A stretch of 64,000 nucleotides of DNA, from the NCBI GenBank assembly GCA_016748015.1, contig JAAOMT010000072.1, positions 7,040-71,039 on the forward strand, in the 5' to 3' direction. The translations under genes were made by a program, and so were the position numbers. Positions 1 through 64,000 of the stretch are shown piece after piece. Positions within the stretch are counted from its first letter, which is position 1, and every line of letters begins with the position of its first letter. Source of the DNA: Geosiphon pyriformis uo1. Its lineage: Eukaryota; Fungi; Glomeromycota. Below the pieces are notes generated by a model that saw only the letters and a list, made by a program, of their open reading frames with translations, did no database searches and was not told the origin of the DNA.

Positions 1-590
1 CACTATGTGAAACCCTAGCCAAAACCAGTGAAGAAACCAACCTATGGGACAAAGTATTGTCTTCAGCCTTGTTTGCTTACAGAACTGTGAATCATGACAT
101 AACAAGTTATGAACCTTTTTATTTGCTCTATGGATGCATAACAACACTACCAATAGAAACTAATATTAAAACAATACCCTTTGAAAAGATCACAATAGGG
201 AATTACAAAGACATTTTGCAAAGGAAACTTGGTACCATTCTTGATTCATTGGTAGAAGCACGGATAATTGCCTTTGAAAAGATAAAACAGTTCCAAAAGA
301 AGCTCAAAAAGAAAAAGACCTATAAAACACTTTCCTTAAGTGTTGGTGACTTAGTTTTGGAATACTGTTCAGACAGAGACAATGTCTATGGTGATAAATT
401 CTCTAGCCAGTGGAAAGGACCCTTTATAGTCAACAAAGTTTTGAACAATGGTTCTTATATCTTACAAGATCAATATGGAACAATATTCAGTAATCACCCT
501 GTTCATGGCATGCGACTCAAAAAATATCACAAACGACCTGATTGGTTACCTGTTGTGGTAATACTGACCCAAATGATCAGCAAAAATTAG
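1..590 (+). pseudogene. Integrase C-terminal half with GPY/F-type motif (family A)
   Basis: ORF 57-590 contains SALFAYRT...PFYLLYG...VGDLV...WKGPF...VHGMRLKKY. Confidence 0.9.
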
Positions 591-637
591 ATATAAATAA
601 ATGCACCATTCCCAAAACAGAGGTATCTTCAATCGAC

Positions 638-1293
638 ATGAACAATTATTTCCTGGATCAAAACATTCAAAACGCTTTCTATACTTTCCATGAGTACTGG
701 ATCAAGAACTATCCAAATGCTACTCTGACTATTGGAAAACAAACCACTATAACAGACAACAGTGGAACTCACACTGTTATTAGACCAAAGAAAACAACTA
801 CCAGAAGAGAAAGAATTGGTGGCAAAATGGATAAATACCTGCTGGAAAGCATAACAGCAGCGATACTTTCACCTTCCAGCACAATTGGAAAAACAATACA
901 AGAAATCTTGCCCATAGACAAAAACTTGTCATATGGAAGACAACTAGAACTCTATGGTCATCTTGGTGAAATCATAGAAGACATGAAGCTCATGAAGAAA
1001 ACAACTTCAGAGATACAAGTGGAAATTTTGGGCATTATACGATTGGATGTCCCAATAGTTTGACCATTGCTAAAAGAGCCAAAACTCTAATACAAAGATT
1101 TAGTCTCTTGGATACAAAGCTTATTTCGCCTCAAGTACTATATACTCTATCCACAAAAAACTTCAACAAACTAGTTAGTTTTGAGTTAGACAAAACCCTT
1201 CACATAGACTATCCCATAAATAGTTTGATTTCGCCGGAGCTCAATCTCTTTGGAGAGGATAATGTTATGGTTGAAACACATAGTTTTTATTAA
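638..1293 (+). pseudogene. Extra ORF downstream of integrase (ORF3, family A), frameshifted near 1055, stop codon inside the LTR
   Basis: ORFs 542-1063 and 1060-1293 join into one frame in copy A3 (31796-32548). Confidence 0.8.
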
Positions 1294-1892
1294 TTATCAC
1301 ATGTATTAGCCAATGATGTCATATAATTAGCCACCCTATTTTTAGATAGTGATCATTGACCTAATCGTTGACCACTTTAGACAGCTATATAAGCGATAAT
1401 TCCCTCAGCTGTAGAAAGACATGATCAAAGTAACGAAATAAACAATATTAATTACTTCCTCTCATAATCGCTTATTCTCCTTTCCTTACCTTCAAGTATC
1501 TACTTGTTGGCATTCACATACCTTATCTTTTTCCCTTCTTGATTTGTATTTGTTAGAATTAACCTGAGAAGCAATTGGCTTGCTCTTGTAATTCATTGAA
1601 TAAAGAAACAATTGAAAAGTACAACAATACCTGTTATTGATTCTAAGAATTGCCGAGTTGAGGCATAGAATAATAGCAGTGGTGTTATCTTGTTGACAAT
1701 CATGGACTATTCTTCTACTTTCAGATTTAAGAAAAGATTAGCAACTGTGATTTTTATGAGACTGATCACGCACATTGAATTCCTACTTATTCAATTTGCT
1801 CCCTTATTGTAATTTCTTCTTTGTTTATTTCCATCACCATACAATACTGTTCTCCCTTGCTATCCATTAGCTTGTTACTCCAACCTGTAACA
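1263..1892 (+). repeat. Family A 3' LTR (A1)
   Basis: tgttatggttgaaac...ccaacctgtaaca, with gctatataag TATA-like box. It matches the other family A LTRs and is closest to 50885-51582. Confidence 0.95.
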
Positions 1893-4114
1893 CTACTTTT
1901 GCTACCTAATGTATTAAACATATCTAATTCATACATCTTACTCATAATGCATACAAGTTCATGACTACTTTTAACAAGACTGGTTATCCACTTAGCAGTC
2001 TGATCTGGATCGGACTTGATATTAGAGGATTGAACCTCCCATAACTCCATCATTGCATCAAATGTATCATCATAGACTAAAAAATCTTTAGCATCACTAT
2101 TATCATCATCATTATCATCATCATTATCATTCATGTCTTCATCATCAGATATGTTATAGTGTATCTTCCCACTCCTCAACTTGAGGGCCCCTACTTCCTT
2201 TTGCAGCACAGAAGCCACAGCACAAACAGCCTTAATTTGGTTTCCCAATCCAATCACACTTTCCTTCATTGCCTCTGCCATAACTGGTGGAGTAAACAAC
2301 AACAACGTAGTAACCAATGCAACCAAAGAACTCACAGGCTCAACTATAGATTTGATCAACAAAGACAGTTCACCAAGTTGGGTTTCCAGAGAAGCCAACC
2401 TAGCATTAACAGCAACATCTGAACCAGAAGAGGCAACCGGCAATAGCAGCACCACAACTTTGGGGGAGGTACTGAAAGCCAGACCCGTATTAGTAGCAGC
2501 AGCAACAGGAGGAACCACAGAAGTGGCGGCTTTGGCATAGGATTTAGCTCCAATGAGAGATGACTTGAAAATGATGGGACCACCAGCAGAATTAGAAGAG
2601 AGTTTGGGAGGGAGAGGTGGCAACACCTTGCAGTCCACAGCCAAATGATCTAAACTTTGACATCTATAGCAGTGACGACATCCAGGAGTTTCCCACCAGA
2701 TGCAAGATACCAGTTTTTGAAACAGCAGCGTTCAATGATTCCAAAGAGCCAAAGGTCACCACTGCAAAGCATTGACGTCAATAGGAATCAGGGGAGCGGG
2801 GAATGAAACACATACGGCCACCAACTTGGGAGACCAGATCACTTATCTCAAATGCAGTGCAGCCAAATGGAAGATTAACCAGCTTAGCTTTGAAAGCATC
2901 TCTTGAAGAGATAACCTCCAACACAGACCAGTTAGAGAGAGCAGCAGCAGCAGAAGAAATGTCCTTAAAGTTAACCACAGCATATTGCCATAAGCCAGCA
3001 GGCTTCAACTTAACAGAAGTGACAACACCAAAAATGCCAAGAGCAGATTTGATGTCATCAGAAGAGGCACCCAAGGGTACATCACACAGTGCAACTGACA
3101 AAAAAGGGGAAGAAACAGAGGCCACTCCTGAAGACCGTGCAATCTTAAGAGTGGTTAAAAAAACCTCATTACCAATGGCCACTTTGGTAGCACCATTTAG
3201 ACACTCCTGAGATGCAAATTCTACACAGAACAACTTGACCATCTCGTGAAACAGATTTAAGCCCAATACAACCAGGCATCAACTGAAACAAAGAACTGAG
3301 CAAAGCCATCTTAATCTTAAACGTAACACCAGATACAAGATTAGAGGCCACCCAATCAGAGAACCTTTGACGTCCATTCACATTCACCCAAGCACTAGCA
3401 TCAGATGCACCAGAAACTGGGGGGGGGAACAGTTGATTCCATTTCCATCTGATCAGCCCAATCTTTGAGATCATCTGGATTGATGGACTGTTTTGCTACT
3501 GGGATTGGCGATGATCTGCCAAAGAGTACCACATCAGGCAACACAGCCAGTGGTTGATCTTGGCCCATCTTGGGAGATGTGCCACTGCTGTTGCCATCCA
3601 TATCAGGAATAGGGCTGGCTGCTGCTGTGGAAGATCTCATCTGGAACCACAAAGGAGTTCAGTGTGACCATGGCAGTTGCAACTGCCTGCTGCTGTTTTT
3701 TGGGATTTTTTGCTTTTGTGGCCATTTGTGAAGCAGTAGTAGTAGAAGTAGTAGTGGGAGTGGTGAGAGCAGGAAAAACCAACTTGTTGACTGGTCTGTT
3801 ATTAAAAATTTTTGGGCTCTTTGAAGTGGTAGAGACAACACTAGGACTAACTCAAGTGTGCCTTTTTGAAGGGACTTTGACTGGAGAAAAACTTCCAGCC
3901 AAAGGAGAAGAAAATGAACCAGAAGCCGCTAAAGGCAGCTTATTATTTTTTAAAAGAAATGTTGCCAGAATGTTTTGTCTAGCTGCTTCAATAACAGAGA
4001 GATCCTCTTATGTTGAAACTTTATTAGTTACTATAGGAAAAGTAACGTTTACAACTTTTTTACTCTTAGCTCTATTCGTGGTTATGAAATTTAGGAGAGA
4101 AAGAGTTTTTTTTT
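1893..4114 (-). mobile_element. ORF1-only non-LTR element copy 1 (5' end intact, 3' tail displaced outside the window by A1)
   Basis: Colinear with 19010-21290 and has the same 5' terminus aaaaaactctttctctcctaaattt. ORF fragments 1787-2644, 2778-3266, 3169-3474 and 3401-3652 encode the RRM/CCHC protein. Confidence 0.9.
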
Positions 4115-4197
4115 GTCTTTTTTTTTTCCCAAAAATTCCATTAAGGCAGAGTAGTTGTCCAAGTCCATTATCGTGTTTAATTGTAAGAGAATTACTA

Positions 4198-5502
4198 ATA
4201 ATTAGGTTGGTTTGGTTTGAGATAGTTGTACTGTCACTGGATGGTAAGTCTAGAGAGAGTGTTAGCATTTTGATGATGTGCTCCTTTGCGATGTTAAGTG
4301 TCATAGTCAAATTCGTCCAAGTGGAGTATGCAGCGAGTTATTCTTTTATGTTCTAGTTTCTTTTTGTTGTGTAACCAAACCAAAGCTTGGTGATCTGTTA
4401 CCACCAAAAACTTTACCCCCAGGAGATACTTATCCCAGTAACTGGTAGCCCAAACTACTGCTAAGCATTCCTGCTTAGTAACTGAATAGTTCTGTTCTAC
4501 TGGTATAAGGGTTCTACTGGCATATGCTATTGCATGTTCTCTGCTATCTTCATCTTTTTGTGACAGGACAGCACCAAGTTTATAACCAGATGCATCAGTA
4601 TGAAGGATAAAAGATTGATCCAGATCAGGTTGCTTGAGAATAGGTTCTGTAATCAATTTTTCTTTGAGGGTTTCAAATGCTTTCTGCTGATGTGTACCCC
4701 AGTGGTAATTAACATTTTTCCTAAGTAGCTGATTGAGTGGAGAGGTGATTTTGGAAAAATCTTTGACAAATGTCTGATAATAAGAAGCCAAACCAAGGAA
4801 AGAGTGCAGTTTATGAACATTCATTGGTTGTTTAATGTTCTGGACTTTTTCAACCTTGGCTGGGTCAGGAAAGATTCCATCCTTTGTAATAAGATGGCCA
4901 AGAAATTGGGTTGATTGCTGTCCAAAGAAAGATTTGATTGGGTTTATCTTAAGGCCAGCATTTCTAAGGAGGTCAAAAACCTTTTGCAAATGTTCAAGAT
5001 GTTCATTCCAGGTTTTTGAGTACACCATTATGTCATCCAAATAAACTAGAACAAAATTTTCTTTTACTGATTCAAATACTTTGTCCATTAAGCATTGAAA
5101 GGTGGGAGGAGCATTGGTGAGACCAAAAGGCATGACTGTGAATTCATAGGTGCCATACTTGGTTATGAAGGTGGTTTTCTTCCGACTTTCTGGATCCATC
5201 TCTACTTGCCAAAATCCAGCAGTTAGATCAATAGTTGAAAAGAAAGCAGCATCTTTGAATTGGTCCAGCATTGCATCAATCTTGGGAAGTGGATACATGT
5301 CTCTTTCAGTGATGGCATTTAATTGGCAGTAGTCAACACAGAAGCATAGGGTTCCATATTTCTTGGATACCACTACAACTGGAAAAGCCCATTCACTCTT
5401 GGTTTTTTGTATAAATCCAAGTTCTTTCATGCAACAATTGGACTGATAAGGCTTCAAATGGATAGGGCGAGTTTCTCTGGTGGTGATAGTGTGTTGTATC
5501 AC
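4198..5502 (-). pseudogene. Reverse transcriptase + RNase H (A2)
   Basis: ORF 4294-5502 contains FCVDY, IDLTAGFWQV, MPFGLTNAP, VYLDDI, TDASG, AYASR and TDHQAL. Confidence 0.96.
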
Positions 5503-5508
5503 ATGGGT

Positions 5509-6894
5509 TCATCCAGGAGTATCACCTTCTTTTGAGATAACTGGGCTATTTCTAGCCAACATATTTTCAATGTCTATCTTTCTTTCTTCTGGAGAGGGTT
5601 CTCTTTGTTCTACAACTAATGATTGGATTTCAGGTGGTTTACTTTTAAATGACTTCTGTACTTCTTTCAATTCTTCTCTGGGTATCAAACTGATTGGTTC
5701 CCAATCTTTGTAATAGATCAGGCATGATTTGCATTCATCACTTGGAGAATACAAGGGTTGATTGCACCAGCACTGGGCACAAGGACCATGCCACCAATAA
5801 CAGTACTTGGCTTTCTTGCCAGGCTTCTGGTCAAAAGTTCTTCTTAGGATATTAGAGTAGGGTCAGCAGATCAACTTGCCATTCACAATGATTCCCTCTC
5901 TATCAGTTTTAACATTGTCTAGTGGCTTGCCATTGCTGGTAAAGGTGGTGTAGGCAAGTTCAGCAGTTTCTTCTTGTTTTTCTTGTTCATCTTCTTCATC
6001 ACTCTCTTCATCATCTGATTCCTCTGATTGCTCATCTTCTTGATTATGTTTGGTTGCTGGAGGAGTTGTCCAATGGCAACATTTAACCACAATGGGTTTT
6101 TCACCACATCTTATAGTTAGCTTACAAAGTTTATAGTCGAGTAAGGCTTTTGTTTTCTTGAGCCACTCATTGCCAACAATGATGGTGTATTCTTTAGCTT
6201 TAGAAACTTCCATGTCAGTTTTAATACTGATGCCATTGATGTGGACAGGAATAGCTTTGGCAATGCCCAGACGTTTTTTCTTGTCACCATGTACATTGGT
6301 CATTGGTCAGGTGGAAGGCTCATCAATTTTTCTGCCAATTGTTTCAAGGAAGTGTTTGGCAATTACACTAACAGATGATCCACTGTCTAGGATCAAGTCA
6401 ATAAAGTAACCAGCCACTTGTGCTTTGCAAATTAAAGAAATGACATTGCTGTTGTCAGCAAGTCCAGCTTGGCAAAGGCATTTATTGGTCTTTGGTGTTT
6501 TCTTCTTGGAGATTAGAGATTTGTGGAGATCTTTTCTGAACTGTGGATGAGTCATTAACTGGCCAAAGGTAATGTGTGCTGGGGTTTCCATGAGATCTTT
6601 GACAACAGAATAGGGTCCAGATTTTTGTACAATTTCTGGGGGTTCCAACTTTGGAGAGTTCTTAAAAACTTTGGCTTTTGGTGGCTCATTGTTATCAGCA
6701 GTGGAAGTTGAGACTTTGTTGAGATCTAGAACGAAATCAACCTTGGCTTTCTTCTTTTTTCTGGTTGATTCAGAAGTGTTGATTGCTAATTCATCCATGT
6801 CATGGTCATCATCAGTTAAGTTAAAAGCGAAAAAGGGGTTTTCTTCTGGTTGGCTTGCACTCTTACCCTTTGGAGGTGTGCCTACCAGTTTAAA
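5509..6894 (-). pseudogene. Pol N-terminus: aspartic protease, acidic tract and small Cys cluster (A2)
   Basis: LILDSGSSVSVI and IIVGNEWL, followed by WW..GPCAQCWCNQPLYSPSDECKSC. Confidence 0.88.
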
Positions 6895-8325
6895 GGCTGA
6901 TAGACTGTGGCTTCAATTAGAGGATCCTCTCCAAAGAAATTGATGTTGACATGGTTGGGTCTTTGATTGGGAGCATTATTGTTGATGGGTCTATTGTTTT
7001 GATTATTATTATTTCTGGGGACTGGAGGAGGTAAAGAAGGATTGTTGCAATCTCTTGAGAAATGTCCAGTTAATCCACATCTATAATATACAGGAGGACC
7101 ACGATTTTGCTGTCTTTGATAAGGAGGTTGCTGGGGCTGATTAAAACGTGATTCATATCTGGGTCTTTGTAGTTGTTGGTTATCTCTAACTGCTTGTGCC
7201 AAAAGTTCTAATAACCAGGCAAGATTGGCTGTGAGCCTATCAATTAATTGTTCATTTGGATCTTGAGTTTGGGCAGCAAAAGAGGCAGCAGCCATTTGAG
7301 AGGCAGGAGCCATGACAGGAGCAGGAGCAAAAACTGGAAGTGTAGATCCCAAATGTATTCTTTGGTTGTTTTCAATTCGTTGGGCAAGTTCAATGGCCAT
7401 GTTCATTGTAGGATTGTCTTTCAGGGCCAAGAGAGGCCAAAAAGCATAAGATAAATCGGTTCTCAATCCTTTTGTGAAGGAATGAATTTTTTGCTCTTTT
7501 GTCCAATTTTTTCCAGAGTCTACACACTTGATTAACTTTCTGATTGCTTTAGCATATTCAGTTACAATTTCACCAGGGCCTTGAGTTCTTCTTTCTAATT
7601 CCATGTGCCACTTGGATATCAAGATTGGAGTTCTGAACTTGTTTTCAAACCAGGTTGTGAAAGAGGTGTTGTTTTCTCCGGCATTTGCTGGCATCCATCT
7701 AATGATTCTTTGATGGGCATTAGCATCAGTTTTCTGTGAAAACCATGTAGCAGGGGAGCCTTGGAGGTAGCCACCAACAATTTGAAACTTGTACTCATCA
7801 TCATATTGGTTGGCTGTAGCAGCTCTCTCAAAGTCATCCAACCATTCAATTGGATCTTGGGCATCACCTCTGAATAATGGTAATGGGGTGTTGTTTCTTC
7901 GCCCTAAAGCAGTCTGTATATCTTGGAGGGCAATCAGAATGTTTTGTTGCAGAGGGTCTTGAGCCATTGGTTCAGGTGTAACTGTTTGTGTGGAGTGTTC
8001 TGATTCACTTGAAAAGAGNNNNNNNNNNNNNNNNNNNNGTTGCAGAATATAAAAGCTGATTGATACTGTTGTTTCTTCCTTCAAAGTTGTCTTCAAAATA
8101 AGCTTGGTCAAAGTAATAGATTGTATAAGCTGTGTAGGTTTCAGCTGAATGCTCATTCAAGAACCAGTTCCAAAAGTCTTGGAATTGTCTGCTGGATTGT
8201 TCTTCAATGGGAAAGCAAATCAAGCAGAAGGGCAAAGAATTGAGTTCAATAAAGTCTAGATCGTTTTTGTTGTGTGCTTTAAAGTGTTTTTCTGATTGTT
8301 GTGGCAGGTATGAATAATTACCCAT
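6882..8325 (-). pseudogene. Gag with capsid-like domain and zinc knuckle (A2)
   Basis: LPLFRGDAQDPIEWLDDF, QGPGE.V.EY and FTKGL. The knuckle reads YYRCGLTGHFSRDC here and CYCCGLTGHFSRDC in A3. Confidence 0.9.
8019..8038. other. Assembly gap (20 N)
   Basis: Run of N. Comparison with A3 (about 24297-24428) suggests roughly 130 bp belongs here. Confidence 0.99.
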
Positions 8326-8354
8326 ACAATAGGAAACAAAGTGGATTTTGACAA

Positions 8355-8371
8355 CCTCATAGGGAGCACCA
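8355..8371 (-). promoter_or_regulatory. Primer-binding site of family A (tggtgctccctatgagg)
   Basis: TGG-initiated tRNA-complementary motif 6 nt (taaaag) after the 5' LTR. It is repeated at 23966, about 30428-30444 and 51589. Confidence 0.8.
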
Positions 8372-8377
8372 CTTTTA

Positions 8378-9053
8378 TGTTACAGGTTGGAGTAACAAGC
8401 TAACAGATAGTAAGGAAGAACAGGATTGTAGGGTGATGGAAATAATCAAAGAGAATTTCAACTTTAAAGAGCGAATTGAATGAGTATGGATTCAATGTGT
8501 GAGATCAGTCTCATAAAATATCTCAGTCGCTATTCTTTTCAAAGGTAACTGGGGAATCTGAAGGTAGAGGGATAGTCCGTACTGTCAACAATTGATCACC
8601 ACTGGTATAATTCTATGCCTCACATTGGCGCTCTTAGAATTCAATATCAGGTATCAACTTGTGCTTTTCAGTCATGTTTATTTAAATAATCTTCAAATGC
8701 TACAATTATATCATCAAGAAAAGGCCAACAAGTAATCTTTTATCTTTAAGATGTTCAGATGGAAAGGGAAATTAGCAATAAGAGAAGGATTGAGATGAAA
8801 GTTGTTATTTTATTTATTCTTGATTATTCAAATGCTTGTTATTACATGCTTTTCTACAGTTAAGAGATTCATTGCTTATATAGCTATCAAAAGTGGTCAA
8901 TGATCAGATCAATGATCAGGTCATTGATCAGATCAACAGTCAGGTCAACGGTCAGGTCAATGATCACTTTCTAAAAATAGTGTGTCTAATCATATGACAT
9001 CAATGGCTAATACATGTGATAATTAATAAGAAGTATAGGTCTCAACCATAATA
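8378..9053 (-). repeat. Family A 5' LTR (A2)
   Basis: Reverse complement of the family A LTR, adjacent to the PBS. Confidence 0.94.
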
Positions 9054-9137
9054 TTACTATAGAAAAAGTAATGTTTGCAACTTTTTTACTCTTAGCTCTA
9101 GTCATAGTCATAAAATTTAGAAGAGAAAGAGTTTTTT
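9054..9137 (-). mobile_element. ORF1-only element copy 4, 5'-terminal 84 bp (remainder displaced by A2)
   Basis: Matches 21207-21290 and encodes MTMTRAKSKKVANITFSIV. Confidence 0.88.
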
Positions 9138-9148
9138 GTCTGCATCTT

Positions 9149-12100
9149 ATTATTAGTAACTCTCTTACAAACAAACACAATAATAGACTTGGACAACTAC
9201 TTTGCTTTAATAGAATTTTTGAGTAAAGAACAATACCCACCAGACTACACTCAACAGCAAAGTAAACATTTGTGCAAACAATCAAATTTCTATTTGATTT
9301 ACCAGAACCAACTGTATAAAAGATCCTGACCACCCCCAGAGAGTTATCAAATTTGAAGAAAGAGAAATTGTAATATACAACATATACACTGATCCATTAG
9401 CTAGACACTTTGGAAAAACAAAAACAATTCAGAAAACTTTAGCTTGCTATTATTGGCCTACCTTAAGAAAAAACATTGCTGAGTACATTAAAACCTGTGA
9501 CACTTGCCAAAGAAGAGAAAAACCCAACCAGAAGAAAGATATCTATCTAATCTCTATTGACCAACCATTTGACAGAATTGGTATAGATGTTGTTGGACCC
9601 TTAACAATAACTCCTGATGGCAATAGATATATTATTACAGCTACTGACTATCTTACAAAGTGAGTAGAAGCAAGAGCCACCTCAGACCAAACAGCAGTCT
9701 CAATAGCCAATTTCAGTTATGAAAATATTATTTGCTGTCATGGCTGCCCCAAAGAACTTTTATCTGATAAAAGAAGAGCTTTTCTCAGTACACTGGTTGA
9801 AGAACTTTGTAGAAAAATGGGAATACATCATAAACTTTTCTCCCCTTATCATCCCCAAACAAATGGCCTAGTGAAAGATTTCAATAGAACACTATGTAAA
9901 ACTCTAGCCAAAACCAGGAAAGAAACAAACTTATGAGACAAAGTACTGCCTTCAGCTTTGTTTGCTTATAGTGTTATGGGTTGGAGTAACAAGCTAATAG
10001 ATAGCAAAGAAGAACAGGATTGTAGGGTGATGGAAATAATCAAAGGGGAATTCAACTTCAAAGAGTGAATTGAATAAGTATGGATTCAATGTGCAAGATC
10101 AGTCTCATAAAATATCTCAGTCGCTATACTTTTCAAAGATAACCGGGGAATCTGAAGGTAGAGGGATAGTCCGTACTGTCAACAAATAATCATACTTGGT
10201 ATAATTCTATGCTTCACATCAGCACTCTTAGAATTCAATATCAAGTATCAGATGTGCTCTTTAGTCATGTTTTATTCAATAATCTTCAAATACTTCGTTT
10301 AATTGTTTCAGGAAAAGGCAGATAAACACCAACAAGAGATCTTTTATCCAAAAGATGTTCAGATACTTGAAGATAGGGAAAGAGAAATTAGCGATAAGAG
10401 AATGTTTGAAATGAAAGTTGTTTTATTATATTTCTTTGATTGTTGGGAACATACTTTTCTACAGCTAAGAGACTCATTGCTTATATAGCTATGAAAAGTG
10501 GTCAACAATCAGATCAATGATCAGGTCAATGATCAGGTCAATGGTCAGGTCATTGATCAAGTCAATAATTACTATCTAAAAATAGGTTGGCTAATTATAT
10601 AACATCAATGGCTAATATATGTGATAACTAATAAAAACTATGAGTTTCAACCATAACAATAGAACTGTGAATCATGACATAACAAGTTATGAACCTTTTT
10701 ATCTGCTCTATAAATATATGACAATACTACCAATAGAAACTGACATTGAAACAATACCCTTTGAAGAGATCACAATAGGAAATTACAAAGACATTTTGCA
10801 AAGAAGACTTGGTACCATTCTTGACTCCTTGGTAGAAGCATGAATAATTGCTTTTGAAAAGATAAAACAGTTCCAAGAAAAGCTTAAGAAAAAGAAAACC
10901 TATAAAACACTTTCTTTAAGTGTTGGTGATTTGGTACTAGAATACCATTCTGACAGAAACAATGTTTATGGTGATAAATTTTCTAGCCAGTGGAAAAGAC
11001 TCTTTTTAATCAACAAAGTTTTGAACAATGGTTTTTATATTCTTCAAGATCAATCTGGAACAATCTTCAATGATCATCTTGTTCATAGTACATGACTCAA
11101 AAAATATCATAAACAACCTAATTGGTTGTCTATTGTGGTAATATCAACTTAAATGGTTAGCAAAAATCAAGTATAAATAAATGCACCATTCCCAAAACAG
11201 AGATATCTTCAATTAACATGAATAATTGTTTTCTGGATCAAAACATTTAAAATGTCTTCTATACTCTCCATAAGTATTAAATTAAAAACTATCTAAATGC
11301 TACTCTTATCATTGGAAAACAAACCACTATAATTGATAACAGTAGAACACATACTGTGATTAGACCCAAGAAAACCATTACCAGAAGAGAAAAAATTGGT
11401 AGCAAAATGGATAAATATTTGTTAGAAAGTATAAAAGCAGCTATACTTCTATCTTTCAGCACAATTGGAAAAACACTCCAAGAAATTTTGCCCATAGACA
11501 AAAACTTGTCATATGGAAGACAATTAAAACTCTATGGTTACCTTGGTGAAATTATAGAGAACATAAAACTAATGAAGAAAACAATTTCAGAGATACAGAT
11601 AAAAACTTTGGACATTATATGGTTAGATGTTTTAAGAGTTTTGACTATTGCTAAAAGAGCCAAAACTCTTATATAAAGATTTGGTTTCTTAGATACAAAA
11701 CTTATTTTGCCTCAAGTATTATATACCTTATTCACAAAAAACTTCAATAAACTAATTAGCTTTAAATTAGACAAAACCCTTCAAATAGATTATCTCATGA
11801 ATAACTTGATTTTCCCAGAGCTCAATCTCTTTAGAGAGAATAATATTATGGTTAAAACTCATACTTTTTATTAGTTATCACATATATTAGCCACTAATAT
11901 CATATAATTAGCCACCCTATTTTTGGATAGTGATTATTAACCTAATCAATGACTTAACTGTTGACCTGATTATTAATCTGATCATTGACTACTTTTGATA
12001 GCTATATAAGCAATGAATCTCTTAGCTGTAAATAAAATAACAACTTTTATCTCAATTCTTTTCTTATTACTAATTTTTTTTTTCTTATCTTCAGTATTTG

Positions 12101-12488
12101 AACATTTTGGGATAAAAGATTACTTGTTGGTTATTTTTTATCTTTTCCTGAAATATGTAATTGTAGCATTTGAAGATTAATAAATAAAACATAACTAAAG
12201 AGTACATCTGATATCTGATATTGAATTCTAAGAGTGCCGATGTGAGACATAGAATTATACCAGTGTGTGATTATTTATTAATAGTATAGACTATTTCTCT
12301 ACCTTCAGATTCTCCAGTTATCTTTTGAAAAGTATAATAACTGAGATATTTTATGAAACTGATCTTGCATATTGAATCTATACTTATTCAATTTGCTCTT
12401 TGAAGTTGAATTCTCTTTGATTTCTTTTATCACTCTACAATTTTGTTCTCCCTTGTTATCCATTAGCTTGTTACTCCAACCCATAATA
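9149..12488 (+). mobile_element. Gypsy family A copy A0 (integrase, ORF3, 3' LTR 11844-12488), decayed, carrying a solo LTR
   Basis: HHCC region (HTDPLARHFG...CDTCQ), GIDVVGP, YHPQTNG, ORF3 remnant 11356-11676 and LTR. The right flank is gtat. Confidence 0.9.
9972..10658 (-). repeat. Solo LTR, family A, 4-bp TSD ATAG
   Basis: atag at 9968-9971 and 10659-10662. Removing the LTR restores integrase AYRTV. Confidence 0.95.
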
Positions 12489-12869
12489 GTATACTCAAAA
12501 ACCTGGAATGAATATTTTAAACACTTGCAAAAGATTTTTAACCTCTTTAGAAATGCTGGCCTCAAGATCAATTCAATCAAATCTTTTTTTGGATGTTAAT
12601 TCACCTAGTTTTTTGGTCATTTTATTACAAAAAATAGAATATTCTCTGATCCTGCTAAAGTTAAAAAAGTCCAGAACATTAGACAACAAATAAATGTTTA
12701 TGAACTATGCTCTTTTTTTGGATTGGCCACCTATTATCACAAATTCATTAAGGATTTCTCCAAAATCATCTTTCTTTTTAATCAGCTTCTCAAGAAAACT
12801 GTCAATTATTATTGGAGTATACATCAACAAAAAACATTTGAAACTTTAAAGAAAAAATTAGTTACAAAA
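12489..12869 (+). pseudogene. RT fragment of the oldest host family A-like element (continues at 23132-23263 and, inverted, at 31108-31183)
   Basis: VYSKTWNE...KTFETLKKKLVT, then LILMQSDL..FILHTDVS, then YASKTLLPAEQNY. Confidence 0.85.
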
Positions 12870-13004
12870 TGTATTTAAAAAACTTTTTTTTCTCTTTTTG
12901 ACTGCTACCACACAATTTACTACACTTCAAATTTGAAAAATAAGTTTTTGCAAAGAAACCTTTAACTGAAATATATTATTATTACTATTACAACAGACTT
13001 AAAA

Positions 13005-15669
13005 GTGTCTGATAACAATGTTAACAGTGAAGTGACAACAGTCACGCAAAGAAGTACAAGTGTAGAAACTATTGATAGTGAAAATTAAGTGGAAGGGAAC
13101 ATAACTTCTACTGCTGAAGGAGAAGACATTAATGCTAATTCATGAAATTCATCAACTGTGAAAACTGCCAGACCTATTACACCTTCATTTAGATTTGAAA
13201 CTATTGTTATGGTTGAAACTCATAGTTTTTATTAGTTATTACATGTATTAGCCACTGATGTCATATAATTAGCCAACCTATTTTTTTGATAGTAATCATT
13301 GACCTGATCAATGACCTGACCGTTGACCTGATCATTGACCTGATCATTGACCTGGTTGTTGACCACTTTTCATAGCTATATAAGCAATGAGTCTCTTAGT
13401 TGTAGAAAAGTATGTTCCCAACAATCAAAGAAATATAATAAAACAACTTTCATCTCAAACATTCTCTTATCGCTAATTTCTCTTTCCCTACTTTCAAGTA
13501 TCTGAACATCTTTTGGATAAAAGATCTCTTGTTGGTGTTTATCTGCCTTTTCCTGAAATGATTAAACAAAGTATTTGAAGATTATTAAATAAAACGTGAC
13601 TGAAGAGCACATTTAATACTTGATATTGAATTCTAAGAGTGCTGATGTAAGGCATAGAATTATACCAAGTGTGATCATTTGTTGACAGTATGGACTATCC
13701 CTCTACCTTCAGATTCCCCAGTTACCTTTGAAAAGTATAATGACTGAGATATTTTATGAGACTGATCTTGCGCATTGAATCCATACTTATTCAATTTGCT
13801 CTTTGAAGTTGAATTCCCCTTTGATTATTTCCATCACCCTACAATTCTGTTTTCCTTTGCTATCCATTAGCTTGTTACTCCAACCTGTAACACTATCAAT
13901 AGGCCATTTGGAAGTGTGAACACAAGTAGTGGAGATGATACACCCTTTAGAATAGCCAACACATTGAAAAGAACAGCTCCACATAGGAGAGCAGCAGACT
14001 TTTCTCTGATAACAGCTAACAAATTAGAGGAAAAGGCCAACAAAAAATACAGACACATTGAAAGATTAAGCGTAAAAGAGCTAACTAAGAAATTCACCCA
14101 AATATCTAAAGAAGACTTACCCAAAACCACATCTGTTTGAATCTATCACTTTGTCTTGCAGCCAATGTTCAACAAAAGAGGAAATAGTAACAAATTTCAA
14201 ATGGAAGCTTGGACTGATGAAAAGGGAGCCTCAAAGTCTCTGAAAAAAATGGATGGATCATTCAAAGTGCCTAAAGAAGACAGAAACAGAGCTGCACAAA
14301 TAGAAACAGCTCTGAGAAAGTGCAATCCTGATATTTTAGACAGAAGAAAGTCTGCATTAGAGAATGAAAAACAAATGGACAATTCATTTGACACAAACAG
14401 AGATAAGCCTAATGCAAATAATGTCACAGAAGACATGGAAGACTCTGAATTAAGCCTTTCAAGCAGAATGGCTAGTCCAAGTCCAGAACAATACAGTAGT
14501 AGGTTACTTGGCAAAAAACCCATGCTTATGAAAGCAAACCAGAAGGAAGGATGGAAAATGGTGGTCCATGGGACCAAAAGGCATGTACTTTTTGTACAAG
14601 CATTAGATATATTTGAAAAAATCATGGGGCTGCTATGAAAGAATTTGGTGAGGTCAAAAAAATCCAAATCAGAGTGGCTGGCAAATGGCAATCAGCTGTG
14701 GTTGAATATAACAACCAAGAAGAAGCAACAAGAGCTATAGATCAATGGTCGACCATGATCAGAAAAGATGTGGTCAGAATTTACCCAATGATTGGAACCC
14801 AAAAGATTATTGAGCAGAGAAAAACCTGGGAAGCTAAATTGGTGGGCCTACCACAGAACTGTACTGCTTACTATTTGAGCACCACTTTGGATCAAATCAG
14901 AGCCTGATCCTGCTTCATCCCAAAAACTAGTAAAAATTACACAAGGATGGGCTGTGCTTATGTAGGATTTGACAGTAAAGCTAGCCACAACAATGCCACT
15001 AAAAAGCCCTTGGTAATTGGTGACACACTGGTCCACTGGGTGCCTACTGATGCTAAAGAGTGCCACTTCTGTTACCAGGTAGGACATTTGGTCTCAAAAT
15101 GTCCAACCCTGCATAAGAAGAAAGAAGGAGATACCAAGAAAGTTACCAACAATATTAGATTGGCAAAACTGTATGTTAAGAGGAATGTTCCAGAGGAAAA
15201 CATCAAGGCCTTTGGTGGAAGATCATATGCTGATATGGCTGCACTCAGACTGCCCCATAACCGGAACAACACCAATCCAAACAATACTCAGAAATCTGGT
15301 CCACAAGTGAACAATAGGGAAGAACAATCAAAAAAAGGAGTTAACCAACCATGGAAGAGTGAAATTGATGAACTAAGACAGCAGGTTAATGAAATGGTGA
15401 AACTGCTGAATGCAGTTGCTGCCAAAGGTAAAAAAGTAATAGTTACTCAACAGCCAAGTTACACCTCAGAAGAAAAAGAAGTGATAAAAATTGGGTTACC
15501 AAGCCAAAGTACTACATTGAAAGAGGCATACAACCCAGAATTAGAAATCAAAGAAATTAAAAAAACTTTGGAACCCATTCTGGAGTTACTAAAGCAAGTG
15601 AAAAAACAGAGTAGCTGGAGCAGTTCTACTACTGAAGAATCTAAATCTATGGAAACAGATGATGTGTAA
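13005..15669 (+). pseudogene. LINE ORF1 (two RRM-like domains, CCHC knuckle, probable coiled coil), interrupted by a solo LTR and stops
   Basis: EFGEVKKI...WQSAVVEY, AKLVGLP...AYVGFD, CHFCYQVGHLVSKC. The start position is approximate. Confidence 0.85.
13205..13892 (+). repeat. Solo LTR, family A, 4-bp TSD CTAT
   Basis: ctat at 13201-13204 and 13893-13896. Removing it restores ORF1 RFETINRPF. Same subtype as 9972-10658. Confidence 0.95.
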
Positions 15670-18600
15670 CACACTTGATTCCAACATAGAACAGAACTAC
15701 TCCAATAATGACACTTGGAAAATTGGTACTGTTAATATTAGAGGGCTTAATAATCCTGGTAAAGCTGAAGAGGTGCTACATTGGATTATTGAAGAACAAT
15801 TTGACTTTGTGATTGTTACAGAAACTAAAATGACTCCAACAAAAGAGAAGAGTGTATTTTTTGGTTTTGATGAATATCATGCCTTTTGGAAATCAAGTAC
15901 AGAGAAACAAATGGGAACTGGTGTTAGTATACTAATCAAAAAATGTTGGATACACCATGTAGAAACAATTAAGGAGTTTCATGAGAGATTATTGCATTTG
16001 GGGTTGAAATTTAGAGGAAGAGTCAGTGTGCACATAGTAGAACTGTACATGCCTGCTTCCAAAGTGCCTACTGAGGGAGCAGTAGCTAAAGAAATCAGGA
16101 AACTTTTGGTAGACATTGTACAGAACAAAGAGATTATCATAGTTGCAGGCAATTTGAATGAAGATCTGTCATCCAAGTCACTTGAGGAAACATATGCTGC
16201 AAATAAGGCCAAAGCTTGTCCAATTGCTGCAACATTACAACATATGAATTTAGTGGATACACATGGAGCATATGCAACAAACAATCCAGAAAAGACATGG
16301 GCATCAAATGGTATACAAAGAAGATTGGACTATGTGTTTACTAATGCAGTTACAGCCTCACTGGTCACAAACATTGGGGTGTTTGATGTTAATAAATCTT
16401 TTAACACAGATCACAAAGCAGTAGTAACAATCATCTGATCTGATAGAATCTTGGCAGGCACTAAAAAATCTAGATCTGGAAGGAAGAAGTGTAGCACAAC
16501 TATGATTAATATTAGAAAAGCATCTGGGATTCAATAGGAGATCTATGCAGATAAAGCACAAAGAAAATCAATAGATAACAGCAATGATGATCTAAACCAG
16601 ATGTGGCTTACAATCAAAGAGACTGTGTTATAAGCTGCTGAGTGCCTACTGAAAAGGAAAGTGGGAGCCCAATCTGCACACACAAAGAAAGAATGCATAG
16701 ATCACAAGCTTGTTAAGATTGTTGCTGATATAATCAAACTAATAAGAGTAAACAATGCAGATATGCATGATAACAATGTTATGCAGTTGTTGGCCAAATG
16801 GAAACAGCTGAAACCTAAGGCAGTTAATGCGTATCTGATGACTTTTCCAAATAATAAGCTAATCATGGAATTACTTAATATTAAGAAAGAATACAGATCA
16901 ACACTGCAAGCTAGGATCAGGCTACAACAGCAAAGACAGATAGTGGACAATATTATTAGGAGACAACAAAACTTTGATCTAAACAAAGGAGCTATGATCA
17001 AAAGCATCATGAACAGAAAAAGATAAAGAATTGTACTAGACTATGTAATTGAAGAAGGCGAATTTCATGATGATCCTGATGAAATTAAAAAGCTAGTAAA
17101 CAGAAAAGCCCAAGGGTGGACCAGAACAAGAAGCATTGAGCCTAACCTATGGAAAAGTTGGGAACACAGATTTAAGCCAATTGAAAGCATTCCAGACCAT
17201 GCCTTTGATAGTGTAATGAATGAATTAACAAATGAGAAATTTGAACACATATTGAGCCACACACCCCATAACAAAGCTCCTGGCCCATCAGGCATTCAAG
17301 CTGAACTCTGGAGGAAGGCTGGGCCTAATACCAAGTCTAAACTGAAAACATTGCTCAATGCTTGCATTAAAGCAGCAAACATGCCTGAAGAGTGGAGAGT
17401 AGCACAAGTTATACTGATTCTAAAGCCAAAAAAATGGGGTGGCAATATTGACATCACCAGACTGATCACACTCATTGAAAGCACCAGAAAAATCTTAACA
17501 AAGATTCTAACTGCTAGGATATCAAAAGCATGTGAACTCCACAATGTCCTAAAAGATTACAATACCTCTGTATTAAAGAATACCTTTACAGCAGTGCCTA
17601 TTCATGTGATTAATGCTGTAGCTGAACATGTAAGAGAATTTGATAAGGAGGCTTGGTTTACATTTCAGGACATGAAAAAGGCATATGATTTAGTGGGATG
17701 GAAACCCATGGAAGCTGCACTAAAAAGAATTAAGATGAACAATAGGTTTACTGAGCTGTTTGGCTTGATGCACAACAATAGAAGCAACAGGATCATAACT
17801 GAATTTGGGTTAAGTGATAAATATCAAGTAAAAAATGAACTGGATCAGGGGGAAACAAGCTCACCCATTATGTCGAGAATTTTCTACGACCTCTTACTGT
17901 GCAAAGTAAAACAAGCCAATTATAGTTAGGGATACAAACTGACAGCAGCATGGAAAAAGTGGGATAATCAATCAGATACACAATCTCTGTTGGTGTCAGT
18001 AAATCACCTAGCCTTCGTCAATGACACAGTGTGAATAGCTAACTCAAGACAAGGAATACAAAGTATTTTGGACACAGCCAGCTCCTTTTTTAGAATAGTG
18101 AATATTGAGATCAACTTAGATAAAACTGAGACAATGGTGACCAGACCCTCCAAAGGGAGATTTTTGATGGTTGAGCCACTAAAATTTGGTCCAGATAAAC
18201 AAATCTTGAAATTGTTGGATCCATCTACATGTACCCAATATTTGGGAGTATGGATCAGAACAGATGGGAAAAATGAGACTGTTCTAAAAATAATAGGATC
18301 TGACATTGAAGCAGTGTGTGCAGTCATCAGGAAAAAACACATAACTGAGAAACAGGCCATTTACATTTTTAACAGTGTACTCAGTCCAGCTATTGAATTC
18401 AGATTTTAGTTGACTTATATTCCTAATAGCTGGGCTAGAAAATGGACTTCAAAGATTTTGGCCACTGAAGAAAAAAGCAAAACTTTCAGTAGATTTCTCA
18501 GCCAGTGCCATGCATTACTCATCCTTGTATAACCTGTTCAAAATTGATGATATACAAGCAAAAAGCAAGATCACAGATTTGTTAGTTAAATTGAACAGTG

Positions 18601-18860
18601 CTGATATTGCTGGAATGGCTACAAAAATCAGACTAGCCAACTTGCAGGTACAGAGATGATCAGCTCATAGTATACTTGAATATCCCACTAATGAACAATC
18701 TAAGCCAGAGGTTAATCTTATAGCAAACATTATACAGATGATGGAAAAAAGAGGCATCTCATTCAAGAGCAATGGTAACACACATGGAATACCTGAATCT
18801 TTAAGACCACAGACATATTTAATTGAGTCTATCTTACCTTCAAGTGAAACCTATATTAAA

Positions 18861-21290
18861 TTTTTTTTTTGTTAATGTGTAGCCACACTGATTGTTTATT
18901 AGTTAAGTCAACAGTAATGTAACAGTTTCATAAAGCCAGCTCACCCAATATTACAAGAATTACAAGATGTGGCTAACCACAGATGAAAAGTCCTAACTAC
19001 ATGCTAGTACTACCTATGCTACCTAGTGTATTAAACATATCTAATTCATACATCTTACCCATAATGCTAACAAGCTCATGACTATTCTTAACCATACCAC
19101 TCATCCACTTAGCAGTTAGATCAGGACTGGATTTGATACTGGATGGCTGATCTTTCCATAAATGCATTATAACATCGAATGTGTTATCATAGACAGAGAA
19201 ATCTTTATCTTCGATATCATCATCATCATCATCATCCATGTCATCATTATCTGACACATCTTCCAAGCAGGCCCATTCACATTTTTTTTCCAGGCATGTC
19301 AATCTTTTCTGCATCACAATAGCAATGGCAGCCAGGCCTTTATTCTGCCCAGCCAATCCAACTACACTTTCCTTAATAGACACATCCACAGCAGGTGGAG
19401 TAGGCAACAATTTGGTAACTAAAACAACCAGAGCACCAACAGGCTCAACCAAGGATTTTATCAGCAAAGATAGTTCACCAAGATGGGATTCCAGAGAAGC
19501 CAACCTAGCTTTGACAGCATTATTGATAGCAGAAGGAGCAATAGGCAACATGAGTGTAGTAGTTGGAAGGAGACCACTGAGATCCAAGTTCATATCAGCA
19601 GCAGCAGCAACAGGAGGAACCATGATAGCAGCAGCTTTAGCATAAGATTTGGATCTAGCAAATGAGGATTTGAAAACTTTGGGGCCACCAGAGAAGTCAG
19701 AAGAGACTTTGGGAGGAAGAGGTGGGGACACCTTGCACTCTAAAGCCAAATGGTCCAGACTTTGACACCTATAGCAGCAGTGACATTCAGGAGTTTCCCA
19801 CCAGATGCGACAGCCACATAAGGTACCAGTTTTAGAAACAGCAATGTTCAAAGATTCCAAGAAATCAAAGGTAACCACAGCAAACCATTGACATTGATAA
19901 GAATCAGGGGAGTGGGGAATGAAACATGTATGGCCACCAACTTGGGAGACCAAATCACTTATTTCAAATGCAGTACAGCCAAAGAGAAGATTGACCAGCT
20001 TAGCTTTGAAGATATCTCTTGAGGAGATAATCTCCTTTTGGTTGGTAATGGGAAGAATCTTAACACTGTCTTTTCTGACCAAAACAGACCAATAAGAGAG
20101 AGCAGTAGCAGCAGAAAAAGTGTCCTTAAAATGAATCACAGCATATTGTCATAAGCCAGCAGGCTTTAACTTAACAGAAGTGACAACACCAAAATTGCCT
20201 AGAGCAGTTTTGATGTCATCAAAAGAGGTACCTAAAGGTACATCACACAGTGCAACTGACAGAAAGAGAGAAGAAACAGAGGCCACACCAGAAGACCATG
20301 CAATCTTAAGAGTGGTCAAAAAATTCCCATTACCAATGGCCACTTTGGTGGCACCAGTTAAACTCTCCTGAGATGCAAATTCCACACAGAACAACTTAAC
20401 AGCATCTTGTGAAACTGACTTAAGCCCAATACAACCAGGCAGCAGCTGAAACAAAGAACAAAGAAGAGCCATCTTGATCTTGAATGTGGCACCAGGTATT
20501 AGATTGGAGGCCACCCAACCAGAGAACCTCTGACAACCATTCACATTTTCCCAAGCACTACCATCAGCAGCACCAGAAACTGGGGGAAGGACAGTTGATT
20601 CCATTTCCATCTGATCAGCCCAATCTTTGAAATCATCTGGATTGATGGACTGTTTTGCTACTGAGATTGGCAATGATCTGCTGGAGAGTACCACATCAGG
20701 CAACACAGCCAGTGGTTGATCTTGGCCTATCTTGGGAGATGTGCTGCTGCTGTTGCCATCCATATCAGGAAGAGGGCTGGCTGCTGCTGTGGAGATCTTA
20801 CTGAAGATCTCATCTGGAACCACAAAGGGGTTCAGTGTGACCATAACAGTTGCGACTGCCTGCTGCTGTTTTTTGGAATTTTTTGCTTTTGTGACCATTT
20901 GTGAAGTAGTAATAATAGAAGTAGTAGTCAGAATGGTGAGAGCAGAAAAGACCAACTTGTTGACTGGTCTGTTATTAAAAATCTTTGGGCTTTTAGAAGT
21001 AGTGGAGACAACACTGGGACTAACCCAAGTGTGTCTTTTGGAAGGAACTTTGACTGGAGAAGAACTACCAGCCAAAGGTGAAGAAAATGAACCAGAAGCC
21101 GCTAAAGGCAGCTTTTCACTAATATTTTTTAAAGGAAATGTAGCCAGAACGTTTTGTCTAGCTGCTTCAATAACAAAGAGACTCTCTCATGTTGAAACTT
21201 TATTAGTTACTATAAGAAAAGTAACATTTGCAACTTTTTTACTCTTAGCTCTATTTGTGGTCATGAAATTTAGGAGAGAAAGAGTTTTTT
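18861..21290 (-). mobile_element. ORF1-only non-autonomous non-LTR element copy 2, full length (2430 bp), poly(A), 17-bp TSD
   Basis: TSD gtgaaaccta(t/c)attaaa at 18844-18860 and 21291-21307, poly(T) 18861-18870, and no EN/RT coding. The 3' tail is homologous to the LINE tail. Confidence 0.95.
18997..21264 (-). pseudogene. Single ~755-codon ORF1-like protein (Ser/Pro-rich N-terminus, RRM-like domains, CCHC knuckle, coiled coil, acidic tract) with two premature TGA stops
   Basis: ATG 21264, ORF 20149-21075 and ORF 18997-20139 are all in one frame. Knuckle is CYRCQSLDHLALEC. It aligns by eye to the LINE ORF1. Confidence 0.9.
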
Positions 21291-23263
21291 GTGAAACCTA
21301 CATTAAAGTTAGAAGCTTACTAAGAAAGAAAAACATGTTGTATTTGCATCAGATACAGAACAAAGATGAGTCATTGATGACATGGATGAACTTCACAAAG
21401 AAGTACAGACAAAACAATAGTGGTAAAATTCCCAGATGGTTTAAGATTTTAGAATCTACAATCATTATGGACGAGTACAGAAACATTGATGTAGCACAAT
21501 GTAAGACATTGGGTATGCACATACTGACTAACCAAATACCAGATGATTTAGAAACAATGGAAAGAGACACTATTTATATCCATATCCCTGACACTTTACT
21601 ACCACAATGGAAGTGTGTATGAGAGAAGTTAAGACTCAGAAAAGAAATAGAAATATCAACAGATGGCTCACTGGTAAGAGCTGGTTCTGAGGAAGCAAGA
21701 GAAGCAGCTGCTTTTATAACACATAGGATAGAGGCCGAATTTGGTATAGCAATTGATGAAATATTATCATTGACAAAAGCAGAGGCAAAGGCTGTGTTGC
21801 TAGCTTTGAAAGCAGTACCTTACAGATGCAAACTAACAATAAACACAGATAGTCAAGCAGTGATGACAACGGCTCAAAGATGGTTGTCCAAAGATTCTCC
21901 TCTGTCTATTAAAAATCAGCTCAAAACTTCAAACTGGCATACATGGAATGCAATCAGAGTGATAATAAGGGAAAAGAGGATTGATCTCAACATGAACAAA
22001 GTGGCTAACAAACTAGCCAAAAGATCTACTACTCTTGATACAGTGAGGTGGGCCTACAATGCTAAGGAGACTGCATACATTCCTGTTTGTGGAGAAGTTG
22101 AATTGGATCTAAACATCAGGCATTTTCTGAACAAACAGGCTAGTCTTCAATCAGCTTTAGACTGGATAGGCAACAACAAAGTCCAAGAGACAATAGGATC
22201 TTTAGACCAAGATATAGACTGGATATGCACAACCAAGATTTGGAACTGGGATAAAAAGATGTCATCTGGCTTCATCTCAGCTGGTTCTTCAGCAATGTGC
22301 ACATTTATTATGAAATCATTTCACAACATGCTGCCAACAGCAGAGGTGCTATACAACAGACATTTCCATGTATACCTGAATAATCTTTGCAAGACATGTC
22401 ACAGGGAAGTGGAAACCAACCAGCACTTTTGGGAATGCTCTCTAAATACCCAAGAGGGCAAGACACTGATTGATGATGTAAAAGATAAGTGGATACAGTG
22501 CCTTTCAGAGGCTGTAAAAAGGGGACGTGAAACCCATAATACTGATGAGAAGATTATACTGTCTAATGAATACATCATGTCAACGTCTAACATAGATCTG
22601 CTATGTAAAGGACTAATTAATAAGCAATTTGGAAGGATCAATGCTTTTTCTGACATTGACCTAAAGACTAGCAATAATATATTAATTAAGGTGTGTAAAT
22701 GGGCAGTTACTTAAGCAAGGAATAGATTGTGGGGAGAACATTGCAAATTGCAAACTGAATGAGAAAAAACAATAGGTATTGATAATAGGGTCAAGAGAAA
22801 TCCAACTGTTGGTTCCAGTATACATAGCACTTCAAGAAATAGTGGTAAAGATAATGGCAAACCCATAGTCAAAATAGGTGATGTTTCCACACAGTGTAAT
22901 GGTATACTGACTAATGTTTTTTGTGGTAGGAGTACTTTGTATAATAGTGTGATACCCCATAGATTTTTTGGTTATACTAGCATGTAGTTAGGCATAACCA
23001 CTTAGTGGTTAGCCACATCTTGTAATTTAGATTATTGGGTGAGTTGGCTTTATGAAAAAGTCATGCTTTTTAAGTGTAGCTAAACTAATAAAAGACCAGT
23101 GTGACTACACATTAACAAAAAAAAAAAAAAGGAAAAAATTAGTTACAGAACTTATACTTATGCAATCTGATTTGGATTAACTTTTTATCCTCCATACTGA
23201 TGTATCCAGCTATAGACTTGGTGCTGTTCTCTTCCAAAAAAATAAAAATGACAAGAAACATAC

Positions 23264-26200
23264 TGTTACAGTTGAAACTTATACTTCTTATTAATTATCA
23301 CATGTATTAGCCACTGATGTCATATAAATTAGCCACTCTATTTTTAGTAAGTGATCATTGACCTGACCATTGACCTGATCACTGACCTAGTCATTGACCT
23401 GATTGTTGACCACTTTTGATAGCTATATAAGCAATGAATCTTTTAACTGTAGAAAAGTATGAAGAAATGAAGAAATGAAGAAATCAAGAAAATCAAATAA
23501 ATAAAATAACAACTTTCATCTTAATCCTTCTCTTATTGCTAATTTCTCTTTCTCTACTTTCAAGTATCTGAACATCTTAAAGATAAAAGATTACTTGTTG
23601 GTTATTCCTTATCCTTTTTTTGAAACATGTAATTGCAACATTTGGAGATTATTAAATAAAACATGACTGAAGAGCACATCTGATACTTGATATTGAATTT
23701 TAAGAGCACTGATGTGAGGCATAAAATTATACCAAGTGTGATCATTTGTTGACAGTATGGACTATCCCTCTACTTTCAGATTCCCTGGTTATCTTTAAAA
23801 AGTATAGTGACTGAGATATTTTATGAGACTGATCTCGCACATTGAATTCTTACTCATTTAATTCACTCTTTGAAGTTGAATTCCCCTTTGATTATTTCCA
23901 TTACCCTACAATTCTGTTCTTCCTTGCTATCCGTTAGCTTGTTACTCCAACCTGTAACATAAAAGTGGTGCTTTCTGTGAGGTTGTCAAAATCCACTTTG
24001 TTTCCTATTGTATGGGTAATTATTCATACCTGCCACAACAATCAGAAAAACACTTTAAAGCACACAACAAAAACAATCTAGACTTTATTGAACTTAATCC
24101 TTTGCCCTCCTGCTTGATTTGCTTCTCCATTGAAAAACAATTCAGCAGACAATTTCAAGACTTTTGGAACTGGTTCTTGAATGAGCATTCAGCTGAAATC
24201 TACACAGCTTATACAATCTATTACTTTGACCAAGCTTATTTTGAAGACAACTTTGAAATAAGAAACAACAGTATCAATCAGCTTTTATATTCTGCAATCT
24301 TTGAACAACAGTCCTCTGATTTTGAATATTTGAATCATCAAATCCACATTTGGATTGCTGCCCATCAATCAACAGCAACTCCTCTTGAAACAGAAAAAGA
24401 AAGCTATCAAACTGCTCCTGTTTTTGATCTCTTTTCAAGTGAATCAGAACACTCCACACAAACAGTTACACCTGAACCAATGGCTCAAGACCCTCTGCAA
24501 CAAAACATTCTGATTGCCCTCCAAGATATACAGACTGCTTTAGGGCGAAGAAACAACACCCCATTACCATTATTCAGAGGTGATGCCCAAGATCCAATTG
24601 AATAGTTGGATGATTTTGAAAGAGCAGCCATAGCAAACCAATATGATAATGAATACAAGTTCTAAATTGTTGGTGGCTACCTTCAAGGCTCTCCTGCTAC
24701 TTGGTTCTCACAAAAAACCAATGCCAATGCTCAGCAAAGAATCATTAGATGGGCACTGGCAAATGCTGGAAAAGATAACACCTCTTTCATTATCCAGTTT
24801 GAAACTAAATTTAGGACTCCCATCTTAATCTCAAAATGGCATATAGAATTAGAAAGAAAAACTCAAGGTCCTGGTAAGGTTGTGACAGAATATGCCAAAG
24901 CAATAAGAAAACTCATTAAATAGGTAGACTCTGGAAGAAATTGGACAGAAGAGCAGAAAATACATTCCTTTACAAAAGGACTGAGAACTGATCTATCATA
25001 TGCTCTTTGGCCTCTTCTGGCCTTGAAAGATAATCCCACAATGGATATGGCCATTGAACTTGCTCAGAGAATAGAAGACAATTAAAAGATGCACCTAAGA
25101 TTCACACTTCCAGTTTTTGCTCCTGCTCCCCAAATGGCTGCTACCTCTTTTACTGTCCAAACTCAAGACCCAAATGAACAGTTAATAGATAGACTTACAG
25201 CTAATCTTGCCCAGCTATTAGAATCATTGGCCCAAACAGTTAGAGAGAATTAACAACCCCAAAGACCCAGATTTGAATCCTGTTTTAATCAGCCCTAACA
25301 ACCACCATATCAAAGACAGCAAAATCGTGGCCCACCTGTGTGCTATTGTTGTGGACTAACTGGACACTTCTCAAGAGACTGCAACAATCTTCCATTACCC
25401 CCTCCAGCTCCTAGAAACAATGACAATCAAAACAACAGAACCATTAACAATAATGTTCCCAACCAAAGAACCAATCATGCCAACATCAATTTCTTTGGAG
25501 AGGATTCCATAGTTGAAGCCACTGTTTATCAGCCTTTAAACTGGTAGGTGCATCTCCAAAGGGTGAGAGTGCAAGCCAACCAGAAGAAAACCCCTTTTAT
25601 GCTTTTAACCTAACTGATGATGATCATAATATGGATGAACTAGCAATCAACACCTCTGAATCAACCAGAAAGAAGAAGAAAGCCAAGGTTGATTTTGTCT
25701 TGGACCCAAACAAAGCATCCAAATCATCTGCTGATAACAATGAGCCACCAAAGGCTAAGATTTTTAAAAATTCTCCAAAATTGGAACCCCCAGAAATTAT
25801 ACAAAAATCTGAACCCTATTCCGTTGTTAAGAATCTCATGGAAACCCCAGCACACATTACATTTGGCCAACTGATGACCCATCCACAATTCAGAAAAAAT
25901 CTTTGCAAATTATTGATACCAAAGAAAAAGACACCAAAGACCAACAAACACCCTCACCAAGTTGGACTTGCTGATAACAGCAATGTCACCCCTCTGATTT
26001 GTAAAGCCCAAGTGGCTGGTTACTTCATTGATCTGATCCTAGACAGTGGATCATCTGTTAGTGTAATTGCCAAACATTTTCTTGAAGCAATTGGCAGAAA
26101 AATTGATGAGCCTTCCACAAGACCAATGACTAATGTACATGGTGACAAGAAGAAAAGCCTGGGCATAGCCAAAGCTATTCCTGTCTGCATTAATAGTATT

Positions 26201-28269
26201 AGCATTAAAACAGATATGGAAGTATCTGAAGCAAAAGAGTACATTATCATTGTTGGTAATGAATGGCTTAAGAAAGCCAAAGCACTACTTGACTATGAAC
26301 TTTGTGAACTAACCATCAGATATGGTGAGAAACATTGTGGTTAAATGCTGACATTGGACAACTCCTCCAGTACCCAAGCAGAACCAAGAAGAAGAACAAT
26401 CAGATAAATCAGATAATGATGAGAGCAATGATGAAGAAGATCAAGAAGAACCAGAAGAAACTGCTGAACTCGCTTATACCATCTTTACCAGCAATGGCAA
26501 GCCATTAGACAATGTTAAAGCTGACAAAGAAGGAATCATGGTAAATGGCAAGCTGATTTGCTGGCCCTACTATGATATCCTCAGAAGAACCTTTGACAGA
26601 AAACCTGGCAAAAAAGCAAAATACAGTTATTGGTGGCATGGTCCTTGGGCATGGTGCTGGTGTAATAAACTTTTGTATTCACCAAGTGATGAATACAAAT
26701 CCTGCCTAATCTACTATGAAGATTGGAAACCAATTAGCTTGATACCTCAAGAAAAACTTAAAGAAGTACAAAACTCTTTTGAGAATGAACCACCTGAAAT
26801 CCAATCACTAGTTGTAGAACAAAGAGAACCTTCCCCTAAAGAAAGAAAAGTGGACATTGAAAATCTGTTGGCTAGGAATAGCCCAGTTATCTCAAAAGAA
26901 GGTAATGCCCCTGGACAAACCCATGTAATACAACACACCATCACCACCAAAGAAACTCGCCCCATCTATTTGAAGCCTTATCAATCCAATCAACACAATA
27001 ATGAGTTTATCAAAAAAGAGATAAACTGGATGAAAGATCTTGGATTCATACAAGAAACCAAGAGTGAATGGGCTTTCCCAGTTGTAGTGGTATCCAAGAA
27101 AGGTGGAACCCTACACTTCTGTGTTGACTACTGCCATCACTATAAGAAACATGTACCTACTCCCCAAAATTGATGCAATGCTAGATAAATTCAATAGTGC
27201 TGCTTTCTTCTCAACCATTGATTTAACTACTGGATTCTGGCAAGTAGAGATGGATCCAGAAAGCAAAAAGAAAACTGCCTTTATCACCAAGTATGGCACC
27301 TATAAATTCACAGTCATGCCTTTTGGTCTCAACACCTAATAGATAAAGTGTTTAAATCAGTAAAAAAAAACTTTGTTCTGGTTTACTTGGACGACATAAT
27401 GGTATATTCAAAAACCTGAGATGAACACCTTGAACATTTACAGAAGGTTTTTGACCTGCTCAGAAATGCTGGCCTTAAGATCAGCCCAATCAAATCTTTC
27501 TTTGGATGCCAATCCACCCAATTTTTTGGTCATTTTGTTACAAAAAATGGAATTTTTCCTGACCCAGCTAAAGTTGAAAAAGTTCAAAACATTAGACAAC
27601 CAATGAATGTTCCTGAACTATGCTCTTTCTTTGGTTTGGCCTCTTACTATTGCAAATTTATCAAGAATTTCACCAAAATTGCCTTTCCTTTCAATCAGCT
27701 ACTCAAAAAAAATGTCAATTATCACTGGAGCACTCATCAACAAAAAGCTTTTGAATTTTTGAAGGAAAAACTTGTTCTTGAACCAATTCTCAAACAACCT
27801 AATCTTGACCAACTTTTTATCCTCCACACTGATGTATCTGGTTATGGACTTGGTGCTGTCCTTTTACAAAAAGATGAAAATGGCAGAAAACATGCCATAG
27901 CATATGCCAGTAGATCCCTCATACCAGTAGAAATAAACTATTCAGTTATTGAACAAGAATGTCTAGCAGTAGTTTGGGCTACCAACTACTGGGATCAATA
28001 TTTTCTTGGTGCAAAATTCTTAGTGGTAACAGATCATCAAGCCTTGGTTTGGCTGCATAAGAAAAAGAAGCTAGAACACAAAAAAATAACTCACTGGATA
28101 CTCCACTTGGATGAATTTGACTATGATATTCAATACTACAAAGGAGCAAATCATCAAAACGCCAATGCTCTATCTAGACTGACAGTACAACCTCTTAAAC
28201 CAAACCAACTTAATTATTAGTAACTCCTTCATAAACAAACACAATAATGGACTTAGACAACTACTCTGC
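23264..28269 (+). mobile_element. Gypsy family A copy A3, 5' part (LTR 23264-23959, PBS, gag, PR, RT, RNase H)
   Basis: ORFs 24012-24605, 25338-25547, 25631-26344, 26538-27173 and 27603-28220. It ends at the inversion breakpoint. Confidence 0.93.
25535..25577 (+). promoter_or_regulatory. Candidate -1 programmed ribosomal frameshift signal (T TTA AAC + 5-nt spacer + hairpin) at the gag/pol junction
   Basis: The heptamer is in X XXY YYZ phase two codons before the gag stop, and the -1 frame is open into the protease ORF. Conserved at 6888-6894 and 35629-35635. Confidence 0.8.
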
Positions 28270-29541
28270 TGGCTTATGGCAATATGCTGTGGTTCATTTC
28301 AAAGACACTTTTTTTGCTGCTGCTGCTGCTCTTATTTACTAGTCTGTGCTGGTTAAAAAAAACAGTGTTAGGATTCTCTCTGTTGTTAACCAAAATGATG
28401 TTATTTCTTCAAGAGATGCTTTTAAGGCTAAGTTGGTTAATCTTCTTTTTGGCTGTACTGCCTTTGAGATAAGTGATTTGGTCTTCCATATTGGTGGCCA
28501 TACATGTTTCATTTCTTGCTCCCCTAAATCTTACCAACATTAATGCTTTGTTGTAATTATCTTTGATTCTTTGGAATCTTTGAATGCTGTTGTGTTAAAA
28601 ACTGGTACCTTGCGTAGTTGCCACATCTGGTGGGAAACTGCTAGATGTCACTATTGCTACAGATGTTAAGACTTGACTCATTTGGCTGTGGACTGCAAGA
28701 AGTTACCTCCTTTTCCATCCAAACTAATTCCAACACTTCTGGTGGCCCCAAAATTTTCAAACTTTCATTTGCTAGATCAAAATTTTATGCCAAAGCTACT
28801 GCCTTTGTGGTTCCTTCTGTTGCTGCTGCTGCTAATATGAACTTGGATCTCAGTAGTCCCCCCAAAACTACAACACCTATGTTGCCTGTTGTCTTTTTTG
28901 CTCCCAATATTGTTGTTGAATTTAGGTTAGTGAACTGTCTGTGTTGATAAAATTTTTGGTTGAACCTGTTGATGCTCTGGTTGTGTTGGTTACCAAATTG
29001 CTGTCTACTCTATCTGCTGTGAATGCATCAGTTAAGAAATGTGTGGCTGGGTTGGCTAAGCAAAATAAAGGCTTGGCTGCTGTTGCTTCCATAATGCAGA
29101 AAAAAATAACACATCTTGAGAAAAAATGTGAGTGGATCTGCTTGGAAGACACATCTGATAATAATGACATGGTTGATAATAATGACAATGATGATAAAAA
29201 ATTTTCAGTCTATAATAACACCTTTGATATTATGATGTATCTTTGGGAAGATCAGCCTTCCAATATCAAATTCAGTCTTAATTAGACTGCTAAGTGGATG
29301 AGTGATATGGTTAAGAATAGTCATGAGCTTGTTAGCATTATGGATAAGATATATGAATTAGATATGTTTGATATATTAAGTTGCAAAGGTAGTACTAATG
29401 TGTAGTTAGGGCTTTTCACTTGTGGTTAGCCATATTTTGTGATTTTGTATTATTGGGTAAGCTGACTTTATAAAAGTGCCACATTACTGTGGACATAACT
29501 AATAAATAACTGGTATAGCTACACATTAACAAAAAAAAAAA
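28270..29541 (+). mobile_element. ORF1-only element copy 3, 3' half with poly(A) (inside the inversion)
   Basis: Starts at GLWQYAVVHF and ends ctacacattaac(A)11. The TSD follows at 29541-29554 in inverted orientation. Confidence 0.92.
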
Positions 29542-31107
29542 CCTTGGGTTTTTCTTTCTAATTCCATGCACTATTTGGATATCAAGATAGGAGTTCTAAA
29601 TTTAGTTTCAAACCAGATTATGAAAGAAGTGTTTTCTTTTTCAGTATTTGTTAGTGTTTATATAATAATTTTTTGGTGAGCACTAGCATTGGTTTTTTGT
29701 AAAAACCAAGTAGCAGGAGAGTCTTGGAAATAGCCACCAATAATTTAGAACTTGTACTCATTATCATATTGATTGGCAATAGCTGTTCTTTCAAAATCAT
29801 CTAACCAATCAATTAGGTCTTGTGTATTACCTTTAAATAAAGGTAGTGGTGTATTATTTCTTTGCTCTAAAGCAGTTTGTATGCTCTAGAGGGCGATCAG
29901 AATGTTTTGTTGTATGTGGTTATTAGCCATTAGTTCAGAAGTAGCTGTTTGTATAGAATGTTTTGATTTACTTAAGAAGAGATCAAAAACAAGAGCAGTT
30001 TGATAGCTTTCTTCTTCTGTTTCAAAGAGTGTTTCAGCTAACTGATGGGCAGCAATCCAAATGTAAATTTGGTAATTTAGGTATTCAGAATCAGGAAACT
30101 GTTGTTCAAAGGTTGTGAAGTATAAAAGCTGATTGATACTGTTGTTTTTTTCTTCAAAGTTGTCTTTAAAATAAGCTTGGTCAAAGTAATAGATTGTATA
30201 GGCTGTATAGGTTTCAGCTAAATGCTTGTTCAAAAACTAGTTCCAAAAGTCTTGGAATTGTCTGCTGGATTGTTCTTCAATGGGAAAGCAAATCAAGCAG
30301 GAAGGCAAAAGATTGAGTTTAATAAAGTCTAGATTGTTTTTGTTGTGTGCTTTAAAGTATTCTTTTAATTGTTGTGGCAAGTATGAATAATCACCTATAC
30401 AATAAAAAACAAAGTGGATTTTGACAACCTTACAGAGAGCACCACTTTTATGTTATAGGTTAAAATAACAAGCTAATGGATAGCAAGAGAAAACAGAATT
30501 GTAGGATGATGATAGGAATCAAAAAAAATTCAACTTCAAAGAGTAAATTGAATAAGTATGAATTCAATATGTGAGATCAGTCTCATAAAATATCTCAGTT
30601 GCTATACTTTTCAAAAAATAACTGGGGAATTTGAAGGTAGAAGGATAGTCCATACTGTTAACAAATGATAACACACTGGTATAATTCTATGCCTCATGTT
30701 GGCACTCTTAGAATTCAATATTAGGTATTGGATATACTCTTTAGTCATATTTTATTCAATAATCTTCAAATGCTACAATTACACATTTCAAGAAAAAGAT
30801 AGGGAATAACCAACAAGTAATTTTTTATCCAAAGATGTTTGAATACTTAAAGGTAGGAAAAGAGAAATTAGTAATAAAAGAAGGATTGAAATAAAGTTGT
30901 TATTTTATTTCTTTAATTCTTACATGCTTTTCTACAGCTAAGAGATTCATTGCTTATATAACTATCAAAAGTGGTTAATAATCAGGTCAATGGTCAGGTC
31001 ATTGATCAGATCAATGATCACTATTTAAAAATAGAATGGCTAATTATATGACATTAATAACTAATACATGTAATAATTAATAAGAAGTATAGGTTTCAAC
31101 TATAACA
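29542..31107 (-). mobile_element. Gypsy family A copy A4, 5' LTR (30451-31107), PBS and gag start (inside the inversion)
   Basis: LTR, PBS and gag ORF 29886-30233. Gag continues at 34932 on the + strand. Confidence 0.9.
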
Positions 31108-31183
31108 ACACTACTATTAAGCATTTCTGTTTAATAACTAAATAGTTTTGTTCTGCTGGTAAAAGTGTTTTACTTGCATATAC

Positions 31184-33784
31184 TGTTACGAATTGGAGTA
31201 ATAAGCTAATGAATAGCAAAGGAGAACAGGATTGTAGGATGATGAAAGGAATCAAAGGGAATTCAACTTCAAAGAATGAATTGAATAAGTATGAATTCAA
31301 TGTGTGAGATTAGTCTCATAAAATATCTCAGTCGCTATACTTTTCAAAGATAACTGGGGAATTTGAAGGTAGAGAAATAATCTGTACTGTCAACAAATAA
31401 TCACACTTGGTATAATTTTATACCTCACGTCAGCACTCTTAGAATTCAATATCAAGTATCAAATGTGCTTTTCAGTCACATTTTATTCAATAATCTCCAA
31501 ATGTTGCAATTATACATTTCAGAAAAAGAGTAAGGAATAACCAACAAGTAATCTTTTATCTTTAAGATGTTCAGATACTTGAAAGTAGGGAAAGAAAAAT
31601 TAGCGATAAGAGAAGGATTGAAATAAAAGTTGTTATTTTATTTATTTGATTTCCTTGATTTCTTCATACTTTTCTACAGCTAAGAGATTCATTGCTTATA
31701 TAGCTGTCAAAAGTGGTCAATAATTAGGTCAATAATCACTTACTAAAAATAGAATGGCTAATTTATATGACATCAGTGGCTAATACATGTGATAATTAAT
31801 AAGAAGTATAAGTTTCAACTGTAATATCATCCTCTCCAAAAAGATTGAGCTCTGGCAAAATTAAGCTATTTATGGTGTAATCTATTGGAAAGGTTTTATC
31901 TAACTCAAATCTAACTAGTTTGTTGAAGTCTTTTGTCGATAAGATATATAACACTTGAGGTGAAATGAGTTTTGTATCCAGAAGACCAAATCTTTGTATT
32001 AGAGTTTTGGCTCTTCTAGCAATAGTTAAAACTCTTGAGACATCTAACTGTATAATGCCCAAAATTTCTGCCTGTATCTCTGAAGTTGTTTTCTTCATAA
32101 GTTTCATATCCTCTATGATTTCACCAAGGTGACCATAGAGTTCTAATTGTCTTCCATATGACAAGTTTTTGTCTATGGATAAGATTTCTTGAAGTGTTTT
32201 TCCAATTGTGTTGGAAGGTAAGAGTATAGCTGCTGTTATACTTTCAAACAGATATTTATCCATTTTACTACCAATTTTTTCTCTTCTGGTAGTGGTTTTC
32301 TTTGGTTTAATAACAGTATGTGTTCCACTGTTATCAGTTATGGTGGTTTGTTTTCCAATGGTCAGAGTAGCATTTGGATAGTTTTTGATCCAATACTTAT
32401 GAAGAGTATAGAAAGCATTTTGAATGTTTTGATCTAGAAAATAATTGTTTATATTGATTGAAGATATCTCTGTTTTGGGAATAATGCATTTATTTATACT
32501 TGATTTTTGCTGATCATTTGAGTCGGTATTACCATAACAGGCAGCCAATCAAGTCATTTATGATATTTCTTGAGTTGTGTACCATAAACAGAATGATTAT
32601 TGAAGATTGTTCTGGATTGATCTTGAAGAATATAAGAATTATTGTTCAAAACTTTGTTAACTATAAAGGGTTCTTTCTACTGGTTAGAGAATTTATCACC
32701 ATAAACATTGTCTCTATCTGAACAGTATTCCAATACCAAGTTACCAACACTTAAAGAAAATGTTTTATAGGTTTTCTTTTTCTTAAGTTTTTCTTGGAAC
32801 TGTTTTATCTTTTCAAAAGCAATTATTCGTGCTTCTACTAAGGAGTCAAGAATGGTACCAAGTCTTTTTTGCAAAATGTCTTTGTAATTTCCTATTGTGA
32901 TCTCTTCAAAGAGTATTGTTTCAATATTAGTTTTTATTGGTAGTGTTGCCATGTGTCCATAAAGCAGATAAAAAGGTTTATAACTTGTTATGTCATGATT
33001 CACAGTTCTATAAGCAAACAATGCTGAAGGCAGTACTTTGTTCCATAAATTTGTTTCTTTACTGGTTTTGGCTAGAATTTCACATAATGTTCTATTGAAA
33101 TGTTCTACTAGGCCATTTGTTTGGAGGTGATAAAAGGAGAAAAGTTTATAATGTATTCCCATTTTTCTACAAAGTTCTTCAACTAGTGTACTGAAAAAAG
33201 CTTTTTTTCTATCAAATAAAAGTTTTTTAGAGCAGCCATAATGGCAGATAATATCTTTATAAATAAAATTGGCTATTGAGACTGCTGTTTGTTCTGAAGT
33301 GGCTCTTGTTTTTACCCACTTTGTAAGATAGTCGGTAGCTGTAATAATATATCTGTTGCCATCAGGAATAATTGTTAAAGATCCAACAACATCTATACCA
33401 ATTCTGTCAAAGAGTTGACCAACAGAAATTGGATGGATGTCTTCTTTGCAATTGGGTTTGCCTCTTCTTTGGCAGATGTCACAGGTTTTAATGTATTCAG
33501 CAATGTCTTTTTCCAAGGTAGGCCAATAATAACAAGCTAAAGTTTTTTGAATTGTTTTTGTTTTTCCAAAGTGTCCAGCTAATGGGTCAGTATGCATATT
33601 ATATATTACAATTTTTCTTTCTTCAAATCTGATAACTCTTTGGGAGCAGTCAGAATTTTTTCTGTTTCTTTTATATAATTGGTTCTGGTGGATCAAATAA
33701 AAATTTGATTGTTTGTGCAAATGTTTTTTTTGCTGTTGAGTGTATTCAGGTGGGTATTGTCCTTTACCCAAAAATTTCATTAAG
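31184..33784 (-). mobile_element. Gypsy family A copy A3, 3' part (integrase, ORF3, PPT, 3' LTR 31184-31826; inside the inversion)
   Basis: Integrase lies within ORF 32677-33969. The LTR shares diagnostic variants (ttgaaacttatac, taaattagcc, agtaagtgat) with 23264-23959. Confidence 0.92.
31796..32548 (-). CDS. Family A ORF3, uninterrupted reading frame, unknown function
   Basis: 250-aa open frame, homologous to 542-1293, 11356-11676 and 39955-40209. The likely start Met is mutated in this copy. Confidence 0.7.
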   Translation of the reverse strand: MAACYGNTDSNDQQKSSINKCIIPKTEISSININNYFLDQNIQNAFYTLHKYWIKNYPNATLTIGKQTTITDNSGTHTVIKPKKTTTRREKIGSKMDKYLFESITAAILLPSNTIGKTLQEILSIDKNLSYGRQLELYGHLGEIIEDMKLMKKTTSEIQAEILGIIQLDVSRVLTIARRAKTLIQRFGLLDTKLISPQVLYILSTKDFNKLVRFELDKTFPIDYTINSLILPELNLFGEDDITVETYTSY

Positions 33785-34915
33785 GCAGACTTTAACTTGA
33801 CAGAAGTGATAACACCAAAAATGCCAAGAGCAGATTTAATGTCATCAGAGAAGGTACCCAAAGGTACATCATAAAGTGCAACTGACAAAGAGGGGGAAGA
33901 AACAGAGACCACACCAGAAGACCATGCAATCTTAAGAATGGTCAAAAAAACTTTATCACCAATGGCCACTTTGGTGGCACTATTTAGACTCTTCTAAGAT
34001 GCAAATTCCACACAGAACAACTTGATAGCATTTCATGAAACAAATTTAAGCCCAATACAACCAGGCAGCAACTAAAACAAAAAACTAAGCAAGGCCATCT
34101 TGATCTTAAATGTAGTACCAGATACAAAATTGAAGGCCACCCAACCAGAGAACTTTTGACAACCATTTACATTCTTCTAAGCACTACTATCAGCAGCACC
34201 AGAAATTGGGGAAGGAGCAGTTAATTCCATTTCCATCTGATCAGCCCAATTTTTGAGATTATCTGAAATAATGGGCTGTTTTGTTACTGAGATTGGCAAT
34301 GATCTGCTGGAGAGTATCACATCAGACAACATAGCAAGTAGTTGATCTTGGCCTATCTTAGAAGATGTGCCACTGCTGTTGCCATCCATATCAGGAAGAG
34401 AGCTGGCTACTGCTGTGAAGATCTTACCAAAGATCTTATTTGGAACCACAAAGGGGTTCGATATAACCATAGCAGTTGTGACTGTCTGCTACTGTTTTTT
34501 GGAATTTTTTGCTTTCATGGCCATTTGTGAAGTAGTAGAAGTAGTAGTAGTAGTGGAAGTAGTGAGAGTGAAAAAAACCAGCTTGTTAACTGGTTTGTTA
34601 TTAAAAATTTTTGGGCTTTTAGAAGTAGTAAAGACAACACTGGGACTAATCTGAGTATGTCTTTTGGAAGAAACTTTGACTGAAGAAGAACTACCAGCCA
34701 AAGGTGAAAAAAATGAACCAGAAGCCATTAAAGGCAGCTTTTCACTAATATTTTTTAAAAAAAATGTAGCCAGAACATTTTGTCTAGCTGCTTTAATAAC
34801 TGAAAACCTTTTTTATGTTGAAACTTTATTAGTTACTATAGGAAAAGTAACATTTGCAACTTTTTTACTCTTAGCTCTAGTTGTGGTCATAAAATTTAGA
34901 AGAAAAAGAGTTTTT
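33785..34915 (-). mobile_element. ORF1-only element copy 3, 5' half
   Basis: Same 5' terminus as the other copies and ends at VKLKSA. The TSD partner gaaaaacccaagat is at 34932-34945. Confidence 0.92.
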
Positions 34916-34931
34916 ATGCTGAAATCAAGCT

Positions 34932-37900
34932 GAAAAACCCAAGATCTTGGTGAAGTTGTAACTGAATATGCCAAAGCAATCAGAAAGTTAATTAAATGAG
35001 TAGACTCTAAAAGGAACTGAACAGAAAAACAAAAGATTTATTCTTTTACAAAAGGATTGAGAACTGATCTTTTATATGCTCTTTGGTCTCTCTTGGCTCC
35101 GAAAAACCATCTTATAATGAATATGGCCATTGAACTAGCCCAACAAATTGAAGACAACCAAAAAATGCACTTGGAATTCACATTACCAGTTTTTGCTCCT
35201 GTTTTTGTTATGGCTTCTGTTCCTCAAATGGCTGCTACTTCTTTTATTATCCAAACTTCAGATCACAATAAACAATTGATAGATAGACTCACAGCTAATC
35301 TTGTCTGGTTATTAGAACCCTTAGCCCAAGCAGTCAGAGATAATTAGCAACTATAAAGACTTAGATTTGAACCCCATTTTAATTAGCCCCAGCAACTTTC
35401 TTATTAAAGACAGCAAAATTGTGGTTCACTTGTGTGCTATCACTGTAGATTAACTAGACACTTTTCCAGAGATCGCAACAATCCTCTATTGCTTCCTTCA
35501 GTTTCTAGAAACAATAACAATCAAACTAACAGAATTATTAACAACAATGCCCCCAATTAAAGACCCAATCATGCCAATATCAATTTCTTTAAAGAGGATC
35601 CCCTAGTTAAAACCACTGTTTATTAGCCTTTAAACTGGTAAGTATATCTCCAAAGAGTAAGAGTGCAAGCCAACCAGAAGAAAACTTTTTTTATGCTTTT
35701 AATCTAACTAATGATGACTATGACATGAATGAACTAGCAATCAACATCTCTAAATTAACAAAAAAAAAGAAAAAACCCAAGGTTGATTTTGTTTTGGATC
35801 TAAACAAAGCATTCAAATAAACTGCTAATAACATTAAGTCATCAAAGACTAAAGTTTTTAAAAATCCTCCAAAGTTGGAATCTCCAGAAATAGTACAAAA
35901 ATCTGGTCCCTATCCTGTTTTTAAAGATCTCATGGAAATCAGAAAAGATCTTCACAAATCATTGATACTAAAAAAAAAAACACCAAAGACTAACAAATGC
36001 CTCCACCAAGTTGAACTTGCTAACAACAGCAATGTCACATCTTTAATTTGTAAAGCTCAAATGGCTGGTTACTTTATTGATTTGATCCTAGACAGTGGAT
36101 TATCGGTTAGTGTAATTGCCAAACACTTTCTTAAAACAATTGGCAGAAAGATTGATGAATCTTCTACTTGACCAATGACCAATATACATGATAACAAGAA
36201 GAAAGATCTGGACATAGTCAAAGCTGTTTCTGTTCATATTAATGGTATTAGCATTAAAACTGACATGGAGATATCTGAAGCCAAGAAATACACAATAATT
36301 ATTGGCAATAAATAACTTAAGAAAGCAAAAGCTCTCCTTAACTATAAACTTTGTAAGCTGATCATCAGATGTAATAAAAAGCCCATTGTGATTAAATGCT
36401 GTCATTAGACAACTCCTTTAGTACCCAAGCAAAACCAAGAAGAAAAACAATCAAATGAATCAGAAGATGATAAAAACAATAAAGAAGAACAAGAAAAAAC
36501 TGCTAAACTTGTCTATACTATTTTTACCAACAATGGCAAGCCACTGGACAATATTAAAGCTAACAAAAAAGGAATCATAGTAAATAGCAAGCTAATCTAC
36601 TGGTCTTATTATAATATTCTCAAAAGAATTTTTGATAAAAAACCTGGCAAGAAAGCAAAATACAGTTATTGGTGGCATGACCCTTGTGCCAGGTGCTAGT
36701 GCAATAAACTTTTGTATTTTCCTAGTAATGAATACAAGTTTTGTCTAATCTATTACAAAAATTAAAAGCCAATTAGTTTAATACCCAGAGAAGAACTAAA
36801 AGAAATACAAAAATCATTTGAAAAAAAACCATCTAAAATCCAATTATTAGTTTTAAAACAAAGAGAATCTTTCTCTGAAGAAAGAAAAGTGAACATTGAA
36901 AATCTGTTGGCTAAAAATAGCCCAGTTATCTCAAAAAAAAGTGACACCCTTGGACAAACCCATGTAATACAACACACTATTACTATAAAAAAAACTCATT
37001 CCATCTATTTAAAGCCTTATTAATCCAATTGATACAATAATAAGTTTATCAAGAAAGAGATAAACCAGATAAAAGATCTTGGGTTCATACAAAAAACCAA
37101 GAGTAAATGAGCTTTTCCAGTTGTAATGATATCCAAGAAAGGTGGAACTCTATGCTTCTGTGTCAACTACCACCAATTAAATGCCATCACTATAAGAGAT
37201 ATGTACTTACTTCCCAAAATTGATGCAATGCTAGACAAATTCAATGGTGCTGCTTTCTTCTCAACTATTGACTTAACTGCTGAATTTTGGCAAGTAGAAA
37301 TAGATTCAGAAAGCAGAAAGAAAACTGCCTTTATCACCAAGTATGGCACCTACGAATTAACAGTTATGCTTTTTGGTCTCACAAATACCTCTCCCATCTT
37401 TTAACACCTAATAGACAAAGTGTTTGAATCAGTAAAAGAAAATTTTGTTCTGGTCTACTTGGACGACATAATAGTATACTCAAAAACCTGGAATGAACAC
37501 CTTGAACACTTGCAAAAAGTTTTTGATCTCCTTAAAAATGCTGGTCTTAAAATCAATCCAATCAAATCTTTTTTTGGATGTCAATCCACCCAGTTTCTTG
37601 GTCATTTCATTACAAAAGATAGAATCTTCCCTGATCTAGCTAGGTTAAAAAAGTCTAGAACATTAGACAACCAATAAATATTCTTAAACTATGTTTTTTT
37701 CTTGGTTTGGCTTTTTACTATTGCAAATTTATTAAAGATTTTTCCAAAATCATCTTTTTACTCAATCAGCTACTCAGAAAAAATGTCAATTATTATTGGG
37801 GCATTTATTAACAAAAAGCTTTTGAAATTTTGAAGGAAAAACTTGTTACTAAACCAATTCTCAAACAACTTGACTTGAACCAATCTTTCATTCTTTATAT

Positions 37901-40151
37901 TGATACATCTGGCTATAAACTTGGTGCTGTTTTCTTACAGAAAAATAAAGATGACAGAGAACATACTATAGCATATGCCAGTAAATTCCTCACACCAGCA
38001 GAAAAGAATTATTCAGTAACTGAACAAAAATGCTTAATAGTAGTTTGGAGTTACTAGAATTAATATCTTCTTGGTATAAAATTTTTAGTGATAACAGATT
38101 ATCAAGCTTTGGTTTGGCTGTGCAATAAAAAAAAGCTGGAACACAAATGAATAACTCGCTGAATACTCAACTTGAATGAATTTGACTATAATATTCAACA
38201 CTACAAAAGAGCAAATTATCAAAATGCCAATACTTTCTCTAGACTTACCATCCAGTGACTCTTTTTTTAACAAACACAATAATAGACTTGGACAACTATT
38301 CTGTCTTAATGGAATTTTTGAGTAAAAGATAATATCCACTAGACTACACTTAACAGCAAAAAGAACATTTGCACAAACAATCAAATTTCTATTTGATTTG
38401 TCAGAACTAGTTATATAAAAGAAACAAGAAAGATTCTGACTGCTTCCAAAAAGTCATCAGATTTGAAAAAAGAGAAATTGTAATATATAACATGCACATT
38501 GACTCATTAGCTGGACACTTTGGAAAAACAAAAACAATTCAGAAAATCTTAGCTTATTATTATTGGCCTATTTTGGAAAAAACCATTGCTGAATATATTA
38601 AAACCTATAACATCTGCCAAAGAAAAGACAAATCCAATTGCAAAGAAGATATCCATCCAATCTCTGTTGGTCAACCATTTGACAAAATTGGTATAGATGT
38701 TGTTGAACTTTTAACAATAACTCCTGATAGCAACAGATACATTATCACAGCTACTAACTATCTTACAAAGTAGATAGAAGCAAAAGCCATTCCAGACCAA
38801 ACAGCAGTCTCAATAGCCAATTTTATTTATGAAGATATTATCTGCCATTATGGCTGCTCTAAAAAACTTTTATTTGATAAAAGAAAAGCTTTTTTCAGTA
38901 CACTGGTTGAAGAACTTTGTAGAAAAATGGGAATATGTTATAAACTTTTTTCTTCTTACCACCCTCAAACAAATGGCTTAGTAGAATATTTTAATAGAAC
39001 ATTATGTGAAACTTTAGCCAAAACCAGTAAAAAAACAAACTTATAGGACAAAGTACTATTTTCAGCTTTGTTTGCTTATAAAACTGTGAATCATGACATA
39101 ATAAGTTATAAACCTTTTATCTACTCTATGAATACATGGCAACACTACTAATAGAAATTGACATTGAAACAAATTTTTTAAAAAGATCACAATAAAAAAT
39201 TACAAAGACATTTTGCAAAGAAGACTTGATACCATTTTTGACTTCTTGGTAAAAGCATGAATAATTGCTTTTGAAAAAATAAAACAGGTTCAAGAAAAGC
39301 TTAAGAAAAAAAAAACCTATAAAACACTTTTTTTAAGTGTTGGTAACTTGGTATTAAAATACTATTCAGACAGAGACAATGTTTATAGTGATAAATTCTC
39401 TAGCCAGTAGAAAAGACTCTTTATAGTCAACAAAGTTTTGAACAATAGTTTTTATATTCTTCAAGATCAATCTGGAACAATCTTCAATAATTGTCCTGTT
39501 CATGATACACGACTCAAAAAATATCATAAATGACCTGATTGGTTGCCTGTTGTAATAATACCAACCCAAATGATCAGTAAAAATCAAGTATAAATAAATA
39601 CATCATTCCCAAAACAGAGGTATTTTTAATTGACATAAACAATTATTTTCTGGATTAAAACATTCAAAATATCTTCTATACTTTTCATAAGTATTGGATC
39701 AAAAACTATTTAAATGTTACTCTGACCATTGAAAAACAAACCACCATAACTGATAACAGTAGAATACATACTGTTATTAAACCAAAGAAAACTACTACCA
39801 AAAAAGAAAAAATTGGTAGCAAAATGGATAAATATTTGTTAGAAAATATAACAGCAGTTATACTCTTACCTTTCAGCACAATTGGAAAAACAATTTAAGA
39901 AATCTTGCTTATAGAAAAAAATTTGTCATATAGAAGACAATTAAAACTCTATGGTTGCTTAGAAGAATCATAGAGGATATGAAACTTATAAAGAAAACAA
40001 CTTTAGAGATACAAACAGAAATTTTGGGTATTATATGGTTAGATATTCCAAGAGTTTTAACTATTGTTAGAAAAGCCAAAACTCTAATACAAAGATTTGG
40101 TCTTTTGAATACAAAACTTATTTCATTTCAAGTATTATATACTCTATTTAC
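34932..40151 (+). mobile_element. Gypsy family A copy A4, body (gag end, PR, RT, RH, IN, ORF3), heavily decayed
   Basis: LILDSG, YLDD (ORF 37420-37677) and HIDSLAGHFG. Interrupted by family B and resumes at 50034. Confidence 0.9.
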
Positions 40152-41128
40152 TATTACTGGAGGTTTTTGGTCTCTTTTTTTAAATGTTATTAATGTTTGT
40201 TTGTTGTAAATTCACATTTTCTAGAAGTAGTTGAACCTCCAATAACTGAATTTATCTTCAAATTATCTCCTATAATTTGAACTGCTGGGCTTATGAGTGG
40301 AATGGCCAATTCCATGCCAGTTATTTTGTATAGTTACATTGTAGTAAATGTCAACTCTTTCTCAGGAATTGCTTGTCTGAAAGCTCACTAAAATGTGTAG
40401 TTACTTTGCTGTGAAAATCAACTCTTCTACAGAAATCTCATCTGTAGACTACTCTAATAATTGTAATAAAAAAAAGAAAAGAAAATAAAAAAAATATAAA
40501 AGAAATGGAATTTTATCAAGGAAAATGTTTTCTATTCAGGCCTGGAATTACTAACAGTTTACTGAAATTGGTAGCTAATTAATTTTAAAATGTTAGTTGG
40601 GTTTTGGGAATTTTTCAAGTGCAATAATTAAAGAATTTGGTTTTCAAATTATTTGATATTTATTTCTTTTTGTGTGTGTAAGAATGGTTCTAAGTGATAA
40701 TTCTAAAGTAAGATACTATGTTAAGATACTATGAAAAGATATGAGAAGAATATGGGAAGGATACATTTTCTTGAAGGGAGAAGCTTTTCTTTTATACAAC
40801 TTGTTGTATTACTAGTCTTTGAACTTGTACTTTTCTCTTTGCTACAATTTGGGTGAACTAAAAATACATTTTGGCGAATTTACAAGTTATTTCACTGAAC
40901 TATTAATTATTTCGGCAAATTTTCATTAATTTTGGCAAATTTTGACTATGTTAAATAGTTCAGGGTATTGTGTAATTTAATCATCTTAATTTCTAGAGTA
41001 CAAATTGGATTATTGATTGAGTAATAATGTTTAATACTTTGATTAAATAATAAGTAATAATTGAAATAGTGATAATATATGCTAATTAATTATAGGAATT
41101 ATAAAGGTAATTTTATGCTAATTAATAG

Positions 41129-41836
41129 CTAAAATTCTACTGGTAACATAATCTCCTCCTTAAGACTGAACTCCATCAAAGTCCAAGCACTATCTGTGAT
41201 GTTAAGATAGTGGTCCAAGATAATTGAAGTGATCTGGTCTAAAAATTGTTGAAATTTCAGTTCTGTGAGTTTTCCAATATATTGAATCTTCATTGGATGG
41301 AGTATTGGATTTTGTAGAACATTTTCACAAGTGTTGAATAAATCATAAAATCTAGATGCTGTTCTAAGTTTGTAGCAAGTATTTGTTGGTCCAGCTGCTG
41401 TTTTGAATTCATTGTGAATTTGTGTTTGTATAGCCTTAAGAGTGATGTTGGTTGCTTCAAGTTTCAGTTTTTGTTCATAAAGTGTTTTTCCAATATGAAA
41501 ATATCTATATATAAGAGTATGTTCATTGTTCTGTCCATTAAGAAATAGTAGAAGTTTTTGTTGTATTGTGGCATTTGGTGGAATGTCAATAGGGGCAATT
41601 AAAAGGTTTTCTTTTAGTGCTTGCTTCAAAAGTTCTGGTAACCTATTTCCAGAGTGATTTCTTGTTTTTTTTCTATAAAGATGATAGTTCTGAGAATTAT
41701 TTACTATTGGGACTGTGGTTTTTTTCTGAATGTAATTAATTTGACTTTCATTAATTGTTATAGACAAGTCAGGAAGTGTTTTCAAAGCTAACATTAATTT
41801 TTGGGATATTTGTTGAATATTTCGGAGAATAATCAT
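41129..41836 (-). CDS. Family B ORF3 (235 aa, intact frame, stop in 3' LTR), unknown function
   Basis: Open frame downstream of integrase. The C-terminal motif RFYDLF...IGKLTELKFQQFL resembles ORF3 of families A and C. Confidence 0.7.
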   Translation of the reverse strand: MIILRNIQQISQKLMLALKTLPDLSITINESQINYIQKKTTVPIVNNSQNYHLYRKKTRNHSGNRLPELLKQALKENLLIAPIDIPPNATIQQKLLLFLNGQNNEHTLIYRYFHIGKTLYEQKLKLEATNITLKAIQTQIHNEFKTAAGPTNTCYKLRTASRFYDLFNTCENVLQNPILHPMKIQYIGKLTELKFQQFLDQITSIILDHYLNITDSAWTLMEFSLKEEIMLPVEF

Positions 41837-42019
41837 GATAAAAATAACTAATTAATAATAAAGTTTGAAAAGAATAAAGAAAATTATTTCTGAGTATAGG
41901 GTTTTTATTTGTTTTTGGGTTTAAATATTTCTTTGTAATTATTTACTATTTTTGATTTATGTTTTGTAGATTATATAAAAAATTATTGTAAAATTATGTT
42001 GAATTAAGTGTTCAAGTTT

Positions 42020-43389
42020 GGCTGTTGTTCTATTATAATTATTGGTTCTAAATTTTGGGGAATATCTTCAGGATTAATTAAAGAGAAATATGTACCAATT
42101 TGTGGAATTAATGGTTCAGGATTGTTTCTGGAATAATAGTGTTTTAATCTATCTCCATATGTAACTTTTGCTAGTACTTTGTCATTAAGTCTTAATTTGT
42201 ATGATCTATTGCCTAGAATTTCATGAATATAAAATAGTCCATCCCATTTGTTTTCAAATTTTCCACTTCATTGTTTTTCAGCCTTAGTTCTGTGTAAGAG
42301 AACTTTATTTCCAACTTTAAATTTGTTGGTTATGAATGGTAATTTGTTGTCATGTCTTTTTTTTTGTTGAGCTTGGGAATGTTCAATATGAGTTGCTGCT
42401 ATTTTTCTTTTTCTTTCCAGTGTATTAAAAAGAGTGTAGGCCCTTCTTTGGAGTGTTTTTTGAAAGTTTTCTTCATTGATTGGTTGCACTGGGTATGTTT
42501 CCACTGTGAAATTAATTGGTAATGTTGCTGTCCTTTCATAAGTAAAATCAAATAGTGTGTGTTTCATAGTATTTTGTTTTAGTGTTCTGTATGCTAGTAA
42601 CACTGATAGAATAAAGATATCCCATTCCTGCTCAAAATCTGTTGAGACTTTGGCTAAAGATTCACACAATGTTCTGTTGAAACATTCTACAAGTCTATTT
42701 GTTTGAGAGTGATAAAGTGATAATAGAGGTTTTTTGACATTGAATTGTTTACAAATTTCTTGTATCAAGTTGTTCACAAAATGTGTTCTTTGATCAGATA
42801 AGAGTTCAATTGGACATCCATGTCTACAAATAATGTCTTCATAGATGAAATTTGCTACTGATTTTGCATCTGCTCTTTGGATGGCTCTAGCTTCAGGCCA
42901 TTTGGTGAGATAATCTACTGCAACTGCAATATAATGATTTTCTTGGGTTGTAATAGATAATGGTCCAATTAAATCAATTCCAACTCTGTCAAAAGGCTGC
43001 CCAACTTTGATTGGATTTAAAGATTCTGTGGAACAAGTTTCTTCTCTTTTTTGACAACTATCACAAGATTCTATATATTGTCAAATGTCTTTTTGCATGT
43101 AAGGCCAAAAATAATGTTCAAGAGTTCTTTGAATTGTTCCATCTCTTCCCAAGTGTGCTGAGGATGGGTCTGTATGCATGTTGTATAAAATTGTTTCTTT
43201 TTCATTCTCTTGTACTGATCTGAGTGGTTGGTTTGGGTTTTTGTGATTTTTATAATAAATTTTGTTGTGGTGTATGAAATATTGTTTTAATTGGTATTGT
43301 AAACGATGTTTTTCACTTGAAGACCAATTTTCTGACATGGTAAGGGTCTCCAAATAGTTTTTAAGATTGCTGTAGTTTTTGAGATCCAT
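42020..43389 (-). pseudogene. Integrase, family B
   Basis: MDLKNY..., HTDPSSAHLG, CDSCQ, GIDLIGP, HSQTN and VGNKVLL. Confidence 0.9.
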
Positions 43390-43446
43390 TGTTGTTTGGT
43401 TATTTTGTTGGTAGGTTAGTAAGTTGTGATGGAATTGTTGTTGGTG

Positions 43447-44900
43447 TTAATCTTGTCTTATTCTTAAGAGGCTATTAACATTGGTGTGTAGTTTTCCTGA
43501 TTTGTGATGTACAATGTATCTGTAGTTTGCTAAGAAGTCATTTCATCGAGACTGTTTGGCACTTTGTTCAGTTTTCTTTTTATTAAGCCATTTAAGGCCA
43601 ATATTATCAGTTATTATGTCAAATTCTTTTCCATTCTTTAGGTATTGTTGAAAGTGTTTGAGAGCCCAGATGACTGCAGCGGCTTCCAATTCAGTTGAGC
43701 CATATTTGAGTTCTGTTGGCTTGAGTGTTCTGCTGGCATAGATAATAACTTGTTTCTGGCCATTTTCATCCAATTGTGATAAGATGACACCAAATGTTAT
43801 GTGTAAAGCATCAGTGACTAATTGGAACTGTTTGTTGAAGTCTGGGTAAGCAAGAACTGGGACTGTTGTCAATTTTGTTTTGAGAGTTTCAAAAGCTTTT
43901 TGTTGTTCTTCAGTCTATTTGTATGGCACATTTTTGTTGGTAAGATAATTGAGTGGTTTGGCAATTTCTGAGAATTTTTTTATGAATTTTTGATAGTAAG
44001 AGGCTAATCCTACAAATCCTCGTAGTTCTGTGGTATTTCTGGGAGTTTGAAAGTTTTTGACAGTACTGATTGTTTCTGGATTTGGTTTGACTCCATTTTT
44101 ACTAACTATGTGTCCAAGAAAAATCAAGCTTGTTTTTTCAAAGTGACATTTCTCAATATTCAACTTTAATTCTGTTTTCCATAATCATTGAAAAACTTCT
44201 TGTAGGTAAATAAGATGGGCTTCAAAGCTTGGTAAGTATACATCAATGTTATTAAGATAGACAACTACTGATTGCCACAAAAGTCCTTCATATACAACAT
44301 CTATGAGTCATTAAAATGTTGCTGGTATATTGCAGAGTCCAAAAGGCATAACATTTAACTCATAATTTCCTCCTTGAGTGGTAAATGCTGTTTTGGGTCA
44401 GTCCTTTGGGTCCATTTCGACTTGCCAGTATTCACTTTCCAAGTCCAAAGTTGAGAAGAACTTGGCTTTTCCTAAAGCATCTAATATGTCATCAATTCTT
44501 GGAAGAGAGTAGGCATCTCCAATTGTTACACTGTTTAATTGGCAATAGTCAACACAAAATCTGATTTTTCTATTTTTCTTTTTGACAAGAACTACTGGTG
44601 AGGCAAAGACTTTTTGATGGTTAAATCAATCCGTTATTGAGCATTCTCTGGACTTCTTCTCTGTTGAATTGGTGGTTGGCAGGTGGCACTCTGTAAGTTT
44701 GTTGACATTTTGGTGGAGCATTTCTTGTATGGATCTAATGTTGAACAATATCAGTTTTTTCCAGGTCATTGTTGTCTTTTGCAAATATATCTGTAAATTT
44801 GGCTATCAATTGTTTCAATTATCTTTGTTGTTGAGATTCTAAGGAATCCATATTAATTCAAGAGAGTTTTTCTTCCAAAAGATGGTAGTTTTCAGTAATA
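43447..44900 (-). pseudogene. RT + RNase H, family B
   Basis: FCVDY, LDLESEYWQV, MPFGL, LVTDA, YASRTL and ITDN. Confidence 0.9.
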
Positions 44901-45289
44901 AGAATGATATTTAGATTTGGGAGTAGAGTGTGCCTTACAATTTCAATGAAATTAGAGACAATTTGAGGGTTTTTATTTTGAAAGATATTGCTGTGTATAA
45001 TTCCAATCTCTAATTTGTTTAATAAGACAATAGGGTAATTATTGGGGTTGTAGAATGTAACTCAAAATTTTTTCATTTCTTTGAGAATATAAACATTTGG
45101 AATTAAGATTTCATGCTTCAAACAGATTTGTTTATTGGATTCAAAGATTTGTTGTATAGTAGTGGGTTTTGAGCAAGTGTAAATTTCGTGATGTTCTCCA
45201 AAAGGTGAAATAGTAATTGGTTGGGGAAGTTAAAGAATCTGGTAAGATTCATTTTGTGTATTAAGAGCTATGTTTACTGGAACTGTAAA

Positions 45290-45610
45290 TCGTCCAGTTG
45301 AACCAAAACCTTGAGTTTCTTTTTTACTTTTTCTCAATTGTTCTTAATCCTAAATGGTTTGTCTGTTTTATTTTGCAATATGATGGTAATGTCTTCAGTA
45401 TATTTTGCATCTATGATTTCTCCTTTAACATTGATTTTTTTGCTTGCCAATAATGATCTGGATGCAATTTGAACCATTGCTCCAAATGGAATTTTAAGAG
45501 CAATTTTAAGATTGATTTTGGTCAAAGATTTTGGTTGGAGAACCAAAGTATCTTTTCCTAGATATCTGAGGTTATTTTTTGCATCAATTTCGTGGGCTTT
45601 TTCTGGTTTT
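45290..45610 (-). pseudogene. dUTPase, family B
   Basis: QIASRS, IIDAKY (DAGY), ILQN and the C-terminal GFGSTG. Partly deleted. Confidence 0.85.
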
Positions 45611-46560
45611 ATTTTTTGCCCATTATTATCAAAGTATTTGAGTTGTATAGCAGACTGGTTTTCAATAAGATAGATTGGTGTTGTTGTGATTTCTTTCTTT
45701 GTTTCAGGTTTTCCAAATTTGATTTCTTCCTGGTCATTTTCATTGAGTAAGGGAATACTAAAAGCATAGCATTCTGAACACTATTTGTTATCACAAAACA
45801 TGATGCATTTTTCACACAATTGAATGTTTATTTGCTCTAATTGTTGAATTTGAGCTTCTTGGGTTGGATAAGTGTGGCTTGCAATTTGGTGGTATGTTTC
45901 TACCTTATCTTCATAGTTGAATCCAGCTAATTCTATTGTGTATTCAATATATTCAGCTTTTTTCATTTGGTGGACATCTTCCTGTGTGGCTTTATTAATT
46001 AAAGTCATTGCTAAATTAAAGATTATTTCAGCATCATGAGGGTAGTGGTAAAGTTTATTGAAAACACTGTTGTATGCTGCATTAAATGGTGTTCCTCTTC
46101 TGACTTTTTCCAAAATTGATAGAATATATTGACAGGTTTGATCACATATTCCTCCTCTCATTGCAACATCAATCCAATTGCATTCTTCTGGTAGCATATT
46201 TCTATATGTAAGGCAAGAAGTGTTGTCTTATTTTTCACTCCTTTTAAGATATCCAAATCGTTTTTTATGGCATGCTTTACAAAAGTAGCAGGTACGAGTT
46301 TCATATTCCTCTTCTGGAGAAATACATACTTCCATTGATGAAAGTTTTTTGTTGCAATCTTTGCATTTAAGTGGAATGTAGAGTGGTTGTTTCTGTGGCT
46401 CTGGTGTAAAATATCTAACTTTCTTCCATTCTCTTGATTCCTCAAAAATTTTTTGTTCTGTTTCCTCAGCCCAATTGAATGTTGATCTAAGAGCCATATA
46501 GGTTTTAGTAAATGGCATTTCTTTCTCCTCTTCAAATTCAAATACTGGGGCTTTTTCTGA

Positions 46561-48990
46561 TTATTTGTTGAAAGTACCACAAGTAGCAGGTACTATGGTG
46601 TATTGTTCTTGGTATGAGATTTTTAGTTCTTGAGTTTCCCAATCTAAGTTTGTATTGGCCTTAAGAAGCCAATCATTTCCGACCAAAGCTTGGTATTGAG
46701 GTGCATCCATGACTAAAACTTTAACTAAAATGGTGATTCCATCAATAGTAAATGAGAAATTGTCAATTTCTTCTACTGGTGTCTTTTTCATATCATCTGC
46801 TGTAACAATTACAGTTTGGGCTGGTCTGTCAACAGTTCTTTGAAGCTGTTGCATTAATTGGTAGGTAATAATACTTTCGGTTGATCCACTGTTTAGAATT
46901 AGTCAGATGGGTTTTCCTTCTACTATAGCTTCAGTGTACATAGCAGTGATAGTTTTTTGTTCATTAGCTGCTGCATTACTAAGCAAGAATGGTGATTTAT
47001 TTACTTCAAATTCGAATGAGAATATATCTGAGAGGTTGGCATTTTGAGCAATTTGGGCTGGTGGGATTGTATTGTTGGAAGGATTTTGTCTTGGTGCTGC
47101 AGCTTTACCTTCAGAAAGTGCAGGTTGTTGAAAATCCGATCCTTCAGGCATTGTAAGATAACTGGGTTGAGTGTGATAGTGATTGGGTCTTTGCTGACCA
47201 GAATTTCGAAGAACCAACTGGTTATTTGGGTTGATTCTGTTGTTGTTATTCTGAAATTGATTTTGGGATGTGAATTGGTTATGTTGAACCAATTTTCTGG
47301 CTGGTACTTGATATTGTTAAATGAGTGGTGTCTGATATTGCTGAATTGGTAAAGATTGTTGATATTGCTGTTGCATTGGCTGTGGAGCTGGTTGATAGTA
47401 ATTGTTTTGGTTTTGTGGTCTTGATAAGTAATAAGTTGGTGGTGGAGGTTGGTAATAAGATTGTTGTGGTGAAGAATAATGTTGATTACTTCTGTTTTGT
47501 TGGTCTCTTTGTAATTTCTTACAATCTCGTTTCCAATGTCCTGGAATTCCACAATAATGACAATTTTAAGGTTGGTTGTTAGATGGTAATCCAAAGTTGT
47601 TTTGAATGCGTCATTGTAGGAGTTGATATCTTTGTGGTTGTTGCTGCTGTTGTTGTTGGTTTGTAAAATAGCTTTTAACCTTCTTTGTAAGTTGGTCTAT
47701 CTTCTCTTCAACTGCTGAGCTGGTTTTTCCAATTGCAAGATTTACAAGCTTGGTGTGATTTGCTTTTTCTATTGCTATTTCATAGCTCTTTGCATGTCTA
47801 ATGGCAGTTGCTAAGTCTGCTGGAGCATGTGGATGAACTTTCTTTATCAGTTTGTCTTTTAACTCTGCTATAAACTGGTCCAAAATCTGAGCATCAGAAT
47901 AGTAGTCATTGGTTTCCAATTGTCAAATTTGTCTGAGAAGTTTGTTGAATCTCTCAAGATAAGTCATAATAGTTTTAGATGTTTCTTGCTTGATATTGTG
48001 AAAGCAGTTTCTGAGAGTAATAGAGGTGTTGTTGTTGGTAAATTGTTGTAGAAAAGTATCTTTGAATGCTTGCCAGTCTTCAAATGGTTCTTTTAAGTTT
48101 TCAAACCATTCTTCTGCAGTTTCTTGGAGAAAGTATGGGATTGCTTTAAGTATTCTTGCTGCATTTCAACTATTTGCATCTCCTGCTTTTTGAACTTTGT
48201 TAAGCCATTTTTGAGAACTGGTGTTATTATTTTCATCTGTAAATTCTGGAATCTTTGCAATGTAAGCAGTTGCTATTTTTTTTTTGTTTTCTGTGGCTTC
48301 TTCTTGTTTTGATTCAGTTTTTTCACTTTCCAAATTTTCTGAATGATCACTTTCGTTTTCCTGCAAGTATTCAATAATATTGGTGCTTGTTAATATGGGT
48401 TCCTGCTGTTGAGTAAGATTTTTAGGTAACTGAAAATCTTCTGGTCTGGAAAAATAGTTAAGTGGTGAATTTGGTGTTTGTGGCTGAGTGAGTGAAATTG
48501 GAAATGGTGTAATTGAAAGTGGTAATTTGACACTGGTTTCTTGTTCAGGTGTTTGCAAGTGTTTGGCAGTTGTCTTTTGTAGTATTGGAGTGTTTGGAGT
48601 GGTTTTTGAGTATTGTTTTACTTTTTGTTTGCCTTTATTGCTTGGTTCAGTTTCTGATTCAAAGTCAAAAGAGTATTTAAACTGTACTGGATATTTTTCT
48701 TCACAATACTCAATAATGTTAAAATTAAGTTCTTAAAAGTAGGTAGCAAGTGTTTCACTGTTCAGGTCTTCTGTTTCCAATTGTGAATAGTGCATTAAAT
48801 TATTGTAGAGGTTGTTTCTCACTTCTGAAATATTGTAGTTTCCAAAAAAATAATTGTTGATATAGTTTTTAATGTATTGGTATACTGATTTCTTGACAAC
48901 TTCAATTCCGTCTGGGATGTTGAATTTTTGTTTGCAGTAGGTGTAAATTGACTAATAATACTCTAGAGTTGCTGTGTTTGGTGTGGTTGC
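46561..48990 (-). pseudogene. Gag + protease, family B
   Basis: IAKIPEF, QILDQFI, CHYCGIPGHWKRDC, LILNSGS and LVGNDWL. Confidence 0.85.
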
Positions 48991-50033
48991 CACTTTGAAT
49001 TTGTTGTTGCTGTGTTATTTTCATGGGAGAGCACCAAATGTTATTAGAGGTTTTTGGTCTCTTTTCTTAAATGTTGTTAATGTCTGTTTGTTGTAAATTC
49101 ACATTTTCTAGAAGTAGTTGAATCTTCAATAACTGAATTTATCTTCAAATTATCTCCTATAATTTGAACTGCTGGGCTTATGAGTGGAATGGCCAATTCC
49201 ATGCCAGTTACTTTATATAGTTACATTGTAGTAAATGTTAACTCTTTTCCAGAAATTGCTCATCTGAAAGCTCACTAAAATATGTAGTTACTTTGCTGTA
49301 AAAGTCAACTCTTCTACAGGAATCTCGTCTGTAGACTACCCTAATGATTGTAATAAAAAAAAGAAAAGAAAAGAAAAGAAATATAAAAGAAATAGAATTT
49401 TATTAAGGAAAACGTTTTCTATCCAGGCCTGGAGTCATTAACAGTTTACTAAAATTGGTAGCTAATCAATTTTAAAATGTTAGTTGAGTTTTGGGAATTT
49501 TCCAAGTGCAATAATTAAAGAATTTGGTTTTCAAATTATTTGATATTTATTTCTTTTTGTGTGTGTAGGAATGGTTCTAATAATAATTCTAAAGTAAGAT
49601 ACTATGTTAAGATACTATGAAAAGATATGAAAAGAATATGGAAAGAATACATTTTCTTAAAAAGAGAAGCTCTTCTTTTATACAACTTGTTGTAGTACTA
49701 GTCTTTGAACTTGCACTTTTCTTTTTGCTACAATTTGGGTAAATTAAAGATATATTTTGGCGAATTTACAAGTTATTTCACTGAACTATTGATTATTTCG
49801 GCGAATTTTTATTAATTTCGGCAAATTTTGACTATGTTAAATGGTTCAGAATATTGTGTAATTTGATCATCTTAATTTCTAGAGTACAAATCGGATTATT
49901 GATTAAGTAATGATATTTGATAATTTGGTTAATTTAATAAGTAATAATCAAAATGATAATAATATGCTAATTAATAATAGGAATTATGAAGATAATTTCG
50001 TGCTAATTAATAGCTAAAATTCTACTGGTAACA

Positions 50034-50883
50034 CCACAAAAAACTTTAACAAACTAGTTAGCTTTGAGTTAGATAAAACTTTTCAAATAGATTACACTAT
50101 GAATAGCTTTATTTTGCTAGAGCTTAATCTCTTTAAAGAGGATGATGTTATAGTTGAAACCTATACTTCTTATTAATTATCACATATATTACCCATTAAT
50201 GTCATATAATTAGTCACTCTATTTTTAAATAGTAATCATTGACTTAATCAATAACTTGACCATTAACCTAATTATTGACTTAATTATTGATCTAATCAAT
50301 AATCTGATCATTGATCTAATTATTAACCTAGTCATTAACTTGATTATTGATTACTTTTGATAGCTATATAAGCAATAAATTGCTTAACAGTAGAAAAACA
50401 TATAAGAATCAAAGAAAAAAATAAAATAAAATAACAACTTCATCTCAATCCTTCTCTTATTGCTAATTTCTCTTTCCCTACTTTTAAGTATTCAAACATG
50501 TTGGAATAAAAGATTACTTGTTGGTTATTTCTTACCTTTTTTCTAAAACATGTAATTGTAGCATTTGAAGATTATTGAATAAAACATAATTAAAAAGTAC
50601 ATCTGATACCTGATATTGAATTCTAAAAGCACTAAGATGAAACATAGAATTATACCAGTGTGTGATCATTTGTTAACAGTATAAACTATCCTTCTACCTT
50701 CAAATTCTCCAGTTATCTTTTAAAAAGTATAGCAACTGAAATATTTTATGAAACTGATCTTGCACATTAAATTCATACTTATTCAATTTGCTTTTTGAAG
50801 TTGAATTCTCTTTGATCTTTTTCATCATCTTACAATTTTGTTCTTCTTTGCTATCTGTTAACTTGTTACTTCAACCCATAATA
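50034..50883 (+). mobile_element. A4 3' end (ORF3 end, PPT, 3' LTR 50146-50883)
   Basis: Resumes the ORF3 sequence at ccacaaaaaac. The flank gtat pairs with gtgt (reverse complement of 31108-31111). Confidence 0.88.
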
Positions 50884-50884
50884 G

Positions 50885-51680
50885 TATTATAATTGAAACT
50901 CATATTTTTTATTAGTTATTACATGTATTAGCTACTAATATCATATAAATTAGCCATCTTATTTTTAGATAGTAATTATTGACCTAATCAATGACCTAAT
51001 CATTGACCTGATCATTGATCTAGTTATTGATCTAATCATTGACCACTTTTAATAATTATATAAGTGATGAGTCTCTTAGCTGTAGAAAGACATGATTAAA
51101 GTAATGAAATAAAATCCACTATTAATTACTTTCTCTTATATTACTTATTCACTTTTTCTTATCTTTAAGTATTTAAATATTTTGAGATAAAAAATTACTT
51201 GTTGGCATTCACATACCTTATTTTTTTTCTTCTTAATATGTATTATTAGAATTAGCCTAAGAAGCAATTACTTGTTTTTGTGATTTATTGAATAAAAAAA
51301 CAATTGAAAAGCATAATAATACTTGTTATTGATTTTAAAAATTGCCAAATGAGACATAAAATAATAGCAGTAGTGTTATTTTGTTGACAATCACAGACTA
51401 TTTTTCTATCTTCAAATTTCCAAAAAAATTTGCAACTGTAATTTTTATGAGATTGATCATACATATTAAATTCTTACTTATTTAATTTATTCTCTTATTG
51501 TAATTCTCTTTTTGGTTATTTCTTTATTCTACAATCTTGTTCTTTTTTGCTATTTATTAGCTTGTTACTCCAATTCATAATATAAAAGTGGTGCTCCCTA
51601 TGAAGTTGTTAAAATCCACTTTGTTTTTTATTATATAAATAATTATTTATATTTGCTACAACAATTAGAAAAATACTTTA
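50885..51680 (+). mobile_element. Gypsy family A copy A5: 5' LTR (50885-51582), PBS, first ~100 bp of internal region, then deleted
   Basis: LTR followed by taaaagtggtgctccc, then an abrupt A-run junction to a family C-like LTR. Confidence 0.85.
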
Positions 51681-52251
51681 AAAAAGACAGATCTCTCAGT
51701 TTAGATTTTCTCTAAGCAACCTTCCAATCCACAAATATCAATAAATAATTATTCTCTATCTCAAATCCACTCCCACTATCAAAACTTCATGTTGATAGTA
51801 ATTGATACTTAACCATACTGAAACAATAGCTCTTAATCATGGCTATTGATAAGATACTAACTTGCAATTGCTTTTGTTTATTTTTTTTTATTTTTTTTTA
51901 TTTTTTTGTTTTACTAATTGATTAAGAGTTAAGTGCTGAGTTATTGACATCAAGGATAGCCTGATAAAAAACTCCAAAGGAAGAGTATAGAAATTATATA
52001 TTAACAGATAGCTACCAGAAGGACATCTCTGCCAGATTACTGGCCATCATGCTAAGAAAAAAATTTGATAGAATTGCGATTCTGGGAGACTACTGGAAAG
52101 ACAACAATTAAATCTCTGTCTATAATACAAAAAACTCCACAACAAAATCTTCAGATCAATCAAACCTACAGATATCAGCACCAGAAGACCAATTGAGCAC
52201 CAAGTTATGGATTTGTTATTTGCTTTGAGACTCAAATAATCATCTGTAACA
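51681..52251 (+). repeat. 3' part of a family C-related LTR
   Basis: Homologous to the reverse complement of about 55430-55880 and ends tgtaaca. Confidence 0.75.
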
Positions 52252-55200
52252 ATAATAATATGGTTTCAGTCAATTACTATGTGCTGCTTTGACTAAAATT
52301 TTGTTGTCCTATCTTAATTTATAAGCTCCATTTTCTAGAATTTCTTTTATGTAAAATGGTCTGTCCTATTTGGGATTAAATTTTCTACTTCATTGTTTTT
52401 TTGTTTTGGTAAAATGTAAAAGTACTTTGTTTCCAATCCTGAATTCAACTGGTTTATCTGGTAATTAGTTATCATGTTTTTTTTTTTGTTTTTTTTGTTT
52501 TTTTTGAATATTATCAGCTGTTTTTTGCCATTTGTTTTCTAATGTTTCCATTAATTCATATGTTCTTCTCAACAATGTTTCTTGAAAATTGTCTTCTATT
52601 ATTGGTTTTGTTGAATATATGCTGACTTTTATCTCTACTGATAACATTGCTGTTCTATCATATACTAATTTAAATGGTATTGCTTGTGTAGTGTTTTGCT
52701 TTATTGTCTAATAAGCAAATAATACTGATAATATAAACAAATCTCATTTGTCCTAGTTTTTTTGACTGATTTTGGCTATTGCTTTATATAACATTCTATT
52801 AAATCTTTCAACTAACCCATTTGTTTGCAGATGATATAGTGATGATAATGGTCTTTTAATTCCAAATCTTTGACTTAATTCTGCTAGTGTTCTGTCTACA
52901 AAATGCATTCTTTGGTCTGATAGTAATTCTTTTAAACATCTATGTTGACAAATTAGATCTTGATGAATGAATTTGGCAACAGATTCTGCATCTGCTTTTT
53001 GAATGGCTTTTGCTTCTGGCTACTTAGTAAAATAATCTATGACTACTGCAATATATCTGTTTTTTCTGCTGATTATTGTTAATAGTTCAACTAAGTTAAT
53101 TCCAATGTAATCAAATAGTTGTTTTACTTTGATTGGTCTCAATGGTTTACTAGATCTTGTTCCTTTTTTTCTCTAATAAGCATTATAATTTTGAACATAT
53201 TGGATGATATTTAAATATATTGATGGCCAATAGTATCTTTTTTTGGTTCTTTCCATGGTTGTTTCTTTATAAAAATATTCTGCTATTGGATCTGAGTGCA
53301 TGTTGAATAATATTGTTTTTTTTTCTGGCTCTGTAATTACTCTGGTTGGTTGATCTGAATTTTTTTTGTTCTTCCAATAAAGTATATTTTGATGGTTAAT
53401 AAAGTATTTTAATTGTTGTTTTATGTTGTTTTATTTATAATTTCTCCTTGAACTGTTGAGTATTTATATAATACTAGAGTTGTTGATATTTTTGTGTGTT
53501 CATCTTTATTATATTTTTGTTTTTCAATTGTTTGGATTTTGTTATATTTTTGGGTTGAAATGTTCAAATTTATTTCATTCATGACAAACCATCAGCATTT
53601 CTATTTTTTTTTCCCTTTTTATAGTATACTGTAAAAGTATATGGTAAAAGTGCTATTTTCTATCTAGTATGTCAATTGTCTTCAAATTTTTGTTTCTGGA
53701 TTGAAGTCAATCTTTTGTGATCCATGTGCACCCCAAATTTCTGGCTTAAGTATTTTTTCTATTTTATGACAACCCAATAAATTGCTAAGTGTTCAAGTGC
53801 TGGTGTTTCATAGTTCTTTTTAGCTGATATTAAGCTTTGGCTGGTATATACTACTGGATGTTTTTTTTCATCTGGTTTTTTTTGTGATAGTACTGCTTCC
53901 AATGCTTAATCTGATGCATTAATAGTAATAATAAATGGTTTGCTATGATCTGAATAGATCAATACTAGAGCTTGAATAAGTTTTTTTCTCAGTGTGTCAA
54001 AAGCTTTTTGTTGAGTTTTGGTCTATTCATATTTGGTGTTTTTTGTTTGAAGTTGGTGTAGTTGTTGAGCTATTTTGGAAAAGTTTTTGATAAAACAGTG
54101 GTAGTATTTAGCAAATTCTAAAAATGCTCTTAATTTCGTGAGATTATTTGGTACTGGAAAGTTTTTAATAATCTTAATCTTATCTGGATCTGTTTTGATA
54201 TTATTTTTGTTTACAACATGTTCCAAAAACTTGAGTTCAGTTTTTTCAAAGAAGCATTTGGTGGCATTTAACTTCAATTTGACTCTTCTTAGTCTTTTAA
54301 ATACTTGTTAGAAATGATGTAAATAATCATTGAATGTCTTTGAGAACACATTGGTATCATCCAAATATATGACTACTAATTTCCATAACAGTCTAGTATA
54401 GACAATTTCTATAAGCCATTGAAATGTTGCTGGTACATTTATCAAGCCAAATGGCATTACTTTAAACTCGAAATTTCTTTCTTAGGTTGTAAAAGCCATT
54501 TTCTCTTTGTCTTCTGGTTTTATAACTACTTGCCAATAATCACTATCTAAGTTTAAAGTTGAGAACCATTTTTTTTCTCCAAAAGCATTGAAAAGTTTTT
54601 GGATCTTTGAAGTTGGATAGCTATCTCTTTTTGTTACTCTATTTAGTTTCTGGTAATCTATACAAAAGCAGATTTTTCTATTCTTCTTATGGACTAATAC
54701 TATTGGTGATGGCTAAATTAGCCTATTGTTAAGCATCTGATTGATTTCTTGATGAATGATCTTATGGCTGGCTGGTAATACTTAATATGCTCTTTGTTTG
54801 ATTGACATTATATCTTTAGTCTTAATTTGGTGCTGGATTATGTCAGTTCTGCCAAACTTATTTTCACTTACAAAAATGTTGGTAAAGTTGTTGAGTAACA
54901 TTTTGAGTTGCATACATTAAAATGGATTTAAGTTTCTTATATTTATTTGTTCTAATTGTTCTAATTAGAGCAAATAACATTCATTTTGCCCATAGATGGT
55001 TTGTGATGTTATGTTGACATATCCACACAGTTGTAAAAAATCTGGAATGGGGTTTGGTAGTTGGTTTTTGATTTCAGTGGTTAAATATCCAATAATAGTT
55101 TCTTTTGGTATCTTGATGACATCTTCCATATTATTGTAGATGAGAATTTTGATGTGACTGTGGTTCTTGACTGGTATGTGTAAATTGACTAATCCAATTT

Positions 55201-55278
55201 TTCCTGATTTACAAAGTATTGCTTCTGCTTCAAAAATTTGAACCTGATCCTTTACTTTTCTTTCTATGGCTAACATGT
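52252..55278 (-). mobile_element. Gypsy family C copy C1 (pre-RT spacer, RT, RH, IN), heavily decayed
   Basis: Colinear with about 56970-60024, with IYLDD and HSDPIA motifs. Interrupted by C2 at 55279. Confidence 0.88.
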
Positions 55279-55939
55279 TGTTACAAGTGACTATTTCTGG
55301 TGTTGGATTAAATAACAAAACTCATAACTTGGTGCTCAAATCTAGTTGCAGTTGATAGTGATCTGAAGGTTTGTGTCTGAAGAGTTTGTATCCGAAGGGT
55401 TTGGTTGAGTTTTTTGTATAATAGACAGAAATTCAATGGTAATAGTTTTATTCATAGCTTCCCAAAACCGCAGTTTTGTCAATTTCTTTCTCAGCTTGAT
55501 GGCCAGTATTCCTTCTGGTAAGCTATCCTCAATTGAGTGTTCTACCTTTATTTCTGGGTCTTTTACCAGTCACGTTTATCCTGATATCAGTACCCCATAT
55601 GTTAATCCTCAATAAAGTTAGTAAACAACAATAAAATCAAAGCAAGAAATAAAAAAAAAAATAAAAAATAAAGAAAGAAAAGAAATAAGCCAAGGTGATT
55701 TGCAAGTTAGTATTCTGTTAATAGCCATAATCAAGAGTTATTGTTCTAGTATGGTTAAGTATCAATTATTATCAACATGAAGTGTTGATAGTGGTAGCGG
55801 GTTTAAGATAACAAACAGTTATTTATTTGTGGTTTGGAAAGTTGTCTAGATGAAATCTAAACTGAGAGATCTGTCTTTTTAGCTTCTAATCCTACTGCTA
55901 TATATACATAATTGAAATTCCTCAATTTTTCAATTCTTT

Positions 55940-56080
55940 ACAACAGGAATCCTGAGATTCTTGGAATTCTGCAATTTCTTTGAGAGAAATTTTGGAATTC
56001 TGGAATTCTGCGATTCCTTATGAGAATTCTGTAATTCCTAAAATCCTGCAATTCCTGAGAGGAATCCTAGAATTCCACAT
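55940..56080. repeat. Degenerate ~9-bp tandem repeats (ggaattct / gcaattcct) in the family C LTR U3
   Basis: Repeated gaattctg / aattcctg units are visible directly. Confidence 0.7.
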
Positions 56081-56129
56081 TTTATTATGTCTACTTCTGA
56101 TTAGTTAATAACTATGCTAATATATATTT

Positions 56130-56814
56130 CCTATATTTCTATAAGTAACATTATTTCCTCCTTTTAATATTAAGCTCTGTCGAAATCTAATGCTGTTAAT
56201 TCCCTTTCTTAAAATATTTCCTGAATTTCATTTTTAAGAATTACTTGTGTTATTTGAGTCTGTAATTCTTCAAATTGAGCATTGGTGATCTTTCCTAATT
56301 GATTACTGGTAACTGTATCTATTGTTTTGTTGAGTAAAATTTCTGGTCAATTCTGAAATGCTGTGTGTATTTGGTATATGGCTCGGACCTGTATGGATAA
56401 GTTGTTCTTTTCCACAAAATGTTCTAATTGTTGTAGTATTCTTGTGTCAAATAATTGCTTTGTTTTATCTGTATATAGATTCTGGATATTCACGTGTTGT
56501 TCCAAGTAAAAATAACAATAGTTTCTTGGAAATTGTTGTATCCACCAATTCCAAGTTTCTTTAGTCAATTCTTGGTATAGTGACTCTTTTGTCAACTTTT
56601 TTATTGCTAATTTTACTTTCACAATGATTTTGTCAATAGTATTTTCTGTTTTCTTCTGTGTTTTATGTGGTGATGTTTTTCTAGTGTCTTGATATTGGAT
56701 GGTTTGTTGATTAATTGTAATTTCCATCTTTTGGTGTTGAATCAATTGAAAGAGTTGTTGTGCTAATGAGTAAATGTTGTCTGTAATTTTCATTTTTCTG
56801 ATATTTCTTGTCAT
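56130..56814 (-). pseudogene. Family C ORF3
   Basis: ORF 56347-56814 continues past a TGA as PEILLNKTIDTVTSNQLGKITNAQFEEL toward the PPT. Confidence 0.65.
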
Positions 56815-56849
56815 GTCTACTATGTTTTTATATATTCTTTTAATGGATT

Positions 56850-58230
56850 AATTTAACATGTTGTTGTCAATAATAATGATTGGTTCCAGATCTTGTGGAA
56901 TCTCTTCTGGTTGGACTAGTATCTTCTGTACTCCTAATTGTGAAATATTATTGGTAGATGGTGGTGTAATGTTGTGGTATGGTTTTAGTCGATCTCTATG
57001 TGCTGCTTTGGTTAAGATTTTGTTATCCAGTCTTAATTTGTAAGCTGTATTCCCTAGAATTTCTTCTATGTGAAATGGTCTATCCCATTTGGGGTCAAAT
57101 TTTCCACTCTATTGTTTTTCCGCTTTGGTACAATGTAAGAGTATTTTGTTTCCAATCTTGAATTCAACTGGTTTGTCTGGTAGTTGATTATCATGTCTTT
57201 TTTTCTGTTTTTCTTGTGACTTTTGTATGTTATTAGCTGCTCTTTTTTGTTTGTTTTTCAATGTTTCTATTAAGTCATATGTTCTTCTTAACAATGTTTC
57301 TTGGAAATTTTTTTCTGTTATTGGTTTAGTTGGATATGTGTTAACCTCTATTTCAATTGGTAATGTTGCTGTTCTACCATATATCAATTCAAATAATGTT
57401 GCTTGTGTAGTGTCTTGCTTTATTGTCCGATAAGCAAATAATACTGATAGTATGAACAAATCCCATTTGTCCTGGTTTTCTTGGCTGAGTTTTGCTATTG
57501 CTTCACACAATGTTCTATTAAATCTTTCAACTAATCTATTGGTTTGTGAATGGTATAGTGATAATAGTGGTCTCTTAATTCCGAATTTTTGGCTTAATTC
57601 TGCTAATGTTCTATTTACAAAATGGGTTCTTTGGTCTGATAATAGTTTTTTTGGACATCTATGTTGACAAATCAGATCTTGATAGATGAATTTGGCAATG
57701 GATTCTGCATCCGCTCTTTGAATTGCTTTGGCTTCTGGCCATTTAGTAAGATAGTTCATGGCTACTGCAATATATCTGTTGCCTTTGCTGGTAATTGTCA
57801 ATGGTCTGACTAAATTGATTCCAATGTGATCAAATGGTTGTCCCACTTTGATTGGTTTCAATGGTTCATTGGGTTTTGTTCCTCTTTTTCTTTGACAAGC
57901 ATCACAATTTTGCACATATTGGATGATGTCTGGATACATTAATGGCTAATAGTATCTCTTTTTGGTTCTTTTCATGATTGCTTCTTTATGAAAATGTCTT
58001 GCAATTGGATCTGAGTGCATGTTGAACAGTATTGTCTCCTTTTCTGGTTCTGTAATTACTCTGGTTGATTGATCTGAATCTTTTCTATTTTTCCGATAAA
58101 GTATATTTTGGTGAGTGATAAAATATTTGAATTGTTGTTTGATTCTTTTTTGTTCTGGTTGAGATAATTTTTCCTTGAACTGTTAAGTATCTATATAATA
58201 TTGAAGTTGCTAATATTTTTGTGTATTCAT
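56850..58230 (-). pseudogene. Integrase, family C2
   Basis: MNTQKY..., HSDPIARHF, CDACQ, GINLVRP, SDQRTHF, VERFNRTL and WDRPF. Confidence 0.92.
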
Positions 58231-58291
58231 TTTTTGTTATATTTTCATGAGTATTGTTTTGGTTTTGTTATATTTTTGGGTTGAAATGTTC

Positions 58292-59640
58292 TTAGATTTG
58301 TCTTATTCACGACAAACCATTAGCATTTCCATTGTTTTTTCCCTTTTTATAATATATGGTATAAGTATATGTTGAAAGAGCCATTTTCCATCTTGACTGT
58401 CTTTTGTCTCCAAATTTTTGTTTTTGGAGTGATGTCAATTCTTTGTGATCTGTGTACATCTCAAACTTTTGGCTTAAGTATTTTTTCTATTTTATAACTG
58501 CCCAATAGATTGCTATATGTTCTAATTCTGGTGTTCCATAGTTCTTTTTGGCTGGAGTCAAACCTTGGCTGGCATATGTGACTGGATGTTCTCTTCCATC
58601 CAATCCTCTCTAAGATAGTACTGCTTCCAATGCTTGACCTGATGCATCAGTGATAATAATGAATGGTTTACTATGATCTGAATAGATCAATACTGAAGCT
58701 TGAATAAGCTTTCTTTTTAAGATGTCAAATGCTTCTTGCTGGGCTACAGTCCATTCATACTTTGCATTTTTGGTTTGAAGATCATTGAGTGATTGTGCTA
58801 TCTTTGAAAAGTTCTTTATAAAGCATCTATAATAACTCATGAATCTCAAGAATAATTTCAGCTCAGTTACATTGGTTGGTATTAAAAAGTTTTTTACTAT
58901 CTCTATTTTCTCTGGATCTGTTTTTATGCTGTCTTTGCTAACTATGTGTCCCAAGAATTTTAGTTCTGTTTTGCCAAAAAAACACTTTGTTGCATTTAAT
59001 TTTAATTCTGTTCATCGTAGTCTTTTGAACACTTGTTGGAGATGATGTAGATGATCATCAAATGTTTTTGAGAACATATTGGTGTCATCCAAGTATACAA
59101 TTACTGATTTCCACAATAAGCTGATGTACATAATTTTCATTAACTGTTGGAATGTAGCTAAAGCATTGGTTAAGCTGAATGGCATAACTTCAAACTCAAA
59201 GTTTTTCTTTTTTGTGGTGAATGCCATTTTTTCTTTGTCAGCTGGATTCATGGCTACTTGCCAGTAACCACTATCCAAGTCTAATGTTGAAAACCATTTG
59301 TTTCCACCAAAAGCATCGAATAGTTCTTGTATCTGTGGAGTTAGATAGCTGTCTCCATGAGTTACACCATTGAGTTTCCTGTAGTCTACACAAAATTGGA
59401 TTTTTCTATTCTTTTTATGGATGAGTACTACTGGTAACAACCATGGGCTCATTGATGGCTGAATTAACCCATTGTCAAGCATTCAGTTGATCTCTTGACA
59501 GATGATTTTATGGCTGGCTAGTGGTACCCTATATGCTTGCTGTTTGATTGGCATTGCATTTCCAGTCTTGATCTGATGCTGGATAATATCAATTCTGCCA
59601 AATTTGTTTTCACTAGTGAAGATGTCATTGAAATTATTGA
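58292..59640 (-). pseudogene. RT + RNase H, family C2
   Basis: FCVDYRKLN, LDLDSGYWQV, VYLDD, ITDASG and YTDH. Confidence 0.93.
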
Positions 59641-60124
59641 GTAACATTTTTAGTTGCATCTGTTGAAGTGGGTCTAGATTTCTTATGTTCATCTGTTCCA
59701 ATTGTTCTGGCTGTAACAGATAACATTCATTTCGTCCATAAATAGTTTGTGATGTAATGTCCACATATCCACAAAGCTGTAGAAAATCTGGAATGCTGCT
59801 TGGTGCTTGATCTTCAATTTCTATGGTTAAATATCTGAAAGTGGTTCCTTCCAGTATCTTTACAACATTTCTGGTGTTATTGTAGATGGGAATTTTGATA
59901 TGGTTATGGCTCTTGGCTAGTATGTGTAGATTGATAAGTCTAATTTCTCTTAATTCACAAAGGATTGCTTCTGCTTCAAAAATCTGTTCTTGCTTCTTTT
60001 CTCTCCTTTCTATTGCTAACATGTATTGGCTATATGGTGAAATGGAAATTGTTTGACCAGGTGAGATAATTTCTCCTTGGCCAATAATTTTTTCCTCTAC
60101 CATATTGACTGGTACATCTATTCT

Positions 60125-60540
60125 ATCCATTGATTCAAATCCCTGTATTTTTCTTGCTGTTATCTCTAATTCTTTCCTATTTTCTACTGAAACTAACTAA
60201 GCTATTTTCACCAAAGGCAGAAATATTGCCTGTGCTATCCTTTCATTTGGCTCTATAACATAGACTTTTTCTGAGTCATTTTGTAACATAGCAATGATAT
60301 TTCTTACATATCCTGCATCAATTATTCTTCCTCTGATGTTTATTCCCTTTTTCGCTAAATTACTTCTAGATGCTAATTGAACCATTGTTGTTGCTGGAAT
60401 TTCCAGTGCTATTTTCAGATTGATGCAAGTGTGCGAATGGGATTCCAATTTGATGGCATTCTTTCCTGGATATCTCAGATCAAATCCTGCATCAGTATTA
60501 TGTACATGTTCTGGCATGATATCTTCATTATTATTACTGA
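60125..60540 (-). pseudogene. dUTPase, family C2
   Basis: DAGFDL, ASRS, IIDAGY, ERIAQ and, after a stop, QGFES(M)D. These correspond to the five dUTPase motifs. Confidence 0.93.
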
Positions 60541-61799
60541 ACCATTTCAGTTTTTGCTCCTTAGTGAGGTCAAGGAGTGCGATATATTGTTTGTAGTTTA
60601 AATCAGAATTTGAATCTGAGTTGAAATCATTGTCATTGTTATAGCCATTTTGAACGGAGCTGAAACCATTATTTTTGTTATTGTTGTTGTTGAAGTTTGA
60701 ATTGGAGTTGGAACTCGATTTCGATTCTGATGTGCAGCTGTTGATTGGTTCTTCTTCTTCAGAGATCATGTAGATCATGCATGGTAGTGGATTGTAAATG
60801 AGATCACAATCATCACAAAATTGGAAGTCACATGGAATCAAACAGTGGTCACATAATTGGGTGTTGATTTCTTCTAAGCATTGCTTTTGCTCTTTTCTTA
60901 TGAGTGCTAAATTCTGATAATATTCATGGAATTCTTCTGGGCTGTTTTCTAAGTCAATAAAGATGTTTGTGTTGAGAACCAAAACAATGTCTGTTGGTTC
61001 TGGAGAGTTATTCTTGATCTCCAGAATTTCACTGGGGAAAGTGTCTTCTACTTTGGCATTGGCCATTCACCAGATCTTATCCTCATTGTGTGAATAGCCA
61101 TCTAGGCGGGATATAGCTCAATGCCATGCTGCTGTGATAGATGTACCATGACTCACCCAGTCACTGATGAGGATTGTGTATTGGCACAAAGTGTCACACA
61201 TTCCTCCTCGACTAGAAATGTTATTCCATATTTCTTTGTCAAGTAATTGTTTGCTGCAAGCAAGACATGGTTCATTGTTCTACTTGTCTTATCTTTTTGG
61301 GTAGCCATATTGTTCCCTATGGCAGGGCTTACAATAGTAATGGGTTCGCATCCAGTAGTCTTTGTCTGGCATTATCCAAGTTTCCATTGAGGACAGTTTC
61401 TTTTCACAGTCCTTGCATTTGAGAGGTATATATGGCAGTTCTTTTATTGGTTCATGTGAGTATTCCCTTTTCCAGCCACTAGTTATTTTTTCTGCAGTGG
61501 TGGTTTCTTCAGGTATGTTTTTTTCTCTTCCTTTCTCTTTTTTCTTGTTTTTTTCTTCCCAATCTAGAATTGGTGGCATCTTGCTTTGGTTGTTGTCGGT
61601 CCAAGCGTTGATAGTGGCTTTCCAAGTAGGTTCTTCTCTTTGTTTCTCCTTTCCATTGTCATTGTTGTTCCAAGCAAGTATTGGCAGCAGTTTGTTGTAA
61701 TTAACGTCAGCCCACAAGACTTGGTATGCTTCCCAGATGGGTTTCACTTTTTCTTCCTCGAATTTGATAAGTGGTGTTGATGGTGTGGTGATGGGCTTG

Positions 61800-63960
61800 A
61801 AGTGGTCACACGTGGTTGATACCTGTGTGTGTCAACCGTTCTGGCTAAGCTGGAGCTCTTGAGTGTTCCAATCTAGTGTTGCATTGGTTTTGGACAGCCA
61901 GTCATTCCCAATAAGTGCTTGGTATTGAGTGGCTTCCATGATGAGTACTTTAATTGGTACTATGATGCTGTTGACTTCTATAGAGAAATTATCAATCTCT
62001 TCAATGGGTGTTTTGATTGCTCCATTGGCTGTAATAATTCTGGTGCTAGCAGCATGATTAACTCAGTGACCTAATTGATCCATGAGTTGTCTTGTGATAA
62101 TGCTGCCAGCTGATCCACTATCTAGGATCAGTTTGATGAAGTGACCATCAACTTTCACATCAGTGTATATTGTGGTGATGAGTTTCTTTTCAAGTGCTGT
62201 TCCACTAAACAAAGGTGAGTTGATGGTTTCTTCCAATTCGAAAAGAAAGATGGCTGTGAGAGATTTGTTTTTGGTGACCGTTGCTGGTAGAATATTGTTG
62301 GGAAGTGTTGCTTGAAGTGGGTTGGATTCCGAGTTGTTGGTGGTGGGATAATCAGAAGACTTAAATAGTTCTGGGAATTCGGGTTTTGAGTGAAACTGGT
62401 ATCTGGATTCCACTGTCGAGAGCCTGATGGTTGATGAGAGGAGCTGGGGATCAGTTGATGAACAACCATCACTGATCTCCAGTTTTAAGTAATTCTAAGT
62501 CTTGGGTTTCCTGATGTTATTTGAGTGGGGTTTTGGAGTGGTGTTTGAATTGGTTGTTGGAGCTGATAAATTATTTGGGGCTGTGGCTGATAAATTTCCG
62601 GTGGCTGCAGTTGATAAATTGGAGATTAATATACTGGCAGTTGATAGATTGATTGCTGCATCATTGGCAGGTAAGTGGTTTGATATTGGTCTTGATTTGA
62701 GTAGTGATTCTGAGTCTGAAATCTGCAATCAGGGTTTTGATATTGATTTTCTGATTGTGAATTGTTGCTATAAAATTGACAGTCGGCTCTAATGTGATCT
62801 TGTTTACCACAGTTGTAGCAAACACACGTTTCTGGCTGCCATGGCTGATTGATAGAGGATGATGAACGTGATCGATTTGGAAAACGATTCATGTTTCCTG
62901 AATTATTGTGTCATTGGAGTGGTTGATAGATTGCATGATTGTCCACTAAGTATCCCTCTATTTTCTGATTGATTGTATTACTAAATTGTTTTAGTTTGGA
63001 ATCCAAGTCAGATGATCTGTTTATTACTAGATTAACAACTTGGGCATGATTGGCTTCAGACTTAGCAGATTTAAAATCTCTGGCGTGTGTAACTGTATCT
63101 TGAAAGATGTCTGGATGTAATGGACATACATGTTGTAAGATACTGCTGCACAGGCCATGGATAAACTGGTTAAGGATTTGTGGTGCTGTAAAATAGTTAG
63201 TGTCAATTGCTTGGATTTGGCGCAGATTTTGATGGAAGCGTCCCATGTAAGTAGTGACTGCTTCTGTTTCTTCTTGCTTTATAGTACTGAATGTATTGGC
63301 TAACCAGTTGATACAGTTATTGTTGCTAAAGTATCTTAAAAATTCCACTTTGAAGACATTGAAGTCTTGTGGTTTATTAATCAAGCTCTGATACCACAAA
63401 TTGGTGGTATCCTTGAAAAAGTAGGGAATGGCTTGTATTGCTCAGGTGTCATTTCATTCATTGGCTGCAATAGTTTTTTCCACATCATTCAGCCTTATCT
63501 GAGCATCATTCTCTTCACTAGTGAAATTGTCAAGTTTTGTGATTGGTGCATAGGCCATTGGATCTAAGTTGGATTGTTGTGGTGGCTGTTGAAGCGGTTG
63601 TTGTTGCACAGATTGTTGGGGTGGTAGTTGAAGTAACTGCTATACAAATTTGGCTATTGGATTAATTGGTGGTTGATCAATAACAATTACTGGAAGTAAG
63701 TTTTGTTGATTTATTAAATCGGGGTTTCGATTATCCTGAATTGGCAATGTCTGAATATTCAGAGTTTTGATTTCCAGATTTTCTGGATTTAGGTTTTGCT
63801 GTGTTTGAGAATTTGGGGTTTCAAATTCCGGGTTTTGGTAAGTGAATTCTTGATCTTCAGCTTTTTCTTCTTCCTCTTTTTCTGATTCCGTTACTTCCCA
63901 TGGATCAGAAATTCCGAAATCTGGGGGAGGCAGTGGCGATCGGAGTCCTGATGACATTGA
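61800..63960 (-). pseudogene. Gag + protease, family C2
   Basis: WYQSL...EFLRYF, QILNQFIHGL, CCHC knuckle, LILDSGSAGSII and LIGNDWL. Confidence 0.88.
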
Positions 63961-64000
63961 TGATCACGAGTTAAATCCTTCAAAATATGTACTATATGGC

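Follow-up and report, generated by a model that had tools for sequence, protein, structure and literature searches.

The 2,430-nt unit at positions 18861 to 21290 of the window (the whole 64-kb stretch of Geosiphon pyriformis DNA that was analysed) belongs to a repeated family, family A, which we take, with a probability of about 0.75, to be a protein-coding, non-autonomous non-LTR retrotransposon that ends in the tail of a LINE, LINE-A, and that most likely received its ORF2 protein (ORF2p) in trans from LINE-A. A preliminary description had proposed a HAL1-like, ORF1-only family, and uniform copies, TSDs and a selected ORF bear out a real non-autonomous family of the HAL1/HeT-A-like kind. 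Four properties of the ORF1-only kind are found: marks of retrotransposition, homology to a LINE ORF1, no endonuclease (EN) or reverse transcriptase (RT), and an independent lineage under selection.

The focal element and its host LINE

The focal element lies inside ORF2 of a LINE-A copy, LINE-A encoding APE, RT and RNase H. The parts of both are as follows.

13892-18860, + strand: host LINE-A, left part (Pfam; genomic copies)
about 14141-15666, + strand: ORF1 remnant of LINE-A
15602-16435, + strand: APE of LINE-A
17027-17926, + strand: RT of LINE-A
18844-18860: TSD, 3' copy, tttaatataggtttcac on the element strand
18861-21290, - strand: full-length family A copy, an ORF1-only element of 2,430 nt (self-BLAST; ends read)
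18861-18870, - strand: poly(A) tail of the element
18871-19009, - strand: 3' tail in common with LINE-A, from the last three codons (TSM*); predicted to be structured; 80% identity to 22975-23126
18997-21264, - strand: ORF1-like ORF, 755 codons plus stop (ATG 21264-21262, stop 18997-18999)
21265-21290, - strand: 5' leader of the element, 26 nt, starting with AAAAAACTCTTTCTCTCC
21291-21307: TSD, 5' copy, tttaatgtaggtttcac on the element strand
21308-23130, + strand: host LINE-A, right part (RNase H and zf-RVT at 21623-22711)
22975-23126, + strand: LINE-A 3' tail homologous to the element tail

The element is bordered by a 17-bp TSD with one mismatch (tttaatRtaggtttcac). In eight other LINE-A copies the target sequence is present once, without the element, and these empty sites prove that the element inserted into LINE-A ORF2; the preliminary description had rightly seen one copy as disrupting ORF2 of its probable helper. 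It had also reported a single ORF of about 755 codons without endonuclease or RT. We read 755 codons free of frameshifts, and a Pfam search of the element finds neither an EN nor an RT domain; the ORF is not intact, however, as it contains in-frame stops at 21187-21189 and 20149-20151. On the two halves of the ORF of this copy, Pfam gives nothing at an E value of 0.01 or better.

The host LINE-A copy is itself damaged: an LTR terminus truncates it on the 5' side at 13892, and about 250 bp are deleted near 14628. Its ORF2 frame ends in TSM* at 22985-22987 and is followed by a 3' UTR and poly(A) to about 23130. LINE-A possesses the Pfam domains Exo_endo_phos, RVT_1, RNase_H and zf-RVT, and by its domain content (ORF1, APE plus RT plus RNase H, poly(A)) it fits an I/Tad1-type LINE. 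Of 11 LINE-A copies, none is intact.

Self-BLAST places three further copies of family A in the window, in agreement with the preliminary description.

1892-4111, - strand: second family A copy, 81% identity (self-BLAST); its 3' tail has been removed by the end of an LTR element
9054-9139, - strand: 5' fragment of a family A copy, 86 nt, 88% identity (self-BLAST)
28266-29540, + strand: third copy, 3' half, inverted relative to its 5' half; poly(A) and matching TSD
33785-34915, - strand: third copy, 5' half; TSD cttgggtttttc, with 16 extra nt at the 5' junction

The 5' ends of all four copies begin with AAAAAACTCTTT, as had been noticed before. The two halves of the third copy represent one insertion, since both carry the 12-bp TSD cttgggtttttc. 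They are oppositely oriented; a simple insertion is rejected as the cause of the split, and the halves were separated afterwards by an inversion of about 5.5 kb.

Family A across the genome

Our census of family A is confined to best-scoring subsets, with 40 copies scored from 1180 first-look candidates, and 107 scored ORF matches. Each of the 40 scored copies reaching both ends is an uninterrupted 2.4-kb unit that covers positions 1 to 2430 at 80 to 92% identity, so that, within this subset, no ORF2 lies between ORF and tail. Exact TSDs of at least 9 bp border 15 of 27 genomic copies, compared with 7 of 702 mismatched control pairs, a pattern far beyond chance. The copies occur in both orientations and inside other TEs, and family A and LINE-A copies are nested in each other. 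Two of the copies, L002 and L003, are duplicates. The copy tree shows several subfamilies, and the copies number in the hundreds to thousands. Every copy sampled is decayed: an intact ORF was found in none of 30 full copies and in none of the 107 scored ORF halves, and the substitution spectrum has a strong C>T/G>A bias.

Family A is not alone in its layout, which two or three diverged Geosiphon families possess. Family B, of about 2.28 kb, is also ORF1-only; its tail, of 125 nt, is unlike that of family A, it is dispersed in AT-rich DNA at 700 candidate sites at least, and at least one copy has an intact ORF. A family C is possible. A helper LINE for family B was looked for with two queries: the end of the B ORF plus tail, for which 40/40 matches were B itself, and a C-terminal LINE ORF2 protein, which gave relatives of LINE-A only. 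We suggest tentatively, and with some doubt, that A, B and the possible C are a radiation from a single ORF1-only ancestor, which would have persisted by swapping 3' tails and so capturing different helper LINEs, family A now being extinct.

The question arises as to whether family A is an independent lineage at all. The 2.4-kb units might instead be spliced or internally deleted transcripts, made again and again by an unsampled autonomous LINE whose ORF1 would be of the type seen in family A. The junction falls exactly at the last ORF2 codons, as expected of a precise deletion or splice, and several Geosiphon LINE families do have RRM-CCHC ORF1s (P0160, P0189, P0210). Moreover, out of more than 1000 first-look candidates only the best-scoring 40 to 107 were scored, and an autonomous LINE of this type could have been missed. 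However, the ORF2-linked ORF1s that were found are all only 25 to 35% identical to family A, and none of the 107 scored family A-type ORF matches extends into a longer frame (no open frame exceeds 775 aa). The ORF-to-tail junction is identical throughout the deep subfamilies, and the sister family B is ORF1-only in 40 of 40 copies scored. We consider repeated deletion to be unlikely, and retain a non-autonomous lineage as the preferred reading.

The ORF1-type protein and its selection

Over an alignment of 291 aa, the focal ORF is 27% identical to LINE-A ORF1 (tblastn, E = 5e-22), in line with the strongly diverged homology to the neighbouring LINE that had been described; the peptides quoted there are present, with minor copy-specific differences. 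The Pfam domain calls were taken from family members less decayed than the window copy. In P0008, RRM_1 scores 34.7 bits (cut-off 20.7) and zf-CCHC a weak 19.0 bits; in P0104 the values are 25.6 and 17.1 bits. Alignment A1 shows no variation at the CCHC residues C125, C128, H133 and C138. An RRM followed by a CCHC zinc knuckle is the layout of type I LINE ORF1 proteins. AlphaFold2 predicts three RRM-like beta-alpha-beta-beta-alpha-beta modules in an intact family B ORF, at a low confidence (mean pLDDT 43, too low for a fold search, so that the secondary-structure pattern alone was used). Outside this genome, the closest homologues are ORF1s with an APE-containing ORF2 behind them that overlaps their end.

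On the copy tree, N:S is 628:413 on internal branches and 1849:737 on terminal branches (Fisher, p = 1e-10), by parsimony on decayed copies with the strong substitution bias mentioned above. Internal branches are poorer than terminal ones in non-synonymous changes, and also in nonsense changes (p = 0.002); a third-position excess is seen (p = 8e-7), and two control reading frames go in the opposite direction. The dN/dS between families A and B amounts to 0.47 overall, and to 0.23 for the RRM/CCHC part. The ORF has therefore not been neutral but was under purifying selection on internal branches, a signal that we grade as moderate.

Such selection may also be read as a host function. The copies would then be processed pseudogenes that stem from a host gene, domesticated from an ORF1, whose mRNA LINE-A retroposed many times. 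Mammals have such an ORF1-derived host gene in L1TD1. A selected source gene would set internal branches apart from terminal ones in just this way, and the 26-nt leader is short and mRNA-like. Against this stand the 3' end, which is the LINE's own tail from within the last codons, and the 5' terminal motif, also the LINE's; the number of copies, in the hundreds to thousands, and their several subfamilies; and the two or three diverged families with one layout. Furthermore, no homologue above about 35% identity was found outside Geosiphon among 1.8 billion representative proteins. A host gene at the origin of the copies thus appears quite improbable.

Links between family A and LINE-A

The last 149 nt of the element are 80% identical to the 3' end of LINE-A, the similarity starting at TSM* in both frames, and no DNA similarity between element and LINE-A was found outside this tail. 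A 5' terminal motif is common to family A, LINE-A (AAAAAACTTTTTTTTCTCTC) and family B. Two family A copies, L018 and L022, have the LINE's version of the variable hairpin of the tail, as judged from single-sequence folds. RNAalifold on 29 tails gave weak covariation (4/25 pairs).

The tail and poly(A) in common could also be those of independent 5'- or internally truncated, dead-on-arrival fragments of LINE-A, but such ordinary truncated copies, to which we give practically no credit, are refuted by the divergence of the protein (27% identity to LINE-A ORF1, with DNA similarity limited to the 149-nt tail) and by one 5' end and one ORF-to-tail junction in all copies.

Family A and LINE-A are also found together. 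Within 100 kb of any of 31 LINE-A hits lie 58 of 106 family A sites, as against 0 of 75 for family B, and adjacent locus tags are consistent with this co-localisation. Part of it could be due to retention of both in TE islands, or to segmental duplication.

A probable route of mobilization

The family A RNA consisted of the 26-nt leader, the gene for an ORF1-type RNA-binding protein, the LINE-A 3' tail and poly(A). Insertion proceeded by target-primed reverse transcription, as is shown by poly(A) and TSDs, by the empty site and by copies that are uniformly full-length. As the element has neither endonuclease nor reverse transcriptase, both must have been supplied in trans. The likeliest source of these enzymes is LINE-A ORF2p, because of the common structured 3' end of 150 nt, the 5' terminal motif and the genomic islands; from sequence comparison, trans-mobilization of family A by LINE-A is the most likely process. 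The ORF1 protein of family A, with its RRM modules, CCHC knuckle and coiled-coil region, probably coated its own RNA in cis, since purifying selection acted on it as the family diversified. As to the origin of the element, the place where homology begins suggests that the end of an ORF1 was fused, by deletion or by RT template switching, to the last ORF2 codons and 3' UTR of a LINE-A-type RNA.

Comparison with known systems

To our knowledge, ORF1-only LINE derivatives are the sole non-autonomous retroelements to supply an RNP protein of their own, and good documentation exists only for mammalian HAL1 and the telomeric elements of Drosophila. HAL1 (half-L1) is a long-lived mammalian family made of a LINE ORF1 and 3' end, without ORF2, with poly(A) and TSDs, and presumably dependent on ORF2p in trans. 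Family A resembles it as a discrete unit of ORF1 and LINE 3' end, with poly(A) and TSDs and without ORF2. Mammalian L1 ORF1p, however, has a coiled-coil, RRM and CTD layout, whereas the partner of family A is not an L1: its ORF2 has an RNase H, the ORF1 is of type I (RRM plus CCHC), and the host is a fungus. By these domains, an L1-derived HAL1 in the strict sense is rejected, and 'HAL1-like' is an analogy only. Two more features set family A apart from HAL1: its ORF is about 27% and its tail 80% identical to the partner, and there are at least two diverged ORF1-only families with different tails.

HeT-A and the other ORF1-only telomeric retrotransposons of Drosophila contain Gag/ORF1 only and rely on the ORF2 proteins of other families, and such lineages can spawn further ORF1-only lineages (PMC13534243). 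Family A is likewise an ORF1-only non-LTR element that presumably depends on a foreign ORF2 protein. However, the Drosophila elements belong to the Jockey clade, are specialised for telomeres and form head-to-tail arrays, whereas the Geosiphon elements are dispersed or clustered, have TSDs and are often nested in TEs; a telomeric HeT-A type does not agree with the TSDs and with insertion in both orientations inside other TEs.

SINEs that depend on LINEs carry the 3' end of the partner LINE, presumably the recognition site of its RT (PMC5786205). Family A is similarly non-autonomous with the 3' end of a partner LINE, but it is 2.4 kb long and coding, and it has a LINE-like 5' end in place of a tRNA, 5S or 7SL head and Pol III promoter. 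A SINE is rejected on the grounds of the 2.43-kb length, the 755-codon ORF, and the lack of a tRNA and of any Rfam family.

Among fungi, EKA/AVRk1-AVRa10 of Blumeria graminis is a large family derived from a LINE ORF1, described as truncated or degenerate copies that come from complete LINEs and were co-opted as effectors (PMC4641428). Family A, too, is a large fungal family from a LINE ORF1, but EKA/AVRk1-AVRa10 is not a discrete, uniform-ended retrotransposing unit of ORF1 plus tail. In the searchable literature (that outside Repbase/Dfam) we found no description of a fungal ORF1-only LINE derivative, family A included, in agreement with the preliminary description, which knew of no fungal example.

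The fungal system adds a partner that apparently uses a specific 3' tail to recognise its template; it also offers two or three diverged families, and at least one family with an intact ORF. Taken together, these would provide an independent natural experiment on the contribution of ORF1p, the evasion of cis-preference and helper switching by parasites of LINEs. Should the radiation suggested above be real, half-LINEs would be a major self-sustaining class of fungal repeats, and not a by-product of LINE decay. Family-level TE annotation has left these elements merged with LINEs. Gene callers have annotated hundreds of copies as 'hypothetical proteins' (G9A89_*), and such entries inflate gene counts in Glomeromycotina annotation.

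An ORF1-only element and its host LINE

The focal member of family A, a family of 2.43-kb ORF1-only retroelements, lies within an APE/RT/RNase H LINE (LINE-A), its presumed helper.

Features of the focal element (ends read from the sequence) and of the LINE-A copy around it (domains from Pfam)
18861-21290, minus strand: focal family A element
21290, minus strand: element 5' start, reading AAAAAACTCTTTCTCTCC
21264-21262, minus strand: ATG, 26 nt from the 5' end
18997-18999, minus strand: end of the ORF, a single 755-codon frame
21187-21189 and 20149-20151: in-frame stops of the ORF, without frameshift
between ORF stop and poly(A), minus strand: 3' UTR, ~126 nt
18861-18870, minus strand: poly(A), ten bases
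~14141-15666, plus strand: LINE-A ORF1 remnant with CCHC knuckle
15602-16435, plus strand: APE endonuclease
17027-17926, plus strand: reverse transcriptase
21623-22711, plus strand: RNase H and zf-RVT, past the insertion
22985-22987, plus strand: LINE-A ORF2 end, ...RFFGYTSM-stop

The preliminary description had proposed at 18861-21290 a poly(A)-ended 2.43-kb unit with a target-site duplication (TSD), carrying an ORF of about 755 codons and neither endonuclease nor reverse transcriptase. This held throughout: the TSD is tttaatRtaggtttcac, 17 bp with one mismatch, and Pfam detected neither domain in the element. A tRNA-headed or Rfam-type small-RNA identity was rejected, as no tRNA and no Rfam family was found there.

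When the element and one TSD copy were deleted and the joined flanks aligned to other LINE-A copies, eight of these matched without gaps over 300/300 positions, at 92-94% identity. They thus represent a true empty site, and the element did insert, as had been claimed, into ORF2 of its probable helper. The ORF2 frame of the window LINE-A crosses two decay stops, at which another copy has Q and W; the window copy also carries a ~250-bp deletion, and it stops short of its own start, being truncated by an LTR element end at 13892. Full-length LINE-A copies begin AAAAAACTTTTTTTTCTCTC, close to the first bases of the element. Of 11 LINE-A copies examined, none is intact.

DNA similarity between the element and LINE-A is confined to the last 149 nt (18861-19009 versus 22975-23126, 80% identity), starting at the T-S-M-stop codons that terminate both the element ORF and LINE-A ORF2. 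At the protein level, the strongly diverged homology to a LINE ORF1 that had been noted was recovered: the C-terminal half of the element ORF can be aligned over 291 residues with the LINE-A ORF1 protein (27% identity, E = 5e-22). The CCHC residues are invariant, as are several positions in the RRM. Less decayed family members match RRM_1 (34.7 bits, Pfam cut-off 20.7) and, weakly, zf-CCHC. Shared tail, ORF1 homology and similar 5' start together indicate a composite unit: its 5' terminus is LINE-like, its ORF1 is strongly diverged, and its 3' end consists of the last ORF2 codons and the 3' UTR of a LINE-A-type RNA.

Copies in the window and in the genome

Other family A sequences in the window, and the LTR terminus
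1892-4111: second copy, tail lost to an LTR terminus
9054-9139: 86-nt 5' fragment of a copy
28266-29540, plus strand: third copy, one part
33785-34915, minus strand: third copy, other part
13600-13891 and 1700-1891: shared LTR terminus

All four window copies begin with identical 5' bases, and the two parts of the third copy, which join at one element position and have the TSD cttgggtttttc in common, are a single insertion later split by a ~5.5-kb inversion (28266-33784); a common 5' end and a single copy in two parts had both been anticipated. One breakpoint of the inversion lies inside the element, the other in LTR-element sequence contiguous at 4112-4160, and CTGC microhomology is present at the joints. 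A single LTR terminus (outward read TGTTACAGGTTGGAGTAACAAGC...) cuts LINE-A at 13892 and the family A tail at 1892, and the repeat bearing it is also found beside LINE-A copies elsewhere (L050, L052). Within a Gypsy-type LTR retrotransposon, a dUTPase domain (60200-61066, minus strand; Pfam E = 2e-14) adjoins the protease and gag regions.

Copies were searched for in the 128-Mb assembly that contains the window, and of 1180 first-look candidates the best 40 were scored; every scored match reaching both ends was contiguous over 1-2430, at 80-92% identity. Exact TSDs of at least 9 bp flank 15 of 27 full copies, against 7 of 702 mismatched control pairs. When 107 matches to the C-terminal ORF half were scored, none lay in an open frame of more than 775 aa, so that in none of these does an ORF2 continue the ORF in frame or form a fusion with it; the suggested check for an ORF2 between ORF and tail revealed none in the scored copies. 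Family A is a real, abundant, now decayed ORF1-only 'half-LINE' family. The observation in the preliminary description is confirmed, and its interpretation, a family using the machinery of the LINE, is supported.

None of 30 family A copies has an intact ORF. Their mean pairwise identity is 83.5%, with distinct subfamilies, and that of sampled LINE-A copies is 93.4%; older LINE-A copies, at 79-86% identity to the window copy, exist as well. Nesting is mutual: copies of either are found inserted in the other, which indicates that the two were active over overlapping periods.

About 58% of differences from the majority state in the family A alignment (L001-L030) are C>T or G>A. CpG is almost missing (12 CG in 2.4 kb), and C is hit in any context, which suggests that deamination or RIP-like decay acts on repeats. 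Many copies also have 7-27 extra, copy-specific nucleotides between the upstream TSD and the element start (L004, L012, L014, L015, L019, L021, L024, L026, L028, L029; window 34916-34931), which look like untemplated or template-jump additions.

A sister family with a different tail

Family B comprises proteins sharing 35-40% identity with the query, and its unit is ~2.28 kb in the copies read (L031-L040, for example L033:1109-3393). Its 26-nt leader, AAAAAACTCTTTGTCTCCTTAATTTT, is of the family A type, and its ORF of ~708 codons starts MTTTRAKSKK (MTTNRAKSKK in family A), while the 125-nt 3' UTR is unrelated to that of family A. The two families share ~67% DNA identity over the first 1550 nt and 49% protein identity. 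Family B copies have poly(A) and short TSDs and are dispersed in AT-rich DNA; ORF end and tail were contiguous in all 40 scored, the best of 702 first-look candidates. Ten copies show 90.8% pairwise identity, and the ORF is intact in the L033 copy. The ORF1-only layout is therefore common to two old sister families with different tails. Searches with the family B ORF end plus tail, or with LINE ORF2 C-terminal protein, found no LINE bearing the family B tail.

The family B ORF ends ...FDSV-stop, like the native LINE-A ORF1 (...DDV-stop), and that of family A ends with the ORF2 codons TSM-stop; this fits an acquired tail in family A, which would have been gained through recombination or template switching.

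The intact family B ORF was modelled with AlphaFold2; the model, of low confidence (mean pLDDT 43), places a disordered N-terminal region of ~236 residues before three predicted beta-alpha-beta-beta-alpha-beta RRM-like modules (237-480), followed by a CCHC knuckle, two long helices (550-629) and a small helical C-terminal domain. The model agrees with the RRM-RRM-CCHC layout proposed earlier, without establishing it.

A further protein type, P0097, shares 53% identity with family B and 42% with family A; a genome-wide search for it gave ~5,300 first-look candidates, the longest open frames reaching ~780 aa. It marks a third diverged ORF1-type family, possibly an ORF1-only one as well.

Selection on the ORF

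Substitutions were assigned by parsimony to the branches of a tree of 27 copies, internal branches representing change in active source lineages and terminal branches post-insertion decay. In the true frame, internal branches carry 628 non-synonymous, 413 synonymous and 12 nonsense changes, versus 1849, 737 and 85 on terminal branches (Fisher p = 1e-10 for the N:S contrast); in two control frames the ratio moves the opposite way. Internal branches also show a third-position excess (p = 8e-7). Neutral evolution, raised beforehand as a point to check, does not describe this ORF. The Nei-Gojobori dN/dS between families A and B, biased upward by neutral decay in both compared sequences, is 0.47 overall and 0.23 over the RRM/CCHC part. 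This signal is a moderate one, set against a mutation spectrum with a strong C>T and G>A bias; we read these patterns as purifying selection on the family A ORF, real and of uncertain strength.

The probable helper of family A

RNAalifold and folds of single sequences predict a consistent multi-helix structure for the tail that element and LINE-A share, with weak covariation support (4/25 pairs). The sequence of one hairpin is conserved between the two; a second has at least four different stem sequences, yet its predicted fold is found in 24 of 27 tails. Two family A copies (L018 and L022) carry the LINE-A version of this variable hairpin.

As to genomic distribution, of 106 family A matches 58 are no more than 100 kb from a LINE-A match, with only 31 of the latter scored; family B gave 0 of 75. 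A second family A copy is found within 50 kb of 89 out of 107 (family B, 2/75). As separate evidence, nearly all annotated LINE-A ORF2 models have locus tags adjoining family A models. This co-localisation may owe something to retention in TE islands and to segmental duplication, L002 and L003 being a single duplicated locus; it also fits a common integration machinery or target preference. Shared tail, 5' terminal motif and distribution all point to LINE-A, the LINE hosting the focal insertion, as the element that most likely mobilised family A.

Relatives and known systems

The best 120 protein matches are all hypothetical proteins of Geosiphon pyriformis. Among 1.8 billion representative proteins, 477 matched, and every close match checked was from Geosiphon. 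The nearest homologues outside this genus, at ~33% identity, lie on two metagenome contigs (L053:2584-5047 and L054:637-2801), both in the canonical LINE layout of an ORF1 overlapped by a next ORF that starts with an APE domain. In other Geosiphon models an ORF1 of 33% identity is joined with APE, RT or RNase H; the LINE families concerned are only ~25% identical to LINE-A. None of the ORF2-linked ORF1s found was close to family A. On L053, an RNase H-containing ORF2 end lies immediately upstream of ORF1, so copies there are tandem or nested.

HAL1 of mammals is an ORF1-only non-autonomous LINE derivative. So are HeT-A and many further Drosophila telomeric elements (PMC13534243). In Blumeria, the EKA family also goes back to a LINE ORF1, but its members are described as truncated copies of LINEs that were co-opted to serve as effectors (PMC4641428). 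A survey of transposable elements in arbuscular mycorrhizal fungi, G. pyriformis included, mentions neither ORF1 nor non-autonomous LINEs (PMC11952901). Our search of the literature, with Repbase and Dfam outside its scope, turned up no account of a retrotransposing ORF1-only family from a fungus, in line with the earlier statement that no fungal example was known. Family A carries a known kind of element into another kingdom and another type of LINE, rather than representing a new mechanism.

In the G9A89_* annotation, the hypothetical protein-coding genes include well over 100 decayed family A, family B and LINE-A copies, and some of these models seem to bypass stops via predicted introns.
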